From Deltaproteobacteria bacterium (GTDB taxonomy: Bacteria; Myxococcota_A; UBA9160; UBA6930): a stretch of DNA of 64,000 bases. Below the pieces are notes generated by a model. The model was given only the letters and a program-made list of their open reading frames with translations. It did no database searches and was not told the origin of the DNA. The stretch spans positions 40,098 to 104,097 of the forward strand of contig JAFDCZ010000001.1 in assembly GCA_019312665.1 (NCBI GenBank). Direction: 5' to 3'. This document shows positions 1 through 64,000 of the stretch, piece by piece; the stretch's first letter is position 1, and every line of letters starts with the position of its first letter. The position numbers were made by a program, and so were the translations under genes.

Positions 1-2113
1 GGTCGACGAAACTCTCCATTCCCCGGGCCTTCGCCCGCTCGTCCACGGCCATGGCCAGGCGTGAGATGATCTCCCAGTCGGACTTCGCCTCGTAGTAGGA
101 AGTCGCCTTCTCACCGGAGTGGATGTAGGGCATCAGCGGTGTCGCCCACTTGTGCTCGCTTCGCTCGTACCAACCGGCCGCCGGAAGCACGTAATCGGAC
201 TGGAGCGCCGTCGACGTCATGCGGAAATCGAGCGTCACGACCGTATGCAGCTTTGGCCAGAGGTGCTCCAGGATCCGCGGGTAGTTCCGGATCCTGCGAA
301 GCGGATTGCTCCCCATGACCAGCATCATCTTGGGATCGTTCCCGGGTTTGGGCCAGACGTATTGCCACTCTTTCTCCAGGGATTCGTCGAGCACCTCCCG
401 CACCGGTCGCTTCAGGTAGGGATCCCATTGCTCGAGCTTCTCACTCCCCTCGAGCAGGCCCCCGTGTACGTACCAGAACATCGCCCCCGAGGTCATCCTC
501 CCTTCGGAAATCACTCCACGGCTGTGCTCGTGGACGATCATCTCCTCGCTGTATCCCTCGAGCTTCATGCGCGCCGTGTCGACGACCATGCCCCCGATGA
601 CCTTTAGGGCCGTCGTGTTCATCATGTCGGACAGCGAAAACATGTCGCGAACGAAGGGCTCGATGGAATCGTGATCGAGCCAGGGGAAACCGACGAATCC
701 ACTGCCCTTCTTTCCGTAGTTTCCCGTCAAGGCGAAGACCAGGGCCTGCACCCGCTCCATCAGGTTGCCGTGGTAGTACTTCGCCATGTTGCTGGTGGTG
801 ACCATGGCAGCGGATTTCGCTTGCCCAAGCTGGAGGGCGAGTTTGCGGATGAGCGCAGGCGGCGTCCCGCAAATCTTCGAGGCGTCTTCCGGACGGAAAC
901 CCGCGAGACGCTCGCGAAGCAGCGAGAAGACCGTGGAGACACCGACGCGGCTACCATCCTTCAGCGTCACCTCGAAGCGGCCTTCCAGCTCCGGCTCGAG
1001 CCCGTCGAGTCGCAGGCTCCTCCGCGGTGCAGCCACCGCTCCCCGCTCACGGTCCCAGAAGTAGAGTTCTTCGTCGCTTCCGCTTCCCTCGAGGTCGGCC
1101 GTGCGAAGCAGGCGGCGCGTGTCGTCGCGGACAAGCATGGGAAGATCCGTCTGCTCCGCCAGGAAATCGCGATCGATCAACTCTTCCTCGACGAGCACCT
1201 GGGCGACGGAGAGACCGAGGGCGGCGTCGGTGCCGGGTTTCACCGGCACGAAAAAATCAGCATGAATCGAAGAGGCGCTGTAGTCCGGCGCGATGCAGAC
1301 GAGGCGAGCGCCCTTGTAGCGCGCCTCCGTGAGGTAGTGTGCATTGGGAATCTGGGTGTAGAGGGGATTGCTCCCCCAGATCAGGATCAGATCCGAGTAG
1401 AAGTAGTCGTCGGCCGAGCTCTCGAAGGAGATCTTCCCGAAGGTCTCGGCCGCACCTCGGTGGCCATCGCCGATCTCGGTGTTCATGTCCAGGTTGGTCG
1501 AGTCCATCAACACCGATAGGCGTTGATGGCCCGCAGTCATCGTGCCCTCGGTATAGAGGGGGCCCAGTTCCCAGATCACGCGGTCGCAGCCGTCCTGCTC
1601 GATCGTATCGAGCATCGCATCCGCCACCTCATCGGTGGCCTGCTCCCAGGAGATCCGCTTCCAACGACCGGATCCCCGCGGCCCCACACGCTTGAGCGGA
1701 TGGCGAACCCGTCCGGGGTCGTACATGCGCTCGCTGAAGCAGGCCCCCTTCTGGCAACCTCGTGGGTTCGGGTCCGGAACGGATGCGTTCGTCTGGGGAT
1801 AGTCGGCGACCTGCTCCTCGCGCCAGACCATCCCGTCCTTCACGTACACGTTCCATGCACAATGCGCCTGGTACCAACAATTCACGAAATGGCTGCTTCG
1901 AACCACCTTGTCCCAGCGCCAGCGTTCCTGGTAGACATCGCGCCAGTCACCGTAGGGGGGCGGTGCAGGCGCGACGGATGAACCGGCCAGGGCCTCGGTA
2001 TCGCCGGGCTGAAGGCAACGAAGTCCCAGTGCGAGGCTCGCCGTACCCGCCGTACCGGCGATCAGGAAGCGGCGCCGACTGATGCCGGCCCGGCGTTTCA
2101 GCTCTTGACCCAT
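1..2113 (-). CDS. Type II DMSO-reductase-family Mo-bisPGD catalytic (alpha) subunit, ethylbenzene dehydrogenase / steroid C25 dehydrogenase-like, paralog 1. The C-terminus lies beyond the left window edge (about 704 codons present).
   Basis: Absent from the ORF track because no stop lies in the window. Manual reverse-complement translation from ATG 2113 gives MGQELKRRAGISRRRFLIAGTAG (twin-arginine signal), SSHFVNCWYQAHCAWNVYVKDG and NPRGCQKGAC (His/Cys FS0 cluster motif) and MNTEIGDGHRG (candidate Mo-ligand Asp). It stays open to position 1. It is collinear with, and roughly 60-65% identical by eye to, the 37456-40380 paralog. Plus-strand ORFs 119-607, 671-1519 and 1523-1981 are its antisense shadows. 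Confidence 0.85.
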   Translation of the reverse strand, partial: MGQELKRRAGISRRRFLIAGTAGTASLALGLRCLQPGDTEALAGSSVAPAPPPYGDWRDVYQERWRWDKVVRSSHFVNCWYQAHCAWNVYVKDGMVWREEQVADYPQTNASVPDPNPRGCQKGACFSERMYDPGRVRHPLKRVGPRGSGRWKRISWEQATDEVADAMLDTIEQDGCDRVIWELGPLYTEGTMTAGHQRLSVLMDSTNLDMNTEIGDGHRGAAETFGKISFESSADDYFYSDLILIWGSNPLYTQIPNAHYLTEARYKGARLVCIAPDYSASSIHADFFVPVKPGTDAALGLSVAQVLVEEELIDRDFLAEQTDLPMLVRDDTRRLLRTADLEGSGSDEELYFWDRERGAVAAPRRSLRLDGLEPELEGRFEVTLKDGSRVGVSTVFSLLRERLAGFRPEDASKICGTPPALIRKLALQLGQAKSAAMVTTSNMAKYYHGNLMERVQALVFALTGNYGKKGSGFVGFPWLDHDSIEPFVRDMFSLSDMMNTTALKVIGGMVVDTARMKLEGYSEEMIVHEHSRGVISEGRMTSGAMFWYVHGGLLEGSEKLEQWDPYLKRPVREVLDESLEKEWQYVWPKPGNDPKMMLVMGSNPLRRIRNYPRILEHLWPKLHTVVTLDFRMTSTALQSDYVLPAAGWYERSEHKWATPLMPYIHSGEKATSYYEAKSDWEIISRLAMAVDERAKARGMESFVD

Positions 2114-3126
2114 TCGATCGTCGCCGGATCGCGATCGAAACCGCCGAACATATCCTTCCAGCGGTAAGCGATCAGCAGATCCATCAGCTCGGACTTCTCG
2201 CCCGCACGGGTCTTCGCCATCTCCGACTTCATCAGCGCGAGAACATCCAGAACCTTGGGGCCGAAGAGCGACACCAGGTATTCATCCGGGATCCGCGGCT
2301 TCGATTCGTCGACGTCTCCGTTCTCGTCGAAGCGGGGCGGCGCCAGGGGCGGCACGTAGAAGACGTTCGGATCCGTGCCGTATTCTGGATGCAGAGGAAG
2401 CGCGGCCTTCCACTTGTCGACGAGTTTCCAGATCGGTCCTTCCTCATCGTCGCGATAACCGAGGAAGCGAACGCGGCCCGGACATTGCCGCGCGCATGCA
2501 TTGGCCACGCCCTGCTCGATGCGCGGAAAGCAGAAGATGCATTTCTGGGAGACCTTTTCCGCGTGGTTGAAGTAGATCTTCTTGTAGGGGCAGGCCTCCA
2601 TGCAGAAGCGGTAGCCGCGGCAGCGGTCCTCGTCGATCAGGACGATGCCGTCCTCTTCCCGCTTCACGATGGCCTTGCGGGGACAAGCCTCCAAGCATGC
2701 GGGGTGTGTGCAGTGGTTGCAGATGCGGGGCAGGTAGAAGTAGTAGGCGTTCGGGTATTCACCGGCGCCCTGGTCTTCGTCCCAATTCGGGCCCCAGTCC
2801 GGCTCTTCGCCCTTCACCTTGAGGTGGACCTTGTCCCCCTTGCCCCCGAAGAAGACCTCCTCGTGATTGAACTCCCAGGCCTCGCCGAAATCCTTTCGCG
2901 TGGGCAGCTTCCCCGGCACGGCGGTTCCGTCGCGGAACCCACCGCCCATTTCTTCCCAGTCGCGAGGTGTACCACGCCCGGGTTGGGTGTTGACCGAGTT
3001 CCACCACATGTACTCCATGCCCTCGTCGCGGGTCCAGAGCCGCTTGCAGGCGATCGTGCACGTCTGGCAGCCGATGCATTTGTTCAGATCCATCACCATT
3101 GCGAGCTGACGGTCGGGCTTCTCCAT
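2098..3126 (-). CDS. Fe-S electron-transfer (beta) subunit of the type II DMSO-reductase-family enzyme (NarH/EbdB-like)
   Basis: 342-aa ORF with four ferredoxin-type motifs: CIGCQTCTIACK, CNHCTHPACLEACP, CRGYRFCMEACP and CIFCFPRIEQGVANACARQCP. Its last 16 nt overlap the alpha-1 start. Confidence 0.9.
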   Translation of the reverse strand: MEKPDRQLAMVMDLNKCIGCQTCTIACKRLWTRDEGMEYMWWNSVNTQPGRGTPRDWEEMGGGFRDGTAVPGKLPTRKDFGEAWEFNHEEVFFGGKGDKVHLKVKGEEPDWGPNWDEDQGAGEYPNAYYFYLPRICNHCTHPACLEACPRKAIVKREEDGIVLIDEDRCRGYRFCMEACPYKKIYFNHAEKVSQKCIFCFPRIEQGVANACARQCPGRVRFLGYRDDEEGPIWKLVDKWKAALPLHPEYGTDPNVFYVPPLAPPRFDENGDVDESKPRIPDEYLVSLFGPKVLDVLALMKSEMAKTRAGEKSELMDLLIAYRWKDMFGGFDRDPATIEWVKS

Positions 3127-3129
3127 GGG

Positions 3130-3801
3130 TTACCTCGTGGTCTCGGGAACAGCGTCGAGTTGGAGTTCATGCCAGAGCGGTCCAGAGAAGGCCTTGATCC
3201 CTGCCCGCTCGCCGTGATTCCCATCCCACACCGCGACCCCGAAGCCCGTTTCGGCACCGGGCTCGAGCTGTGCGATGGGCTCCTGCGTATCGACGCGCAA
3301 CGCACGGGCGATGACGACACACCAGCGTCCGTCCTTCCAGGTTCCCCGGCCCCGCACAAGCTCGACATCGACGGTACGACTGGAGCCGAGGCCCTCGGCG
3401 ACCACGTGCCGGGCGCGCTCGTCGTCGGCGCGCCAGTACCAGGCATTCACCGCCATGCCGGGCGCTCCCATGGTGATGATCGGAGCCCCCGCGCTGCTTG
3501 GCAGGACGACGGCCGCCCCGTCCGTAAACTCGTGATTGTCGGCGGGTTCCCGGCCCCCATTGGCTGCGCTCCACTCGAGGCGGAAGGCGAGGACCTGCCC
3601 ATCATGAACCGCCGCGACGGAAGCGCGCGCGACGGAGCCGATCTTGCGACCCGCCCACGCCGCGCGGATATGAGCCGTAAGCTGCATACCGAGGGGTGTT
3701 CCCTCGAGCTTCAGCTCTTCGCGGCCGGCCTCCTTCCACACGGCTGCCTCCGGATCGAGGAAGGTCTCGAATTGGGCGGGAGGGACGTAGTGGGCTCGCA
3801 T
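3130..3801 (-). CDS. Heme-b (gamma) subunit, EB_dh/EbdC-like domain
   Basis: 223-aa ORF. The stretch DGAAVVLPSSAGAPIITMGAPGMAVNAWYWRAD and the later GERAGIKAFSGPLW resemble the Met/Lys heme-ligand regions of ethylbenzene-dehydrogenase-type gamma subunits. It lies 3 nt upstream of beta. A GAGGAG Shine-Dalgarno sits 9 nt before the ATG. There is no hydrophobic N-terminal signal. Confidence 0.8.
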   Translation of the reverse strand: MRAHYVPPAQFETFLDPEAAVWKEAGREELKLEGTPLGMQLTAHIRAAWAGRKIGSVARASVAAVHDGQVLAFRLEWSAANGGREPADNHEFTDGAAVVLPSSAGAPIITMGAPGMAVNAWYWRADDERARHVVAEGLGSSRTVDVELVRGRGTWKDGRWCVVIARALRVDTQEPIAQLEPGAETGFGVAVWDGNHGERAGIKAFSGPLWHELQLDAVPETTR

Positions 3802-3816
3802 GTCGAAATCTCCTCG

Positions 3817-4464
3817 TCAACGCGACGAATCCCCTCCTTTGGGATTCGTCCGGGGAGTCCGCGGCTCGATCGCTTCGCAGACGAACGCCGCCGCCTGGCG
3901 AAGCCACTGCTCGAGCGGAAACTCCGAATCGTTCATCCAATGCCCCAGCGCCACGTTCAACGCGCCGAGGACCATCTCGGCCAGAAAGGTCGCCTCGAGA
4001 TCCGTGCGCACTTCTCCCGCGGCCTGCCCTTCGCGGATCACCACCGCGAAGGGTTCGTGGACCGGTGAGAGATAGGGAGCGTCCTCGCCGGGCCGCGCGT
4101 GGCCCCGCATGAGTTCGAGCAGGACCTCCCGCGCGAGGCCTCGGGCTCCGGCGACGTCCGTGGCGACGGCGCCGGCGAAGCCCCGGATGCGTTCCGAGGC
4201 CGAGACCGGCCGCTTGAGCTGCTGATCGACGAGGGCCAGGAGGTGCTCGGAGACCTCGCTCGTCATCTCGACGAGAACGGCGGACTTGTTGGCGAAGTGG
4301 TTGAAGAAGGTGGCCGGAGCGACATCCGCCTTCTCGGCGATCTGCGCCACGGTCGTCGCGTCGTAGCCATTCTTGAGGAAGAGCTGGCGAGCCGTCTCGT
4401 AGATATGGACGCGCAGCTGGCGCTTCTTTCGCTCGCGGCGTCCTTCGCTGGCGGCTTCCGACAC
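3817..4464 (-). CDS. TetR/AcrR-family transcriptional regulator
   Basis: 215 aa. N-terminal HTH region RKKRQLRVHIYETARQLFLKNGYDATTVAQIAEKADVAPATFFNHFANKSAVL. GTG start at 4464. The stop lies only 15 nt upstream of the gamma gene on the same strand. Confidence 0.9.
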   Translation of the reverse strand: MSEAASEGRRERKKRQLRVHIYETARQLFLKNGYDATTVAQIAEKADVAPATFFNHFANKSAVLVEMTSEVSEHLLALVDQQLKRPVSASERIRGFAGAVATDVAGARGLAREVLLELMRGHARPGEDAPYLSPVHEPFAVVIREGQAAGEVRTDLEATFLAEMVLGALNVALGHWMNDSEFPLEQWLRQAAAFVCEAIEPRTPRTNPKGGDSSR

Positions 4465-4472
4465 GATCGCTC

Positions 4473-4519
4473 CTAAACTGTAGAGACGACCATAACTTTA
4501 GATGACAATCTAAGTTTAG
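4473..4519. promoter_or_regulatory. AT-rich palindromic operator/promoter candidate upstream of the TetR-gamma-beta-alpha operon
   Basis: CTAAACT (4473-4479) and AGTTTAG (4513-4519) form a perfect 7-bp inverted repeat. It flanks an inner imperfect palindrome, aactttagatgacaatctaagtt. The element sits in a roughly 100-bp AT-rich gap between the TetR start (4464) and the convergent end of the CoA-transferase gene (4571). Confidence 0.4.
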
Positions 4520-4570
4520 TGCAAGGTCAAAATTGAGATTTCGCCCTACGGAGCTCCAACAATGGGCGGC

Positions 4571-5836
4571 TCAGGGTTCGTCCGCGGGCTCAATGGCCCC
4601 CGCCGCCACGGCCCGCTCGACCTCCTCCGGCGTCATTCCGAGCAGCGAGCCAAACACGGAATCGTTGTCCTGGCCCTCCCCGGCGCCTGCCCTTCCGCTG
4701 CACCCCGGCGTGCCGGAAAGGCCGAGCGGAATGCCGGTCGCGGTCACCACCCCCTTGGCCATGTGCTCGATCTGCTCGAAAAAGCCGCGGGCGGCAAGGT
4801 GCGCGTCGTGCCGGGCCAGGTCCTCTGCGGTCTGGACCACCCCGGCCGCGATGCCGGCCTCCTGCAGCGCGGTCATCAGCTCGTAATCCGTGCGCATGAG
4901 GGTGCGCGTGGCGATCTCCGCGTCCAACACCTCGGCGTGCTCCAACCGCGCGGCAAGGGACGCGAAGCGCGGCTCACCGCGCCACTCCGGCCTTCCCAAC
5001 ACGCTGCAGAAGCTCTCCCACTCGGAGTCCGTCGCAACAGAGATCGCGCACCAGCGGTCCTCGCCGCGGCAGGGGTAGCAGCCATGGGGCGCAGCGCGCC
5101 GGGAGCGATTGCCCATCTTCTCCGGCTCCTGCTTCAGGGCAAGGTACTCCATCATCACGTGCCCGAAGCCGGCCACGGTCGCCTCGTACTGCGAGAGATT
5201 GATGTACTGCCCTCCTCCCCCCCGGTGGCGGTAGTCGAGAGCGGCCAGCACGGCGACCAGCCCGTGCAGGGCGCTGATCGCGTCGGGGTAGGCGTACTGG
5301 GTCAGCGTGCACTCCCGGGAGGGAAACCCAGAGAGCCGACTCATTCCCGACAGGGCTTCGATGTTAGGCCCCCAGGTCACGTAGCGCCTGCACGGCCCCG
5401 TATCGCCGAAGCCGGACGAACTGAGCATGACGAGCCCGGGGTTTACCTGCTGGAGCTCTTCGTAGCCCAGCCCGAGCTTGCCCATGACGCCTGCGCTGTA
5501 GTTCTCGATCACTATGTCGCTGCGGGCAACGAGGCGCTTGGCCAGATCCACGGCGAGAGGCTGCCGGAGATCCAGCGTCACGAAGTGCTTGCCCGCGTTC
5601 CAATCGGTGAACCAGGGCGAGAGCCGGGGTTGGATGCCCAGATCGGGGTTCCAGGGCGGAACGTAGAGCCGCACCACGTCGGGGCGGCTCCTGGATTCCA
5701 CCCGAATCACTTCGGCGCCGCACCATGCCAGGAATCGCCCAATCCACGGCCCCGCCATCGCGGCAGAGAACTCAACGACGCGCAGGCCGGCCAGAGCCTG
5801 GGCGGGCTCGCCCGAGGATCCATCCCCTCCGGGCAT
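4571..5836 (-). CDS. Family III (CaiB/BaiF) CoA-transferase-like protein, second member of a tandem pair; Gly at the position of the catalytic Asp
   Basis: The 613-aa track ORF was trimmed to ATG 5836, which overlaps the upstream stop as ATGA. N-terminus: MPGGDGSSGEPAQALAGLRVVEFSAAMAGPWIGRFLAWCGAEVIRVESRS. The active-site region reads SSSGFGDTGPCRRYVTWGPNIEALSGM, where other paralogs have (Y/I)D. Confidence 0.85.
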   Translation of the reverse strand: MPGGDGSSGEPAQALAGLRVVEFSAAMAGPWIGRFLAWCGAEVIRVESRSRPDVVRLYVPPWNPDLGIQPRLSPWFTDWNAGKHFVTLDLRQPLAVDLAKRLVARSDIVIENYSAGVMGKLGLGYEELQQVNPGLVMLSSSGFGDTGPCRRYVTWGPNIEALSGMSRLSGFPSRECTLTQYAYPDAISALHGLVAVLAALDYRHRGGGGQYINLSQYEATVAGFGHVMMEYLALKQEPEKMGNRSRRAAPHGCYPCRGEDRWCAISVATDSEWESFCSVLGRPEWRGEPRFASLAARLEHAEVLDAEIATRTLMRTDYELMTALQEAGIAAGVVQTAEDLARHDAHLAARGFFEQIEHMAKGVVTATGIPLGLSGTPGCSGRAGAGEGQDNDSVFGSLLGMTPEEVERAVAAGAIEPADEP

Positions 5837-7059
5837 CAGATGACACCTCCAGCCTGGAGTTCTTGCACCGCCGCTTCGGAGAGGCCGAGTTCGTCGCAGA
5901 AGATCTCCCGGTTGTGCTGTCCCAGCGAGGGGGCGCAACGGTAGATGCGCCACGGCGTCTTGGAGTGCCGATAGGGTGCGCCCGGATAGGTTAGACGGCC
6001 GACCATCGGATGGTCGACCTCTTCGAAGAACCCCCGCGATTCCAGGTGGGGATCCGCCGCTACCGCTGCCGCAGAATGAACGGGCGTGACGGCGATGTGC
6101 CTGCTCTGCCCGTCGCGGTAGGCCTCCTCGACGCTGAGCCGCGACATCAAGTCCGAGATGAACAGGTCCAGGAATTCGCGGTAGGGCAGCCGATTCGAGG
6201 ACGGCCCCTCGAACATCGGATCCAGGATCTCCTGGTTTCCGGTTGCCTCGTGGACCCATTGGGCCAGGGCTTTCCAGTGCAGCGGTCGATTGACCATCAG
6301 GTAGATGCTTCCGTCCCGGCACGGATAGGCACCGGAAGGGACCGAGGCGAACAAACCGGTTCCCTGGCGCTTGGGGACGATCCCGTCGTCGAGCCACTTT
6401 CCGACGCCACAAATGTGCGAGACCGAAGCGACCACCTCCTGCACGGAAATGTCGACGTGCTGCCCCTCGCCGCGCACCGAACTGGAAAGCAGCGCGATCA
6501 AGCTGCTGGCCGCCGCAACGGTGGCGGCCGCAACATGTGCCTGACTACCGGCCAATCGCACCGGCGGATCCGTTTCGTCGCCGGTGACGGCCATCGAACC
6601 ACCCAGGGCGCTAGCCACGAGATCCGAGGAACGGAAAGCTCGATGCGGACCCGTCTGCCCGAAACCGGAAATCGAGGTGAGGACCAGGCGGGCGTTCGCC
6701 TGACGCAGGCTCTCATAGCCCAGGCCCAGGCTCTCGAGAGTGCCCGGCGCGAGAGCCTCGATGACGAGATCCGCGCTGCTCGCGAGCTTTTCGAAGAGTT
6801 CACGTCCCTCCGACCGCTGGAGATCCAGCGTCACACCGCGCTTGCTGGTGTTCAAATAGAGGAAGGAGAGGCTCTCCTCCCGGCCCGATCCCGCCTGGAT
6901 CGTCGGAGGCGTGCGCCGGCTGGGGTCGCCGCCGGGGGGCTCCAGCTTGATCACGTCGGCGCCCAGATCCGCCAGCAACTTTCCGCAGTAGGCGCCCTTC
7001 TCGTCGGCAAGTTCCAGGACTCGCCGCCCACTCAGGGCACCGCTTGGCCGGGTCGGCAT
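5836..7059 (-). CDS. Family III (CaiB/BaiF) CoA-transferase, first member of the tandem pair
   Basis: 407 aa. [41 protein letters not shown]. Active-site region [26 protein letters not shown], with Asp present. Confidence 0.9.
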   Translation of the reverse strand: [407 protein letters not shown]

Positions 7060-7111
7060 GAATCCCCCCCTGGCCTTCGACCCCCCCCACTTCGTGACGA
7101 AGGTGCCGGCC

Positions 7112-7143
7112 TTGACGTATCCTAACTCAAGAGTAAGCTACTA
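7112..7143 (+). promoter_or_regulatory. Candidate sigma70-type promoter overlapped by a palindromic operator motif in the divergent region between the CoA-transferase operon and a TetR gene
   Basis: TTGACG (7112-7117), a 16-nt spacer, then TAAGCT (7134-7139), ending 7 nt before the TetR ATG at 7146 (near-leaderless). TAACTCaaGAGTAAGCTACT (7123-7142) recurs at 18/20 identity in reverse orientation at 53100-53119. Confidence 0.35.
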
Positions 7144-7145
7144 GC

Positions 7146-7814
7146 ATGAGAGTCAGCCCCCCGGCTGCTCCGCGCCGGACCGCCCAGGTCACCCAAGAGA
7201 CCCGGGAGTTGATCCTGGCGGCAGCAGAGGCCGAGTTCGCCGCGCGCGGATTCGCCGAAGCGCGCCTGGCAGATATCGCGAAGCGCGTCGGGATCACCCG
7301 CGCGGCCGTCATCTACCACTTCCGCGACAAGAGCGCCCTCTACGACGCCGTGCTCGAGGCGGCTTTTGGGCCCCTCACCGAGCAGATCCAGACGTCGGTG
7401 AGCTTGCCAGGCTCGAACGCCGAGCGGATCGAGCGGGTCATCACGGCGTGGTTCGAGTGCGCTGTCGAGCGTCCCACGCTGGGTCGGCTGTTCATACGGG
7501 AGGTCGCTGCGGCAGAGGATACCCTGCGCCCCGAGGTCGACCGACTGGCCACACCCATGTTCGCTGCCTTTCTCAACGCCATCGAACAGGGACAACGCGA
7601 CGGCGAATTCCGCCCGATCAGCGCGATCCATGTTGCGAACATCCTCTCAGGCGCGGCGATTTGGTTGACCAGCGGAGCGCACCTGACCGGCGGACAAGAA
7701 ACCGAACCGCCCTCAGAACGCCTCGCCCGATACGGGGACGAGTTGGCCGGAGTCGCGCGCCACCTGCTGGGAATCCGGCCGCAAGACGGGGAAGGCGAGA
7801 ACGATCATGAGTGA
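7146..7814 (+). CDS. TetR/AcrR-family transcriptional regulator
   Basis: 222 aa. TRELILAAAEAEFAARGFAEARLADIAKRVGITRAAVIYHFRDKSALYDAVLE. Divergent from the 4571-7059 CoA-transferase pair. Confidence 0.9.
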   Translation: MRVSPPAAPRRTAQVTQETRELILAAAEAEFAARGFAEARLADIAKRVGITRAAVIYHFRDKSALYDAVLEAAFGPLTEQIQTSVSLPGSNAERIERVITAWFECAVERPTLGRLFIREVAAAEDTLRPEVDRLATPMFAAFLNAIEQGQRDGEFRPISAIHVANILSGAAIWLTSGAHLTGGQETEPPSERLARYGDELAGVARHLLGIRPQDGEGENDHE

Positions 7815-7864
7815 TCCGCTCCCGGAGCTCGGAGCTTCGAGAGAGAGACGGGGCGAACGAAGTC

Positions 7865-9571
7865 ATGATGGAAGCCAGATCGACGAGCTTTGATCACACC
7901 GTCGACGTCCTGGTCGTCGGTTCCGGAGCCGGTGCCATGACGGCGGCCCTGCGCGCCCACGACCAGGGTGCCAACGCGCTCCTGATCGAGAAGACCGACC
8001 GTTACGGTGGCTCTTCCGCGATGTCGTCCTGCCTGCTGTGGATCCCGAACAACCACCTGATGGCCGACGTCGGTGTGCCGGACACCCCGGAGGAAGCGTG
8101 GAGCTACCTGAAGGGCACCACCGCCGGCGCCGTCTCCGACGATCGGCTCGACGCCTATCTGGGGAAGGGCCCCGAAGCGCTCAAGTACCTCGTCGACAGA
8201 ACGCGCGCGAAGTTCATCTCCCTGCCCGAGTACTGCGACTACTATCCGCGGGTTCCTGGCAGCAAGCCGGGCGGGCGCTCGGTCGAGCCGGAGCACTTCG
8301 ACGCCCGACAGCTGGGCGAAGATTTCATCGCCATGCGCAACCAGAACCCGCAGATGCAGATCCTGGGACGTCTCGGGATGACGGCCGTCGAGGCCCGCAT
8401 GACCATGACCGGGCAGCCGGGTGGGAGGATGCTCTTCGCGAAGCTCGTCCTCAAGTATCTGATGGACATCCGCTGGCGCCTCCGGTCTCCCCGCGACCGG
8501 AATCCGTCGGGTGGCAACGCGCTGATCGGGATGCTTCGCCTCTCCCTGATGGATCGGGACATCCCCCTCTGGCTGGAGACTCCGGCACGCGAGCTGATCG
8601 TCGAAGATGGACGCGTAACGGGCGTCGTGGTGGAGAAGGACGGCCAGCAGACCCGCATCGGAGCAACGCGAGGCGTGATTCTCGGTGCGGGCGGCTTCGA
8701 GGGCAACCAGGCCATGCGCGAGAAATATCTGCCCAATCCCACGCGCAAGGAGTGGAGCTGCGGCAACCCGCATAACACCGGGGACGCGATCGAGATGGGC
8801 AGGAAGATTGGCGCCGGAATCGACCTCATGGACGACGCCTGGTGGGGGCCGACCACCATCGTCCCCGGTGAGGATCTGGCGCGTTTTTTCGTGATCGAGA
8901 AGTCCCTGCCCGGTAGCATCCTGGTGAACAAGAGGGGCCACCGGTTCACGAATGAAGCGGCCCCCTACCTCGACATCGTGAATGTCATGTACCAGGAAGA
9001 CAGCCCTGAATCTCCCTGCGTGCCGGCCTATTTCGTTTTCGACGCCACCTATCGAAAGAATTACATCTGCGGCCCGCTCTTGCAGGGCTCCGCGCATCCC
9101 GACTGGATGGCACGCAAGCTCTTCAAACAGGGCTATCTCAAGAAGGCGAAGACGCTCGATGATCTCGCTGCGCAGATCGGTGTGAATACCGAGGGGCTGA
9201 AGGAGTCCGTTGCGAGGAACAACGAGTACGCTCGCACGGGCAAGGATCCCGAGTTCGGTCGCGGAGACACGATCTACGACCGCTACTACGGTGATGCCAA
9301 GATCGAGCCGAACCCGTGCATCGGTCCGATCGAAACCGCCCCCTACTACGCGATCGAGGCCTTCCCCGGCGAGCTCGGAACAAAGGGAGGGCTCACGGTC
9401 GACGCCCGGGCACGCGTGCTCACCGAGGAGGGAGACGTGATCCCGGGGCTCTACGCGATTGGCAACTGCTCGTCATCGGTGATGGGACGCAGTTATCCCG
9501 GAGCAGGTGCCACGATCGGGCCGGCGACCATCTTCGGCTACATCGCCGCATCCGACGCGGCGGGCAGTTGA
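7865..9571 (+). CDS. FAD-dependent flavoprotein dehydrogenase, 3-oxosteroid 1-dehydrogenase (KstD)-like, FAD_binding_2 family
   Basis: Trimmed to ATG 7865 (MMEARSTSFDHTVDVLVVGSGAGAMTAAL Rossmann dinucleotide motif). C-terminal region GELGTKGGLTVDARARVLTEEGDVIPGLYAIGNCS is typical of KstD/fumarate-reductase-type flavoproteins. Confidence 0.85.
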   Translation: MMEARSTSFDHTVDVLVVGSGAGAMTAALRAHDQGANALLIEKTDRYGGSSAMSSCLLWIPNNHLMADVGVPDTPEEAWSYLKGTTAGAVSDDRLDAYLGKGPEALKYLVDRTRAKFISLPEYCDYYPRVPGSKPGGRSVEPEHFDARQLGEDFIAMRNQNPQMQILGRLGMTAVEARMTMTGQPGGRMLFAKLVLKYLMDIRWRLRSPRDRNPSGGNALIGMLRLSLMDRDIPLWLETPARELIVEDGRVTGVVVEKDGQQTRIGATRGVILGAGGFEGNQAMREKYLPNPTRKEWSCGNPHNTGDAIEMGRKIGAGIDLMDDAWWGPTTIVPGEDLARFFVIEKSLPGSILVNKRGHRFTNEAAPYLDIVNVMYQEDSPESPCVPAYFVFDATYRKNYICGPLLQGSAHPDWMARKLFKQGYLKKAKTLDDLAAQIGVNTEGLKESVARNNEYARTGKDPEFGRGDTIYDRYYGDAKIEPNPCIGPIETAPYYAIEAFPGELGTKGGLTVDARARVLTEEGDVIPGLYAIGNCSSSVMGRSYPGAGATIGPATIFGYIAASDAAGS

Positions 9572-9573
9572 GC

Positions 9574-10677
9574 ATGGGCTTTCGAGTCCAGACCGTGATC
9601 CTGGGCCCCGACACCGACCAGTACGCCGGCGATGGCCAGGGGACGACCGACATCCGAGCTATTGCCGCGGCGGCTCGCCGATGCGAGGAGCTGGGTTTCG
9701 ACGGTTTGACTGCGCCTGAGGCCGGCCACGACCCCTTCCTTCCCCTGGTCGTCGCGGCAGAGCACACTCAGAGCATCAAGCTGGGCACCAACGTCGCCAT
9801 CGCCTTTCCGCGCAGCCCCATGGTGACGGCACAGCTTGCCTGGGATCTGCAAAACCTCTCCGGCGGTCGTTTTCAGTTGGGATTGGGCACACAGGTGAAG
9901 GGCCACGTCGAGCGGCGCTACGCATCGAATTGGACCAGCGCCCCCGGCCCGCGCTTGCGCGACTACCTGCTCTGCGTGAAGGCGATGTTCGAGACCTTCC
10001 AAACCGGGGCCAGACCCGATTTCGAAGGCGAGCACTACCGCTTCACGCTGATGAATCCCTTCTTCAACCCGGGCCCCATCGAGCACCCGGACATCCCGAT
10101 CCACCTGGCCGCCGTCAATCCCTGCATGGCGCGCCTTGCGGGCGAATTGGGCGATGGTTTGCGTCTCCACCCCATCGCCACCTTCCGCTACACGCGGGAG
10201 GTGATCCTGCCCGCAATAGCGGAGGGCGCCAGGAAAGCCGCGCGCCAGACGTCGGAGATCGACCTGATCGGAGCACCCTTCCTGGCGATCGCCAACGACG
10301 AGGCTGGCGTTCAAACGGCCAAGCAAGCACTGAAGCAGCACATCGCCTTCTATGCCTCCACGCCGACCTACCACGCCGTGCTCGAATTCCACGGCTGGGA
10401 GGGCGTCGGCCAGGAGCTCCACCGCCTGTCCCGCGCGGGCGGGTGGAAGGAAATGCCGAACCAAATCACTGACGAAATGCTCGGCGAGTGGGCCATCGTC
10501 GGCACCCGCGACGAACTGGTCACCCGGGTTCGAGAGCGCTGCTCCGACATCTTCTCGACCGTCCTGCTGGATCTCCCGCCCGAGCTGCGGCGGGATGAAG
10601 CCTGGTTGAGCGAAACCATCACGGCGCTGCATCGTGAAGCCGGCAAGACATCCCAACAGACGAGGCGAACAGCATGA
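9574..10677 (+). CDS. Luciferase-like monooxygenase (LLM) class oxidoreductase, probable F420-dependent subgroup
   Basis: Trimmed to ATG 9574 (MGFRVQTVILG). GFDGLTAPEAGHDPFLPLVVAAEHTQSIKLGTNVAIAFPRSPMVTAQLAWDLQNLSGGRFQLGLGTQVKGHVERRY matches my recollection of the MSMEG_2256-type F420 LLM family. Its stop overlaps the next ATG as ATGA (10674-10677). Confidence 0.8.
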   Translation: MGFRVQTVILGPDTDQYAGDGQGTTDIRAIAAAARRCEELGFDGLTAPEAGHDPFLPLVVAAEHTQSIKLGTNVAIAFPRSPMVTAQLAWDLQNLSGGRFQLGLGTQVKGHVERRYASNWTSAPGPRLRDYLLCVKAMFETFQTGARPDFEGEHYRFTLMNPFFNPGPIEHPDIPIHLAAVNPCMARLAGELGDGLRLHPIATFRYTREVILPAIAEGARKAARQTSEIDLIGAPFLAIANDEAGVQTAKQALKQHIAFYASTPTYHAVLEFHGWEGVGQELHRLSRAGGWKEMPNQITDEMLGEWAIVGTRDELVTRVRERCSDIFSTVLLDLPPELRRDEAWLSETITALHREAGKTSQQTRRTA

Positions 10678-11498
10678 CATCTGAGGATCACCTCCTCTTC
10701 GAGGTCGACGACGGAGTTGGCATCGTGACCTTGAACCGCCCGGAGCGCCTGAACGCGATCAGCTGGGAGCTGGGCAGGGATCTCGTCGAACTCTTCCGCA
10801 AGGTCCGACATCGCGACGAGGTGCGGGTCCTGGTGCTGACCGGCGCCGGCAGGGCGTTCTCGTCTGGCGGCGATGCCGAATGGATCAGCGGGGGATCGGA
10901 GGACCGCGGCCTGCCCGGACTCTCGGATCTTCCGCTGGAGCGCTATCAGCGCAAGACACCCGCCGGCCCGCTCGGAGAGTTCACCCGCATGATCGTCGAG
11001 GTGGACAAGCCGGTGATCGCGGCTCTCTCTGGCCCGGTCATGGGCGCCGGCCTCGCCTTCGCTCTCGCCTGCGACCGCCGCATCGCCGACACCACGACGC
11101 GTTGGTGCGCCGCCATGGTGCGACTCGGTTTCGCCCCGGACTGCGGCATCACCTACTTCCTCCCGCGGGTCACCCGGCTGTCGACGGCGCTCATGATGGT
11201 CGAGACCGGCCGGACCCTGAAGGCCGAAGAGGCACACCGCGAAGGTCTCATCGACGAGCTCGTCGAGGAGGGACAGGCCCTCCCGAAGGCGCTGGAATAC
11301 GCGAAGGTGCTCGCCGACGGGCCGAGCGTCGCCATCGACCTCGCACGCCGCTTCATCCACAAATCCCTCACCTCGACACTGGACGAGATGATCGACTACG
11401 AGGCCGTGGCCGCGACCATGTCTGCACATACGGCCGACGCGCGGGAGGGCACGAGCGCTTTCCTGGAAAAACGCAAAGCGAAATTCAAGGGCTACTAG
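10674..11498 (+). CDS. Enoyl-CoA hydratase/isomerase (crotonase) family protein
   Basis: 274 aa. GIVTLNRPERLNAISWELGRDLVELFRKVRHRDEVRVLVLTGAGRAFSSGGD and C-terminal EGTSAFLEKRKAKFKG. Confidence 0.9.
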   Translation: MTSEDHLLFEVDDGVGIVTLNRPERLNAISWELGRDLVELFRKVRHRDEVRVLVLTGAGRAFSSGGDAEWISGGSEDRGLPGLSDLPLERYQRKTPAGPLGEFTRMIVEVDKPVIAALSGPVMGAGLAFALACDRRIADTTTRWCAAMVRLGFAPDCGITYFLPRVTRLSTALMMVETGRTLKAEEAHREGLIDELVEEGQALPKALEYAKVLADGPSVAIDLARRFIHKSLTSTLDEMIDYEAVAATMSAHTADAREGTSAFLEKRKAKFKGY

Positions 11499-11613
11499 AA
11501 GCCGGCGGACGAGCCCGGCGCGAATGGAGAGGACGAGAAACTTGGCGTTGCCTGAACGTCACGGGGTGGACCCGTCGCTTGCGGGAGCGCGCGCAGAATG
11601 CGACGGCGGCGGA

Positions 11614-11847
11614 ATGATTCCGGGCACTCACTTTGCCGGCCGGGAGGAGTTCACAGGAAGCCTGACCGGCGAGTACGTCGACCACGGCGATCCACCCTGG
11701 CGTTGGTATCTCCTCGCCGAACTCTCCCACAAACCACCGAACTACCCGGCGGATGCCGTGTGGTGCGAATCCGAAAGCCTGTTTCTGATCGACGCCGAGG
11801 GCAGGTCCTTGACGGACACCCTCCCCAGTGGACATAGGAAGAAGTGA
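11614..11847 (+). CDS. Hypothetical small protein (weak call)
   Basis: This is the only ORF in the 350-bp gap between the crotonase and etfB. Codon position 3 is moderately G/C-rich from the internal ATG 11614 (MIPGTHFAGREEF...). No recognisable domain. Confidence 0.25.
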   Translation: MIPGTHFAGREEFTGSLTGEYVDHGDPPWRWYLLAELSHKPPNYPADAVWCESESLFLIDAEGRSLTDTLPSGHRKK

Positions 11848-11848
11848 G

Positions 11849-12664
11849 ATGCGAATCGTCGTCTGTGTGAAGGAAGTACTCGACCCCGATGCGGTCAACA
11901 ACTACGCTCTCGCTGGGCGCCTCGAGATCGGTGAGGACGGGAAGTCGTTGACCCAGACCACGATTCCGCGCCTGATGAACGGCTTCGACGAGCAGGCCCT
12001 GGAGGCCGCGCTCCGGTTGCGCGACGCGGGCGTGGAGTGCCGCATCGGCGCGGTCTCGGTGGGCCCTGATACCGCAACCATCCTCAAGCACGCCGCGGCC
12101 CTGGGAGCAGACGAGATCGCCGCCCTCCCGATGGACGACCCCACACCCGACTACCATGTCGCCGCCGCATTGTTGGCCGCCTACATCCGCTCGAGCGGAG
12201 ATGCCGATCTCGTCCTGTGCGGAAGACAAGCGTCGGACGACGATCAGGGCGTGGTCCCCGCCCTGATCTGCGAAGCCCTCGGGATGCCGCTCGTGACCAA
12301 CGCGCGTGCAATCGAGCTCGCGCCGGCAGCCGACGAACCCACACTTCGGATCACCCGGGTCACGCCGGATGGTGACGAAGTGGTCGAGGTGTCCTGCCCG
12401 GCCGTCGTCACCGTGAGCAACGAGCTGGGAGAGCCGCGCTACCCCACGGCGGCCAAGAAGATCGCGGCGCGGCGGATGAAGCCCGAGATCATCACGCCGG
12501 AGGGGCTCTCCCTGCCTGCCGAGACACTCCGCCCCCGGGTCGTGGCCCAACGGCAGTTCGTCCCCACCGTCGCGGGCGACTGCGAGTTCGTACCCGGCGA
12601 GAGCCCGGCCGAACTGGCCGAGGCATTGGTCGCGCGCCTGCGACAAGACAGCTTGATCCAATGA
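11849..12664 (+). CDS. etfB: Electron transfer flavoprotein beta subunit
   Basis: Trimmed to ATG 11849 behind AGGAAGAAG. MRIVVCVKEVLDPDAV, LVLCGRQASDDDQGVVPALICEALGMPLVTNA and VSNELGEPRYPTAAKKIAARR. Confidence 0.9.
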   Translation: MRIVVCVKEVLDPDAVNNYALAGRLEIGEDGKSLTQTTIPRLMNGFDEQALEAALRLRDAGVECRIGAVSVGPDTATILKHAAALGADEIAALPMDDPTPDYHVAAALLAAYIRSSGDADLVLCGRQASDDDQGVVPALICEALGMPLVTNARAIELAPAADEPTLRITRVTPDGDEVVEVSCPAVVTVSNELGEPRYPTAAKKIAARRMKPEIITPEGLSLPAETLRPRVVAQRQFVPTVAGDCEFVPGESPAELAEALVARLRQDSLIQ

Positions 12665-12714
12665 GGCCAGGGCTCGAAGCGAGACGCCGGCAACGCAACG
12701 AAGAGGAGAGCGTC

Positions 12715-13698
12715 ATGGATGCAAAACCGATTGTGGTTTGCACGTGGAACGAGAGCCAGGGAGGGCTCACGGTGGGTGCGGAAGAAGCACTCACCCTCGG
12801 CCGAGGGGTGGCAGGCGCTACAGGTGCGAAGCTCCGTTTGCTGGTGCTCGGACCGCTTCCCGAGGCGGCCATGGAAACGGCCGGACGCTTCGGCGCGGAC
12901 GCTGTGGACTGGATCGAAGACGCCGCGCTCGAAGCGTTCTCACCAGACGCCTACGTAGAGGCCCTCGCCGGCTACTGCCAGCAAGAGTCGCCGGCGCTCG
13001 TGCTCTTCAACCAGGCCGCAGACACCCGCCTCGTGGCCCCGCGCCTGGCCGGGCGCGTGGGCGCCGGTGTCGTGATGAACGGTGTCGACGTTTCGGTCGG
13101 CGAAGGCGGAGGCCTCCAGGCCACTGCCTCGGCCTACGGTGGCGATACGCAGATGGTCTACGAGCTATCCGGGGCGCCTTCGTACGTGGTGGCGCTCAGC
13201 GCCAACGCGCTGCTCCCCGAACCTGCGGAGGGCGGCCCGACCGAGCCGGAATGCCGAGTGATCTCGAGCGATCTCAGCGGCGTGCAGGAGCGCGTTCGCG
13301 TAATCGAGCAGGCCCGAGCGGAAGGCCCGCGCCTGGAAGACGCCGATATCATCGTGTCGGGCGGGCGCGGCCTGGGCGGGCCCGAGAATTACAAGCTGAT
13401 CGAGCAGCTCGCCGAGGCTCTCGGCGGGTTGGCGGGTGCATCCCGGCCCATCGTCGACGAGGGCTGGGTGGACTCTTCCCAGCAGGTGGGCCTGACCGGC
13501 AAGATCACCCGACCGGCCCTGTATCTGGCCGCGGGGATCTCGGGCGCAAGCCAGCATATGGCCGGGTGCTCCGCCGCCAAGACGATCGTCGCGATCAACA
13601 GTGATCCGGACGCCGCGATCTTTCGCTACGCCCGCTACGGCCTGGTAGGCGATTGCCTGGAAATCCTCCCCGAGCTGATCCGGGCGGCGAGACAATGA
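12715..13698 (+). CDS. etfA: Electron transfer flavoprotein alpha subunit
   Basis: Trimmed to ATG 12715 behind GAAGAGGAGAG. C-terminal FAD-binding region IIVSGGRGLGGPENYKLIEQLAEALGGLAGASRPIVDEGWVDSSQQVGLTGKITRPALYLAAGISGASQHMAG. Confidence 0.9.
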   Translation: MDAKPIVVCTWNESQGGLTVGAEEALTLGRGVAGATGAKLRLLVLGPLPEAAMETAGRFGADAVDWIEDAALEAFSPDAYVEALAGYCQQESPALVLFNQAADTRLVAPRLAGRVGAGVVMNGVDVSVGEGGGLQATASAYGGDTQMVYELSGAPSYVVALSANALLPEPAEGGPTEPECRVISSDLSGVQERVRVIEQARAEGPRLEDADIIVSGGRGLGGPENYKLIEQLAEALGGLAGASRPIVDEGWVDSSQQVGLTGKITRPALYLAAGISGASQHMAGCSAAKTIVAINSDPDAAIFRYARYGLVGDCLEILPELIRAARQ

Positions 13699-13717
13699 AG
13701 GGCGACGAGGTGAAGCG

Positions 13718-14158
13718 ATGACGACCCACGAGCGGATTCCCGTGATGGAAGGGTTGTTCGCCGAGACGGCGGAGGGGCCGCGCCTGCTGGGCTCGCGCTG
13801 CCAGACCTGCAGCACACCCTACTTCCCTCGATCCGCCGTCTGTCACAACCCGGATTGCGGGGAGAGCCGGATGGAGAACGCCGACTTCGGCCCGCGGGGC
13901 CGGCTGTGGAGCTGTGCGATCCAGAACTACCCGCCGCCGCTGCCCGCCCGGTACGAGGAGCCCTACATCCCCTACGCCGTCGGCGTCGTCGATCTCGACG
14001 AAGGCTTGCGGGTCGTCGCGCGCATGAGCGTCGATGATCCGGATTCCCTGGAGCTGGACGCCGAGGTGGAGCTCACGATCGAGCCCATCTACCGGGACGA
14101 CGAGGGCCGCGACGTCACGACCTGGAAGTTCAAGCCACTCCAGCCAGGCCGCAGTTGA
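13718..14158 (+). CDS. DUF35 family Zn-ribbon/OB-fold protein (thiolase/aldolase partner, BbsA/ChsH2-DUF35-like)
   Basis: 146 aa. Zn-ribbon CQTCSTPYFPRSAVCHNPDC followed by OB-fold-like YAVGVVDLDEGLRVVARM. Lies immediately upstream of a thiolase-like gene. Confidence 0.85.
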   Translation: MTTHERIPVMEGLFAETAEGPRLLGSRCQTCSTPYFPRSAVCHNPDCGESRMENADFGPRGRLWSCAIQNYPPPLPARYEEPYIPYAVGVVDLDEGLRVVARMSVDDPDSLELDAEVELTIEPIYRDDEGRDVTTWKFKPLQPGRS

Positions 14159-14186
14159 CGCCGCAGGGTCGGAGAGAGGATCCACC

Positions 14187-15368
14187 ATGAGAGACGTAGC
14201 CGTGCTGGGCGCGGGGATGCATCCCTGGGGCAAGTTCGCGGACCGGTCCGTCACCGCGATGTGCCGTGTCGCGACCGAAGCCGCGCTCGCCGATGCCGGC
14301 GTGGCGTGGCGCGACGTGGAGGCCGTTGCGGCGGCGAGTTCCCGCTTCTCGGGCGGCAAGGGATGGGGCCTCAACGGCAACGACGTCGTCGAGGAGATGG
14401 GATCCACCGGCATACCCGTCTACAACCTCTCGGCGGGATGCGCGGCTGGTGGTAATGCCTTCAATATCGGTTGGCTCCTGGTCGCCAGTGGCGCGCACGA
14501 TTGCGTCCTGGTCGTCGGCGGTGAGAAGATGCCCAAGGGCTTCATCCAAACCTCCGGGCTGGAGGAGGACACCGATCCCGAGCACTTGCGACAGCTCTGC
14601 GTGGGTATGCCCGGTCCCACCTTCTGGGCCGCCCTGTGCCGACGACGCATGAAGGATTTCGGTACCAGCGAGGAAGATCTTGCCCGGATCGCGGTCAAGG
14701 CCCACCGGATCGGCAAGCACAATACGAACGCCCGCTTTCGGCAGGAATTCACTATGGAGGACGTCCTCGGCTCCGCCATGGTGAGCTATCCGCTGCACCT
14801 CTACGAGATCTGCCCGGTGAGCGACGGTGCGGCGGCCGTGGTGATCTGTTCTGCGGACGTAGCCCGGAAGCGAACCACGCGACCCGTGTGGGCCGCATCG
14901 AGCAGCGTCGCTACGGCGCGCTTCGACGACGGCCTCCCGCGCGGGCTCGGCACCGTGGTGCCGCAGGCGGGACCGACCTGCCACAGTGAAGCCAGCTTGG
15001 CCGTGGGCAAGGCGCTGGAATCCGCAGCGGTGGCCCCCACGGAACTCGACCTTGTGGAACTGCAAGACAACACCGTCTTCTACGAACTCGCCTTCCCAGA
15101 AGACTGGGGCCTGTGTCAGCCCGGTGAGGCCGAGCGCCTCGTGGAGAAGGGAGAAACCCTCCCAACGGGCAAACTGCCGATCAACCCCAGCGGCGGCTTC
15201 CTCTGTTTTGGAGAAGCGACCACCGCGATGGGCGTGTTCCAGATCTGCGAGCTGACCTGGCAGCTGCGAGAACAGGCAGGGGCCAGACAGGTCCCGGGGG
15301 CGAAGATCGCCCTCGCACAGACCCTCGGCCTGGGTGGCAACGCCACCGCTGCGGTTCTCAAGAACTAA
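14187..15368 (+). CDS. Thiolase-superfamily protein, SCP-x/lipid-transfer type, non-canonical C-terminal catalytic residues
   Basis: Trimmed to ATG 14187 (MRDVAVLGAGMHPWGKF). The nucleophile-elbow Cys is kept (NLSAGCAAGGNAF). The usual GHP and HNxGG His positions read FGEATT and AQTLGLGG. Confidence 0.85.
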   Translation: MRDVAVLGAGMHPWGKFADRSVTAMCRVATEAALADAGVAWRDVEAVAAASSRFSGGKGWGLNGNDVVEEMGSTGIPVYNLSAGCAAGGNAFNIGWLLVASGAHDCVLVVGGEKMPKGFIQTSGLEEDTDPEHLRQLCVGMPGPTFWAALCRRRMKDFGTSEEDLARIAVKAHRIGKHNTNARFRQEFTMEDVLGSAMVSYPLHLYEICPVSDGAAAVVICSADVARKRTTRPVWAASSSVATARFDDGLPRGLGTVVPQAGPTCHSEASLAVGKALESAAVAPTELDLVELQDNTVFYELAFPEDWGLCQPGEAERLVEKGETLPTGKLPINPSGGFLCFGEATTAMGVFQICELTWQLREQAGARQVPGAKIALAQTLGLGGNATAAVLKN

Positions 15369-15393
15369 CGAAGTGAATGAGGAGAAGCCCCCA

Positions 15394-16494
15394 ATGGCCA
15401 AGGATCCGCTGCGAACGAAGCTATGCGACATGCTGGAGATCGAGTACCCGATCATCTCATTCACCCATTGCAAGGATGTGGCGGTATCCGTCATCAACTC
15501 CGGCGCCTTTGCGGTGCTGGGGGAGGCCATGCACACGCCGGACGAGATCGCGGCCGACATCAAGTGGATCCGTGACCGGGTGGACGGCAAGCCCTTCGGA
15601 GTCGACCTGGTGCTGCCCGCGTCGGTTCCGCTCTCGGGCACCCTGGAGGATCTGGAGAAGAAAATCCCGGACACACATCGGGCGTTCGCTCAGCAGATCA
15701 AGGAGAAGTACGACGTCCCCGATCCCAAGGGGCCCATCGCACTCCATCAGTGGGGCGGCCTGAATCAAGAAATGGCGCGCGGCCAGCTCGAAGTGTTGCT
15801 CGAAGAACGCGTACCCGTCATCTGCTCGGGCCTGGGTAGCCCGGCCTTCATCCTCGACGCCGCCCGCGAGCGTGGCATCAAGATCTTCGGCCTGATCGGC
15901 AAGACCCGGCAGGCCAAGCGGCAGATCGAAGCCGGCGTGGACGCGGTCATCGCGCAGGGTTACGACGCAGCGGGCCACACCGGCGCGATGGGGACCTTCT
16001 CGATCGTCCCGGAGGTCGTCTCCATTGCCGGCGACATTCCCGTCATCGCCGCCGGGGGCATCACCACAGGCCGTCACCTCGCGGCCGCCCTATGCCTGGG
16101 TGCCGCCGGAGTGTGGACAGGAACCCTGTGGCTTGCCTCGCGGGAGTCCGATGTGGACATGATCGTCAAGGAGAAGCTCCTTGCCGCGACGGCCGACGAC
16201 ACCTCCTACTCCCGCTGCATCTCGGGCATGACCATGCGCACGCTGAAATGCCCCTGGACCGAAGAGTGGTCCAAGCCCGAGGCTCCGCCCGTGTTGCCGG
16301 CGCCCTATCAGATGCTTCTCAGCTCCGAGTACATCCAGGGCGCCAACGACAACCGCCGGGAGGATCTGATGACCGAGGCCGCCGGCCAGGGCGTGGGCTT
16401 CGTCACTTCGATGAAGCCCGCCCGCCAGATCGTCTTCGACCTGGTCGAGGAAGCCCTCACCGCCATCGAGGACGTCACCGGCGAGCTTCCGTGA
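15394..16494 (+). CDS. FMN-dependent nitronate monooxygenase / enoyl-reductase (NMO, FabK-like) family protein
   Basis: Trimmed to ATG 15394 behind GAGGAGAAG. VDAVIAQGYDAAGHTGAMGTFSIVPEVVSIAGDIPVIAAGGITTGRHLAAALCLGAAGVWTGT. Confidence 0.85.
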   Translation: MAKDPLRTKLCDMLEIEYPIISFTHCKDVAVSVINSGAFAVLGEAMHTPDEIAADIKWIRDRVDGKPFGVDLVLPASVPLSGTLEDLEKKIPDTHRAFAQQIKEKYDVPDPKGPIALHQWGGLNQEMARGQLEVLLEERVPVICSGLGSPAFILDAARERGIKIFGLIGKTRQAKRQIEAGVDAVIAQGYDAAGHTGAMGTFSIVPEVVSIAGDIPVIAAGGITTGRHLAAALCLGAAGVWTGTLWLASRESDVDMIVKEKLLAATADDTSYSRCISGMTMRTLKCPWTEEWSKPEAPPVLPAPYQMLLSSEYIQGANDNRREDLMTEAAGQGVGFVTSMKPARQIVFDLVEEALTAIEDVTGELP

Positions 16495-16510
16495 TCCGGG
16501 GAGAGGCAGG

Positions 16511-18943
16511 ATGAGCCGGGGGGCTCTCGAAGGGATCAAGGTCGTCGAACTGGGCCAGCGTGTGGCGGCACCCTATTGCGCAAAGCTCTTCGCCGACTAC
16601 GGAGCCGACGTCGTCAAGGTGGAGCCTCCCGCGGGCGACGCCACCCGGCGTTGGGGTCCCTTCCCGAACGACGTGCCACACCCCGAGAAGAGCGGCCTCT
16701 ACCACTTCCTCAATACCAACAAGCGCAGCGTCACCCTCGACGTCGGCTCATTCGACGAACGCGACCTGCTGCGCCAGCTCATGGCGGGGGCCGACGTCCT
16801 GATCGAGGACAACCCACCCGAGCGGATGCAGGAGTGGGGTCTCGATTTCGACACGCTCTCGGCCCTGAACCCGAATCTGGTGATGATCTCGATCACGCCC
16901 TTCGGCCAGACCGGTCCCTACGCCGGGTGGAAGGGCTACGACCTGAACGCCTTCCACCTCACCGGGGCCGGCAGCCGCTACTGCGGAACGCCGGGGAACG
17001 CACCTCTCGAGCACGGAACCTTCGCCGCGGAGTTCTTTGGTGCAGCCGCGGCCTCGGCATGGGGGCTGGCGGCGTTCTACGGCCGAGAGCAGGCGGGGGG
17101 CGGGCAGCAACTCGATGTGTCCTGTGCCGAGGCGATCACCGCGACCTTCGTCGGCGGCCAGAACATCGGTGCCTATGCCCAGGACGGGGTGTTCGGCCAC
17201 CGTACTGGCGTAGGAATGCCCCTGGGTGCGCCCGCCACCATCGTCCCGTGCAAGGACGGCCACGTCTGGATGCTGGCGCTGGAGCCGGGCCAGTGGAACG
17301 GACTGGCGCGCGTGATGGGGAATCCCGACTGGATGCAACTCGAGATGTTCCAGGACATGGCCACGCGTGCCCAGAACGCCGATGCGATCTACCCGCTGAT
17401 CGAAGAGTGGACCGGCGAACGCGGCAAGCAGGAGATCATGGACCAATGTCAGGAGGCCGGCTGCCCGATCACGGCGGTCTTCGACGTCGCGGAAGCCGTG
17501 CAGCATCCACACCTCACCGAGCGGGGCTATCTCGTCGATCTCGAGCACGCCGAACTGGGCCGGATCCGGAGCCTGGGCGCTCCCTTCAAACTGCCTGACT
17601 GCCCCGGCGGACCCGAGCGAGCCGCGCCCCTGCTGGGCCAGCACAACAGCGAAGTGCTAGCCAACCTGGCTTCGGGAACCGTCGCGAAACCCGCGGCCTG
17701 CGCCCGGCCAGCTACGGCGGGCGCAGGTGGCGCGCTACCCCTCGACGGAATCCGCGTTGCGAACTTCGGCTGGGTGTGGGCGGGCCCGGTGACCGGCCAG
17801 ACCCTGGGATTCCTGGGCGCCGAGGTCTACAAGATCGAGTCCCGCAGTCGGGTGGACCTGCTCCGGACCTTGCCTCCCTTCGCCGGAGGTATTCGCGATC
17901 CGGATCGGAGCCTCTCGAACCACGCCTGCTGGGCGGGCAACGGAAGTGTGACCCTCGACCTCAAACGCGAGGAGGCCCGAGATCTCGCTCGCCAGCTGGT
18001 CGCGAAGTCGGACGTAGTGATCGAGAACTTCGGACCTTGCGTGATTGATCGGCTCGGACTCGGCTACGACGACCTTCGCAAGGTCAAACCCGATCTCGTC
18101 ATGTTCTCGATGCCAGCAGCGGGCTTGTTCGGCCCGCTCAAGGACATCCGAACCTACGGACTCAGTCTGACCAGCACAACAGGCCTCGACAGCCTGACCG
18201 GCTACTTCGGTGGTCCGCCGGTGCCGGTAGAGAACGCCTTCTCGGACCCGTACAACGGCATCCTGGGCGCCTTCGCCGTCCTCACCGCGCTGCGGCATCG
18301 CGACCGGACCGGGCGAGGCCAGCACGTCGACTATTCCCAGCAGGAAGCCGTGATGCAGATGGTCGGGCCGGCCTTCATGGACTACGAAATGAATGGACGG
18401 GTCGCAACGACGTTAGGCAACCGGCATCCCCTCGGCGCGGCTTCACCTCATGGCGTGTTCCCCTGCGCGGGCGAGGATCGCTGGATCAGCATCGCCGTGC
18501 ACGAGGATGACGAGTGGCGCAACCTCGTCCGCGCCATGGACCATCCCGAATGGGCCACCTCTCCCGAGCTGGCCGGCGGCGCGGGAAGGCTCGAGCGACT
18601 GGAAGCGATTCACGAGAATCTGGCCGCGTGGACCCGTGCCTTCGACGATCGCGAGCTGGCGGAGCGGCTCCAGCGAGAAGGCGTCCCCGCCGCGCCCGTT
18701 CTGAACGTTGCCGACCTCCTCGAAGACCCCCACTATCGCGCGCGCGGCACCTTCCTGTCGGTCCGACACCCACTCGGCTTCGACGAAACGATCTATGGCG
18801 GTTACGTGAAGATGAGTCGTACCCCGGCACGTGTGGAGCCCGGCCCCGTCATGGGAAGAGACAACGACTTCGTCTTCAAGCAGCTCCTCGGCCTCCCCGA
18901 GGAGCGCTATCGCGAGTTCGTCGAGGAGCAGATCATCTACTGA
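16511..18943 (+). CDS. Fusion of two family III CoA-transferase modules in one 810-aa polypeptide
   Basis: N-module: [42 protein letters not shown] and [14 protein letters not shown]. Ala/Gly/Pro linker near 17665-17745. C-module: [37 protein letters not shown] and [13 protein letters not shown]. The modules mirror genes 5836-7059 and 4571-5836 respectively. Confidence 0.9.
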   Translation: [810 protein letters not shown]

Positions 18944-18998
18944 GCCGCGCTGCGTCTCATGAAGGTCGTCCAAACAGGTTCCGCAGAGGAGAGAGTCC

Positions 18999-20537
18999 AT
19001 GGCCATCGTCACCCCCCTGGAGTCGGCACCGGGGGCACGCCGGCGGCTCGCCCTCGCCAATCCCGCAACTCTCGAACCCATCGGCGAGATCGAGGTCCAG
19101 GCCGCCGACGACGTGCGGGCCGCTGTGATGAAGGCCCGCGAGACGCAGCCGGAGTGGGCCGCGAGTTCCTTCGACATGCGCGCCACCGTCATTCGCCGTG
19201 CGCTCCGCATCCTGCTGGACCGGCAGGATGAATTCATCGACCTCATCCTGAGCGAAACCGGCAAGGCGCGCAGCGAGGCGCTCCAGATGGAGATCTACGC
19301 GGCCTGCGACTCCCTCAACTACTATGCAAGACGAGCGGGGAAGATCCTCAAGCCCAGGAGGGAACGCCTGCACGGAATGTTCTCACTCCTCAAACAGCTG
19401 CACGTGGTCTACCGCCCGCTCGGCGTAGTAGGTGTGATCAGTCCCTGGAACGGTCCCTTCATCCTGGCGATCAATCCCTGCATTCAGGCCCTCATGGCGG
19501 GGAACGCCGTGATCCTGAAGCCCTCGGAGGTGACCCCCTTCTCGGGAAAACTCGTGGGGGATCTCTTCGACGCGGCGGAGCTGCCCGCGGGGCTCCTTCA
19601 GGTGATGCTCGGCGACGGAGAAACCGGCGCCGAGCTCACCCGAGCGGGCGTCGACAAGATCTCCTTCACCGGCAGCGTCGCCACCGGACGCGAGGTGGCC
19701 GTGGCCTGCGCGGAGCAGCTGATCCCCTGCACGCTCGAGCTCGGAGGGAAGGACGCGATGATCGTCTGCGGAGATGCCGATCTCGACAATGCGGCTGGTG
19801 GTGCCGTCGCGGGCGCATTCATGAACACCGGGCAGTATTGCTGCGGCACCGAGCGCGTCTACGTGGTGAATTCGGTGGCCGACGAATTCACGCGAAGGGT
19901 CGTCGAGCGGACCCAGCGGCTGCGGCAAGGGGCCGGCGGCGAATTCGACGTCGGCGCCGTCTTCTGGCCGCGCCAGCTCGAGATCATCCAGGAGCATGTC
20001 GCCGACGCCATCGAGAAGGGCGCCAAGATCCTTTGCGGCGGTCGCCGAACCCCTTCGCTACCCGGCCTCTTCTACGAGCCCACAGTGCTCATCGACGTCC
20101 ACCACGATATGCAGATCATGAGCGACGAGACCTTCGGCCCCATCCTTCCCATCATGCGGGTGGACGACGAAGAGACGGCGATCCGCATGGCCAACGACAG
20201 CGACTACGGCCTCGGCGCAAACGTGTGGACGACCAATCGGGAAAAGGGAATCGCCATGGCCCGTCGCCTCGAGTCCGGCAGCGTGTGCGTGAACGACATG
20301 ACCATGACCTACGGCTTGCAGGAAGCCCCTTTCGGTGGCGTCAAGCAGAGCGGGATCGGACAGGTCAATGGGGAGACCGGCCTCAAGGGCTACTGCCATG
20401 CCACGCCCATCCTCGTCGATCGCTTCGGAGGCAGGCAAACCGCCAGCAGGTATCCCTACACCCACGAGAAGGACGAGGGCATCAGGAGGTTCATGCGCCT
20501 GCAGTGGGGTACCGCCCTCGGCCGGCGGCTGAGCTGA
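18999..20537 (+). CDS. NAD(P)-dependent aldehyde dehydrogenase
   Basis: 512 aa. FTGSVATGREV, CTLELGGKDAMIV (catalytic Glu) and FMNTGQYCCGTERVYV (catalytic Cys). Confidence 0.9.
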   Translation: MAIVTPLESAPGARRRLALANPATLEPIGEIEVQAADDVRAAVMKARETQPEWAASSFDMRATVIRRALRILLDRQDEFIDLILSETGKARSEALQMEIYAACDSLNYYARRAGKILKPRRERLHGMFSLLKQLHVVYRPLGVVGVISPWNGPFILAINPCIQALMAGNAVILKPSEVTPFSGKLVGDLFDAAELPAGLLQVMLGDGETGAELTRAGVDKISFTGSVATGREVAVACAEQLIPCTLELGGKDAMIVCGDADLDNAAGGAVAGAFMNTGQYCCGTERVYVVNSVADEFTRRVVERTQRLRQGAGGEFDVGAVFWPRQLEIIQEHVADAIEKGAKILCGGRRTPSLPGLFYEPTVLIDVHHDMQIMSDETFGPILPIMRVDDEETAIRMANDSDYGLGANVWTTNREKGIAMARRLESGSVCVNDMTMTYGLQEAPFGGVKQSGIGQVNGETGLKGYCHATPILVDRFGGRQTASRYPYTHEKDEGIRRFMRLQWGTALGRRLS

Positions 20538-20620
20538 GCATCGCGACTCGAAGGTGGCGAGATCCCATCTAGACCGCGGAGCGGACAAGGACCCGGTCTC
20601 GCCGACCTGACCGCCTGCTT

Positions 20621-22156
20621 CTAGCTCGGGAGCGGCCTTCCCAGGAAGTCGCCTACCACGCCCGCCGCGATGTAGCCCGGTCCGCCCAGGATCATTCCAC
20701 CCGGGTACATGGACGCGCCGCCCACGAAGAGCCCCGGGATGGGTGTCTCACTGCGGGAGCAGAGATCATTAGGTCGCAGATAGCCCATCTGCAGCGTCGA
20801 ATAGGAGCCGTGCTTGATGGAGCCGCGCTTCATGGTGGTCAGCTTGGCCTCGATTTCCAGGGGCGTCACGTGACGGCGGAAGACCACATCACCGAGTTCA
20901 GCGTATTCCTCGATCAGACCCATACAGCCGTCACCGAAGGCCTTGCCTTCCGTCGCCCAACTGGAGTCGTACCTCACCACCGCCTCCGCACGCAGGAGTT
21001 GGTGGCCGGGCGGAGCCATGGTCCCATCGAAACGGCTCAGATTGGTGACGTGCAGCCACTCCGACCGGCCCGTCTCACCGGCATCGATGCGCTCGAGATG
21101 GTCCAGCAGTTCGTCGTCCGTTTCGAGTCCGCAGAACACGATCATCGCATCGCCAACTCGGGGGTCCTCCGCCTTCCACACCACACCGCCGTGGAGCCCG
21201 AGGTGCAGGCCGAACATCGAGCGCTCTTCCCACTCCCACGAATCCACGGCGAGTCGCAGGTTCTCCGGCAGGTCAGTCGACGCCACCAGTTGCAGGAAGG
21301 TCTGCTCTGGGTTGAGGGTGGAAATGATGGCCGGGGCCTCGAGACGGCGCCCGCCTTCGATCTCGACGGCCACTGCGGATCCGTCCTCGACCACGATGCG
21401 CTGAGCCTCACAGGACTCGAGGACAGTTCCCCCGTTGCCGACGAACGAGCGGTAGATGGCCGAGGAGAGCCGGTGGGAGCCCCCTTTCACGAGTCCGGCG
21501 CTCAACATGCGGCACAGATAGAGCGGGAACAGGAACCCCAGCGGGTCGTCGAGATGGAGACCCCACATGGCCGGGAACGAAAGCAGCGCCATGCGGACCC
21601 GTGGATCCCGGAAACCGTACTCGTCGATCAGCTCGACGAAAGTGGATTCGGAAATCTCGGCCAGACGTCGGCCTGAGGGGGTCTTCTCGAACTCCTCCAT
21701 CTGGTCCAATGCCGCCTCCGGAAGCTCATACGTCATCGGGATCAGGTAGTCGTCGAGCATGGGTTGGAAGTCGGCCCACATCCGGGAGAAAGCCTCAGCG
21801 TCATCCGAAGAGAACACCTCGATGGAACGAAGGGTCTCGTCGAGATCTCGCGTGAAGACCAGCGAACTGCCGTCGCGGAAGGGAAAGGCCGCGACCACGT
21901 GCGGGTAGAGGTAGCGAACGCCCAGGTTCGCCAGATCCAGGTCCCGATGTGCGGGCATGAGCTCGCCCATCATGTGGTAGACCGCGTGCAGGTTGAGGCG
22001 CCAGCCGTAGTACTCCTCGGTGTTGAGCCCGCCGCCGGTCTCGTGGCGCCGCTCGACCAGCGCCACACGGTGGCCCGCCTTGGCCAGGTAGGCGCCGCAC
22101 AACAGGCCGTTGGGGCCCGCTCCGATCACGATCGCGTCGTAGTTCTCGGAGCTCAT
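20621..22156 (-). CDS. Phytoene-desaturase (CrtI)-family FAD-dependent oxidoreductase, second of a tandem pair
   Basis: The 684-aa track ORF was trimmed to ATG 22156, which overlaps the upstream stop as ATGA. MSSENYDAIVIGAGPNGLLCGAYLAKAGHRVALVERRHETGGG. C-terminal PIPGLFVGGASMYPGGMILGGPGYIAA. Confidence 0.85.
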   Translation of the reverse strand: MSSENYDAIVIGAGPNGLLCGAYLAKAGHRVALVERRHETGGGLNTEEYYGWRLNLHAVYHMMGELMPAHRDLDLANLGVRYLYPHVVAAFPFRDGSSLVFTRDLDETLRSIEVFSSDDAEAFSRMWADFQPMLDDYLIPMTYELPEAALDQMEEFEKTPSGRRLAEISESTFVELIDEYGFRDPRVRMALLSFPAMWGLHLDDPLGFLFPLYLCRMLSAGLVKGGSHRLSSAIYRSFVGNGGTVLESCEAQRIVVEDGSAVAVEIEGGRRLEAPAIISTLNPEQTFLQLVASTDLPENLRLAVDSWEWEERSMFGLHLGLHGGVVWKAEDPRVGDAMIVFCGLETDDELLDHLERIDAGETGRSEWLHVTNLSRFDGTMAPPGHQLLRAEAVVRYDSSWATEGKAFGDGCMGLIEEYAELGDVVFRRHVTPLEIEAKLTTMKRGSIKHGSYSTLQMGYLRPNDLCSRSETPIPGLFVGGASMYPGGMILGGPGYIAAGVVGDFLGRPLPS

Positions 22157-23913
22157 TGCCCCGCCCCCGCAGCGGCCTTCCACTTGTCGTCCACCCCGAG
22201 GTTCAACGGAATGCGACCGACGTTCGCGAAGAACCACTCGTACGGATTCGATCTCCACCACTCCACATCGCGGCAGCCAAGGTCCTCGGCCACCTCGCAG
22301 GCAGCCAGATAGCCGGTGGCCAGATGCGTTGCGCCATAAGGATGGATCGAGTTGGAGAGATAGAGCCCGGGGACGAAGCTCCGCGACGCGCCGTTCTGGA
22401 CCACGCCCGGAAGCGGCCGGTTCTGCCCGTACTGCTCGGGAATGGCGCTGCCACCGATCATGTTCCCACGGATCGCCGAGGGATTGCTCAGCTCCTGGTC
22501 CATCGGGGTGTTGACGTGGCGCTCCAGGACCAACTCCTTGAAGCCGGGTGCGTATTCTTCGTAGCGGTCCGTCATCGCGTCGGCGATCGCCTCGCCCAGG
22601 CCATCGCGCCACGCGTTCCAACCATTCAGACGCTTGGCACCCCAACGCCGCGGGCGCGGAGGCACGCTCATCCATGTCATGATCGTGTGGCAGCCCGCCG
22701 GTGCCTGGGAGGGGTCCGCCCGGGTGGTGTTGAACCAGCCGCCCATGATGCGCTCCGGGATCACGCCGGACATCAAGGCCCCCTGCCCGTCCCGGATCTC
22801 ATCCAGGGTCTCGCCGCCGAAGTAGCCGACCCAAGAGCGCTGGATCGCCGGATCGTAGGCCGCCGATGCGAACTCGGGGTCACCATTCAGCGCGTAGCAG
22901 ATACCCAGGAGCTGCGGATCGTCGTAGTTGAAGAACTTGATGCGCCGCGCCCAATCGGAACCGATGACATCCTCGCCTAGCAACCACAAGAAAGTGGGCA
23001 CCAGGGTCAGGTTCGAAAGTACGATCCTGGACCGCACCTCCTCGCCGGGCATCAGGGCGTCCGGGGAGAGGCGGATCCCACAGGCCCGGCCGTCCTCCAT
23101 CAGGATCTTGTCTACCGGGCTGGTCGTCCAGATCTCGCCGCCGTGAGCGACGAGACACTTCACCAAGGCGTGGGTCAACGAATGCGAACCACCCTTCGCG
23201 GTATGCACCGCCATGGGCATCATCCCGGTCAGCGCAAGAACCTGGGGCCCGACTCGGCGGTTCAGCGGCCACTGCCCCGTGAACTCGCCCAACGCACCCG
23301 GAACCGTGCGAACAGCCTCGGACTCGAACAGAACCTCGAGGAGTTCGAAACCGGTCATGCGACTCACGTCGTCGCCGGAGAGCGGAACGTCCAGGGATCG
23401 CAGCAACCCGTCGTTGAAGGCTGCCATGCGATCGACGAATTCCGAGGTGGGCGCCGCGAAAATCGCCTGCTGGTTGAGGGTCAGAGCCTCGCCACCGTTC
23501 TCCATGGAGTAGGCGCGGATCTTGGCCAGCGTGGCCGCGTCGCGTTCGGAGTGTCGAGCCACGCTGTCCTGGGTAAGTGTGGGTTCCAAGCCCTGCACCG
23601 TGTTCGTCCCATCCAGGAACGGCTTGGCGAACAAAATGTCGGTTCCGCGCAGGTCGAGGCCGAAACGCTCGAGTTCGAGGTCGGCCATGGCCGGGCTCAT
23701 GGCCGGCACCAACCAGGCGGCGTGGGTGTTGTGCAGGAAACCGGGTTGTCCCAGCTCGATGGTGTCGCAGTGGGCGCCGCATTGGCCGCGAGCCTCGAAG
23801 ACACCCACAGAGAGGCCCGCTTTGGCCAGGTAGGCAGCACTGGTGAGGCCGTTGATCCCGCCTCCGATCACGACAACGTCGTAGTCCTTCACTTCTTTCC
23901 CCCAGGGGCACAC
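22153..23913 (-). CDS. Phytoene-desaturase (CrtI)-family FAD-dependent oxidoreductase, first of a tandem pair
   Basis: 586 aa, GTG start at 23913. KDYDVVVIGGGINGLTSAAYLAKAGLSVGVFEARGQCGAHC. C-terminal FVPGLYLSNSIHPYGATHLATGYLAA. Confidence 0.85.
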   Translation of the reverse strand: MCPWGKEVKDYDVVVIGGGINGLTSAAYLAKAGLSVGVFEARGQCGAHCDTIELGQPGFLHNTHAAWLVPAMSPAMADLELERFGLDLRGTDILFAKPFLDGTNTVQGLEPTLTQDSVARHSERDAATLAKIRAYSMENGGEALTLNQQAIFAAPTSEFVDRMAAFNDGLLRSLDVPLSGDDVSRMTGFELLEVLFESEAVRTVPGALGEFTGQWPLNRRVGPQVLALTGMMPMAVHTAKGGSHSLTHALVKCLVAHGGEIWTTSPVDKILMEDGRACGIRLSPDALMPGEEVRSRIVLSNLTLVPTFLWLLGEDVIGSDWARRIKFFNYDDPQLLGICYALNGDPEFASAAYDPAIQRSWVGYFGGETLDEIRDGQGALMSGVIPERIMGGWFNTTRADPSQAPAGCHTIMTWMSVPPRPRRWGAKRLNGWNAWRDGLGEAIADAMTDRYEEYAPGFKELVLERHVNTPMDQELSNPSAIRGNMIGGSAIPEQYGQNRPLPGVVQNGASRSFVPGLYLSNSIHPYGATHLATGYLAACEVAEDLGCRDVEWWRSNPYEWFFANVGRIPLNLGVDDKWKAAAGAGQ

Positions 23914-23971
23914 TATTTGTAGTACTCACGAACGTTTGTTTATCTTAGTAGTCGTTCGTTATACTTGCTAC
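23914..23971. promoter_or_regulatory. AT-rich promoter/operator candidate between the divergent CrtI-pair operon and the hypothetical/alpha-3 operon
   Basis: Local G+C falls far below the window average. ACGAACG (23928-23934) and CGTTCGT (23953-23959) form a perfect 7-bp inverted repeat with an 18-nt AT-rich spacer. TATAAC reads on the minus strand at 23963-23958. Confidence 0.3.
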
Positions 23972-24048
23972 CAGATTCCCGACAGGGTCGTTGGCGGAAG
24001 CCGGATTGCGCCAGCGCTCGAAGGGATTTGCACGAAGGATGGCTGGTC

Positions 24049-24495
24049 ATGAGGCTGCGTTCTCGAGGTCTCGGCCGCAAAGAGTTGGTGCTGGATTTCC
24101 GCGAGTACGAGGTGGTGCGCGCGGGCGACGAACTCGTCGTCGTCGGCACCATCCGTGATCCGGTCAACTGGGATTTCACCATCCGCATCTGCGAGGACGA
24201 CGTTCCCGGCATGACCTGGCTGGTACTCCGCCGTGCCATGGTCGGGCTCCTGTTGCGTGCGTTCTTCAGGCGCCGCAAGCGCCATCACTGGGGAGATGAG
24301 CGCGACGAACATGTGGCCGAAGGCAAGAGGCGCCGCCAGCTAGCCGGGGAGAATGCCGACGAACGGGCTCGGATCAGCCTCGAGCCGGTCGCGACGCGCC
24401 GGAAGGCAGCGGCGTTGCGGAGGACGGCTCCGAAGACGAGCGAGCCCGCGCGGCTGTCTCCCGCCAAAGAGACCTCCGCAGCGGATGCCGGGTAG
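24049..24495 (+). CDS. Hypothetical protein: small globular N-domain, one hydrophobic segment, long basic/charged tail
   Basis: ATG 24049 behind GAAGGA, with high G/C at codon position 3 throughout. KELVLDFREYEVVRAGDELVVVGTIRDPVNWDFTIRICEDDVPGMTWLVLRRAMVGLLLRAFF, then an Arg/Lys/Glu-rich tail. No family recognised. Confidence 0.5.
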   Translation: MRLRSRGLGRKELVLDFREYEVVRAGDELVVVGTIRDPVNWDFTIRICEDDVPGMTWLVLRRAMVGLLLRAFFRRRKRHHWGDERDEHVAEGKRRRQLAGENADERARISLEPVATRRKAAALRRTAPKTSEPARLSPAKETSAADAG

Positions 24496-24550
24496 CACGC
24501 TCTCGCCCGAGGCCGCTCGAGGCTACGGCGATGCGAAGAAGGAAGCGAGG

Positions 24551-24694
24551 ATGAACGGCGAAGAGGAACGCGACGTGCTGGCCCGCGAGTTCGATCGCCA
24601 GCGTGCCGTAGAGGGCGACATCCTGGAGGCGATCGCAACCGACAACGAGAAACACCCGTGTCTGCTGGCGATGGTGGAGAAGCCGATCCCGTGA
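24551..24694 (+). CDS. Hypothetical 47-aa protein translationally coupled to alpha subunit 3 (alternative start 24485 gives 69 aa)
   Basis: Strong GAAGGAAGCGAGG lies directly before ATG 24551. High G/C at codon position 3. MNGEEERDVLAREFDRQRAVEGDILEAIATDNEKHPCLLAMVEKPIP. Its TGA (24692-24694) overlaps the GTG 24691 that starts the Tat signal of the alpha gene (GTGA). Confidence 0.35.
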   Translation: MNGEEERDVLAREFDRQRAVEGDILEAIATDNEKHPCLLAMVEKPIP

Positions 24695-27594
24695 ACCCCA
24701 CGCGTCGGCAGTTCCTGAAGCTGTCGGGCGCGGCAGCGGCGGCCACAACCGGCCTTCCCCTCTTCCACTTCCGGATCGCGGAAGCCTCACAGCCGGCTCC
24801 GAAGCTCGCGAGCTGGGAAGACCTCTACCGAGAACGGTGGACCTGGGATTCCATCGTCAAGGGATCCCACGGTTGGGCCAATTGCCGCAGCGCGTGTGCA
24901 TGGGATCTCTACGTCAAAAACGGGATCGTCGTTCGCGAAGAGCAGAATGCAGCCTACGAGGCCTCGGAGCCGGGCGTCCCGGACTTCAACCCTCGCGGAT
25001 GCCAGAAGGGGGCTTGTTACACCGAGGTGATGTATGGCCCCAGCCGTCTCAGCGTGCCGATGAAGAGAGTCGGAGAGCGCGGTTCGGGCCAGTGGCAGCG
25101 CATCAGCTGGGACGAGGCCATCGACGAGATCGCGACGAAGATGTTGATCCTCGCCGAAGAACATGGAACGGACACCATCTACCAGGATCTGGGGCCCAAC
25201 TTCGATCACGGCGCAACGACCGTGGGCCGTTTCAAGTTCCAGATGAAGGCCGGCGGGATGTTCGCCGACATGTGGGCGGAGATCGGCGATCTCAACATCG
25301 GCGCCACGCTGACCCTCGGCATGGCACATATCGGCGGCTCCAGCGACGAGTGGTTCCTCTCCGACTTCCCGGTGGTGTGGATGATGAACCCCGCCGTCAC
25401 GCAGATCTCCGACGTGCACTTCCTGTTCGAGGCCCAGCACAACGGCTCTCAGCTCACGGTGATCGACCCCCAGTACAGCGCCACCGCGGCCCACGCCGAT
25501 CTGTGGCTTCCAATCGAAACCGGCACCGACGCAGCGCTCGGGCTCGCGGTCGCCCGCCACATCTGGAGCAGCGGGAACCTGGACGTCGAGTACGTGCGCG
25601 AGCAGACCGATTTCCCGCTCCTGGTGCGCCTGGACACCGGGCGCTTCCTACGAGGCACAGACCTTCTGCCGGACGCGAAGCAGACCGGAAAGGAAGACCT
25701 CCTCTTCCTGTGGAATCCGACCATCGGACGCGCTGAGCCCGCGCCGGGCTCGCCGGGGGCAGACCAGGGCAAGTTGATCGTCGAGGGCTTCACACCGCCC
25801 ATCGAAGGGACCTTCCTGGTCGCGCTGGCCGACGGTTCGGAGGTCGCCGTCAGCACGGCAGGCAGCATCCTGCGCGAGCATCTCGACCCCTGGACCTTCG
25901 CGGCCGCAGCGGAGGTGACCCGCCTCGCCCCGGAGGTGATCAAAAGGTTCGCCGATGGTTTCGCCAACGCGGAACGCCCCATGATCCTTTCGAGCTGGGG
26001 GTCGAACCGCTTCCTGCACTCGGACCTGATGAATCGCACCAAGCTTCTGTGTCTGGCGATGAAGGGAGCCATCGGCAAGCGGGGTGCCGGATACCAGGCG
26101 ACGGGCATGATGGGCATGGCAGGATTCGGCTCGGCGTTGCAGATGAACCGGACCGGGATCCTGGGCCGACTTGATCTGATGCTCGGCTTGATGTCGCCCG
26201 GAGAACTCTTCGACACGGCGGTGGATCTCGTCAAGCGTCGCAGGAGTTACGAAGACGTGATCTTCGAACAGGCCACCACTGGAGAAGACAAGTCCGTCTG
26301 CGCCACCAACGTCTCCACCCTGAACTATCATCATCAAGGCATCGCGGAACGGCTCGAGATGGAAATCGACGGTCAGTACCCGCGATCTCTGGGAGCCTAC
26401 GTCCGAGAAGCCGAGGAGAAGGGCTGGCAGCACAAGCTGCCCCGCAGCGGTCAGCCGCGGGTCTACATCACCGGCGGGAGCAATCTGCTGCGCCGGGGAA
26501 ACCAGACCCAGGCGATGCTCCAGAACATGTGGCCGGGCATCGACCTCGTCGTCGCCATCGACCAGAAGATGAACTTCACGGTGATGAACTCGGACTACAT
26601 CCTCCCGGCTGCCGGCTGGTACGAGAAGCCCGGCATCAAGTACGCCATGTCCTACATCCCCTACCTCCACTACTGCGACGTCGCGGTGAAGCCCCTGGGC
26701 GAAGCCAAGGACGAGTGGGAGATCTTCTGGCTGCTCTCGAAGAAGATCGAGGAGATCGCGAAGCTCCAGAACACGCCCACATTCGATGGCTGCGGCAAGT
26801 TTCCCGTCGACTGGAAGAGGCTCCACCAGGATTACTCATGCCAGGGCGAGTACGGCCCGAAGGACGCGGAAAAGGTCACCCAGCACGTCATCGACAACAG
26901 CCCGTCGGTGGCCGGAATCAGGATCGAAGATCTGAAGAAGACGGGTATCGAGAAGTTCCGCAACACAGGCCTCAACATGAGTCCCTCGTTCATGTTCAAC
27001 CCGGACTGGAAGGGCGAAGGCGTCCTGTCAACGCTGACGCACTTCACGAAATACAAATGGAGCTGGCCCACGTTCAGTGGGCGCCAGCAGTTCTACATCG
27101 ACCATCCCTGGTTCCTGGAGGCAGGCGAGGCGCACCCCGTGCACAAGGCGAGCCCGAAGGCGGGCGGCGACTATCCCTTCCGGCTCGTCTCGTGCCATAG
27201 CCGCTGGAGCATCCACAGCACCTGGCGCGACCTGCCGATGCTGCTCCGCCTCCAGCGGGGAGAGCCCGCGATCTACCTCAACGAGGCAGAGGCCTCGGAT
27301 CTGGGCTTGGCGGACGGCGAGTGGGCGGAGCTCTACAACGACCTCGACACGATGAGAATGCGCATCAAGTACTCGACCATGGTGCGCCCGGGCGTCGCCT
27401 ACTACTTCCACGGTTGGGACCCGAGCCAGTTCCCCGAACACAAGAGCTACAAGTGGCTGATTCCCGGCCTGATGAATCCGCTTCACATGGCGGGTGGACA
27501 GGGGCATCTCCACTTCGGAATCAATCATCTGGAATCCGGGGCCTTCATCCGGGACACGCGCGTGGGAATCCGCCCATGGGCCCGAGAGAGTTGA
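24691..27594 (+). CDS. Type II DMSO-reductase-family Mo-bisPGD alpha subunit, EBDH/S25DH-like, paralog 3; no adjacent beta/gamma
   Basis: The track ORF starts at GTG 24658. I prefer GTG 24691, which gives (M)NPTRRQFLKLSGAAAAATTGLPLF as a Tat signal. SHGWANCRSACAWDLYVKNG and NPRGCQKGAC (FS0 motif), AEIGDLNIGATLT (candidate Mo-ligand Asp). Collinear with paralogs 1 and 2, roughly 50% identical by eye. Confidence 0.85.
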   Translation: MNPTRRQFLKLSGAAAAATTGLPLFHFRIAEASQPAPKLASWEDLYRERWTWDSIVKGSHGWANCRSACAWDLYVKNGIVVREEQNAAYEASEPGVPDFNPRGCQKGACYTEVMYGPSRLSVPMKRVGERGSGQWQRISWDEAIDEIATKMLILAEEHGTDTIYQDLGPNFDHGATTVGRFKFQMKAGGMFADMWAEIGDLNIGATLTLGMAHIGGSSDEWFLSDFPVVWMMNPAVTQISDVHFLFEAQHNGSQLTVIDPQYSATAAHADLWLPIETGTDAALGLAVARHIWSSGNLDVEYVREQTDFPLLVRLDTGRFLRGTDLLPDAKQTGKEDLLFLWNPTIGRAEPAPGSPGADQGKLIVEGFTPPIEGTFLVALADGSEVAVSTAGSILREHLDPWTFAAAAEVTRLAPEVIKRFADGFANAERPMILSSWGSNRFLHSDLMNRTKLLCLAMKGAIGKRGAGYQATGMMGMAGFGSALQMNRTGILGRLDLMLGLMSPGELFDTAVDLVKRRRSYEDVIFEQATTGEDKSVCATNVSTLNYHHQGIAERLEMEIDGQYPRSLGAYVREAEEKGWQHKLPRSGQPRVYITGGSNLLRRGNQTQAMLQNMWPGIDLVVAIDQKMNFTVMNSDYILPAAGWYEKPGIKYAMSYIPYLHYCDVAVKPLGEAKDEWEIFWLLSKKIEEIAKLQNTPTFDGCGKFPVDWKRLHQDYSCQGEYGPKDAEKVTQHVIDNSPSVAGIRIEDLKKTGIEKFRNTGLNMSPSFMFNPDWKGEGVLSTLTHFTKYKWSWPTFSGRQQFYIDHPWFLEAGEAHPVHKASPKAGGDYPFRLVSCHSRWSIHSTWRDLPMLLRLQRGEPAIYLNEAEASDLGLADGEWAELYNDLDTMRMRIKYSTMVRPGVAYYFHGWDPSQFPEHKSYKWLIPGLMNPLHMAGGQGHLHFGINHLESGAFIRDTRVGIRPWARES

Positions 27595-27760
27595 GGCGCG
27601 GAACGAAGCACCCTGGCGGACCCCAGCGCGACGCTCCTCCAAACACCCGCTGGCGATGGCCTTGGACCCGAACAAGTGCAGCCGAGGCATACATCGACAT
27701 CGCGTAGCAAGCACTCGGCCCTGCCCGTCGCTGTCTCCGAGCGCTGCGGGGGATCGCCCG

Positions 27761-29242
27761 CTATTGCATCTTCTGGCGTCGGCGGAGTTCGTGCCCGACG
27801 AGCCGGGCTACCTCCGTTCCGGACAGAGTGGCCTGGTGAGTCCCCATTCCAGCGGCGCCCGCATCGGTGCCCGCGTAGTAGAGGCCGCGGATCGGCGCCG
27901 TGACCGACGGTTTATCCCTGCCGCATTGCCCTACGACCTGGCCCAAGCCGACGCACTCGCCCCCTTGTCCGGGAAGCACGGCATCACGGGTCAGGCTGCT
28001 GATCTCCCTGGGGCCCGCGTACTCCCGACGCTCCGTCGCCGCCCAGATTTCCGGGAAGAACCGCTGCATCTGCTTGTCCATCACCTTCCACAGCCCCTCG
28101 ATCTCCTTGGCGTCGGGATCGGGTGAACAAATCGTACCGGAGACCAGCACCTGCTTGCCGGGAGGGGCCGCCTTTTCGTCGTAGAAGGAGTGGTTGACCA
28201 TGAAGAGGATGACCTCATCGGGGATGTGGCCCTCCTTCATGCGAATGAAACGCTCCATGTCGATCCAGCTCTCGTCCGCGTAGGCCACGTACATGGCGAC
28301 GTCCATCACCGGCTTGTCGAGGAAGTAGCGGACGCTGGTGAAGGCCCAGCCCGGGACCAGCCCCTTGACGTAGTTCGCGTAGCTTCGGTCGAAGTGCTCC
28401 TCGCCCACCAGCTTCAGCACGGTCGGCTGGATGCCTGCACTACTGACCACGATCGGGGCGCGGAAGGTCCCCTGGGCCGTGACCACCCCCGTGGCGGCGC
28501 CATTCTCGATGACGATCTTCTCCACGCGAGCGTTCGTGATCATCGTCCCGCCGTTCTTCTCGAACTCGCGGATCATCACCTTGGCGAGGGTCCCGAATCC
28601 CCCTTTGTACTGCCCTCCCCCGCCTTGCAGCATCATTTGCCGCATGATGCGGACCTGCTCGGAGGCAGACACCAGGTCGATCGGCTCGGCCAGGGAAGCG
28701 TTGGCGTGGAAGGCCAGGTAGCTGTAGAGCTCGAAAGGGACGTCCTGCTCGATCAGGTACTCGTGCATCGTGAGGTCGTCGAGGCGGTCGATCTCTTCTT
28801 CGGGCATCGTGACGAGGCCCGTCATGAAGGCGAGCACTTTCTGCTCGGCTTCCGTGTCCATATCCCACAGCTTGAAGAATGGCGTCGGATCGGCCATCGC
28901 CTGGCCCTGAACGGTGAAGCGGTACTCGTCCCAGCCTCGCTTGCGGTAGGCGATCTTGATGATGTCGCGGTCGTCGTCGGGCTCGAGGGCGGGCTCGAAC
29001 TCATCGCGGACGCCGAGTTCGTCGAAGATCGCTTCGAACTGCGAGCCACGCATGGGAACCTGGCCGTGGGGGAAGAGATCGTAGGCGTAGCCGTCCTTCT
29101 CGATGCTGACCATCTTGCCGCCGACAAAGTCGTTCTTCTCGACGATCAGGGTCCGGATCCCCCGCTTCTGGAGAAGCGTCGCGCAGGAGGCCCCGCCTGG
29201 CCCGCTGCCGACCACGATCGCGTCGTAGCTCGTATCTTCCAT
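27761..29242 (-). CDS. Phytoene-desaturase (CrtI)-family FAD-dependent oxidoreductase, third copy
   Basis: 493 aa. SYDAIVVGSGPGGASCATLLQKRGIRTLIVEKNDFVGGK. C-terminal IRGLYYAGTDAGAAGMGTHQATLSG. Confidence 0.85.
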   Translation of the reverse strand: MEDTSYDAIVVGSGPGGASCATLLQKRGIRTLIVEKNDFVGGKMVSIEKDGYAYDLFPHGQVPMRGSQFEAIFDELGVRDEFEPALEPDDDRDIIKIAYRKRGWDEYRFTVQGQAMADPTPFFKLWDMDTEAEQKVLAFMTGLVTMPEEEIDRLDDLTMHEYLIEQDVPFELYSYLAFHANASLAEPIDLVSASEQVRIMRQMMLQGGGGQYKGGFGTLAKVMIREFEKNGGTMITNARVEKIVIENGAATGVVTAQGTFRAPIVVSSAGIQPTVLKLVGEEHFDRSYANYVKGLVPGWAFTSVRYFLDKPVMDVAMYVAYADESWIDMERFIRMKEGHIPDEVILFMVNHSFYDEKAAPPGKQVLVSGTICSPDPDAKEIEGLWKVMDKQMQRFFPEIWAATERREYAGPREISSLTRDAVLPGQGGECVGLGQVVGQCGRDKPSVTAPIRGLYYAGTDAGAAGMGTHQATLSGTEVARLVGHELRRRQKMQ

Positions 29243-29278
29243 GGCTTGGACCCCTCTACTGTTGGTGATGGAAGCCGA

Positions 29279-29947
29279 CTAGTCCTCGTCGCCCTCGCTT
29301 CGGAGCTGCGGGAAGAGCTGGAGGATCAGTGCGTCGATGAAGCGAGCCTGCCGTGCGATGCCCTCTTCAGAGAGAGGATCCTCGTCGAGGGTCTCCTTCA
29401 GAAGTGGAGCCAGGGCGAAGTGTCCAAACGAAACGTGGATGAACAAGGCGGCCAGCGAGGGAAGCAGGGGCTCTTCGAGGGGTTCCGGCACGGTCCCGCT
29501 CTTCAGCTCGCCGAGGATGAAGGCGAACAGCGGGCGCACCCACTTCCGGGCGACGGTCGGCAGGTACGGCCCCTCCGCCATGGCCTCGAGGTAGACGAGG
29601 CGCGAGAAGTCCGGGTGACCTGCGAGGTGGCACATCACCTCGCCCACCAGCGCACGGATCGATTCCCTCTCTCGGGGGCCTGCGGAGAAGCGCTCCAACG
29701 TCGTCACCAGGGGCGCGAGGCCGCGCTCGAGAACCGCCTCGTAGAGCGCGGTCTTGCTCGGGTAGTAGTTGTAGAGGGTGGCGCCGTTCACCCCGGCCGC
29801 GGCGGCGATCTCGCGCACGCGGGTGCCGGAAAGCCCCCGGCGAGCGAAGACGCTCTCGGAGGCATCCAGGATGGCCTTCTCGGTGAATGCGGCTCGCTCG
29901 GCCTGGGCGGCTCGTGCGGTCTCACTTTCGTTCGATTTTTCAGGCAC
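29279..29947 (-). CDS. TetR/AcrR-family transcriptional regulator
   Basis: 222 aa, GTG start. FTEKAILDASESVFARRGLSGTRVREIAAAAGVNGATLYNYYPSKTALYEAVLE. Lies 36 nt upstream of the CrtI-like gene on the same strand. Confidence 0.9.
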   Translation of the reverse strand: MPEKSNESETARAAQAERAAFTEKAILDASESVFARRGLSGTRVREIAAAAGVNGATLYNYYPSKTALYEAVLERGLAPLVTTLERFSAGPRERESIRALVGEVMCHLAGHPDFSRLVYLEAMAEGPYLPTVARKWVRPLFAFILGELKSGTVPEPLEEPLLPSLAALFIHVSFGHFALAPLLKETLDEDPLSEEGIARQARFIDALILQLFPQLRSEGDED

Positions 29948-29959
29948 TTATGAACCCGT

Positions 29960-30000
29960 CGCAGAACGAATAAACATTCATTTATCTTGAACAGTAGACA
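29960..30000. promoter_or_regulatory. AT-rich promoter/operator candidate upstream of the TetR/CrtI-like operon
   Basis: ATAAAcattcaTTTAT inverted repeat (29970-29985) inside gaacgaataaacattcatttatcttgaacag. The octamer TTTATCTT (29981-29988) also occurs at 23939-23946, upstream of the other CrtI-like operon. Confidence 0.25.
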
Positions 30001-30069
30001 ATTAGCCAACGCGGCATGATTCGCAAGGCTGCCCTTCGAGTTCCCCGGTCTGTCTTCGCCGGCTTGGGG

Positions 30070-31539
30070 TCAACATCGAGCCACTCGCCCTGCGGCCGCG
30101 CGGCCGGCCCGGCGGCCGAAGAAGGTGCCATCCGCCAGCGACAGTCCGCTGCTGTAGCCCTGGGCTGCCAGGCCCGACGTGGTACGACCCGCGGCGAAGA
30201 GCCCCGAGACGACTTCCCCGTCCGGGGTAAGAACGGCCCCGTCGGGCGTCGTACGCAGCCCGCCCATGGTGAACACGGCCCAGATTGCGGTTTCGGTCGA
30301 ATAGTCGAGAGCCGCGAACGGCGGCTGGACCAGAGGAACCAGATGGGCGGGGGCTTTGTGGAAGACAGGGTCCTCCCCTCGCTGGGCACCCCGATTGTAG
30401 AGTTCGAGAGTGCTCTGGAGGCTTCCCTCGGCAAAGCCCAGCTCGCGCTCCAGCTCCTCGAAGGTTTCGCCCACGGCGGCGATCTCGGTCGGCGGAAACG
30501 GCTTCTCGTAAATGGCGTCGTCAACGATCAGGTAGACCTGCCCGGCCTGGCCGTGCAGCGCTGCCTCACCAACGACCGTCTGGTAGGCGTCCTCGTTGAT
30601 GAAGCGCTGCCCCTGGCGATTCACCATCACACCCTGGATCTGAGACTTGGGCACCGTGAAGGGCAGCACGATGCTGGCGGTATCCATGCGAATGACGTCC
30701 GCCCCTGCGCCCATTCCCATGCGGATGCCCCGCCCGTCGTCACCATCGCAGCCCAGACGCATCTTGCACTTCCGGAGGAGCGGCGCGTAACGCTCGACCA
30801 TCTCGGTGTTGTTGATGAAACCGCCTGCCGTGAGGATCACAGCTTGGCGAGCACGGAAGTGGCGGAGCTTCCCCTCCACCTGGGCGACCGCGCCCACGAC
30901 CCGGCGCTCCTCGTCCAACACCAGCGTCTCGCATAACGTGTCCACTTGGGTCCGGGCGGCGGAGCGCTTCACGGAATCGAGCAGCCGGCGCATCAATATG
31001 GCCCCCGCCTCGATGGTTTCCTGCTGCACGGTGTGTCCGCGGGGCGCCGGCGTCGCGATGTCCCGGTAGGGGTGCGCCAGCTCACTCCCCGAGTAGCTCA
31101 AGCAATCGTCGGTAGGCGTGTAGGATCCATCGCCGTAGAAGGATTCCTTGAACGGGACGCCCTGGGCCACGAGCCAGTGGAAATGTTCCACGCAGTCGTC
31201 GCAGAAGAGCCGGATTTTCGGCTCGTCGGCACCGGGGCCACACGATGCCATCAGGTATGCGTACATCTCATCGGGCGAATCCTCGAAGCCGCACTTCTCC
31301 TGGATCGGCGTGCCGCCACCCAGGTAGATCTGGCCTGTGGAGAGAGCCGACGTGCCGCCGCCGCCACTGGCTCGCTCAAGTATCAGTGTGTCCGCCCCGG
31401 CGCTGCTGGCCTCGAGCGCCGCACAGGCCCCGGCGGCACCGAGCCCCACTACGACGACATCAGCCTCGTCGTCCCAAGCCGGTACCTCCCGCAGCGGCCG
31501 AATGGCTGCGGCACGTCCCATGTCGCGTCGTCGACCCAT
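30070..31539 (-). CDS. FAD-dependent flavoprotein dehydrogenase, FAD_binding_2 (KstD / fumarate-reductase flavoprotein-like) family
   Basis: ADVVVVGLGAAGACAALEASSAGADTLILERASGGGGTS. C-terminal MGGLRTTPDGAVLTPDGEVVSGLFAAGRTTSG. The start is uncertain: ATG 31539, ATG 31521, or GTG 31572, which would overlap the upstream gene. Confidence 0.8.
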   Translation of the reverse strand: MGRRRDMGRAAAIRPLREVPAWDDEADVVVVGLGAAGACAALEASSAGADTLILERASGGGGTSALSTGQIYLGGGTPIQEKCGFEDSPDEMYAYLMASCGPGADEPKIRLFCDDCVEHFHWLVAQGVPFKESFYGDGSYTPTDDCLSYSGSELAHPYRDIATPAPRGHTVQQETIEAGAILMRRLLDSVKRSAARTQVDTLCETLVLDEERRVVGAVAQVEGKLRHFRARQAVILTAGGFINNTEMVERYAPLLRKCKMRLGCDGDDGRGIRMGMGAGADVIRMDTASIVLPFTVPKSQIQGVMVNRQGQRFINEDAYQTVVGEAALHGQAGQVYLIVDDAIYEKPFPPTEIAAVGETFEELERELGFAEGSLQSTLELYNRGAQRGEDPVFHKAPAHLVPLVQPPFAALDYSTETAIWAVFTMGGLRTTPDGAVLTPDGEVVSGLFAAGRTTSGLAAQGYSSGLSLADGTFFGRRAGRAAAGRVARC

Positions 31540-31547
31540 CGAAGCGG

Positions 31548-32468
31548 TCAGCTCGCTTTCCGGTTCGGCCACAAGCCGAGAATCGTGTCGAGAATCTCGT
31601 CTGCAGCGTCGAGGCTTCCCATATGTCCCTCACGCGGACGAACCTTGAGCTCGGAGTCGGGGACGAGCCTTGCCTGGTGCTCGCCGTGATCCAACGGAAC
31701 GAGGTGGTCGGAGTCACCGTGCCAGAATCGGATCGGCACCTGGATGTCCCGCAGCGAGAAACCCCATGGCCTCGAGAAGAGCACCGCGTCGTAGATCGGC
31801 GCGTGCAGCTGGGAGCGACTGGCGCGGAGCATGTCATCGAGGAACATCTGCTTCATCTCAGGGCGGCTCATGACCTCCTGGTCGCCTTCGGGCATGGTGC
31901 CGATGAACAAGTCGAAGGCCTGGGAGGCCAACGGTCGGAGGGCGAACGCTGTGGCCCACACCAGGTGCCCGAGAGGCTGATGGAGAGCTTCCAGCAGCGG
32001 TGCGAAACGCCTGGCGAGAGCCACCGCCCCACCAACGGGAGCCTCATCACCGCAGACCGGCGCGACGCCCCCCAGCACGGCACCCGCAACGACCCGTTCC
32101 GGAAGCTCGTGTGCGCAGGCCAGCACGTAGGGACCACCCCCGGACAGGCCGACCACGCCGAAGCGATCGATGTTGAGCCGGTCGGCGATGTGCTCGATAT
32201 CGCGGGCGCCTTCGGCGACGCTCCGGTGGAGGTGGGGCGTCGAGCTGCCCACCCCCGGGCGTTCCACACCGATCAGACGTACACCGCGATCGGCTGCGAA
32301 TTCGCGTGCGCGCGGCGGGACCTGCCGGCGCCCGCCCGGTGTGCCGTGAAACCAGAAGATGGCTTCGCCGTCCGGATCGCCGTACTCGGCCACTCCAATC
32401 GAGCGACCGTCACCCACCTCGACGGTTCCTTCCATTCGTGCATCGGCAATAGGTGCATTCGTTTCCAT
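31548..32468 (-). CDS. Alpha/beta-fold hydrolase
   Basis: 306 aa. FWFHGTPGGR, nucleophile elbow VVGLSGGGPY (G-x-S-x-G) and a late HGDSDHLVP / EGHMG region. Confidence 0.85.
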   Translation of the reverse strand: METNAPIADARMEGTVEVGDGRSIGVAEYGDPDGEAIFWFHGTPGGRRQVPPRAREFAADRGVRLIGVERPGVGSSTPHLHRSVAEGARDIEHIADRLNIDRFGVVGLSGGGPYVLACAHELPERVVAGAVLGGVAPVCGDEAPVGGAVALARRFAPLLEALHQPLGHLVWATAFALRPLASQAFDLFIGTMPEGDQEVMSRPEMKQMFLDDMLRASRSQLHAPIYDAVLFSRPWGFSLRDIQVPIRFWHGDSDHLVPLDHGEHQARLVPDSELKVRPREGHMGSLDAADEILDTILGLWPNRKAS

Positions 32469-32528
32469 GTTGATCTCTGTCCTGTGCTGAAGCCTGTTGG
32501 TTGAAACCTCGAGGTCGTTGACGCCGCT

Positions 32529-34193
32529 TTACGGATCCCGGCGGCATACATCGGGAGCGTGAGCTTCGAATCGATCCCGCAGGACGTGTTCCCGGGGCTT
32601 TTCGGATGCGGTCTTCGGAATCTCGTCCATGAGTTGGAAGTAGCTGGGGACAAAGTTCGGCTCGAGGCCCGCGCGGCAATGGGCAAATAGCGCGGCCGGA
32701 TCGAAGGCATCCGCATTCCCAGGCACGATTGCAGCGACGACATCCCTCTCGCCGGGGGCCTCGGAAGCGGCTGGCACCCCGTAGACGAACACGTCGGACA
32801 CCTGGGGATCCTCGGCGATCCATTTCTCCACGAACCCGGGATTCACGAAGTCACCGTTGTGGCGGATTCCGCCGCCGGACCGATAGTCGAAATACAACCA
32901 ACCCTCCGCATCCCGGTGTCCCATGTCCCCGCTGCGGTTCCAGCCGTCTCGGATCTTCTTTCGCGAGGCCTCCGGGTTCCCGAAATACTCGACGCTTGCC
33001 TCCCCGGCGCCTTCGGGGCGACAGCAGATCTCGCCGATGACACCGGATGCGCACTCCCTGCCATTCTCATCGAGTACGCGCATGTCGAGACCGCTCATGG
33101 GCTTGCCGAAGGAGCCCACCGGCCCGACGCCGGCCGGCTTGTAGGCCATGCCCCCGCCGTCACTGGCGCCGTAGAACTCGAAGATCTGGACGCCGAAGCG
33201 ACGCTCGAAGGGCTCCCAGATCGCGGCCGGCATACCACCACTCACCACCATGCGCACCGGGTTTTCGGCGTCGTCCTCTCGCGGCGGTTCGCTGTAGATC
33301 GCGGTGGCCATTCCGCCCACCAGAGAGAAGCTCGTGCAGCCGTACCTGCGACAAACCTCCCACAGACTGGACTTGCTGAAGCTCCGGCTGATCACCGCCC
33401 TGTAGCCAGACATCAACGCCGGAGCCAGGGCCGTGGCCTGGGCGTTGTTGTGGGTGAAGGAGAGACCGGTGTAGGGACGTTCGTCTTCGCTGTAACCGAA
33501 GATCCCTCCCAACATGCCGGTTCCGCCGAAGCGCATGTGGTCGCCCACGATTCCCTTCGGATCCCCGGTCGTCCCCGACGTGTAGATGATCTGGAGCGGT
33601 TGCGAGACGTCCTCCACCCGCATCTTCACGCTCTCCGCCGGCGCGGACAGGACGGCGTCGAGCGATGCCACGTCCGGCATATCGGTCAATGATGTCGCGG
33701 CCGGGTCTCCGGATGCCAGGACCAGCAGCCACTCCAGGTCCGCGGCCTGGCCGCGCACCTCCAGCAGCGCCGGTGCGCTGTAGTCCGCGGAGATCACGCC
33801 GCGGCAGCCCGAGTTGCGCAGCAAGAAGGCCAGCTTCTCGCCCCTGGTCCTGGGATCGATCGGGACGAAGATGCAGCCCGTAATGGAAGCGGCGATCATG
33901 GCTTCGACGAACTCGGGGTGGTTGCGCATCATGATCGCGAAACGATCACCCGGTTGCATGCCGCCCTTGACCAGATTCGCGGCGATGCGATTGGCGTTGA
34001 TCTGGAGATCCGCATAGGTGCGCACCTCGTCCGGTGTCGCTCCTTTGTCGAGACTGAACCGTTCGAACGTCAGTACGTCCAGATCCGGTTTCTCCTCGGC
34101 GCGGAGCTGCACCAGGTCTGCCAGGATGAACGGACTTCGATCACGCATTCTACGACTCCGTGCGGAACGAAGCGTTCCGCATGGGCGATTCAT
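32529..34193 (-). CDS. AMP-forming acyl-CoA synthetase/ligase
   Basis: IIYTSGTTGDPKG AMP-binding motif and GDMGHRDAEGWLYFDYR. ATG 34193 overlaps the upstream thiolase stop as ATGA. The alternative start ATG 34148 gives MRDRSPFILADL. Confidence 0.85.
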   Translation of the reverse strand: MNRPCGTLRSARSRRMRDRSPFILADLVQLRAEEKPDLDVLTFERFSLDKGATPDEVRTYADLQINANRIAANLVKGGMQPGDRFAIMMRNHPEFVEAMIAASITGCIFVPIDPRTRGEKLAFLLRNSGCRGVISADYSAPALLEVRGQAADLEWLLVLASGDPAATSLTDMPDVASLDAVLSAPAESVKMRVEDVSQPLQIIYTSGTTGDPKGIVGDHMRFGGTGMLGGIFGYSEDERPYTGLSFTHNNAQATALAPALMSGYRAVISRSFSKSSLWEVCRRYGCTSFSLVGGMATAIYSEPPREDDAENPVRMVVSGGMPAAIWEPFERRFGVQIFEFYGASDGGGMAYKPAGVGPVGSFGKPMSGLDMRVLDENGRECASGVIGEICCRPEGAGEASVEYFGNPEASRKKIRDGWNRSGDMGHRDAEGWLYFDYRSGGGIRHNGDFVNPGFVEKWIAEDPQVSDVFVYGVPAASEAPGERDVVAAIVPGNADAFDPAALFAHCRAGLEPNFVPSYFQLMDEIPKTASEKPREHVLRDRFEAHAPDVCRRDP

Positions 34194-35401
34194 TTCATCA
34201 GGATGTTGATGTTCATGGCGGCGACTTCGCCCTTGATGGTGCCGCCGCCGTTATGCGCGAGCCCGACCCGCGCTCCCTCGACCTGCCGCTTGCCCGCGCG
34301 GCCCTGTAGCTGGCGAGTAAGCTCCAGGATCTGGGCGACCCCGGTAGCGCCGACCGGATGCCCCTTCCGAAGGAGCCCGCCGGATGTGTTGACGGGGATG
34401 CGCCCGCCGAGCTTCGTGTCCCCGTCCTCGAGCAGCTTGACGCTGTCTCCAGGCGGACACAGGTGCAGGCTCTCGTAGACGAGGATCTCGGTCACCGCCG
34501 ATGAATCGTGCAGCTCCACCACGTCCAGGTCAGCCGGCCCAACCCCCGCTTCGTAGTACGCCTCGTCGACGCACAGGCTGCTGACGTTCTCTTCGGCGTC
34601 CACGGGATGCTCGTAGAACGAGTGGACGACGCTCGATACCACCCGCACCGGGCTCTCGATGCCGAGCTGGCGCGCCTTGCGTTCGCTCACGATGATCGCC
34701 GCGGCACCGCCGTCGGCGACGGGGCAGATCATGGGACGCGTCAACGGTGGCACGATCGTCGGCTGCGCCAGGACCTCCTCGACCGTCATCTCGTTCAGGA
34801 ACTGGGCGTTCGGATTGAGGCTTCCGTGGTAGGAGTTCTTGGCTGAGACCATTGCGAAGTGTTCTGGGGTGGAGCCGTACTGCTCCATGTGAGCCCTGGC
34901 CATCACACCGTAGAAATCCACGAACATCGAGCGGTCCTTGCCGGATCCCTCGGATTGACCTTCGGTGATCTCCGCCATCATCTTGTCGCGTTCTTCGACG
35001 TCGACAGCTCCCGAGAAAGCCGCGAACGTGACAATCTTGTTCTCGTGGTAGAGCTTCTCCACCCCGAGAACCAACACTACGTCGTAGTAGCCGGCGGAGA
35101 CCATCAAGCAGGCCTGGTTGAGGGCGGTGCTTCCGCTGCCGCAGGCGTTTTCGATGTTCAGGATCGGGATCTTCCCCAGGCCGATCGAGCTGAGGATGAC
35201 CTGGCCACGGATCGACTCCTGCCCCGTCACCGTGCCGGCGGCGCAATTGCCCACGTACGCAGCCTCGATGTCGGCGAGTTCGATTCTGGCGTCCTTCACG
35301 GCCGCCAGCACCGGCTCGCCGCCGAGCTGTTTCAGGCTCTTGTCGAGGTGCTTGCCGAACGGGGTCATCGCGACCCCGGCAATCACGCTGTTCACACGCA
35401 C
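34190..35401 (-). CDS. Thiolase, SCP-x/nonspecific lipid-transfer-protein type, canonical catalytic residues, no DUF35 partner
   Basis: 403 aa, GTG start. NIENACGSGSTAL (nucleophilic Cys), VNTSGGLLRKGHPVGATG and LAHNGGG. Confidence 0.9.
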   Translation of the reverse strand: MRVNSVIAGVAMTPFGKHLDKSLKQLGGEPVLAAVKDARIELADIEAAYVGNCAAGTVTGQESIRGQVILSSIGLGKIPILNIENACGSGSTALNQACLMVSAGYYDVVLVLGVEKLYHENKIVTFAAFSGAVDVEERDKMMAEITEGQSEGSGKDRSMFVDFYGVMARAHMEQYGSTPEHFAMVSAKNSYHGSLNPNAQFLNEMTVEEVLAQPTIVPPLTRPMICPVADGGAAAIIVSERKARQLGIESPVRVVSSVVHSFYEHPVDAEENVSSLCVDEAYYEAGVGPADLDVVELHDSSAVTEILVYESLHLCPPGDSVKLLEDGDTKLGGRIPVNTSGGLLRKGHPVGATGVAQILELTRQLQGRAGKRQVEGARVGLAHNGGGTIKGEVAAMNINILMK

Positions 35402-35435
35402 GTCAGTTCCTCCATGGCGGATTCCGCCCCACGGT

Positions 35436-36224
35436 CTAGATCATTCCCGAACCGGGCAACTCGTAGCGCTCACGAATTCCCTCGATCTCTTCCTCCCTCC
35501 CGGGCAGTGGAGCAGGTGCCTGGAGCAACCTGCCCTGGGTCAGCTCGTCCACCACCTCCTGCAAGCGGGGAAAGGGGCGGTCGCAGGCGTTCAGCTGGAA
35601 CAGCTCTTCGAACGGCAGACGCGGCCGCTGGCCTCCCGCTTTCGGGTTCTCGAGCGGATAGCCAACGGTCTGCGCCACGACGATGCGACAACTCTCCGGC
35701 AGCCCGAAGGCCTTCTCGACCTTCGCCCAGTTCGCGGAGCCCTGGCAGCAGGTGCCCAGCCCCTGTTCAACGGCCATCAGCGTCGCCTGGGCGAGGGCTT
35801 GCCCCAGGTCCATGTCGACCATGCCCGGGCCCTTGAGAGCCTCGCTGATGTTGTCGAAGAGCGGCACCAGGGTTTCCTCGAGCTCTTTGAGTTTTCCCGG
35901 GCCATAGCCAAGAGCACCGCAGTGGACCAGCTCGCGCAGGCGTTGGCTTGCCGAGTCCATGGCATTGCCCTCCACGTACCAGAGGATGATCACTGGGGCC
36001 AGCTGCACCTGGAAGCCACCGACCGGCGACGGCAGGGACGCGGCCTGCTCTTCGGACGCACTCTCGCGGTGCACGACCAGCGCGCGAGCTGCGTTGTTAT
36101 TTCCGAAATGGGAGGCGATTCGCGCAGCCTCCAACATGCGTTGAATCTTCTCCAGTTCCACCGGACGATCGGGATCCAGGTAGCGGATCGAGCGACGATC
36201 TCCGATGACTTCTCTCAGTTCCAT
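35436..36224 (-). CDS. Nitroreductase-fold flavoprotein
   Basis: Trimmed to ATG 36224, 8 nt after GAGAGG. MELREVIGDRRSIRYLDPDRPVELEKIQRMLEAARIASHFGNNNAARALVV. Confidence 0.8.
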   Translation of the reverse strand: MELREVIGDRRSIRYLDPDRPVELEKIQRMLEAARIASHFGNNNAARALVVHRESASEEQAASLPSPVGGFQVQLAPVIILWYVEGNAMDSASQRLRELVHCGALGYGPGKLKELEETLVPLFDNISEALKGPGMVDMDLGQALAQATLMAVEQGLGTCCQGSANWAKVEKAFGLPESCRIVVAQTVGYPLENPKAGGQRPRLPFEELFQLNACDRPFPRLQEVVDELTQGRLLQAPAPLPGREEEIEGIRERYELPGSGMI

Positions 36225-36253
36225 TCGAGTGACCTCTCTGCTTGCTATTCGGA

Positions 36254-37459
36254 TCAAAGGCGGGAAGCCGCCATCAGACCCAGGAAATCGTTCTCACCGT
36301 CCTCGATGAGCGATGCGCGGGCATCCCGGAAGAGCTTCTCCACCGGGTACTCTCGGGTCAGCCCGTTACCGCCGAAAATTTGGACCGCATCGTGCGCCAC
36401 CTCGTAAGCCGTCTGGGTACAGAAGATTTTCGAAGCTGCGGCGTGCTGGAAGGGGATATCGGAAACGGCCGCCTCGACAGCGACCCGTCGCGCCAGCGCA
36501 CGAGCGCCCTCGACCTTGGAGAACATCCGGAACAGCCGCGCCTTCACGTTCTGGTGTTGGATGATGGGTACCCCGCCCTGAACGCGCTCCTTCGCGTAGG
36601 ACAAGGCGTGATCCAGGGCGGCACGGGCCACACCGACGAACTGCTGCCCCATCGCGGAGTTCGCCATCTTCAGCACCATCTCCCACACCATCCCGTAGGC
36701 ATCCGGGCCGCCGATCAAAAGGAAGGCTTCCGGTACCCGCACTTCGTCGAAGAAGATCTCACCCTGGTTGAGAGACCGCTGTCCGATCTTGTCGAGTGGT
36801 TTTCCCCGGCTGACACCAGGAAGTTCCAGCGGAACCAGGAATGCCGCGCCCCCCTTCAATCCGTCCTTGGAATCCTCCATCGTGCAGAACAGCGCCGCCG
36901 CGGTCGCGATCGTGCCGTTGGAGACCCAGGCGGCCTTCTGGCCGTTGATCACGTACTCGTCACCTTCCAGGCGAGCGCGACAGCTCGGCCGCACCGCGGG
37001 ATCGCTGAAGATGGGCTCCGTGAACCCGACGTGATCGCTGCCGTGGTCGGACTCGGTCAGGGCCAGACAGCCGATGTCGTCCCGCTTGCTGAAGAACTCG
37101 TAGGCCTCCTGCCTTCCAAAGCCCTGGGCCCAGGGTGCGATGGTGTCGCAGAGCCCCACGGAGATGGCCAGCCCGACATCGCCCCAGCTCAACTCCTCCA
37201 GGACCACAGCGTGCAGCAGAGCGCGGTCCGCCGGGCTCAGATCCGGGTCGTACTTGCTGGGGTCGCCGATGCCCAGCTCCTTGTAGCGGTCGAATACCTT
37301 CCAGAGCACCGAGCCCGGTGCGATCACGTCCGAAGCGTCGGGCATCCGATCGAGTTCCGCCGCCGCGGGCCGCATCACCTCCAAGGCGAAGCGATGCACC
37401 GTCGCCCGAATCTCCTTCATGTCATCACTGAGAGCAGCGTCCAGGGGGTAGTCCGTCAT
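36254..37459 (-). CDS. Acyl-CoA dehydrogenase
   Basis: 401 aa. CLALTESDHGSDH, INGQKAAWVSNG and QIFGGNGLTREYPVEKLFRDARASLIEDGENDF. Its ATG overlaps the alpha-2 stop as ATGA (37456-37459). Confidence 0.9.
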   Translation of the reverse strand: MTDYPLDAALSDDMKEIRATVHRFALEVMRPAAAELDRMPDASDVIAPGSVLWKVFDRYKELGIGDPSKYDPDLSPADRALLHAVVLEELSWGDVGLAISVGLCDTIAPWAQGFGRQEAYEFFSKRDDIGCLALTESDHGSDHVGFTEPIFSDPAVRPSCRARLEGDEYVINGQKAAWVSNGTIATAAALFCTMEDSKDGLKGGAAFLVPLELPGVSRGKPLDKIGQRSLNQGEIFFDEVRVPEAFLLIGGPDAYGMVWEMVLKMANSAMGQQFVGVARAALDHALSYAKERVQGGVPIIQHQNVKARLFRMFSKVEGARALARRVAVEAAVSDIPFQHAAASKIFCTQTAYEVAHDAVQIFGGNGLTREYPVEKLFRDARASLIEDGENDFLGLMAASRL

Positions 37460-40380
37460 GTTCGTTCTCCTGAAAATTGGGGACCGCCCGCCAGCCGCTC
37501 CACCTCGACCCGGGTTCCCCGGTCGGGGCAGCCAGGCTCACCCATGAGCAGCGTGGGCTGGAGCTGGAAGTAGCCGCCCGCCAAATGTATCGGGTTCATG
37601 GGGCTCGGAATCAGCGACTGGTGTGATTTGCCGTGTTTGAACTGGAAGGGCTCCCAGGCGTGGTAGACCACGACCTGTCCCGGGCGCACGGAGGACGTGA
37701 CTTTGGCCTGGATCTCGAAGGAGCCGATGTCGTTGTGGACGCGTACAGAACTTCCGTCTTGGATACCGCGCTCGGCGGCGTCCTCATCGCCGAGGAAGAT
37801 GAGCGGCTCACCCCGCTGCAGTTGAAGCAGGGTCTGGTTGTCCCGCCATGAAGCATGGATGGACCAACGGTCGTGGCCTCCGGTCATCTCGAGGGGGTAC
37901 TCGCCACCGAGCTTCGGGTTGTCCTTGTGAACGGGCAGCTCCTCCCCCATCTCCAGGAAGTACGGATGGTCGATGTAGAACTGCATCCGTCTGGTGAGCG
38001 TGGGCCAGGGCTGCTTCTTCTGAACCTGCCAGGTATTCGCCGTGATGGTCTGGTCCGGCTCGATATCGGTTGCGTGGTTGATCTGGGAGGGGCTCATGCC
38101 TACGCCCGTGTAGCGCGCGTAGCCCTTCTCCTTGATCTCCTTCCATCGCACGCCACCGAGATTCGTGGTCACGGCGAGCATCTCGTCGAGGACCTCCTCG
38201 GTATTCTCCTCCGTGAAACGTCCGCCGAACGTGAACTCGTCGTAGACCTGATCCAGACGCCGGGTCTCTCCCGCACGGTCCACGAATTCGGAGATGCCCC
38301 GCTCGATCGCGCGCTGCTGCAGCGTCTTCAGGAAGAGGCAGTGGAACTCCCAGTCGGGCTTCGACTCGCCAAGCGGCTCGACCGCGCGGGTCGTCACGTG
38401 GCAAAATGGCGTGATGGGGGATCCCCAGGTGAGGTCGTCCTTCTCGTACCAGCCCGCCGCAGGGAACACGTAGTCGCTGAAGCGCGCCGTGTTGCTCATC
38501 CGCCAATCGACCGTCACGAGCAGATCGAGCTTCGGCAGAAGCCCGTCGATCATCCGGTCGTAGCCCCGCACCCGGCGCAACAGATTGCCACCGACTTCGA
38601 ACACGATGCGCGGGGGCGTGGTGGGGACCACCTGCCATCCCTTTGCCACGGCTTCGTCGAAGTACTCCTTGAACTCGCGGGGCAGCGAAGGATCCCAACG
38701 TTTCGCGCTTCCGTAGAGTTCCTCGAGCCCCCCATACTTGTAGAGCCACAGCGGAGTGGCGAGGTAGCGCCCGGACTTGTACTCCAGACGGCTCAAGGCG
38801 GAGATCATCATCTCCTCGGAGAAGCCATCCAGCTTCATCCTGGCCATCGCGGGCAAGGCCTGGAGGCCGAGGACAGCGAGGCCGAGCTTGGGAGAAAGCT
38901 TGCCGTTGGCCACGGCGAGCGCATCCGGACCCGCGATGGAGAGGTAGGGAAAGGCTGCGATTCCGGCGCCCTTCTTCCCGATCTGACCCGCCAGGGTGAA
39001 GGCCAGGATCAGGCCCCGTTCCATTTCCATACCGTGGTAGTACTTGGAGAAGTTCGTCTGGGTGATGGCGCTGGCCGCCTTGGCGGTCGCCAACGCCCGC
39101 GCCAGCTTGCGGATCTGCTTCGGAGGCGTCCCAGTGATCACGGATGCAGCCTCCGGGGTGTACTCCGCGAGGCGTTTCTTCAGCAATGCAAAGACCGGCG
39201 TCACGCCGACCTCGCCTGTCCGCGTCTGTACCCGGTATTCTCCCTCGAGGCTGGGATCGAGTTCGCCGAGAGCCAGGGTCGATCGCGGTGCCGGGACCAC
39301 CTTTCCCGCCTTCTGATCAAAAATGTAGAAGGCGTCTTCCCGGCCACCCTCCTCCAGGTCGCTCTCGCGCAGGAAGAGGCCGGTGTCTTCACGCACCAGG
39401 AAGGGCAGATCGGTTTGCTCGACGACGAAGTGACGGTCGAAGATCTCCTCCTCGACCATCACCTGCGCCAGCGCCATCCCCAGGGCCGCATCGGTTCCCA
39501 TCTGCACCGGAACCCACTCGTCCGTGTGGACGCAGGAGGCGTTGTAGTCCGGCGTGATCGCTACCACGCGCGCCCCGTGGTAGCGGGCCTCATTGATGAA
39601 ATGGACGTTGGGGATCTGGGTGTAGTTGGGATTGCCGCCCCAGATCAGGATCAGGTCGGAGTAGAAGAGATCATCGAAGGAGCCGGTGAAGCAGATCTTC
39701 CCAGTCGTGACAGTGGCGCCGGGATAGTGGTCGCCGATCTCCGTGTTCGTCTCGAGCATCGGCGTGTCGAGCACGGAAACGGTGCGCGTCAGCCCGAGAC
39801 CATGGCAGCCATTGGTGATGGCGCTTCCCATGTCCCAGATGATGGAGCCGGGCCCATCCTCTATCAGGGCATCGATGGCGGAATCGGCCACCTCGCGCAG
39901 CCCCTCCTCCCAGGAAATGCGCTTCCAGCGCCCCTCGCCGCGTTCCCCGACGCGCTTGAGCGGGTGCAACATGCGCGACGGGTCGTGCATGCGGTCGCTG
40001 TAGCAGGCCCCCTTCTGGCATCCGCGCGGGTTGAAGTCGGGCACCTCGGAATTGGTCTGCGGATAGTCGCCTACCTGTTCTTCGCGCCAGACCACGCCAT
40101 CCTTGACGTAGACGTTCCACGCGCAGCCGCGCTGGTAGGCGCAGTTCACGTAGTGGGTGCTCTTGGAGATGGAATCCCAGGTCCAGCGCTCACGGTAGAG
40201 GTCCCGCCAGTCCCCGTACGCGGGCGTGGGGGGCGGAGCCGCGGGAGAAACGGATTCGACGAGTTCCGCCTCCTGACAGCGGAGCTGGGTGAGAGCGAGC
40301 ACGACGGTCGCTCCGGATCCCCAGAGGAATTCCCGCCGGTTGATGCCTGGCGTTCTCGCGCGGTCGACGTCGAATCCCAT
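37456..40380 (-). CDS. Type II DMSO-reductase-family Mo-bisPGD alpha subunit, EBDH/S25DH-like, paralog 2; no adjacent beta/gamma
   Basis: The 1021-aa track ORF was trimmed to ATG 40380, which sits 1 nt after the upstream hydratase stop. MGFDVDRARTPGINRREFLWGSGATVVLAL (Tat signal), STHYVNCAYQRGCAWNVYVKDG and NPRGCQKGAC, TNTEIGDHYPGATV. Confidence 0.9.
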   Translation of the reverse strand: MGFDVDRARTPGINRREFLWGSGATVVLALTQLRCQEAELVESVSPAAPPPTPAYGDWRDLYRERWTWDSISKSTHYVNCAYQRGCAWNVYVKDGVVWREEQVGDYPQTNSEVPDFNPRGCQKGACYSDRMHDPSRMLHPLKRVGERGEGRWKRISWEEGLREVADSAIDALIEDGPGSIIWDMGSAITNGCHGLGLTRTVSVLDTPMLETNTEIGDHYPGATVTTGKICFTGSFDDLFYSDLILIWGGNPNYTQIPNVHFINEARYHGARVVAITPDYNASCVHTDEWVPVQMGTDAALGMALAQVMVEEEIFDRHFVVEQTDLPFLVREDTGLFLRESDLEEGGREDAFYIFDQKAGKVVPAPRSTLALGELDPSLEGEYRVQTRTGEVGVTPVFALLKKRLAEYTPEAASVITGTPPKQIRKLARALATAKAASAITQTNFSKYYHGMEMERGLILAFTLAGQIGKKGAGIAAFPYLSIAGPDALAVANGKLSPKLGLAVLGLQALPAMARMKLDGFSEEMMISALSRLEYKSGRYLATPLWLYKYGGLEELYGSAKRWDPSLPREFKEYFDEAVAKGWQVVPTTPPRIVFEVGGNLLRRVRGYDRMIDGLLPKLDLLVTVDWRMSNTARFSDYVFPAAGWYEKDDLTWGSPITPFCHVTTRAVEPLGESKPDWEFHCLFLKTLQQRAIERGISEFVDRAGETRRLDQVYDEFTFGGRFTEENTEEVLDEMLAVTTNLGGVRWKEIKEKGYARYTGVGMSPSQINHATDIEPDQTITANTWQVQKKQPWPTLTRRMQFYIDHPYFLEMGEELPVHKDNPKLGGEYPLEMTGGHDRWSIHASWRDNQTLLQLQRGEPLIFLGDEDAAERGIQDGSSVRVHNDIGSFEIQAKVTSSVRPGQVVVYHAWEPFQFKHGKSHQSLIPSPMNPIHLAGGYFQLQPTLLMGEPGCPDRGTRVEVERLAGGPQFSGERT

Positions 40381-40381
40381 C

Positions 40382-41191
40382 TCAGGTTCCCTTGAAGCGC
40401 GGCTTGCGCTTCTCGGCGAACGCCGCCGGCCCCTCCTTCGCGTCCTCGGAGCCGAGCACACGAGCGCCCAGGGCCTTCTCCAGCACGAAACCCGACTCGA
40501 GCTCCAAACCGCGAACGGCAATCTCCTTGGCCGTGCGCATGGCGAGTGGTCCGTTCTTGCAGAGATCCTCCGCCCACTTCATTGCCGTGGGCATGAGCTC
40601 GTCAGAGGGTACGACCTCGTTGATCAGCCCTACTTCGTACGCGCGCTGGGCGCTGATCGGCTTGCCGGTCAGCAGGAGTTGCATCGAGATGGCCCAGGGG
40701 ATCTGGCGTGGAAGCCGGATGTGGGTGCCGCCGAGCGGCACGAGGCCCCAACGGACTTCTCCGAGGCCGAAGGTGGCGTGCTCGGCGGCGATCCGAAGGT
40801 CCGTCCCCAGAAGCATCTCCATCCCGCCCGCGATACAGAATCCGTTGACCGCACAGATGATCGGCTTGAAGACGTCGGAGAACTGGCGCTTGGTCGTATC
40901 ATCGAAGCCGAGAGTGTCTCCACCGGTCAGCATGGGTGCGGCCTCCTTCAGGTCGAGCCCCGAGGAGAAGGCCTTGTCACCGCTCGCAGTAAAAACGGCC
41001 ACCCAGAGATCGGGATCTTTCTGGAACGCCCGCATGGCGTCCTCGATGCCGGTGAGCATCTCCGCGGTGAGCGAGTTGAGCGCATCGGGGCGGTCGATGG
41101 TGATGACCGCGATGTGGTCCTTGCACTCGTAGGAAAGGGTGGACGGTAACTCCAATGGTTTGACTCCCTCGATGTTCTGAGCGTCTCGCAT
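40382..41191 (-). CDS. Enoyl-CoA hydratase/isomerase (crotonase) family protein
   Basis: 269 aa. IAVITIDRPDALNSLTAEM, AFSSGLDLKE, ICAVNGFCIAGGMEMLLGTDLRIAAEHATFGLGEVRWGLVP and EGPAAFAEKRKPRFKG. Confidence 0.9.
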   Translation of the reverse strand: MRDAQNIEGVKPLELPSTLSYECKDHIAVITIDRPDALNSLTAEMLTGIEDAMRAFQKDPDLWVAVFTASGDKAFSSGLDLKEAAPMLTGGDTLGFDDTTKRQFSDVFKPIICAVNGFCIAGGMEMLLGTDLRIAAEHATFGLGEVRWGLVPLGGTHIRLPRQIPWAISMQLLLTGKPISAQRAYEVGLINEVVPSDELMPTAMKWAEDLCKNGPLAMRTAKEIAVRGLELESGFVLEKALGARVLGSEDAKEGPAAFAEKRKPRFKGT

Positions 41192-41202
41192 TCCGGTTCG
41201 GA

Positions 41203-41628
41203 TCAGGACGTGCCGCGCCGGAATTTCGGCAGCGTGACATCCTCGTTTGCATCTTCGAAAACCACCTCGACGGCCATATCAATCTCCAGCTGGTCGGGCG
41301 GGCAATCCGTCACCTGGCTCAGGATCCGGACGCCCTCCTCCATCTCGATCACGACCGGCGCGTAGGGACACGCCTCCTGGAAAGCCGGGTGAAGCGCACG
41401 GACGACCACGGTCCACGTAAACACCCTTCCCCGCCCGGAGGAGCGCTCCCACTCCCATTCCCACGAGCCGCACCCGGCGCACATTTCCCTGGGCACGTGG
41501 CGCCAGCTCCGGCAATCGCGGCAGCGCTGAAAGCGGAGTTCGCCGTTCTTGCAGTACCCATAGAACTCTCCGGCGAGACCCTCGAGCAAGGGCAGCGGCT
41601 TGGGGATTCCTGTCTCGACCTGGTTCAT
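41203..41628 (-). CDS. DUF35 family Zn-ribbon/OB-fold protein
   Basis: 141 aa. Zn-ribbon CRDCRSWRHVPREMCAGC and OB-fold-like YAPVVIEMEEGVRILSQV. Lies directly downstream of a thiolase-like gene. Confidence 0.85.
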   Translation of the reverse strand: MNQVETGIPKPLPLLEGLAGEFYGYCKNGELRFQRCRDCRSWRHVPREMCAGCGSWEWEWERSSGRGRVFTWTVVVRALHPAFQEACPYAPVVIEMEEGVRILSQVTDCPPDQLEIDMAVEVVFEDANEDVTLPKFRRGTS

Positions 41629-41641
41629 GGACTCTCCCTAC

Positions 41642-42802
41642 TCACGCGCGGCGCAGGATCGCGATGCTGCCGTCGCCGAAATCGCCCCAGCCGGTCACGA
41701 CACCAATCTCGGCATTGGCGACCTGACGCTCGCCTGCATCGCCGCGCAGCTGTCGAACGGCCTCGACGATGTGGTTCATGCCAAGGACGTGCGCCTCCGA
41801 GAGGAGCCCGCCATGGGTGTTCACCGGCAGCTCTCCGCCCAGCTCGATGCGCCCGCCCTCGACGAAGGCACCGCCCTCGCCGCGCTTGCAGAAACCTGCC
41901 TCCTCCAGCTGCTGTAGTACCTCGAAGGTGAAGCAATCGTAGATCTGGGCGAAGTCCACGTCGCGAGGTGAAATTCCGGCCTGTCCGAAGGCTTCGGGGG
42001 CGGCGAGGCTGAGACCCGTCTGGAAGAAGTCCTTCCTGTTCGTGATCTCGTCTGCAGGGAAAGGCTGTCCGGACGCCGCGCCCATGATGAAGACCGGCTC
42101 CTTGCCGAGGTCACGCGCCCGTTCCGGCGTGGTCACCACGACCGCCGCCGCGCCGTCGGTCTCGAGACAGCAATCGAACAAGCGATAGGGATCCGCCAGC
42201 ATGGGAGAGGCCATGTAGTCTTCGAGGGTCATGGCGCGACCCTTCATCACGGCGTTGGGATTCCGCTGGGCGTGCTTGCGCATTGCCACGGCGATGCACC
42301 CGAGCTGCTCGGGCCGTGTCCCGAACTCGTGCATGTGCCGGCGTGCCATCACCGAGTACCACTGGGGCGGAGCCGAGAAGCCGAAGGGCAGATAGAAATC
42401 GCGTGCGATCGCCCCGCCGGGGAGGGACGAAACATCCTCGGCGACCGTCTGGCGCGCCCGTGGCCCTGAGTAGCCGTTCCACCCGGCTGGGATCAGCACG
42501 TAGTCGGCGAGCCCTTGCCGAACCGCGGCGCCGGCCACCCGAAGCGAAGCCACTGGGGCGGCGCCACCCATCCAGACGATGGATTGGAAGCGCAGGTTCT
42601 CGCAGCCGAGATTGGCGGCGAAGCTCTCGGCATGGCCCAGGTTCGGGAAGGGCATGATCCCGTCGATCTGGCTGCCCTCGAGCCCGGCGTCCTCGATGGC
42701 GCGCACCGCGGCCTGCAGCTGGATCCCCAGCGTGCTCAGCCCCGAGCCGGGCTTCCGCACGTAGGCGGTCTCCCCGATCCCGACGATGCAGGCCTCGTCC
42801 AT
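41642..42802 (-). CDS. Thiolase-superfamily protein lacking the nucleophilic cysteine (aldolase-like candidate)
   Basis: ATG 42802 lies 9 nt after GGAGGA (MDEACIVGIGETAYVRK). The alternative start GTG 42823 overlaps the amidohydrolase stop as GTGA. The nucleophile elbow reads SIVWMGGAAPVAS, with Gly where the two paralogs have Cys. Confidence 0.85.
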   Translation of the reverse strand: MDEACIVGIGETAYVRKPGSGLSTLGIQLQAAVRAIEDAGLEGSQIDGIMPFPNLGHAESFAANLGCENLRFQSIVWMGGAAPVASLRVAGAAVRQGLADYVLIPAGWNGYSGPRARQTVAEDVSSLPGGAIARDFYLPFGFSAPPQWYSVMARRHMHEFGTRPEQLGCIAVAMRKHAQRNPNAVMKGRAMTLEDYMASPMLADPYRLFDCCLETDGAAAVVVTTPERARDLGKEPVFIMGAASGQPFPADEITNRKDFFQTGLSLAAPEAFGQAGISPRDVDFAQIYDCFTFEVLQQLEEAGFCKRGEGGAFVEGGRIELGGELPVNTHGGLLSEAHVLGMNHIVEAVRQLRGDAGERQVANAEIGVVTGWGDFGDGSIAILRRA

Positions 42803-42819
42803 TGCGCCCGATCCTCCGC

Positions 42820-43791
42820 TCACTTCACCCGTTTGGTGGGCTCGATCTTCGCCAGCCGGGCCAGGTTCAGACCGAGGAAGCCTGCCCGCATCTCATCGGT
42901 GATCTCCGGGTAGCCGTAGTTCTTCTGCAACTCTTCGGGGATCTGCAGATTGCGCGCCCAATCGACCACTCGCTTGGTGTCGTCGAAAGGCAGGTCGAGG
43001 CCCATCACGATCTTACTCGGATCCACCCATTGGAGTGCGGTACCGATCGCGTGGTAGCCGCGATAACGCGAGCGCTCGTACCAACCCGCGATGCCCGACA
43101 TGCTCAGGAACAGGTTCTGATGCTTGCCAGCGAGTCCGATCAACTCCTCGGTGTGCGGCCAGCCCATGTGGTAGGCGATGATCTTGAGTTCTGGAAAGTC
43201 GAGCAGCACTCGATCGAGGGTGCCCGGGAGGGTGTGGAGGTTGGGCTGTGGCACGACGTACGACATGCCCGTGTGCATGGTCAACGCGATGTCCAGCTCA
43301 CAGGCCTTCTCGTAGAACGGCCACATCCGCCGGTCGTCGAGGGGTCCGTCGTCCTCGGGCTGATACACCTTGCAGAGCTTGGCGTTGCCCTCCTTGACCA
43401 GGTACTCGAGCTCCCAGATGGCGTTGTCGAGGCCGCGTCGGATGATGGGGCCCACCATGGCTTCGAGGTACATACGATCCGGATAGGGCTCGATCTGCTG
43501 CATCATGAATGCGTTGGTGGACATGGCGACCGTGTGCCCGCTGATGTCCATCATCCCTTCGCGCAGAGCGAAGCAGACGTCTACACCCGCCTCGTCCATG
43601 TACTTGATCAGCTCGCTCGCGATGGGATGGGGCCACTCCCCGGATAGATCGCGGCCCGACCAGGCGCGCATCACGCCATCGACGCTTGCCCACCAGCGCT
43701 GGGTGTTCGGGTAGTAGCTGATCTCGGCCATGGTGACCGGGTTCATGAAATGGCACTCGGACAGGGCCACGAAATAGTCATCACTCACCAT
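42820..43791 (-). CDS. Amidohydrolase-2 (PF04909-like, metal-dependent hydrolase/decarboxylase/hydratase) family protein
   Basis: 323 aa, ATG 43791 behind GAAGGAGGA. TIM-barrel-hydrolase-like LTMHTGMSYV, IIAYHMGWPHTEE and IVMGLDLPFDD. Family assignment by eye only. Confidence 0.75.
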   Translation of the reverse strand: MVSDDYFVALSECHFMNPVTMAEISYYPNTQRWWASVDGVMRAWSGRDLSGEWPHPIASELIKYMDEAGVDVCFALREGMMDISGHTVAMSTNAFMMQQIEPYPDRMYLEAMVGPIIRRGLDNAIWELEYLVKEGNAKLCKVYQPEDDGPLDDRRMWPFYEKACELDIALTMHTGMSYVVPQPNLHTLPGTLDRVLLDFPELKIIAYHMGWPHTEELIGLAGKHQNLFLSMSGIAGWYERSRYRGYHAIGTALQWVDPSKIVMGLDLPFDDTKRVVDWARNLQIPEELQKNYGYPEITDEMRAGFLGLNLARLAKIEPTKRVK

Positions 43792-43812
43792 GTCGTCCTC
43801 CTTCTGACAGGT

Positions 43813-46239
43813 TCATTCGCCCGCAGCCGGTTGCTGCGCGGCGCGGATCAGCGTCCACAGCCGGTTCGGGCTCGCCGGAACCTCGGTCGCCCGCGCGCCC
43901 ATGGGTGCCAGGGCATCGTTGATGGCGGAGAGGATGGCGGCGGGCGTCGTATGCATCGCGCCCTCGCCGCAACCCTTGGCGCCGAGCGGCGTGAAGGGCG
44001 AAGGCGTCACGACGATTCCCTTCTTCGTGGCCGGCACCTCGTAAACGGTCGGGAGCAGGTAGTCCATGAAGCTCGAGGTGAGGATCTGCCCCTGCTCGTC
44101 GTAGACATACTCTTCGAGGAGCGCTGCACCTACGCCCTGGGCGATGCTGCCCTCGGTCTGCCCCTCCACCGTGGCGGGATTGAGGCGAGTGCCGCAATCG
44201 TCGACGACGCAGTACTCGAGGATCTCTACGAGCCCCGTCTCGGGATCCACCTCCAGCATCACGACGTGCACCGCCTGGGCGGCTGTGAGGTAGCTCTTCG
44301 CCCTGCCCTCCTCGTCGACCTCCGTGCGACCGGGCGCCGTCCAGACGTGGGTCGCTTCGGGGCGCGGGTCCACGTCGGGAGGCAGAAGATCGCTCCGCGC
44401 CAGCATGGTGCCCACGACCTGGGCCATCGGCATCTCGACGCCGGCCACCCCCTTGGCCACGAGCTTCCCGTCCACCAGGTCCACCTGCTCCGGATCCATC
44501 TGGAAGAGCCCGGCCGCCACCTTGGCGAGCTTCAGCCTGAGCTTCCCGCAGGCGCCGAGCACGGCGCCGGTGAGCGCCACGCCCAGACGGCTCCCACCCG
44601 GGCCGAACGCCGGGGGCGCCGAATGCGTGTCCAGGCAGACGACCGTGATGTCCTCGAACCCCACGTTGAAGTAGTCCGCCACGAGTTGGGTCGCCAGGGT
44701 GTACTGGCCCTGCCCCTCCAGGGCAAAGCCGACCCGCACGCTGATCTTCCCCATGATGTCGATGCTGACGGTCGCGCCCTCCGGCACGCCTGTCCCCTGC
44801 ACGCCCACGATCGCGTAGGCGTTCCAGTCGAAGACGCCGGGCTCGATGGCGCTCACGACGCTGATGCCGACGCAACGACCCTCTGCCCGGGCCTGATCCC
44901 GCCGTTCGCGGAGCTTCCCGTAGTCCGCGAGCGCGAGCGCCTTGTCGAGCACGGCCTCGTAGTCGCCGCTGTCGTACTCGTTGCCGCTAGCAATCGTGTA
45001 GGGGAAGGAATCCTTCGGGATGAAGTTCGTGCGCCGGAACTCCGCAGGGTCGATGTCGAGATCGCGTGCAGCGATGTCCATCATCTGTTCCAGCACGCAG
45101 TTATGCGGCGGCGGCCCCATTCCACGGTACGGACTCTGGGGCAGCTTGTTGGTAGCGACGATCGTCAGGTCGTAGCGCGCAACCGGGATGGCATAGGGCC
45201 CGGTGAACGAGGCCAGCGGCTTCGCCGTACTGATGGCACCGAAGCCCTCACCCGTGGCCCCCATGTCGTCGAGCAGCTTGACGTCGAGGCCCGTGACGCG
45301 GCCGTCGTTCTTCACGGCAAGGGAAACCTCGTAGTGGCGATCCCAGGCCTGGCCTCCACCGCCCGTCAAATACTCCGCGCGATCTTCGATCCACTTCACC
45401 GGCCGACCGCCGGCCTTGCGGGTCAGGAGCGCCGTGACATCGGTACCTCGCGTGCCGCCTTTGCCGCCGAAACTCCCGCCGTGGGGATGGGCGATCACGC
45501 GCACCTTGTTGGACGGAAGTCCCAGAACGGCGGCCCGGCCCAGCCCGAAGTGGGTGGCGGATTGGACACTCGCCCGGAGCGTGAGGCTCTCGTCCACCGG
45601 GTCCCATTGGGCGATCACTCCGAACGTCTCGAGAGGATTGGCGCCCAGGCGATGCCAGCGGAACTTCTCGGTGAAGACACGATCTGCGTCGCCGAACGCC
45701 CCGTCGACATTGCCCCAGGTGAAGACCCGTTGGAGCATGACGTTGGTGCCCTTCTCCTCGATCACCAGGGGACTGCCCGGCTCCATCGCCTTCACGGGGT
45801 CGACCACGGCCTCGAGGGACTCATAGTCGACGGCGATCAGCTCGATGGCATCTTCGGCGACGTAGCGGTTCACCGCGGCCACCGCCGCCACGGGCTCGCC
45901 CACGTAGCGCACCTTGTCCCCCGCGAGGCAATGGGTGCCCCATTCCTCGGGCACCGTAGGTTCCGGATGGCTCCACCGGCGGGCGTCGTCGGAGGTCACC
46001 ACCGCGATCACGCCGGGCAGCTTCTCGGCCTCGTTGATATCGATCGAGACGATTCGCGCGTGGGCGACGGGACTGCGCAGGATGGCTGCATGCAGCATTC
46101 CCGGCAGGACCACGTTGTCGATGAACTCCGTGCGCCCGGTGACGAGATGCGGGTCCTCCACGCGCGGGACGCCACGGCCCACCCAGCGCGGCGCGCTGTT
46201 GGGAAAATCTTCCAGGGTTTTGGGGATCTGGACGGACAT
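43813..46239 (-). CDS. Xanthine-dehydrogenase/CoxL-family molybdopterin-binding large subunit (not a CO-dehydrogenase type)
   Basis: ATG 46239 lies 5 nt after GGAG (MSVQIPKTLEDF); the alternative start ATG 46263 lies directly after the S-subunit TAG. WVGRGVPRVEDPHLVTGRTEFIDN, HPHGGSFGGKG, QSPYRGMGPPPHN, VDDCGTRLNPATVEGQTEGSIAQG and LGAKGCGEGA. Confidence 0.9.
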   Translation of the reverse strand: MSVQIPKTLEDFPNSAPRWVGRGVPRVEDPHLVTGRTEFIDNVVLPGMLHAAILRSPVAHARIVSIDINEAEKLPGVIAVVTSDDARRWSHPEPTVPEEWGTHCLAGDKVRYVGEPVAAVAAVNRYVAEDAIELIAVDYESLEAVVDPVKAMEPGSPLVIEEKGTNVMLQRVFTWGNVDGAFGDADRVFTEKFRWHRLGANPLETFGVIAQWDPVDESLTLRASVQSATHFGLGRAAVLGLPSNKVRVIAHPHGGSFGGKGGTRGTDVTALLTRKAGGRPVKWIEDRAEYLTGGGGQAWDRHYEVSLAVKNDGRVTGLDVKLLDDMGATGEGFGAISTAKPLASFTGPYAIPVARYDLTIVATNKLPQSPYRGMGPPPHNCVLEQMMDIAARDLDIDPAEFRRTNFIPKDSFPYTIASGNEYDSGDYEAVLDKALALADYGKLRERRDQARAEGRCVGISVVSAIEPGVFDWNAYAIVGVQGTGVPEGATVSIDIMGKISVRVGFALEGQGQYTLATQLVADYFNVGFEDITVVCLDTHSAPPAFGPGGSRLGVALTGAVLGACGKLRLKLAKVAAGLFQMDPEQVDLVDGKLVAKGVAGVEMPMAQVVGTMLARSDLLPPDVDPRPEATHVWTAPGRTEVDEEGRAKSYLTAAQAVHVVMLEVDPETGLVEILEYCVVDDCGTRLNPATVEGQTEGSIAQGVGAALLEEYVYDEQGQILTSSFMDYLLPTVYEVPATKKGIVVTPSPFTPLGAKGCGEGAMHTTPAAILSAINDALAPMGARATEVPASPNRLWTLIRAAQQPAAGE

Positions 46240-46263
46240 ACGGTCTCCGGGGTCGGAAGGCAT

Positions 46264-46770
46264 CTAGGAGTGCTGGGTGGAGCCAGCGACGTGCGCATTC
46301 CGGAGCTTGGCCGCCGCCAACCTCACCGAACGCAGAATCGACTGGTAGCCGGTGCAGCGGCAGATCTGCCCTCCGAGCGCCTCTCGGATCTCGTCCTCGC
46401 TCGGATCCGGGTTCTCGTAGAGCAGTTCGTGGACAGTCATCAGGAAGCCGGGCGTGCAGAATCCGCACTGAAGGCCGTGCTCTTCCACGAAGGCCTGCTG
46501 GATCGGGTGGAGCTTTCCGTCCTCCTCCAGTCCTTCCACCGTGGTCAGGCTTGCCCCGTCCACCTGCACCGCCAGCGTCAGGCAGGAGCGCACAGCTCGG
46601 CCCTCCAGCAGCACCGTGCAGGCCCCGCACACACCGTGTTCGCATCCCACATGGGTTCCAGTGAGCGCGAGCTCGCCGCGCAGGAAGTCCGCCAGGGTCG
46701 TGCGCGGCTCGACGTGCGCTTCGTGCATCGTGCCGTTGATCATCACGCTGATCTTCTGCTGTGCTGTCAT
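46264..46770 (-). CDS. Xanthine-dehydrogenase-family [2Fe-2S] small subunit
   Basis: Trimmed to ATG 46770, which overlaps the M-subunit stop as ATGA. GCEHGVCGACTV (plant-type 2Fe-2S) and QCGFCTPGFLM ... CRCTGY (second 2Fe-2S). Confidence 0.9.
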   Translation of the reverse strand: MTAQQKISVMINGTMHEAHVEPRTTLADFLRGELALTGTHVGCEHGVCGACTVLLEGRAVRSCLTLAVQVDGASLTTVEGLEEDGKLHPIQQAFVEEHGLQCGFCTPGFLMTVHELLYENPDPSEDEIREALGGQICRCTGYQSILRSVRLAAAKLRNAHVAGSTQHS

Positions 46771-47669
46771 CGGCGTTCCTCCTGGCCCGGCTCGCGGCCG
46801 CCGGCCCTCGCGACCGCTTCGCCGAGGGCTCGGATGGTCAGGACCCCTGCCAGATTGCGGCGGTATTCCGCCGAGGCGTGGACGTCCGACAGGGGCTCTT
46901 CGAGGCCCTCGCTGGCCGTCGCGCCAGCCTCCCGGAAGAGCGCGTCGCCCGGACGCTGTCCGACGAGCCGTTCTTCGACCCCGCCGAGGCGAACCGCTGC
47001 CCCGCTGACCCCGAACAAAACGATCCGTACCTCGGAGAAGCTCCCGCTCGCGTCGAGTCGGACGGTCGCCGCCGCGCCACCCAGAGCGAAATCCCCGTGT
47101 CGGCGCGCAACCTCCACGAAGGACCATCCCGTGCCCGGGGCGAGTATCGGAACCCGCACCTCGGTCAGGATTTCCACGGGTTCCATGGCCGTCATCAGAT
47201 AACCCTTGAAGAATTCGTCTGCGGCGATACTGCGCTCACCGCCGGGACCGACCACACGCAGCTCCGCGCCAAGCACGAGGGCCAGCGCCGGGTATTCCGC
47301 AGCCGGATCGGCATGCGCCATCGAGCCACCCACCGTGCCCCGGTTGCGGATTTGCGGGTGACCCACCAGCCGGGTCGCGGCGAGGAGAGCGGGCTGACGC
47401 CGGCGCACCAGGTCCGACTCCTCCACCGCTCGCTTGCGGGTCATCGCACCGATGGCGAGCCATTCGCCGTCCTCGCGGATGTACTGCAGCTCTGCGATCC
47501 GGTTGAGGTCGACCAGCAGCTCGGGGCGCGCCATTCGCATGTTCAGCAGCGGAACCAGGCTCTGGCCGCCCGCAAGGATCATGACGTCGTCGTCCGCGTG
47601 GCGCTCGAGCAGGGAGACGGCCTCGCCGAGCGTGTCGGGAGCCGCGTAATCGAAGCGAGCGGGCTTCAT
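46767..47669 (-). CDS. Xanthine-dehydrogenase-family FAD-binding medium subunit (CoxM-like)
   Basis: Trimmed to ATG 47669. MKPARFDYAAPDTLGEAVSLLERHADDDVMILAGGQSLVPLLNMRMARPELLVDL, IRNRGTVGGSMAHADPAAE and SAEYRRNL. No cysteine-rich insertion. Confidence 0.9.
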   Translation of the reverse strand: MKPARFDYAAPDTLGEAVSLLERHADDDVMILAGGQSLVPLLNMRMARPELLVDLNRIAELQYIREDGEWLAIGAMTRKRAVEESDLVRRRQPALLAATRLVGHPQIRNRGTVGGSMAHADPAAEYPALALVLGAELRVVGPGGERSIAADEFFKGYLMTAMEPVEILTEVRVPILAPGTGWSFVEVARRHGDFALGGAAATVRLDASGSFSEVRIVLFGVSGAAVRLGGVEERLVGQRPGDALFREAGATASEGLEEPLSDVHASAEYRRNLAGVLTIRALGEAVARAGGREPGQEERR

Positions 47670-47788
47670 GCAAACGCCTCCGCCGCGACGGGAGCAGGGC
47701 TCGCGGGCCCCCTCTCTGGCCGTAGCGTATGATGGTCCCCCCGGAGCTGGCAGCAATCGCGAGCACGGATCGAGGAGAACGATTCCAC

Positions 47789-48670
47789 ATGAGTTGGAGC
47801 GACTGGCAGGAGGCCGCGGGCGACGGACTCGACTTCGAGGAGATCCTCTACGAGAAGAAGTGGCACGGGGAGCTGGAAGGAGGCGTGGCTCGGGTCACCA
47901 TCAACAAGCCCGAGAAGTACAACGTCATGACCCTCGCCACGGTCGACGAGATGTTCCGCGCCTTCTACGACGCCAACCATGACACGTCGATCGGCGTGAT
48001 CGTGATCGCCGGCAAGGGGAAGCACTTCGGAGTCGGCGGAGACGTCGAATGGGAAAAGTGGGGCCTGCGGGAAGCCTTCTACAACCGGTATCCCCACAAC
48101 CGCCTGATCCGGCTCTCTCGAAAGCCGATCCTCGCCGCCGTACAGGGCTACTGCCTGGGCGGGCATAACCACATGGCCTACTGCTGCGACTTCACCATCG
48201 CCGCAGACAACGCGAAGTTCGGCCAGGCGGGCCCCAAAGTGTCGAGCCCCGCGGACGGGTTCTTCGTGCCGTATCTCACCAAGGTGGTCGGAGCCAAACG
48301 GGCACGCGAGATGTGGATGCTCTGCCGGCGCTATCCCGCTGAGCAGGCCCTGGAAATGGGACTCGTCAACAAGGTCGTTCCTCTCGAAGCCATGGAGGAG
48401 GAGATCGACGGGTGGTGCGAGGAACTCCTGGCCGTGAGTCCGGGCTGCCTCGAAATCCTCAAGGCAAGCTTCGACCAGGAGATGGACGGGTACGCCGAGA
48501 TGGGTGTCATCTCCAGCCAGTTCTACCCCGATTGGTTCGACATGCCGGAAGGGAAGGAGGGTGGAGCCTCCTTCACCGAGAAGCGCCCTCCCCGCTTCTG
48601 GAGCCTTCGCGAGAACGAACGCCAAGCGCGTCAACAGCTCATCGATGATTACGAGGGAGATGACGACTAG
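47789..48670 (+). CDS. MenB/BadI-subfamily crotonase (1,4-dihydroxy-2-naphthoyl-CoA synthase / 2-ketocyclohexanecarboxyl-CoA hydrolase-like)
   Basis: Trimmed to ATG 47789. FEEILYEKKWHGELEGGVARVTINKPEKYNVMT, GHNHMAYCCDFTIAADNAKFGQAGPKVSSPADGFFVPYLTKVVGAKRAREMWMLCRRYPAEQALEMGLVNKVVPLE and EGGASFTEKRPPRFW track the MenB pattern as I recall it. Confidence 0.8.
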   Translation: MSWSDWQEAAGDGLDFEEILYEKKWHGELEGGVARVTINKPEKYNVMTLATVDEMFRAFYDANHDTSIGVIVIAGKGKHFGVGGDVEWEKWGLREAFYNRYPHNRLIRLSRKPILAAVQGYCLGGHNHMAYCCDFTIAADNAKFGQAGPKVSSPADGFFVPYLTKVVGAKRAREMWMLCRRYPAEQALEMGLVNKVVPLEAMEEEIDGWCEELLAVSPGCLEILKASFDQEMDGYAEMGVISSQFYPDWFDMPEGKEGGASFTEKRPPRFWSLRENERQARQQLIDDYEGDDD

Positions 48671-48708
48671 TCGGAAGGCGGCTGCCTGATTGCGAGGGTG
48701 GGAATGCC

Positions 48709-49926
48709 TCAACGTCTTCGCGCCTCCTCGATCTCCGCATGCGTCGCGACCACATCGTTCGAGACGAGATCCGCGATCTCGCCCGAGGCGTAGCCCAGCT
48801 CGCGCAACAGCTCCTCGCTGTGCTCGCCCAGAAGCGGCGGCGGCTGCTGCACCTCACAGGGCGTACCATGGAAGTGGATCGGTACTCCGGTGACGTCCAT
48901 GGGCCCGAGTTTGGGATGGTGCACGCTGACGATCATCCGGTTGTGCCGGACCTGCGGGTCCTCCGCGACCTCGACGGCCCCGTTGACCGGCGCGAAAAGC
49001 ACGTCCGCAGCAACCGACCGCTTCTGCAGTTCGTCAACCGTGAAGTCTTTGCAGCGCTCGTCGATCAGGCGATCCAGCTCGTCCTCGTTGGCGAGGCGGC
49101 GATCGATGCTCTCGAAGCGCACGTCATCCGCCCACTCGACGTCCAGGGCCGTGCAGAGGTTGCGGAAGAACTTCTCCGAGGGACAGGTGATGACCGCCTT
49201 TCGATCATCACCGCAGGTGTAGATACCCGAAGGCGCGAAGTAGAGGCTGCGGTTTCCGGTTCGTGGAGTCGGTTCCCGGGCAATGAGATAGGTGCCCAGA
49301 GAGCTGGCCTGGGCATGGAGCAGAGCGTCGAGCAGCGAGATGTCGATGCGCTGCCCCTCGCCGGTTTCGTCCCGCGTCCGGAGCGCCGCGAGCGCGGCCG
49401 TGCTCACGAGCAGAGAGGTCATCACGTCGATCATCGGAACGGTGACCCGCACCGGCTCTCCCGAGGGCTCTCCGTTCAGCGCCAGCAACCCGCCAAAGCC
49501 CTGGGCCAGGAAGTCGATCCCAGGCCGGCCCGCGTAGGGTCCGTCGGCGCCGAAGGCCGTGATGCCGATCCAGATGATGTCCGGGCGGTGCTTCCGCACG
49601 TGCTCGTAATCGAGACCCAGCCTGGAGAGCGCCGGCTCCCGGATGTTCGTGATCAGGACGTCCGCCGTCGCGGCCAGGCGCGCGAAGACCTCTCGGCCTG
49701 CATCGGTCTTCAACTCCAGGACCATCGCCCGCTTGCTTCGGTTGAGGCTGAGGAAGGGCGAACGCTCTCCGTCGCGCTCGGGCCCCATGTGGCGACTGTC
49801 GTCGCCCCGGTGGGATTCCACCTTGATCACGTCCGCACCGAGATCCCCCATCAGCGTCGCCCCGTAGGGGCCCGCCAGCATGGTGGCCATGTCGAGCACG
49901 CGGATTCCCGCGAGCGGACCCGTCAT
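48709..49926 (-). CDS. Family III CoA-transferase (third of three in a row)
   Basis: Trimmed to ATG 49926 ([45 protein letters not shown]). Active-site region [14 protein letters not shown]. Confidence 0.9.
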   Translation of the reverse strand: [405 protein letters not shown]

Positions 49927-49934
49927 CGTGTCGT

Positions 49935-51146
49935 TCACGGGATGACACCCCGCTCCTTGAGCTCGCTGATGCGATCCCATTCCATCTCGAGCAGATTCAT
50001 GAGGAGAAGCTCGGTGTCCTGGCCGAGCTCGGGGCCGAGACTCTCGACCCGCCCGGGCGTCTTGCTCAGGGTGATGGGCAGGCCGCGGATATCCACTTCA
50101 CGATTCACCTCCCCGCAATGCACCTCGAGCAGGTAGTCGTTCTCCCAGGCCTGAGCATCCCCGGAGACGTCCTTCAGGTTCTGGATCGGAGCGGCGGGGA
50201 GGCCTAACGACCTGCAGCGATCGATCCACTCCTGGGAGTTCTGCTCCTGCAGAACGCTGTCGAGGAGCGCAACGAGTTCGGCATTGTGCTCCCCCCGCTT
50301 CCTCGCGCTTTCGAACCTCGCATCGCTAGCCAGCTCCGGCCGCTCGAGGCTCTCGCACAGCGCGGCCCAGTTCTCGTCGGTATCTTCGAGGCAGAGGAAG
50401 ATCCACTTGTCCTTCACCTGGTAACGGTTCCACAGCGGGTTGCCTGCCTGCTTCCTCGACTGCTGGGTCGAATAGAGCGACTTCCCCGAAGCCAGGAAGG
50501 GCTGGAGTGTCGGGGCGGCCATGAAGAGCTGTGCGCCGTAGAGAGAGGCATCCAGGGATTGGCCGCGTCCCGTCCGCCGGCGCTCATGGAGCGCCAGCAT
50601 GATTCCCAGGGCCGACATGAGGCCCCCGTAGGTATCGCCGGAGCCCATGCCGAGATAGATGGGAGGCTCTCCCGGCTCGCCTTGCCGGCTCATCAGACCG
50701 GTCAACGCCTGCACGTTGATGTCGTAGGACGGCCGGTTGATCTCGCGAGCATGGCCGTAACCACTGTTGGTGGCATAGATGAGGCGTGGGTTGATCTCGC
50801 GAAGTTTCTCCCAGGTGAGTCCCCAAACCCTCAGATTCTCGCGCTGGAAGTTCGACAGGAAGACATCGGACTTCCGAACCAGCTCATAGAAGAGTTCCTG
50901 CCCCTCCGGCTTCTTGAGGTCGACCGCCAGGCTCTTCTTGTTGCGATTGATCACCAGGAAGTACTGGTTCCAATCACCGATGGCCAAGGCCTTGATGCTG
51001 CGCACACCGCGCGCGCCGTCGCCGCCCCCGGGACGCTCGACGTGGATGACCTCGGCGCCGAAGTCCGCGAGGTATTGCGCGCAGACCGGTCCCTGCAGCC
51101 ACTGCGTCAGGTCGAGAACGCGGATGCCTTCGAGTGCCTGCTTCAT
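49935..51146 (-). CDS. Family III CoA-transferase (second of three)
   Basis: The 620-aa track ORF was trimmed to ATG 51146, which overlaps the upstream stop as ATGA. [46 protein letters not shown] and [13 protein letters not shown]. Confidence 0.9.
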   Translation of the reverse strand: [403 protein letters not shown]

Positions 51147-52363
51147 GCCCCAGGCTCCGCGCCCAGGATTCCATCGGCTTCGAGTTCCTGGATCCGGGAT
51201 TCCGCGTAGCCCAGCCGTTCGCGCAGGATCTCGGCCGTATGCTGCCCCACGCAGGGAGCCGTCCGACGAAGACGCGCCGGACTCTCGCTCATGTGGATCG
51301 GGAAGCCCAGGCTCTGGATCGGGCCGTGGGTCGGATGCTCGAGGTTCAGGATGTAGCGATTGGCTTCGGCGTTGGAATCCGAGGCCGGGTACTCGTACTT
51401 CTCGATGACGTCGGCGGGAAGCTGTTTCGCGTCGAGTTCCTGTTTCCAATGGGAGCCCGGCCTGGTCCGGAAGCGCTCGTCGAGGACTTGCATCATCTCG
51501 AGACGATGCTCTCCGCAGCGCTTCTCGTGGCTGTCGAAGCGGGGATCGGCGACGTCGAGGCCTACGATCTCGGCGAAGGCCGGCCAGTACTTGTCCGTAT
51601 CCGGCATCGCCAGGGTGACCCATCGGTCGTCGGAGCTGGGATACATCGGGCCACTCATGGGATTGCCGGAATCGAGACGTGAGAGCGGCTCGAGGAAGCG
51701 ATCGTCCCGGATCGCAAGATAGGCCTGCATGTCGAGGCTCTGGGAATACATGTTCCCGCCGAAGAGGGACGCGTCCACCACCTGCCCCTCCCCACATTCT
51801 TCGCGATGGTGGAGGGCAAGCATCGTGCCGAGGGCGAGCATCACCGCCGTGTGCATCTGGCCGACGCCGGTGTAGACAGGCGGCTGGCCCGGCTGGGGCA
51901 GGGTCGGCATCACGCCGGTACGCGCCGCTGCCAGCTCATCGTAGGCGGGCAAGTCGCGATCCGGCCCCTTCGGGCCGAAACCGCTACCGCGGGTGAAGAT
52001 GATGTCCGGCTTGAGGGCGCACAGACTCTCGTAGTCGCAGCCCTTCTCATCCAGGGTCGCCGACGGCACATCTGTCAGGAAGACATCCGCCCCCGCAACC
52101 AGCTTCTCCAGGATCTCGCGGCCAGCAGGCTCAACGAGGTCCACGGCGAGGCTCTGCTTGTTGCGGTGAGCGAGCTCGTCGAGGGAGTTCCATCGCTCGG
52201 GTGGATGCATGCCGTCGCGGCCGTGATCGACCGTTCGAGCGTCGGAGAGATCTACGACCCGGATCACGGTCGCGCCGTAATCACCCAACAGCGCTCCGGC
52301 CAACGAGGCGTAGAACTCGCGGGTCATGTCGAGGACGACGACATCCTGAAGCGCCCCAGTCAT
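51143..52363 (-). CDS. Family III CoA-transferase (first of three)
   Basis: 406 aa. LQDVVVLDMTREFYASLAGALLGDYGATVIRVVDL and DLPAYDELAAARTG. Confidence 0.85.
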   Translation of the reverse strand: MTGALQDVVVLDMTREFYASLAGALLGDYGATVIRVVDLSDARTVDHGRDGMHPPERWNSLDELAHRNKQSLAVDLVEPAGREILEKLVAGADVFLTDVPSATLDEKGCDYESLCALKPDIIFTRGSGFGPKGPDRDLPAYDELAAARTGVMPTLPQPGQPPVYTGVGQMHTAVMLALGTMLALHHREECGEGQVVDASLFGGNMYSQSLDMQAYLAIRDDRFLEPLSRLDSGNPMSGPMYPSSDDRWVTLAMPDTDKYWPAFAEIVGLDVADPRFDSHEKRCGEHRLEMMQVLDERFRTRPGSHWKQELDAKQLPADVIEKYEYPASDSNAEANRYILNLEHPTHGPIQSLGFPIHMSESPARLRRTAPCVGQHTAEILRERLGYAESRIQELEADGILGAEPGA

Positions 52364-52481
52364 GCCAACCTCCGCACCACTTCGCGCTCTCGCCCAACGT
52401 CAACTCCCGGAACTCCGCCCCGTCCGACAGGGGCCGCCCCCTCACAAACAACCCGGTAGCGGGGCATCGCTCGTCCCTCTC

Positions 52482-53063
52482 TCAGCCCGTCTGCCGAGCG
52501 AAGAGCCGGTGGAAGAAGGCTGCGACGGGCGCCCAGATGACGCCAAGGATCACGCGCAGCAGGGGAACCGACTCGTCAGCAACCGGGGCCTCTGACAAGG
52601 TGTCCGAGGCCGGCGCTTCCAGGGCCTGGCGCGTCCGGGTAACGAATTGCCCGAAGAGCTGGCTCGAGACGCCCTGGATCATTCCGCGTCCGACCTGCAT
52701 CACGCGGCCGGTGAGATCCACCTCCGCCGAGGTGACCACTTCGGTCTGCCCATCTGGGAGGGTGCGCAGCTCGGCCGTGACCGTGCCCTTGGCCGTGCCG
52801 CCGCCGGTCTCTCGACCCTCCGCCACCATGCACACGCGACGTGCCTGTTCATCGACATCGCGGAGATGCACCCGCCCGCGATAGCGCGTGGTGATGGCGC
52901 CCAGTTTGATCTTCACCGCGCCGTTGAAGGTGCGGGCATCGACCACTTCCTCCAGCACCGCTCCGGGCATGCAGGTGACGACGCGATGCGGGTCCAGCAG
53001 GAATTGCCAGACGGCCTCGATGGGCACCGCGACCTGGAAGGTCTCCTCGATCTGGATCGACAT
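52482..53063 (-). CDS. CoxG/SRPBCC-family protein with a C-terminal hydrophobic tail
   Basis: 193 aa. MSIQIEETFQVAVPIEAVWQFLLDPHRVVTCMPGA, LGAITTRYRGRVHL and VDLTGRVMQVGRGMIQGVSSQLFGQF. Tail VPLLRVILGVIWAPVAAFFHRLF. Confidence 0.8.
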   Translation of the reverse strand: MSIQIEETFQVAVPIEAVWQFLLDPHRVVTCMPGAVLEEVVDARTFNGAVKIKLGAITTRYRGRVHLRDVDEQARRVCMVAEGRETGGGTAKGTVTAELRTLPDGQTEVVTSAEVDLTGRVMQVGRGMIQGVSSQLFGQFVTRTRQALEAPASDTLSEAPVADESVPLLRVILGVIWAPVAAFFHRLFARQTG

Positions 53064-53086
53064 GGGAGGTGCTGTCGCCCCGCTAT

Positions 53087-53120
53087 TAACTCACAAGAAA
53101 GTAGCTTACTCGAGAGTTAG
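53087..53120. promoter_or_regulatory. AT-rich palindromic operator candidate in the divergent coxG / membrane-FeS-oxidoreductase region; second copy of the 7123-7142 motif
   Basis: AGTAGCTTACTCgaGAGTTA (53100-53119) matches the reverse complement of 7123-7142 at 18 of 20 positions. An extra TAACTC (53087-53092) pairs with GAGTTA (53114-53119). Confidence 0.35.
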
Positions 53121-53273
53121 CACGAGTCAACCTCCTTCCCCCACCGAACGGCCGGCCTCCCCCGGGGGATGTAGCCCTCGGACCTTGCGGCGAGACGTCG
53201 ATCGGCCGGCGTCGTACCGTGCCGGCCGTTAGCTTGCGACCCCCCTCTCCGGCTGGAGCGAGAAGGAACCGCG

Positions 53274-55349
53274 ATGGAGCCTACCCGCGAGATCTATTGG
53301 AACATCGTCGGTAGCGGGCTGCTCTACTTGCTCGCGCTCGTCGCGGTCGCCCTCTTCGTCTGGGGCGTGTTCCGTCGAGCTCGGCTGTGGCGCCTCGGAA
53401 CCCCCGAAGCGCGGTGGGACCGCATCTGGGAGCGCGCGAGTGGGCTCCTGATGGAAGTCTTCGGCCACCGGCGGCACCGGCGGCGATCGTTCCCGGCCCT
53501 CATCCACGTGCTCATCTTCTACGGTTTCCTGGCCCAGTTCGTGGCGACCTCGATGATCTCGCTGCAGGAGTGGTCGGGCATACATTTCCTGCGCGGCTCC
53601 TTCTACCAGGGCTACTCGCTGCTAAGCGACGTGTTCGGAATCCTCGCCATCATCGGCCTGTGCATGGCGCTCTGGCGACGGCTGGTTCTGCAGCCACCCC
53701 ATCTCCACTCCTTCATGGATGACTGGTTCAGTCTGGGCCTCCTGCTGGTCCTCTTCGTCCAGGGCTTCATCCTCGAGGGTTGCCGCATCGCCGTCACCGA
53801 GTTGCACCAACAGCCCGACCTCGCACTTTGGTCCCCCGGAGGTTATGCGGTGGCGCTGCTGCTCGACGGCCTCGGCAGCGACCCGCTGAGCGCAATTCAT
53901 CGCTCCCTCTGGTGGATCCACGGAACGACGGCCTTCCTCTTCATCGGCTACCTGAGTCATGGGAAGCTGGGGCACGTCCTCTACGGACCCCTCAACATCT
54001 TCCTGCGCGACCTCGACGGCAGCGGCAAGCTCTCGCACCCAGACATCGAAGCCGTGCTGGACAGCGACCCGGACGCCCTCGAGAACCTGGGCGTGGCACG
54101 ACTCGATCAGTTCACGTGGAAGCAGCTGCTCGACATGGACGCCTGCGTGAACTGCGGGCGCTGTGAAGAGGTGTGCCCGGCCCACTTGAGCGGCGCCGCT
54201 CTCAGCCCGCGGAAGCTCGTCCAGGATCTGAAGCAACACCTGCATGAGACGGGCCCCGCCTTCCTGAGTGCTTCTGCGGGATCGGAACCGGAACCGGGAT
54301 CGGAACCGGACCTGCCTCGGCTCGTCGAGCCGTCCTCCGGAGCGACACCTCGAACGGCCGTGACGGAAGAGGAGATCTGGGGCTGCCGCACCTGCGGTGC
54401 CTGTCAGACGGAATGCCCTGTCTTCGTCGAACACATCCCGACGATCATCGACATGCGGCGCAACCTGGTCATGACCGAGGCACGCATGGGCGAGGAGACC
54501 CGGCAGTTCCTCAAGAACATCGAAGACCGAGCGCATCCCTGGGTGGGTACGCCCCACGACCGCGAGGGCTGGTTCGCCGATCTCGACATCAAGGTGTTGG
54601 GGCGAGGCGACACTGCGGAATACCTCTTCTGGGTCGGCTGCACCGGTGCCCTGGTCGACCGGAACATCAAGGTCACCCGCGCCATGGTCCGCGTGCTGCA
54701 GGCAGCGGGTGTGGACTTCGCCGTGCTGGGCGCCGAGGAGTCCTGCACCGGCGACCCGGCGCGTCGGGCCGGCGAGGAACTCAGCTTCCAGACCTGCGCA
54801 AAGACGAACATCGAGACGTTCGAGAGATACGGCGTAGAGAAGATCATCACGACCTGCCCCCACTGCTTCAACAGCTTCAAGAACGAGTACACGGATTTCG
54901 ACGGGCGCTACGAGGTCGTCCACCACACCCAGTTGATCGCCGACATGGTTCGCAGCGGGCGCCTACGCCTCCGCGAAGAGCTGCCGTCCCTCACCTACCA
55001 CGATCCGTGCTACCTCGGCCGTCACAACGAAGTCTACGATGAGCCGCGCAAGATCCTCCGCGGGCTCTCCCAGCCCGGAGGCTTCCGGGAGATGGAGCGA
55101 AGCCGATCTCGCGCGCTCTGCTGCGGGTCTGGAGGAGGCTACGCATGGATGGACGATTCGGCCCCGGAGCGGATCAACCATCAGCGCCTGGAAGACATCC
55201 GCTCCAGCAAGGCAAGCACCACAGCCGTTTCGTGCCCCTTCTGCATGCAGATGTTCGACGAGGCCCTGGGCGCCAAGGATCCCGAGGGCAGCATCCGTGT
55301 GGCCGACATCGCAGAACTGGTGGCCGACGCCCTGGACGAGGAAACATGA
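53274..55349 (+). CDS. Membrane-bound FeS oxidoreductase: NarI-like heme-b membrane domain fused to an HdrD/GlpC-like 2x[4Fe-4S] + CCG domain (ETF:menaquinone-oxidoreductase-like)
   Basis: 691 aa. It has 5-6 hydrophobic helices in the first ~230 aa, with conserved His (IHVLIFYG, WWIHGTTAF). CVNCGRCEEVCP and CRTCGACQTECP. CCG-type region ALCCGSGGG ... VSCPFC. ATG follows GAAGGA. Confidence 0.85.
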   Translation: MEPTREIYWNIVGSGLLYLLALVAVALFVWGVFRRARLWRLGTPEARWDRIWERASGLLMEVFGHRRHRRRSFPALIHVLIFYGFLAQFVATSMISLQEWSGIHFLRGSFYQGYSLLSDVFGILAIIGLCMALWRRLVLQPPHLHSFMDDWFSLGLLLVLFVQGFILEGCRIAVTELHQQPDLALWSPGGYAVALLLDGLGSDPLSAIHRSLWWIHGTTAFLFIGYLSHGKLGHVLYGPLNIFLRDLDGSGKLSHPDIEAVLDSDPDALENLGVARLDQFTWKQLLDMDACVNCGRCEEVCPAHLSGAALSPRKLVQDLKQHLHETGPAFLSASAGSEPEPGSEPDLPRLVEPSSGATPRTAVTEEEIWGCRTCGACQTECPVFVEHIPTIIDMRRNLVMTEARMGEETRQFLKNIEDRAHPWVGTPHDREGWFADLDIKVLGRGDTAEYLFWVGCTGALVDRNIKVTRAMVRVLQAAGVDFAVLGAEESCTGDPARRAGEELSFQTCAKTNIETFERYGVEKIITTCPHCFNSFKNEYTDFDGRYEVVHHTQLIADMVRSGRLRLREELPSLTYHDPCYLGRHNEVYDEPRKILRGLSQPGGFREMERSRSRALCCGSGGGYAWMDDSAPERINHQRLEDIRSSKASTTAVSCPFCMQMFDEALGAKDPEGSIRVADIAELVADALDEET

Positions 55350-55795
55350 GCCGCACCCGGCCCGACGCGATGCTCCAGGAACTCGCCGATCGGGAGGCCA
55401 TTCGGGATCTCGCCTGCCGCTATGCCCACCACGTCTGGCAGAAGCAGGCCGCCGCTGCGGCCAGCCTGTTCACGGAAGACTGCGAAATGGACACGGGCGA
55501 GCCGCCGGTGATCCGAGGGCGGGCGGCGCTGGGCGAGACCTACAAACGCGTGCTAGGCAACGGCGCCTTCCAGCCCTTCGTCTCCAACCATGTCATCACA
55601 CTCGCCGGCGACGAGGCAAGCGGGACCTGTTACCTCGACCTGCGAGCCACGACCGACGGTCGCAGCATGATCGGATCGGGCTACTACGAGGATCGCTACC
55701 AGAGGGTCGATGGTGAATGGAAATTTCGGGCACGGAAGCTCCACATGTCATGGCTCGTCCCTCTCGAGCAGGGTTGGGCCGATCAGGCTTCCTGA
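55346..55795 (+). CDS. SnoaL-like / NTF2-fold protein
   Basis: Trimmed to ATG 55346, which overlaps the upstream stop as ATGA. LQELADREAIRDLACRYAHHVWQKQAAAAASLFTEDCEMD ... SNHVITLAGDEASGTCYL ... YEDRYQRVDGEWKFRARKL. Confidence 0.75.
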   Translation: MSRTRPDAMLQELADREAIRDLACRYAHHVWQKQAAAAASLFTEDCEMDTGEPPVIRGRAALGETYKRVLGNGAFQPFVSNHVITLAGDEASGTCYLDLRATTDGRSMIGSGYYEDRYQRVDGEWKFRARKLHMSWLVPLEQGWADQAS

Positions 55796-57075
55796 CCCGC
55801 GGCGGCCCGCTGCGCCGCATCCAGATCATCGCGCAGGCTCCGACCCGCGGCGTAGAACAGGATGCTGGAGCCGCCACCTACGATACCCACGAAGAGCATC
55901 GACCAGCGGATGGCCGCCTGTCCGTAGTCGTCTGCCAGCAGATCGTTCAGGAACCCCATCAAGAGCGGCCCGATTCCGAGACCAACCAGGTTGACGACGA
56001 AGAGGTTCACCGCTGAGGCCGTCGCCCGCATGTGCGGGACGACCAGGTTCTGGATCGTCGAGAGCATTGGCCCGAGGTACATGCTCGCCAGCAGATGAAA
56101 GGGAATGAAGCAGAGGAGCGCGGCGATCCTGCTCTCGAGCAGGACGAAACCCACGACGAAGGGTACGGCTGCTGCCAACTCGATCGCCGGCAGCCAGACG
56201 TACCAGCGCCGGTCGCGGCGCCCCAAGGCATCGGCCCAGCGGCCGCCCAGGTAGGCGCCGAGGCCTCCGGTGATGCCAATCGCAAGGCCGAACCACACGC
56301 CCACCTCCACCATTCCCATACCGTGGACACGCATGAGGAAGGTCGCACCCCAGGTGAGCACGCCGTAGCCCGACAGAGACATGACCGAGGTCGCGAGCAC
56401 CACCAGCACGAAGGAGCGGTTGCGCCCGAGCACGCGGAGCACCTGCCGCAGAGAGACGGCCTCATCCCTCTCTGGCGCTACGGCCGCGTCCGAGTAGCCG
56501 CGCGGCAGCTCTCGGATGCTGAATCGAACCAGCGCGGCCAACGGAAAGCCGGCCATTCCGATCACCAGATAGACCGTGCGCCAGCCGAAGTGGTGCCCGA
56601 TGTAACCACCCGCGAGGTAGGCCACCGCCACGCCTAGATAAACTCCGGAACCGTAGATGGAGAGCGCCGTGGCGCGCCGTTCAGGCGGGAAGTAATCGGC
56701 GAGGAGCGAGTGGGCCGGCGGGCTTCCCGCCGCTTCACCGATCCCCACGCCGACCCGCGCCGCTGCCAACTGCCAGAAGCTTCTGACGAGTCCGGAGGCG
56801 GCGGTCATGGTGGTCCAGATCACCAGACCCAGGGCGATCACCGAGCGACGCGAGGTGCGGTCCGCGAACCGTGCGATGGGGATCCCCGCGAACGTGTAGA
56901 AGAGGACGAAGGCGGGCCCGGTGAGGAAGCCCATGTAGGTGTCCGAGACGTCCAGCTCCGCCTTGATGGAGGGGAGCAGGATCGAGAGCACCTGCCGGTC
57001 GATGAAGTTGAAGACGTAGACGACGAAGAGCAGGCCGAGGACGTAGTTCGAGTAGCCGCTCGAGACGCGCGTCAC
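55783..57075 (-). CDS. MFS transporter
   Basis: Trimmed to GTG 57075, which overlaps the upstream stop as GTGA. FNFIDRQVLSILLPSIKAELDVSDTYMGFLTGPAFVLFYTFAGIPIARFADRTSRR and GVGIGEAAGSPPAHSLLADYFPPERRATALSIY. Multiple TM segments. Confidence 0.85.
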   Translation of the reverse strand: MTRVSSGYSNYVLGLLFVVYVFNFIDRQVLSILLPSIKAELDVSDTYMGFLTGPAFVLFYTFAGIPIARFADRTSRRSVIALGLVIWTTMTAASGLVRSFWQLAAARVGVGIGEAAGSPPAHSLLADYFPPERRATALSIYGSGVYLGVAVAYLAGGYIGHHFGWRTVYLVIGMAGFPLAALVRFSIRELPRGYSDAAVAPERDEAVSLRQVLRVLGRNRSFVLVVLATSVMSLSGYGVLTWGATFLMRVHGMGMVEVGVWFGLAIGITGGLGAYLGGRWADALGRRDRRWYVWLPAIELAAAVPFVVGFVLLESRIAALLCFIPFHLLASMYLGPMLSTIQNLVVPHMRATASAVNLFVVNLVGLGIGPLLMGFLNDLLADDYGQAAIRWSMLFVGIVGGGSSILFYAAGRSLRDDLDAAQRAAAGQEA

Positions 57076-57983
57076 GCGGCCGAGCCAGGGAACTTGGCGA
57101 TCACCTCGTCGGCGTAGCGCTCGATGGCTGCCTGCTTTACGGCCAGAGAAGGCTGCTGTTGCATGATGGCACCCACCCCCATTTCGGCCAGGACGCGCTC
57201 GCTCCATGGGGTGACCTGGAGATCGGTGACCCCCAGGTCCTCGAGGCGATGGATGTCGTCCACAGTCTCGGCGTCGGGGCAATGCATCATGACGTCGAAG
57301 GGCTCGTTCTCGCGCCCAAACTCCCGGCGAAATCCGTTCAGCTCCGCCATGAGCCCCTCGACCTCATCCATGGAGTGGATGACGCTGATCCAGCCGTCGC
57401 CGTGGCGCGCTGCGCGCCGAAGGGCGGGCTTCGTGGTACCACCCACATAGATGGGGATGCGCTTCTTCGGCACTGGCGCCATCGTCAGGCGGTCGAAGTC
57501 GTAGTGCTCGCCGTGGAATTCCACCATGCCGCCTCTCATGAGAAGGCGGAGGATCTGAATGGCCTCATCCTGGCGGGCGCCCCGGGTCTTTTTGTCCTGC
57601 CCGAGCCACTTGAACTCCTCCGGCATCCAGGCCAGACCCACGCCCAGGGCAACGCGATCGCCCGAGACCGCTGCCACCGAGCACAGGCTCTTGGCTTCCA
57701 GCAGGGGTTGGCGGACGGCCAGCCTGAGTACCGACGGGATGAAGCGGATGCGCTTCGTCACCGTAGCCATGGCAGTGATGGCAACCCACGGGTCCAGGAC
57801 CGGCTGATCGAGGGGCCAGAAGCGCTTGCCATCCGGCGTATAGGGATAGGGGACGGAGATCACCTCCGGAAAGAACGGTGCATCGGCAACCTGGATGCTG
57901 TCCCAGCCCGAGCCATCGGCGGTGCGGGCGAGATCCAGGAACTCGGCGGGGTCGACCATGAACATGTGGAATCCGAACCTCAC
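57072..57983 (-). CDS. Luciferase-like monooxygenase (LLM) class oxidoreductase, probable F420-dependent (Rv2161c-like) subgroup
   Basis: Trimmed to GTG 57983, 7 nt after GAGGAG (VRFGFHMFMVDP). IRFIPSVLRLAVRQPLLEAKSLCSVAAVSGDRVALGVGLAWMPEEFKWLGQDKKTRGARQDEAIQILR and IPIYVGGTTKPALRRAARHGDGWIS. Confidence 0.8.
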   Translation of the reverse strand: MRFGFHMFMVDPAEFLDLARTADGSGWDSIQVADAPFFPEVISVPYPYTPDGKRFWPLDQPVLDPWVAITAMATVTKRIRFIPSVLRLAVRQPLLEAKSLCSVAAVSGDRVALGVGLAWMPEEFKWLGQDKKTRGARQDEAIQILRLLMRGGMVEFHGEHYDFDRLTMAPVPKKRIPIYVGGTTKPALRRAARHGDGWISVIHSMDEVEGLMAELNGFRREFGRENEPFDVMMHCPDAETVDDIHRLEDLGVTDLQVTPWSERVLAEMGVGAIMQQQPSLAVKQAAIERYADEVIAKFPGSAA

Positions 57984-58206
57984 CGCTCTTCTCCTCTCTG
58001 ACCTGGGATTTCGTTCGTCGATGCCGTCGTGGCCTCGAAGATCAGCCCACGCTCGCAACCGGGATTTCCGAACCACCTCCTGGAAAACGGGGCCCTCTGG
58101 CGAAACGGCCGGTTGTCCATGCTTCCTCGACGTCGTACCGTATCGTGAATCGCATTCGCGGGCATACCCGACGTGCCGTCGCTAGGCAGACGAGAGGAAG
58201 AACTCC

Positions 58207-60195
58207 GTGAGCAAGACGCAGTTCGAGCACCTTTTCGCCCCACTACAGGTGGGGTCGATGCGAGTGCCAAACCGGATTTGCGAGACCACCAATACCATCA
58301 ACTCCTCGATGGTTCCCGGCGAAGTCGACGACAACTTCATCGCGCATCACGGTGCCAAGGCCCGCGGCGGTGTCGGCTGGATCGGTAGCGAAACCTGGCT
58401 TCTCAACCTCCCGTTTCCCCCGGATACGCCGGACGAAGTCGGCCTCTCGGTAGGCTTCGCCGCGCATTTCGCCGCCTATCAGAATCCGCCCTGGGTCGAG
58501 GGGATGAAGAAATTCTACGAGGAGGTACACGACGCAGGATCCGTCGCAATCGCTCAATTGACGCATCTCAGCTCGGTGTGGGCTCCTTCGTCAGTGCCCG
58601 TCATCGGAGCCCAGGACTACGTTCCGCACGCGATGGGCGAAGAAGAGATCGAGTGGTGCATCAATTCCTACGCCGATGCGGCGGCGGTCGCCAAGGAGAT
58701 CGGCGCGGACGGAATCCAGATCCACTGCGCCCACGAAACCCTGGCCTACAGCTTCTTGTCTCCGGTGACGAACAGGCGCACCGACCGATGGGGCGGCAGC
58801 GCTGAGAAGCGCACCCGCTTCGCGGTAGCCGTGCTGGAGCGAGTCCGCGAACGGATCGGTGACTCACTCGCGCTGGGTATACGCATTTCCGGCAGGGAGT
58901 TCAGACAGGGTGGTGCCGAGCATCTCGAAATGCGCGAAATGACCCAATACATCGGAGATACCGGCCTGATCGATTTCGTGGACATCGATGTCGGTCACTG
59001 CTGGGGTGCACCGTCCTACGTTCCGTCGTCCTACTACGATCATGCAGAGTTTCGTGAGGTAGGAAAAGCGGCACGCACCGACCTGGATCCGAAGATCGCC
59101 GTCCTGTTTTCCGGACGCGTCAACGACCCCGTCGTGGCGGAGCGACTGCTGAAGGAGGGGGTTTGCGATCTGGTGGGCATGGTGCGAGCAGGCATCGCCG
59201 ATACCGATTTTGCCAACAAGGCGCGCGAGGGCCGCCTGTCGGAGATTCGCCGCTGCATCGGCTGCACGCGTTGCATCGACGAGGCGTCAGAGCCCAGGAC
59301 CTTTCCCTACGCTCCCACCTGCTCCATCAATCCGGTCGTCGGCCATGAGCTGCGCTGGGAGGAGCAGTTCAAACCGGCGGCGACATCGAAACAGGTCGTG
59401 GTGGTCGGCGCTGGCCTTGCTGGATGCGAAGCCGCGCGTTGGGCGGCCATGCGTGGCCACCAGGTGACGCTCCTCGAGCAGGGCGGGCGACTGGGGGGGC
59501 AACTGAGAATCGCAGCCAAGGCCCCCGGGCGCGACGACTTCGAAGACCAGCTCTACTTCGAGGAAAACGAGATGGTTCGTCTGGGAGTCGATCTACGACT
59601 GAAGACCCACGCGGACATCGAGTCGATCAAGGCGTTGTCGCCAGATGCGGTGGTCATCGCAACGGGTTCGATACCACGCGTACCTCATGAGCTTCCCGGG
59701 TTCGACCTGCCTCATGTCGTGCAGGGCTGGGATGTGATGCAGGGCAAGGCCGCGACCGGAGACCGCGTTGCTGTCGTATCGCAGGAAGATTACTACGAAA
59801 CGCCGTGCATCGCCGAATACCTGGCATCCCAAGGCAAGCAGGTAGAGGTCTTCCACAAATCCCTCCATCTCGGCTACGAGATCTCCCGATATTCGATCGC
59901 CATGGTCCTGGCCCACATGGAGAAGTGTGGTGTGACCGTCCATCCAAACCTGGTCTTGAAGGAGGTCAAGACGGACGCCCTCGAATTCGTCTCGTCCTTC
60001 GGTGAGAAGACCTATCGGAAGGAAGGGTTCGACAGCGTGGTCCTGGCCTACGGATCCGTGCCCGTACACGGCCTGTATGATGAACTCGCGGCCGAGGGCA
60101 GCATCCCTCAGGTCTACGTGGCCGGCTCGGCGTGGCTACCGCGCTTCATGGCAGAAGCTTCCCAGCACGGCGCGAGCATCGGGCTGGCGATCTGA
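58207..60195 (+). CDS. Old-yellow-enzyme / 2,4-dienoyl-CoA-reductase-type flavo-FeS oxidoreductase (FMN TIM barrel + [4Fe-4S] + FAD/NAD(P) domain)
   Basis: 662 aa, GTG start behind GAGAGGAAG. LFAPLQVGSMRVPNRI, HCAHETLAYSFLSPVTNRRTDRWGGS, CIGCTRCIDE ... CSINP cluster motif and KQVVVVGAGLAGCEAARWAAMRGHQVTLLEQGGRLGGQ. Confidence 0.9.
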   Translation: MSKTQFEHLFAPLQVGSMRVPNRICETTNTINSSMVPGEVDDNFIAHHGAKARGGVGWIGSETWLLNLPFPPDTPDEVGLSVGFAAHFAAYQNPPWVEGMKKFYEEVHDAGSVAIAQLTHLSSVWAPSSVPVIGAQDYVPHAMGEEEIEWCINSYADAAAVAKEIGADGIQIHCAHETLAYSFLSPVTNRRTDRWGGSAEKRTRFAVAVLERVRERIGDSLALGIRISGREFRQGGAEHLEMREMTQYIGDTGLIDFVDIDVGHCWGAPSYVPSSYYDHAEFREVGKAARTDLDPKIAVLFSGRVNDPVVAERLLKEGVCDLVGMVRAGIADTDFANKAREGRLSEIRRCIGCTRCIDEASEPRTFPYAPTCSINPVVGHELRWEEQFKPAATSKQVVVVGAGLAGCEAARWAAMRGHQVTLLEQGGRLGGQLRIAAKAPGRDDFEDQLYFEENEMVRLGVDLRLKTHADIESIKALSPDAVVIATGSIPRVPHELPGFDLPHVVQGWDVMQGKAATGDRVAVVSQEDYYETPCIAEYLASQGKQVEVFHKSLHLGYEISRYSIAMVLAHMEKCGVTVHPNLVLKEVKTDALEFVSSFGEKTYRKEGFDSVVLAYGSVPVHGLYDELAAEGSIPQVYVAGSAWLPRFMAEASQHGASIGLAI

Positions 60196-60220
60196 ATCGA
60201 CGATCTGGGAGAGGCTCAAC

Positions 60221-60730
60221 ATGTCCAATCGCGAGAAGATGGAGAAACCGGACTTCCTGTCCGACGAAGACTGGGAGGTGCTGAAGGATCAAACCTCCTC
60301 GTTGGCGCGCATCCGGGGTGATTCCAGGGCGGATGTAGAGGACTACCTCGCCAACCCCGAGGGCAGGTCGACGGGTGCCGGTCCGTCGGGGCTCCCGACC
60401 CTGCTGCTGACCTGTGTTGGACACAAGTCAGGTGAGAAGCGCACCACACCCCTGATCTTCTTGCAGAACGGCGAGGAGATGATCGTCGTCGGGTCGCTGG
60501 CGGGTTATGACTCGCACCCCGCCTGGGTTCTCAACCTCAATGCCAACCCGGCGTGCTGGGTGCAGCTCGACGATAAGAGGGCGGCCGCCGTATCCCGTGA
60601 CGTCACGGACGAAGAACGGAAGGCTCTCTGGCCCAAGCTGACGGAGATGTTTCCGCCCTGGGGCTTCTTCCAGAAGCAGACCGAGCGCCCCTTTTCCATC
60701 AAGATCCTGAGGTCGACTGGCTCGGCATAA
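60221..60730 (+). CDS. Deazaflavin (F420H2)-dependent nitroreductase/quinone-reductase-like (DDN/PNPOx-fold, PF04075-like) protein
   Basis: Trimmed to ATG 60221 behind GGGAGAGG. LLLTCVGHKSGEKRTTPLIFLQNGEEMIVVGSLAGYDSHPAWVLNLNANPACWVQLDDK. Confidence 0.8.
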   Translation: MSNREKMEKPDFLSDEDWEVLKDQTSSLARIRGDSRADVEDYLANPEGRSTGAGPSGLPTLLLTCVGHKSGEKRTTPLIFLQNGEEMIVVGSLAGYDSHPAWVLNLNANPACWVQLDDKRAAAVSRDVTDEERKALWPKLTEMFPPWGFFQKQTERPFSIKILRSTGSA

Positions 60731-60842
60731 CACTGCGCCGCGGTTGAATGCGCTCGCCCAGGGGATCGACGCGCGAGATCCGCGGGTCCCTGTTCCGACC
60801 CGGGCGAACCCACGCGCGGAGGTAGAGAGAGCGGTGACGAAC

Positions 60843-62387
60843 ATGATTCGAACGGACACCCTGTGGGAACTCGTTGAAGCTCGGGCAGAGGCGACCCCCG
60901 AAGGTCTGTTTGGGATCGACGAATCCGGCCTTGAAATGACCTTCGGCGAGTACCGAAAGGCTGCGGAGCATCTTGCCGCCGCGCTCTACGAGCGGGGCGT
61001 GCGTGAGAACAGCGCGGTCAGTTGGATCCTCCCCACCTGCTTCAACGCCCTCGTGCTCCTCGCAGCGCTCTCGCGGCTCGGTGCCGTGCAGAATCCCATC
61101 ATCCCGATCTATCGCGGACGCGAAGTCTCCCACTGCCTGCGTCAGACCGGTGCGCAGCTTCTCATCGTGATCGAGCGGTTCCGTGGCTTCGAGTATGGAG
61201 AGATGGCGAACGAACTGGCCGGGAAGATTGAAGGCCTCGACGTGCTGATCACGTCCGACGAGCCCTGGGAGAGCCAGCTTCCCGATACGACGGCGATGCT
61301 TCCGCCCGCACCAAGCGCCGGCAACAAATTACGCTGGATCTTCTACACCTCGGGCACGACATCGGAGCCGAAGGGCGCCCGCCACGCCGACAAAGGCTTC
61401 TTGGCCGCCTCCTTCGGCCTGGCCGACGCGATGGGGCTCTCGCCCTCGGACCGCATCGGCCTGGTCTTCCCGGTGACGCACCTCGGTGGAGTGAACTCGC
61501 TCGTGGCAGCGCTCTCGACGGGCGCGAGTCATCTGATCGTCGAGAGTTTCGATCCTCCGACGACGATTCCTTTCCTGGGCAAGCACGGGGTGACCCATGC
61601 CGGTGCGGGAACGGCGTTCCATCGCATGTACCTCGAGGCCCAACGCAAACGGGGAGAGAAGCCGATCTTTCCGAACATTCGGGTCTTCCAGGGCGGCGGA
61701 GCCCCGAAACCGCCGCCTCTCCACTACGCGCTCAAGGACGAGTGCGGTGCAGGCATCCTCTCTGTCTACGGAATGACCGAGTGCCCGGTCCTGGCCCTCG
61801 GCCGCTTCGACGATCCAGACGAGCAACTAGCGACGACCGAGGGGCGGCTCAATCTCCCGGAGACCGAACTCAAGATCGTCATGGCCGACGGCTCTCTCGC
61901 GGCGGTCGGCGTGGAGGGCGAGCTTCGCGTTCGCGCTCCGCAGCTCTTCCTCGGCTATTTGGACGAAGCGTTGAATTCTGACGCCTTCGATGAAGAGGGC
62001 TTCTATCGCACGGGGGATCTCGGCTTCATCGATGAGAGGGATTGCATCACCGTCTCGGGCCGCCTGAAGGACGTCATCATCCGCAAGGGCGAGAACATCA
62101 GCGCGCCGGAGGTCGAAGGTCTCCTGCTCGAGCATCCGAAGCTCGCCGACGCCAGCGTGATCGGCGTTCCCGACGAGGTACGAGGTGAGATGGTGTGTGC
62201 AGTGGTGGTGCTCCGCGAGGCCACGGAGCCGCTCGCCTTCGAGGAGATGGTCGAGTATCTGCGCGGCAAGGAGCTGATGGTGCAGAAGATCCCGGAACGG
62301 ATGGAGATCGTGGAAGCACTACCGCGCAACCCGAGCGGAAAGGTCCTCAAGCGCGAGCTGCGCAAGCAGTTCGCTGGTACAGGCTGA
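60843..62387 (+). CDS. AMP-forming acyl-CoA synthetase/ligase
   Basis: Trimmed to ATG 60843 (alternative GTG 60834). WIFYTSGTTSEPKG, YRTGDLGFIDERDCITVSGRLKDVIIRKGENISAPEVE and PRNPSGKVLKRELRKQF. Confidence 0.85.
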   Translation: MIRTDTLWELVEARAEATPEGLFGIDESGLEMTFGEYRKAAEHLAAALYERGVRENSAVSWILPTCFNALVLLAALSRLGAVQNPIIPIYRGREVSHCLRQTGAQLLIVIERFRGFEYGEMANELAGKIEGLDVLITSDEPWESQLPDTTAMLPPAPSAGNKLRWIFYTSGTTSEPKGARHADKGFLAASFGLADAMGLSPSDRIGLVFPVTHLGGVNSLVAALSTGASHLIVESFDPPTTIPFLGKHGVTHAGAGTAFHRMYLEAQRKRGEKPIFPNIRVFQGGGAPKPPPLHYALKDECGAGILSVYGMTECPVLALGRFDDPDEQLATTEGRLNLPETELKIVMADGSLAAVGVEGELRVRAPQLFLGYLDEALNSDAFDEEGFYRTGDLGFIDERDCITVSGRLKDVIIRKGENISAPEVEGLLLEHPKLADASVIGVPDEVRGEMVCAVVVLREATEPLAFEEMVEYLRGKELMVQKIPERMEIVEALPRNPSGKVLKRELRKQFAGTG

Positions 62388-62439
62388 GCCGTCACGGGTC
62401 GATACTGCGAACGCCGGCACCAACCGAAGCAGCGCACGA

Positions 62440-62800
62440 TCAGATCATGGCGGGACGCATCGTCGGCCCCGGATGCACCGTGAACGCATGCCGGCGCGGT
62501 GCATCGCGCCTCACCGTGCCGGCAACGAAATCAGTGCGGCCGAAAAGCTGCGACAGCGGTTTCTGCGCGACGGAGCCGATGGCTTCCATCTCGAGCACCG
62601 AAAGGGGCGGCCGGGAAGGCCCCGGAGCTGGAGGCTGGGGTAGAGCGAAGGATCCTGGCCGAGGCTCTGGCGCAACCCGCCTGGGTCCCGCAGTACGTCT
62701 CGTCGGGCTTCTGCCCGTGGAATGCTGAGTGTGGCATGACTTCATCAAGGGCCGTTTCGTAGCACTCGATGAGACGACCGAGAACGGTGGCCTGTCATGC
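62440..62800 (-). pseudogene. Decayed fragment of an rve/integrase-core (DDE) transposase C-terminus
   Basis: One minus-strand frame reads LIECYETALDEVMPHSAFHGQKPDETYCGTQ, resembling the conserved (P)HSA(F/L)xGQTPxExY end of integrase-core transposases. Neighbouring sense continues in other frames, interrupted by stops. No intact ORF and no terminal repeats recognised. Confidence 0.35.
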
Positions 62801-62943
62801 CTCACGGAACCTACGCCAACGAGCTGGTGCTCTATGTGAAGGAACTGGGCTTCCCAGCGCTGGCTGTCGTCCGATGGGCTACGGCGGAACCGCACCGCCC
62901 TCTTCCCGGCCTCCTATCGTATACTGGGGCCCTGGAGGCCCCC

Positions 62944-64000
62944 ATGGCTGTTACCTACGAAGAGTGGATGAGCGACGGCGACGCGTTGATGTGGAACATC
63001 GAACGCGATCCGGTCTTGCGATCTACGGTGTTGAGTGTCTGGATCCTCGACCAGTCACCGGATCTGGAGCGCTTCGAGGCCACCTTCGACCGCGCGGTCG
63101 AAAAGATCCCGCGGCTTCGCCAACGGGTCGTCGCGGATGGGCTGGGCGTGGCAACACCGCGTTGGGAAGAGGACCCGCTCTTCGACCGCACCTATCATCT
63201 ACGCCGCCTGCGAGCGCCGGGCGACGGTGACCTCCGGGACCTGCTCGACCTCGCCGCCCCGATCGCTGGCCAGGCCTTCGACAAGGATCGTCCGCTCTGG
63301 GAGTTCCATCTCGTAGAAGGCCTCGAAGGCGGACGCGCCGGTGTGATCATGAAGATCCATCACGCGATCTCGGATGGTGTCGGAATGGTGCGCATGACCA
63401 ACTCCCTGATCGAGCGCTCGCGAGATCCGGAACCCGGTTGGGATCGACCGCGAACTCTGGCCGAGACCCCGGACGCCTCGCCCCGCGCCACGGAAATGGA
63501 GCATCTGGCCTCGGCGGTACAACAGCGCGTGAAGACCGCCACCCAACGCGGCAGGAAGATCGGAGAGGCCGTTGGCCGGGGGCTGTGGGAAGCCGCGAAG
63601 GATCCGGCCGGAACCGCCCGCAAGCTGGCTGAAACAGCGAGCTCCGTGGGTCGCCTGGTCAAGCCTGCCACCGAACCGCACTCTCCGCTATGGACCGAGC
63701 GCTCGTTTTCGATCCACCTCGATGCGCTCCTCGTCTCCTTCGACGCGTTGCGCGCTGCGGCCAAGGCGGTGGATGGAACCCTCAACGATGCTTTCGTGGC
63801 GTCCATCGCAGGCGGCCTGCGCCTCTACCACGAGGGCCATGGGCATCGCGTCGAAGCTTTGCGCATGAACATGCCGATCAACATCCGCTCCGGCGACGAA
63901 GGCAACAAGGCTGGAAACCAGTTCGTCCCGGCGCGCTTCGATGTGCCGGTCGGGATCGAGGACCCGAAAGAGCGCATGCGGGCCATCCGGAAGCTCGTGC
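62944..64000 (+). CDS. Wax ester synthase / acyl-CoA:diacylglycerol acyltransferase (WS/DGAT) family protein; 3' end beyond the window
   Basis: Absent from the ORF track because no stop lies in the window. Manual translation from ATG 62944: MAVTYEEWMSDGDALMWNIERDPVLRST ... PLWEFHLVEGLEGGRAGVIMKIHHAISDGVGMV (HHxxxDG acyltransferase motif) ... LNDAFVASIAGGLRLY ... NQFVPARFDVPVG. Open to position 64000. Confidence 0.85.
   Translation, partial: MAVTYEEWMSDGDALMWNIERDPVLRSTVLSVWILDQSPDLERFEATFDRAVEKIPRLRQRVVADGLGVATPRWEEDPLFDRTYHLRRLRAPGDGDLRDLLDLAAPIAGQAFDKDRPLWEFHLVEGLEGGRAGVIMKIHHAISDGVGMVRMTNSLIERSRDPEPGWDRPRTLAETPDASPRATEMEHLASAVQQRVKTATQRGRKIGEAVGRGLWEAAKDPAGTARKLAETASSVGRLVKPATEPHSPLWTERSFSIHLDALLVSFDALRAAAKAVDGTLNDAFVASIAGGLRLYHEGHGHRVEALRMNMPINIRSGDEGNKAGNQFVPARFDVPVGIEDPKERMRAIRKLV

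Follow-up and report, generated by a model that had tools for sequence, protein, structure and literature searches.

The emo locus and its product

The window, the whole stretch of 64,000 nucleotides that was analysed, carries emo (etfD) on its forward strand at 53274-55349 as an uninterrupted reading frame, with an SD-like AAGGA ahead of the ATG; a sigma-70 scan detected no promoter. The 691-aa product is composed of a NarI-like five-helix membrane domain (residues 15-243; 53316-54002, forward strand), two cubane [4Fe-4S] motifs (C291/294/297/301 and C371/374/377/381; 54144-54416, forward strand) and a non-cubane-cluster (CCG) domain holding the ligands of FeS3 and FeS4 (54621-55325, forward strand). 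In Pfam, the Nitrate_red_gam match to the membrane domain was weak and under the cut-off (residues 116-245, E 0.0013), the Fer4 di-cluster was placed at residues 286-383, and two CCG stretches together scored 111 bits. The CxxCxxCxxxC motif occurs twice, starting at C291 and C371. An AlphaFold model built with 83 homologues (pLDDT 86, pTM 0.86) shows five long helices towards its N-terminus (15-39, 72-101, 108-139, 148-174 and 202-226), and these match the five TM helices of EtfD. The initial annotation had described a fusion of a membrane domain to two [4Fe-4S] motifs and CCG motifs, and this fusion is borne out by Pfam, motifs and model. As to the CCG motifs, two CCG domains are indeed present but only the second carries a literal CCG, the first reading C491-T492-G493. 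Elsewhere in the genome, on contig C18, a 574-aa protein (L095:6328-8049) combines a NarI-like domain with a 4Fe-4S dicluster at its C-terminus, with no CCG hit and no NCBIfam match at 1e-12.

Family assignment and cofactor ligands

Mycobacterium smegmatis EtfD (9OJN) was the sole full-length PDB match by sequence (E 1.1e-101) and also the sole full-length fold match of the AlphaFold model (Foldseek E 4.9e-37, TM 0.86), with Hdr subunits matching partially. The single-chain plan of EMO/EtfD, consisting of NarI-like five-TM, two-cubane and CCG/NCB domains, was found by Pfam, alignment and model, and all EtfD ligands map onto the emo product, where they are invariant or near-invariant among 120 homologues. 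It is therefore almost certain that the 691-aa protein belongs to the EMO/EtfD family of ETF:quinone oxidoreductases. This agrees with the initial annotation, which had called it EMO-type and not ETF-QO-type; ETF-QO (PDB 2GMH) shares the physiological role of EMO but is an unrelated FAD/[4Fe-4S] protein. The accompanying view of EMO as a trait of syntrophs and sulfate reducers was too narrow, since the closest solved relative is that of M. smegmatis and no dsrA was found in the source genome (G000, 90% complete). The family, whose members are membrane enzymes that hand electrons from oxidations of the fatty-acid kind to the respiratory chain, is already described: two of its structures are known, its homologues run into the thousands (of 8000 scored candidates, 4641 reached E 1e-50 or better), and the emo product itself is ordinary.

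Ligand numbering was taken from PMC13083937 and bioRxiv 10.64898/2026.08.18.745454 and mapped via the 9OJN alignment. The proximal heme b ligands are H78 and H234 and the distal ligand is H216 (aligning to M. smegmatis H78, H241 and H223); all three were kept in 120/120 homologues, so that the loss of heme-ligand conservation which would have spoken against the initial annotation was not observed. The quinone-site residues Phe85 and Phe230 of EtfD correspond to F85 and F223, and its R137 and R306 to R136 and R296. The FeS3 (D2) ligands C579, C616, C617, C654, C657 and H530 are invariant in the 120 homologues. At FeS4 (D1), C456, C491, C528 and C531 are accompanied by T492, the counterpart of M. 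smegmatis T539 in the linear [3Fe-4S] motif of EtfD, so that the two proteins share all D1 and D2 ligands and with them the Thr responsible for the linear cluster. EtfD and the emo product differ in that they are only about 31% identical and in that the latter has no 30-kDa disordered tail. Position 492 is Thr in 105/120 homologues, Ser in 8/120 and Cys, as in Hdr, in 7/120, while 2/120 have the Gly at 531 that is found in SaEMO, which means that the type of FeS4 varies inside one clade.

The two residues H530 and T492 also bear on whether the protein could be a quinol:disulfide reductase of sulfur metabolism resembling DsrMK/HmeCD or HdrDE, since features of this type render EMO clusters non-catalytic relative to Hdr (PMC13083937). 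Such enzymes have NarI-like and CCG domains in common with the emo product, and the HdrB, DsrK and QmoC models gave weak matches, but this identity is extremely improbable given that DsrK scored 54 bits against a cut-off of 400 and QmoC 51 against 300, that dsrA was not found, that the full-length fold match was restricted to EtfD, and that the full cysteine set and open CoM/CoB site of HdrDE at both non-cubane clusters are replaced here by T492 in the place of the Hdr cysteine and H530 filling the thiol-binding site, as in the non-catalytic clusters of EtfD. The protein is thus not DsrMK and not HdrDE, and the grouping with DsrMK/Hme that had been named as counter-evidence was not seen in the model scores or the fold match. 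The emo product is also distinct from FadF of Bacillus and DgcB of Pseudomonas, which are homologous fusions (Bacillus homologues are 33-36% identical to it) but lack the D1/FeS4 cysteines that it retains as C456, C491, C528 and C531.

Another known relative is SaEMO, the ETF:methylmenaquinone oxidoreductase of Syntrophus aciditrophicus (SYN_02638; bioRxiv 10.64898/2026.08.18.745454), which is of the same size class and three-domain plan. By its published residue numbers, it shares with the emo product three heme His of which the last two are 18 residues apart, a Phe 7 residues past both the first and the second His, and the FeS3 His ligand. By the same numbering, Gly535 and a [4Fe-5S] cluster in SaEMO stand against Cys531, directly after the FeS3 His, and Thr492 in the emo product, and 14 positions past the first His an Ala of SaEMO is matched by a Thr. 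Furthermore, the emo locus is without a syntrophy context.

In SaEMO the distal twin heme is carried on H233 and E187 binds a cation, while A101, 14 residues past the first His, stands at the other axial position, which is Ser in the HdrE model (bioRxiv 10.64898/2026.08.18.745454). In the emo product the residue at +14 is T92, and E168 lies 48 residues ahead of H216 (46 in SaEMO). Among the 120 homologues T92, H209 and F85 are invariant and E168 and F223 near-invariant in the membrane domain. Since EtfD has Tyr, Arg and Glu where the emo product has T92, E168 and H209, the latter appears to represent another membrane subtype, which may hold a distal heme. The Thr/Glu/His set is common to many homologues and absent from FadF-like ones, and H216, T92 and E168 are compatible with a stacked distal twin heme of the SaEMO type, judged by the published SaEMO residue numbers. 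A distal heme in the emo product is on balance plausible from these residues. An equivalence of E6 with SaEMO E22 was considered and dropped, the spacing to the first His being 72 against 65. A different lineage of EMOs, described below as replacements, has a His 14 residues past the first heme His (L085:4206-6155, L086:3673-5640, L087:5413-7383 and L089:7114-9276), making it a candidate for a bis-His distal heme; this fits a +14 position that faces the distal heme.

The catabolic island and its own ETF

The genes for an island-type EtfB (11849-12664, forward strand; its start agrees with orthologues) and EtfA (12661-13698, forward strand; likely start 12715 by orthologues) lie 39.6 kb upstream of emo, in accordance with the 40 kb given in the initial annotation. 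They form a conserved cassette with genes for a ChsH2/DUF35 protein, a thiolase-like protein and a FabK/NMO-family flavoprotein (13718-16494, forward strand). The only acyl-CoA dehydrogenase in the window is encoded at 36254-37459 on the reverse strand and is a candidate ETF donor. Also on the reverse strand are the gene for an AtcA-like molybdoenzyme large subunit (43813-46239), which served as an island marker, and that for a CoxG-family protein (52482-53063), divergent from emo. CoxG is found beside EMO or within a few kb of it in most loci, including those with a replacement EMO. Homologues of the AtcA-like protein at 84% and 73% identity carry the JGI name 3-oxo-Delta1-steroid hydratase/dehydrogenase, and a KstD-like protein in the island scored 619 bits, under the cut-off. 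Since the KstD-like protein and the ChsH2-type DUF35 protein occur together with a molybdoenzyme whose homologues are named for steroids, we read the island as one of steroid catabolism. It is probably an oxygen-independent steroid-degradation island, with the probable steroid substrate resting on the annotation names of homologues. No paper on EMO in steroid-degradation clusters was found in a literature search that covered a minority of the subscription papers. The genome is rich in large molybdoenzyme paralogues of the DMSO-reductase family (37-59% identity; window 24658-27594 and 37456-40380; contigs C133, C142 and C250), several of which lie just upstream of the window. At window 2389-7125, three long forward-strand ORFs (559, 460 and 371 aa) have no Pfam hit, and the real genes there may be on the other strand.

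The genome has a second outlet for ETF. A canonical ETF-QO, the finding of which had been named in advance as evidence against the initial annotation, is encoded on contig C388 (G000:C388:1-1496, L001), where the gene is truncated by the contig start; both Pfam domains are above the cut-off and the match to 2GMH has an E of 3e-94. A second EtfAB, about 30% identical to that of the window, is encoded on contig C274, and the acyl-CoA dehydrogenase C-domain was matched 88 times in the genome. Since ETF-QO was present in 55/61 genomes of the order, it is native and housekeeping there. The ETF-QO, the second EtfAB and the many dehydrogenase matches together imply that the emo product is island-specific and not the general outlet. 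The initial annotation, which had taken it as the outlet for EtfAB and the acyl-CoA dehydrogenase, must therefore be narrowed in this respect, while its link to the window EtfAB is strengthened by co-occurrence and synteny.

In a survey of 61 genomes of the window's order, island-type EtfB (at least 63% identity) and the AtcA orthologue (at least 66% identity) were found in the identical 18 genomes. An EMO match was present in all 18 of these as against 1 of the 43 others, and ETF-QO stood alongside EMO in 16/18. EMO was on the same contig as island EtfB or AtcA in 13 of the 18 genomes; in the single-contig genome G033, emo and etfBA are 2.6 Mb apart. The EMO was of the window-type clade (60-91% identical) in 11 of the island genomes and a different one (35-44% identical) in the other seven. 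Four of these seven replacement EMOs were put in a tree, which was limited to retrieved homologues and gave long-branch warnings at deep nodes, and formed a clade of their own with support 100/100. The replacement EMO adjoins CoxG; in G015 (with a gap of 6 nt) and G027 the next gene is the orthologue of the acyl-CoA dehydrogenase of the window, and in G041 it is the SnoaL orthologue. In two Binatia-labelled loci (L019 and L044) the gene order is emo-etfB-etfA-DUF35-thiolase-hydratase; in L044 it is the EMO that separates the FabK/NMO-family gene from etfB. EMO is thus associated with the etfAB and acyl-CoA dehydrogenase genes through adjacency in orthologous loci, not in the source genome. One further locus, L014, is titled Spirochaetaceae but its EtfB coordinates are identical to those of G050 of the window's own order, so the title is probably wrong.

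In the class of G061, EMO is housekeeping, being found in 130/151 genomes (a tally that counts one unpublished genome, G152). Island EtfB occurs there in 24 genomes, 22 of which have an EMO match, but only one has the window clade, and the proposal that island EtfB always travels with the window EMO clade was therefore rejected. EMO was found within about 7 kb of island etfBA in none of 20 further loci of this class (L098-L117). In 18 of these 20 loci the gene next upstream of island-type etfB is the FabK/NMO-family gene, which is at 15394-16494 in the window. The presence of EMO in all 18 island genomes, together with its absence from the vicinity of etfBA where EMO is housekeeping, is consistent with an ETF that depends on an EMO-type outlet and supplies it in hosts without one. 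The 61 genomes are related and not independent, and some of this co-occurrence would arise for any island gene from co-inheritance by itself.

A comparable arrangement exists elsewhere. The second PDB match of the window EtfB, which is about 30% identical to the housekeeping EtfB, was 5OW0, which we take to be a G. metallireducens-type EtfB. The bbs operon of Geobacter metallireducens has its own ETF (Gmet_1525/1526) and EMO (Gmet_1527), that is, a pathway-dedicated ETF and EMO inside a catabolic cluster of the beta-oxidation type (PMC10818641). It differs from the present island in serving another pathway; here the genes are 40 kb apart and the host's housekeeping outlet is ETF-QO. The emo gene likewise differs from M. 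smegmatis EtfD and M. tuberculosis Rv0338c (PMC8593149) in being an accessory island gene beside ETF-QO and not the sole outlet.

Electron outlet, quinone acceptor and implications

From the observed architecture, ligand conservation, co-occurrence and synteny, we consider it likely that the emo product is a pathway-dedicated outlet for the window EtfAB, serving its catabolic island. By homology, a flavin dehydrogenase of the island, most likely the acyl-CoA dehydrogenase at 36254-37459, would reduce the island's own EtfAB, which in turn would be served by the EMO/EtfD-type ETF:menaquinone oxidoreductase, leaving general beta-oxidation to the housekeeping EtfAB/ETF-QO pair. The presence of an EMO in the island may reflect a requirement of the island ETF for an EMO-type outlet, which is otherwise absent from the order. 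The island ETF might discharge through ETF-QO as well.

The EMO may instead not be specific for one ETF but form a second, low-oxygen outlet for both, co-inherited with the island. The two ETFs and 88 dehydrogenase domain matches of the genome, the separation of emo from etfBA there and the Mycobacterium case, in which one EMO serves many dehydrogenases (PMC8593149), are in its favour. We nevertheless regard it as improbable, as 42 of the 43 island-free relatives have no EMO match although the housekeeping ETF is present, the same island slot is taken by two EMO lineages, and direct emo-etfB adjacency was seen with the island-type ETF only. Only slightly less probable is that ETF and EMO are a sink for a donor other than acyl-CoA, such as the AtcABC-like molybdoenzyme or the FabK/NMO-like flavoprotein, or that they run in reverse, from menaquinol to enoyl-CoA reduction. 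The reversibility of EMO in S. aciditrophicus (PMC8805022) is consistent with this, as are the distal-heme features in the emo membrane domain that are absent from EtfD, the place of the FabK/NMO-like gene directly upstream of etfB and the way in which CoxG keeps its position by EMO across the change of EMO lineage. Against this reading, the replacement EMO of two genomes is followed immediately by the orthologue of the acyl-CoA dehydrogenase, and the reading would in any case alter the donor or direction and not the family. We know of no precedent for AtcABC-like molybdoenzymes or FabK/NMO-like families as ETF donors.

Immediately downstream of emo is the gene for a 149-aa SnoaL_4/NTF2-fold protein (55346-55795, forward strand; E 7.5e-26), the ATG of which overlaps the emo stop at 55346-55349 (ATGA). 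The overlap noted in the initial annotation is real, but the pairing is not without precedent: it is common, with SnoaL directly downstream of EMO in 12 of the 17 informative loci of the clade, yet not obligate. If SnoaL were a dedicated subunit or maturation factor of EMO, the ATGA/GTGA coupling in close relatives and its recurrence after the replacement EMO of G041 would be accounted for. There is little likelihood of this, as SnoaL is not adjacent to EMO in L007, L009, L013, L019 and L044, the EMO-bearing island genomes G033 and G049 have no SnoaL match and G015 one of 35% only, SnoaL is found apart from EMO in G025, G027 and G056, and the solved EMOs are single chains. Orthologues with at least 50% identity were confined to island genomes (15/18, and 0 outside), some of them away from EMO. 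The nearest profiles were uncharacterised proteins, BaiE, LinA and ketosteroid isomerase, and the named structures among these act on steroids or other small molecules. The Asp-His dyad is catalytic in dehydratases of the LinA/BaiE type; the SnoaL neighbour has W31 and P77 at the Asp and His positions of the aligned structures, and Y26, H82, Y114 and D116 are conserved in it. Our best guess is that SnoaL would be transcribed together with emo and would act on or bind a steroid intermediate, as a protein of the island and not as an EMO subunit; nothing supports a functional tie between the two.

The initial annotation had proposed a comparison of menaquinone and ubiquinone biosynthesis, which favoured menaquinone across the order but found no menaquinone pathway in the source assembly. 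No ubiA was found in any of the 61 genomes, while menD was above the cut-off in 32/61 and menB in 36/61, and men or mqn genes were present in 15 of the 18 island genomes. Given the lack of ubiA and the frequency of men genes in the order, its ETF-QO probably reduces menaquinone rather than ubiquinone. In the source genome, no match to menB, menD, menA, menG, mqnA or ubiA reached the cut-off, and men, mqn and ubiA were also not found in G003 (a single contig of the same genus), G005 and G042. The MenB-like proteins of the source genome score under the menB cut-off; a MenA-like prenyltransferase, likewise under its cut-off, is encoded on contig C367 (L066:1369-2367). In G004, of the same genus, the complete men operon is found at a single locus. 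Sequences flanking the operon in G004 and in G002 could be placed within contigs of the source genome, and the operon site differs between these two relatives, so that a real loss of the men genes and a single locus that failed to assemble are both possible explanations. For the genomes with no recognised quinone pathway, auxotrophy or an unrecognised route is possible. Menaquinone is thus the likely acceptor for the EMO clade, and we hold this with good confidence, with the source organism itself having no recognised pathway in its assembly. Three heme O synthase genes above the cut-off (contigs C140, C206 and C224; L063-L065) suggest that the organism respires aerobically with heme-copper oxidases; a stand-alone NarI was not found in the genome.

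A more far-reaching proposal, which we put forward only tentatively and consider rather unlikely as a whole, is that in an order which uses ETF-QO as its housekeeping outlet but shows no ubiquinone pathway the steroid island brings its own ETF-EMO since its ETF cannot use ETF-QO, and that this EMO is an uncharacterised hybrid which combines the linear [3Fe-4S] entry site of EtfD with a membrane domain carrying a Thr-ligated distal, possibly twin, heme. If this were true, steroid acyl-CoA oxidation would be electrogenic or reversible. At the level of the preferred reading, that of a pathway-dedicated outlet, a likely electron outlet can now be named for what is probably an oxygen-independent steroid pathway of uncultured bacteria labelled as Myxococcota. 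The presence of two unrelated ETF:quinone oxidoreductases and two ETFs in one cell provides a natural case for the specificity between an ETF and its outlet, and the EMO clade is a test object for what sets a single, double or twin heme.
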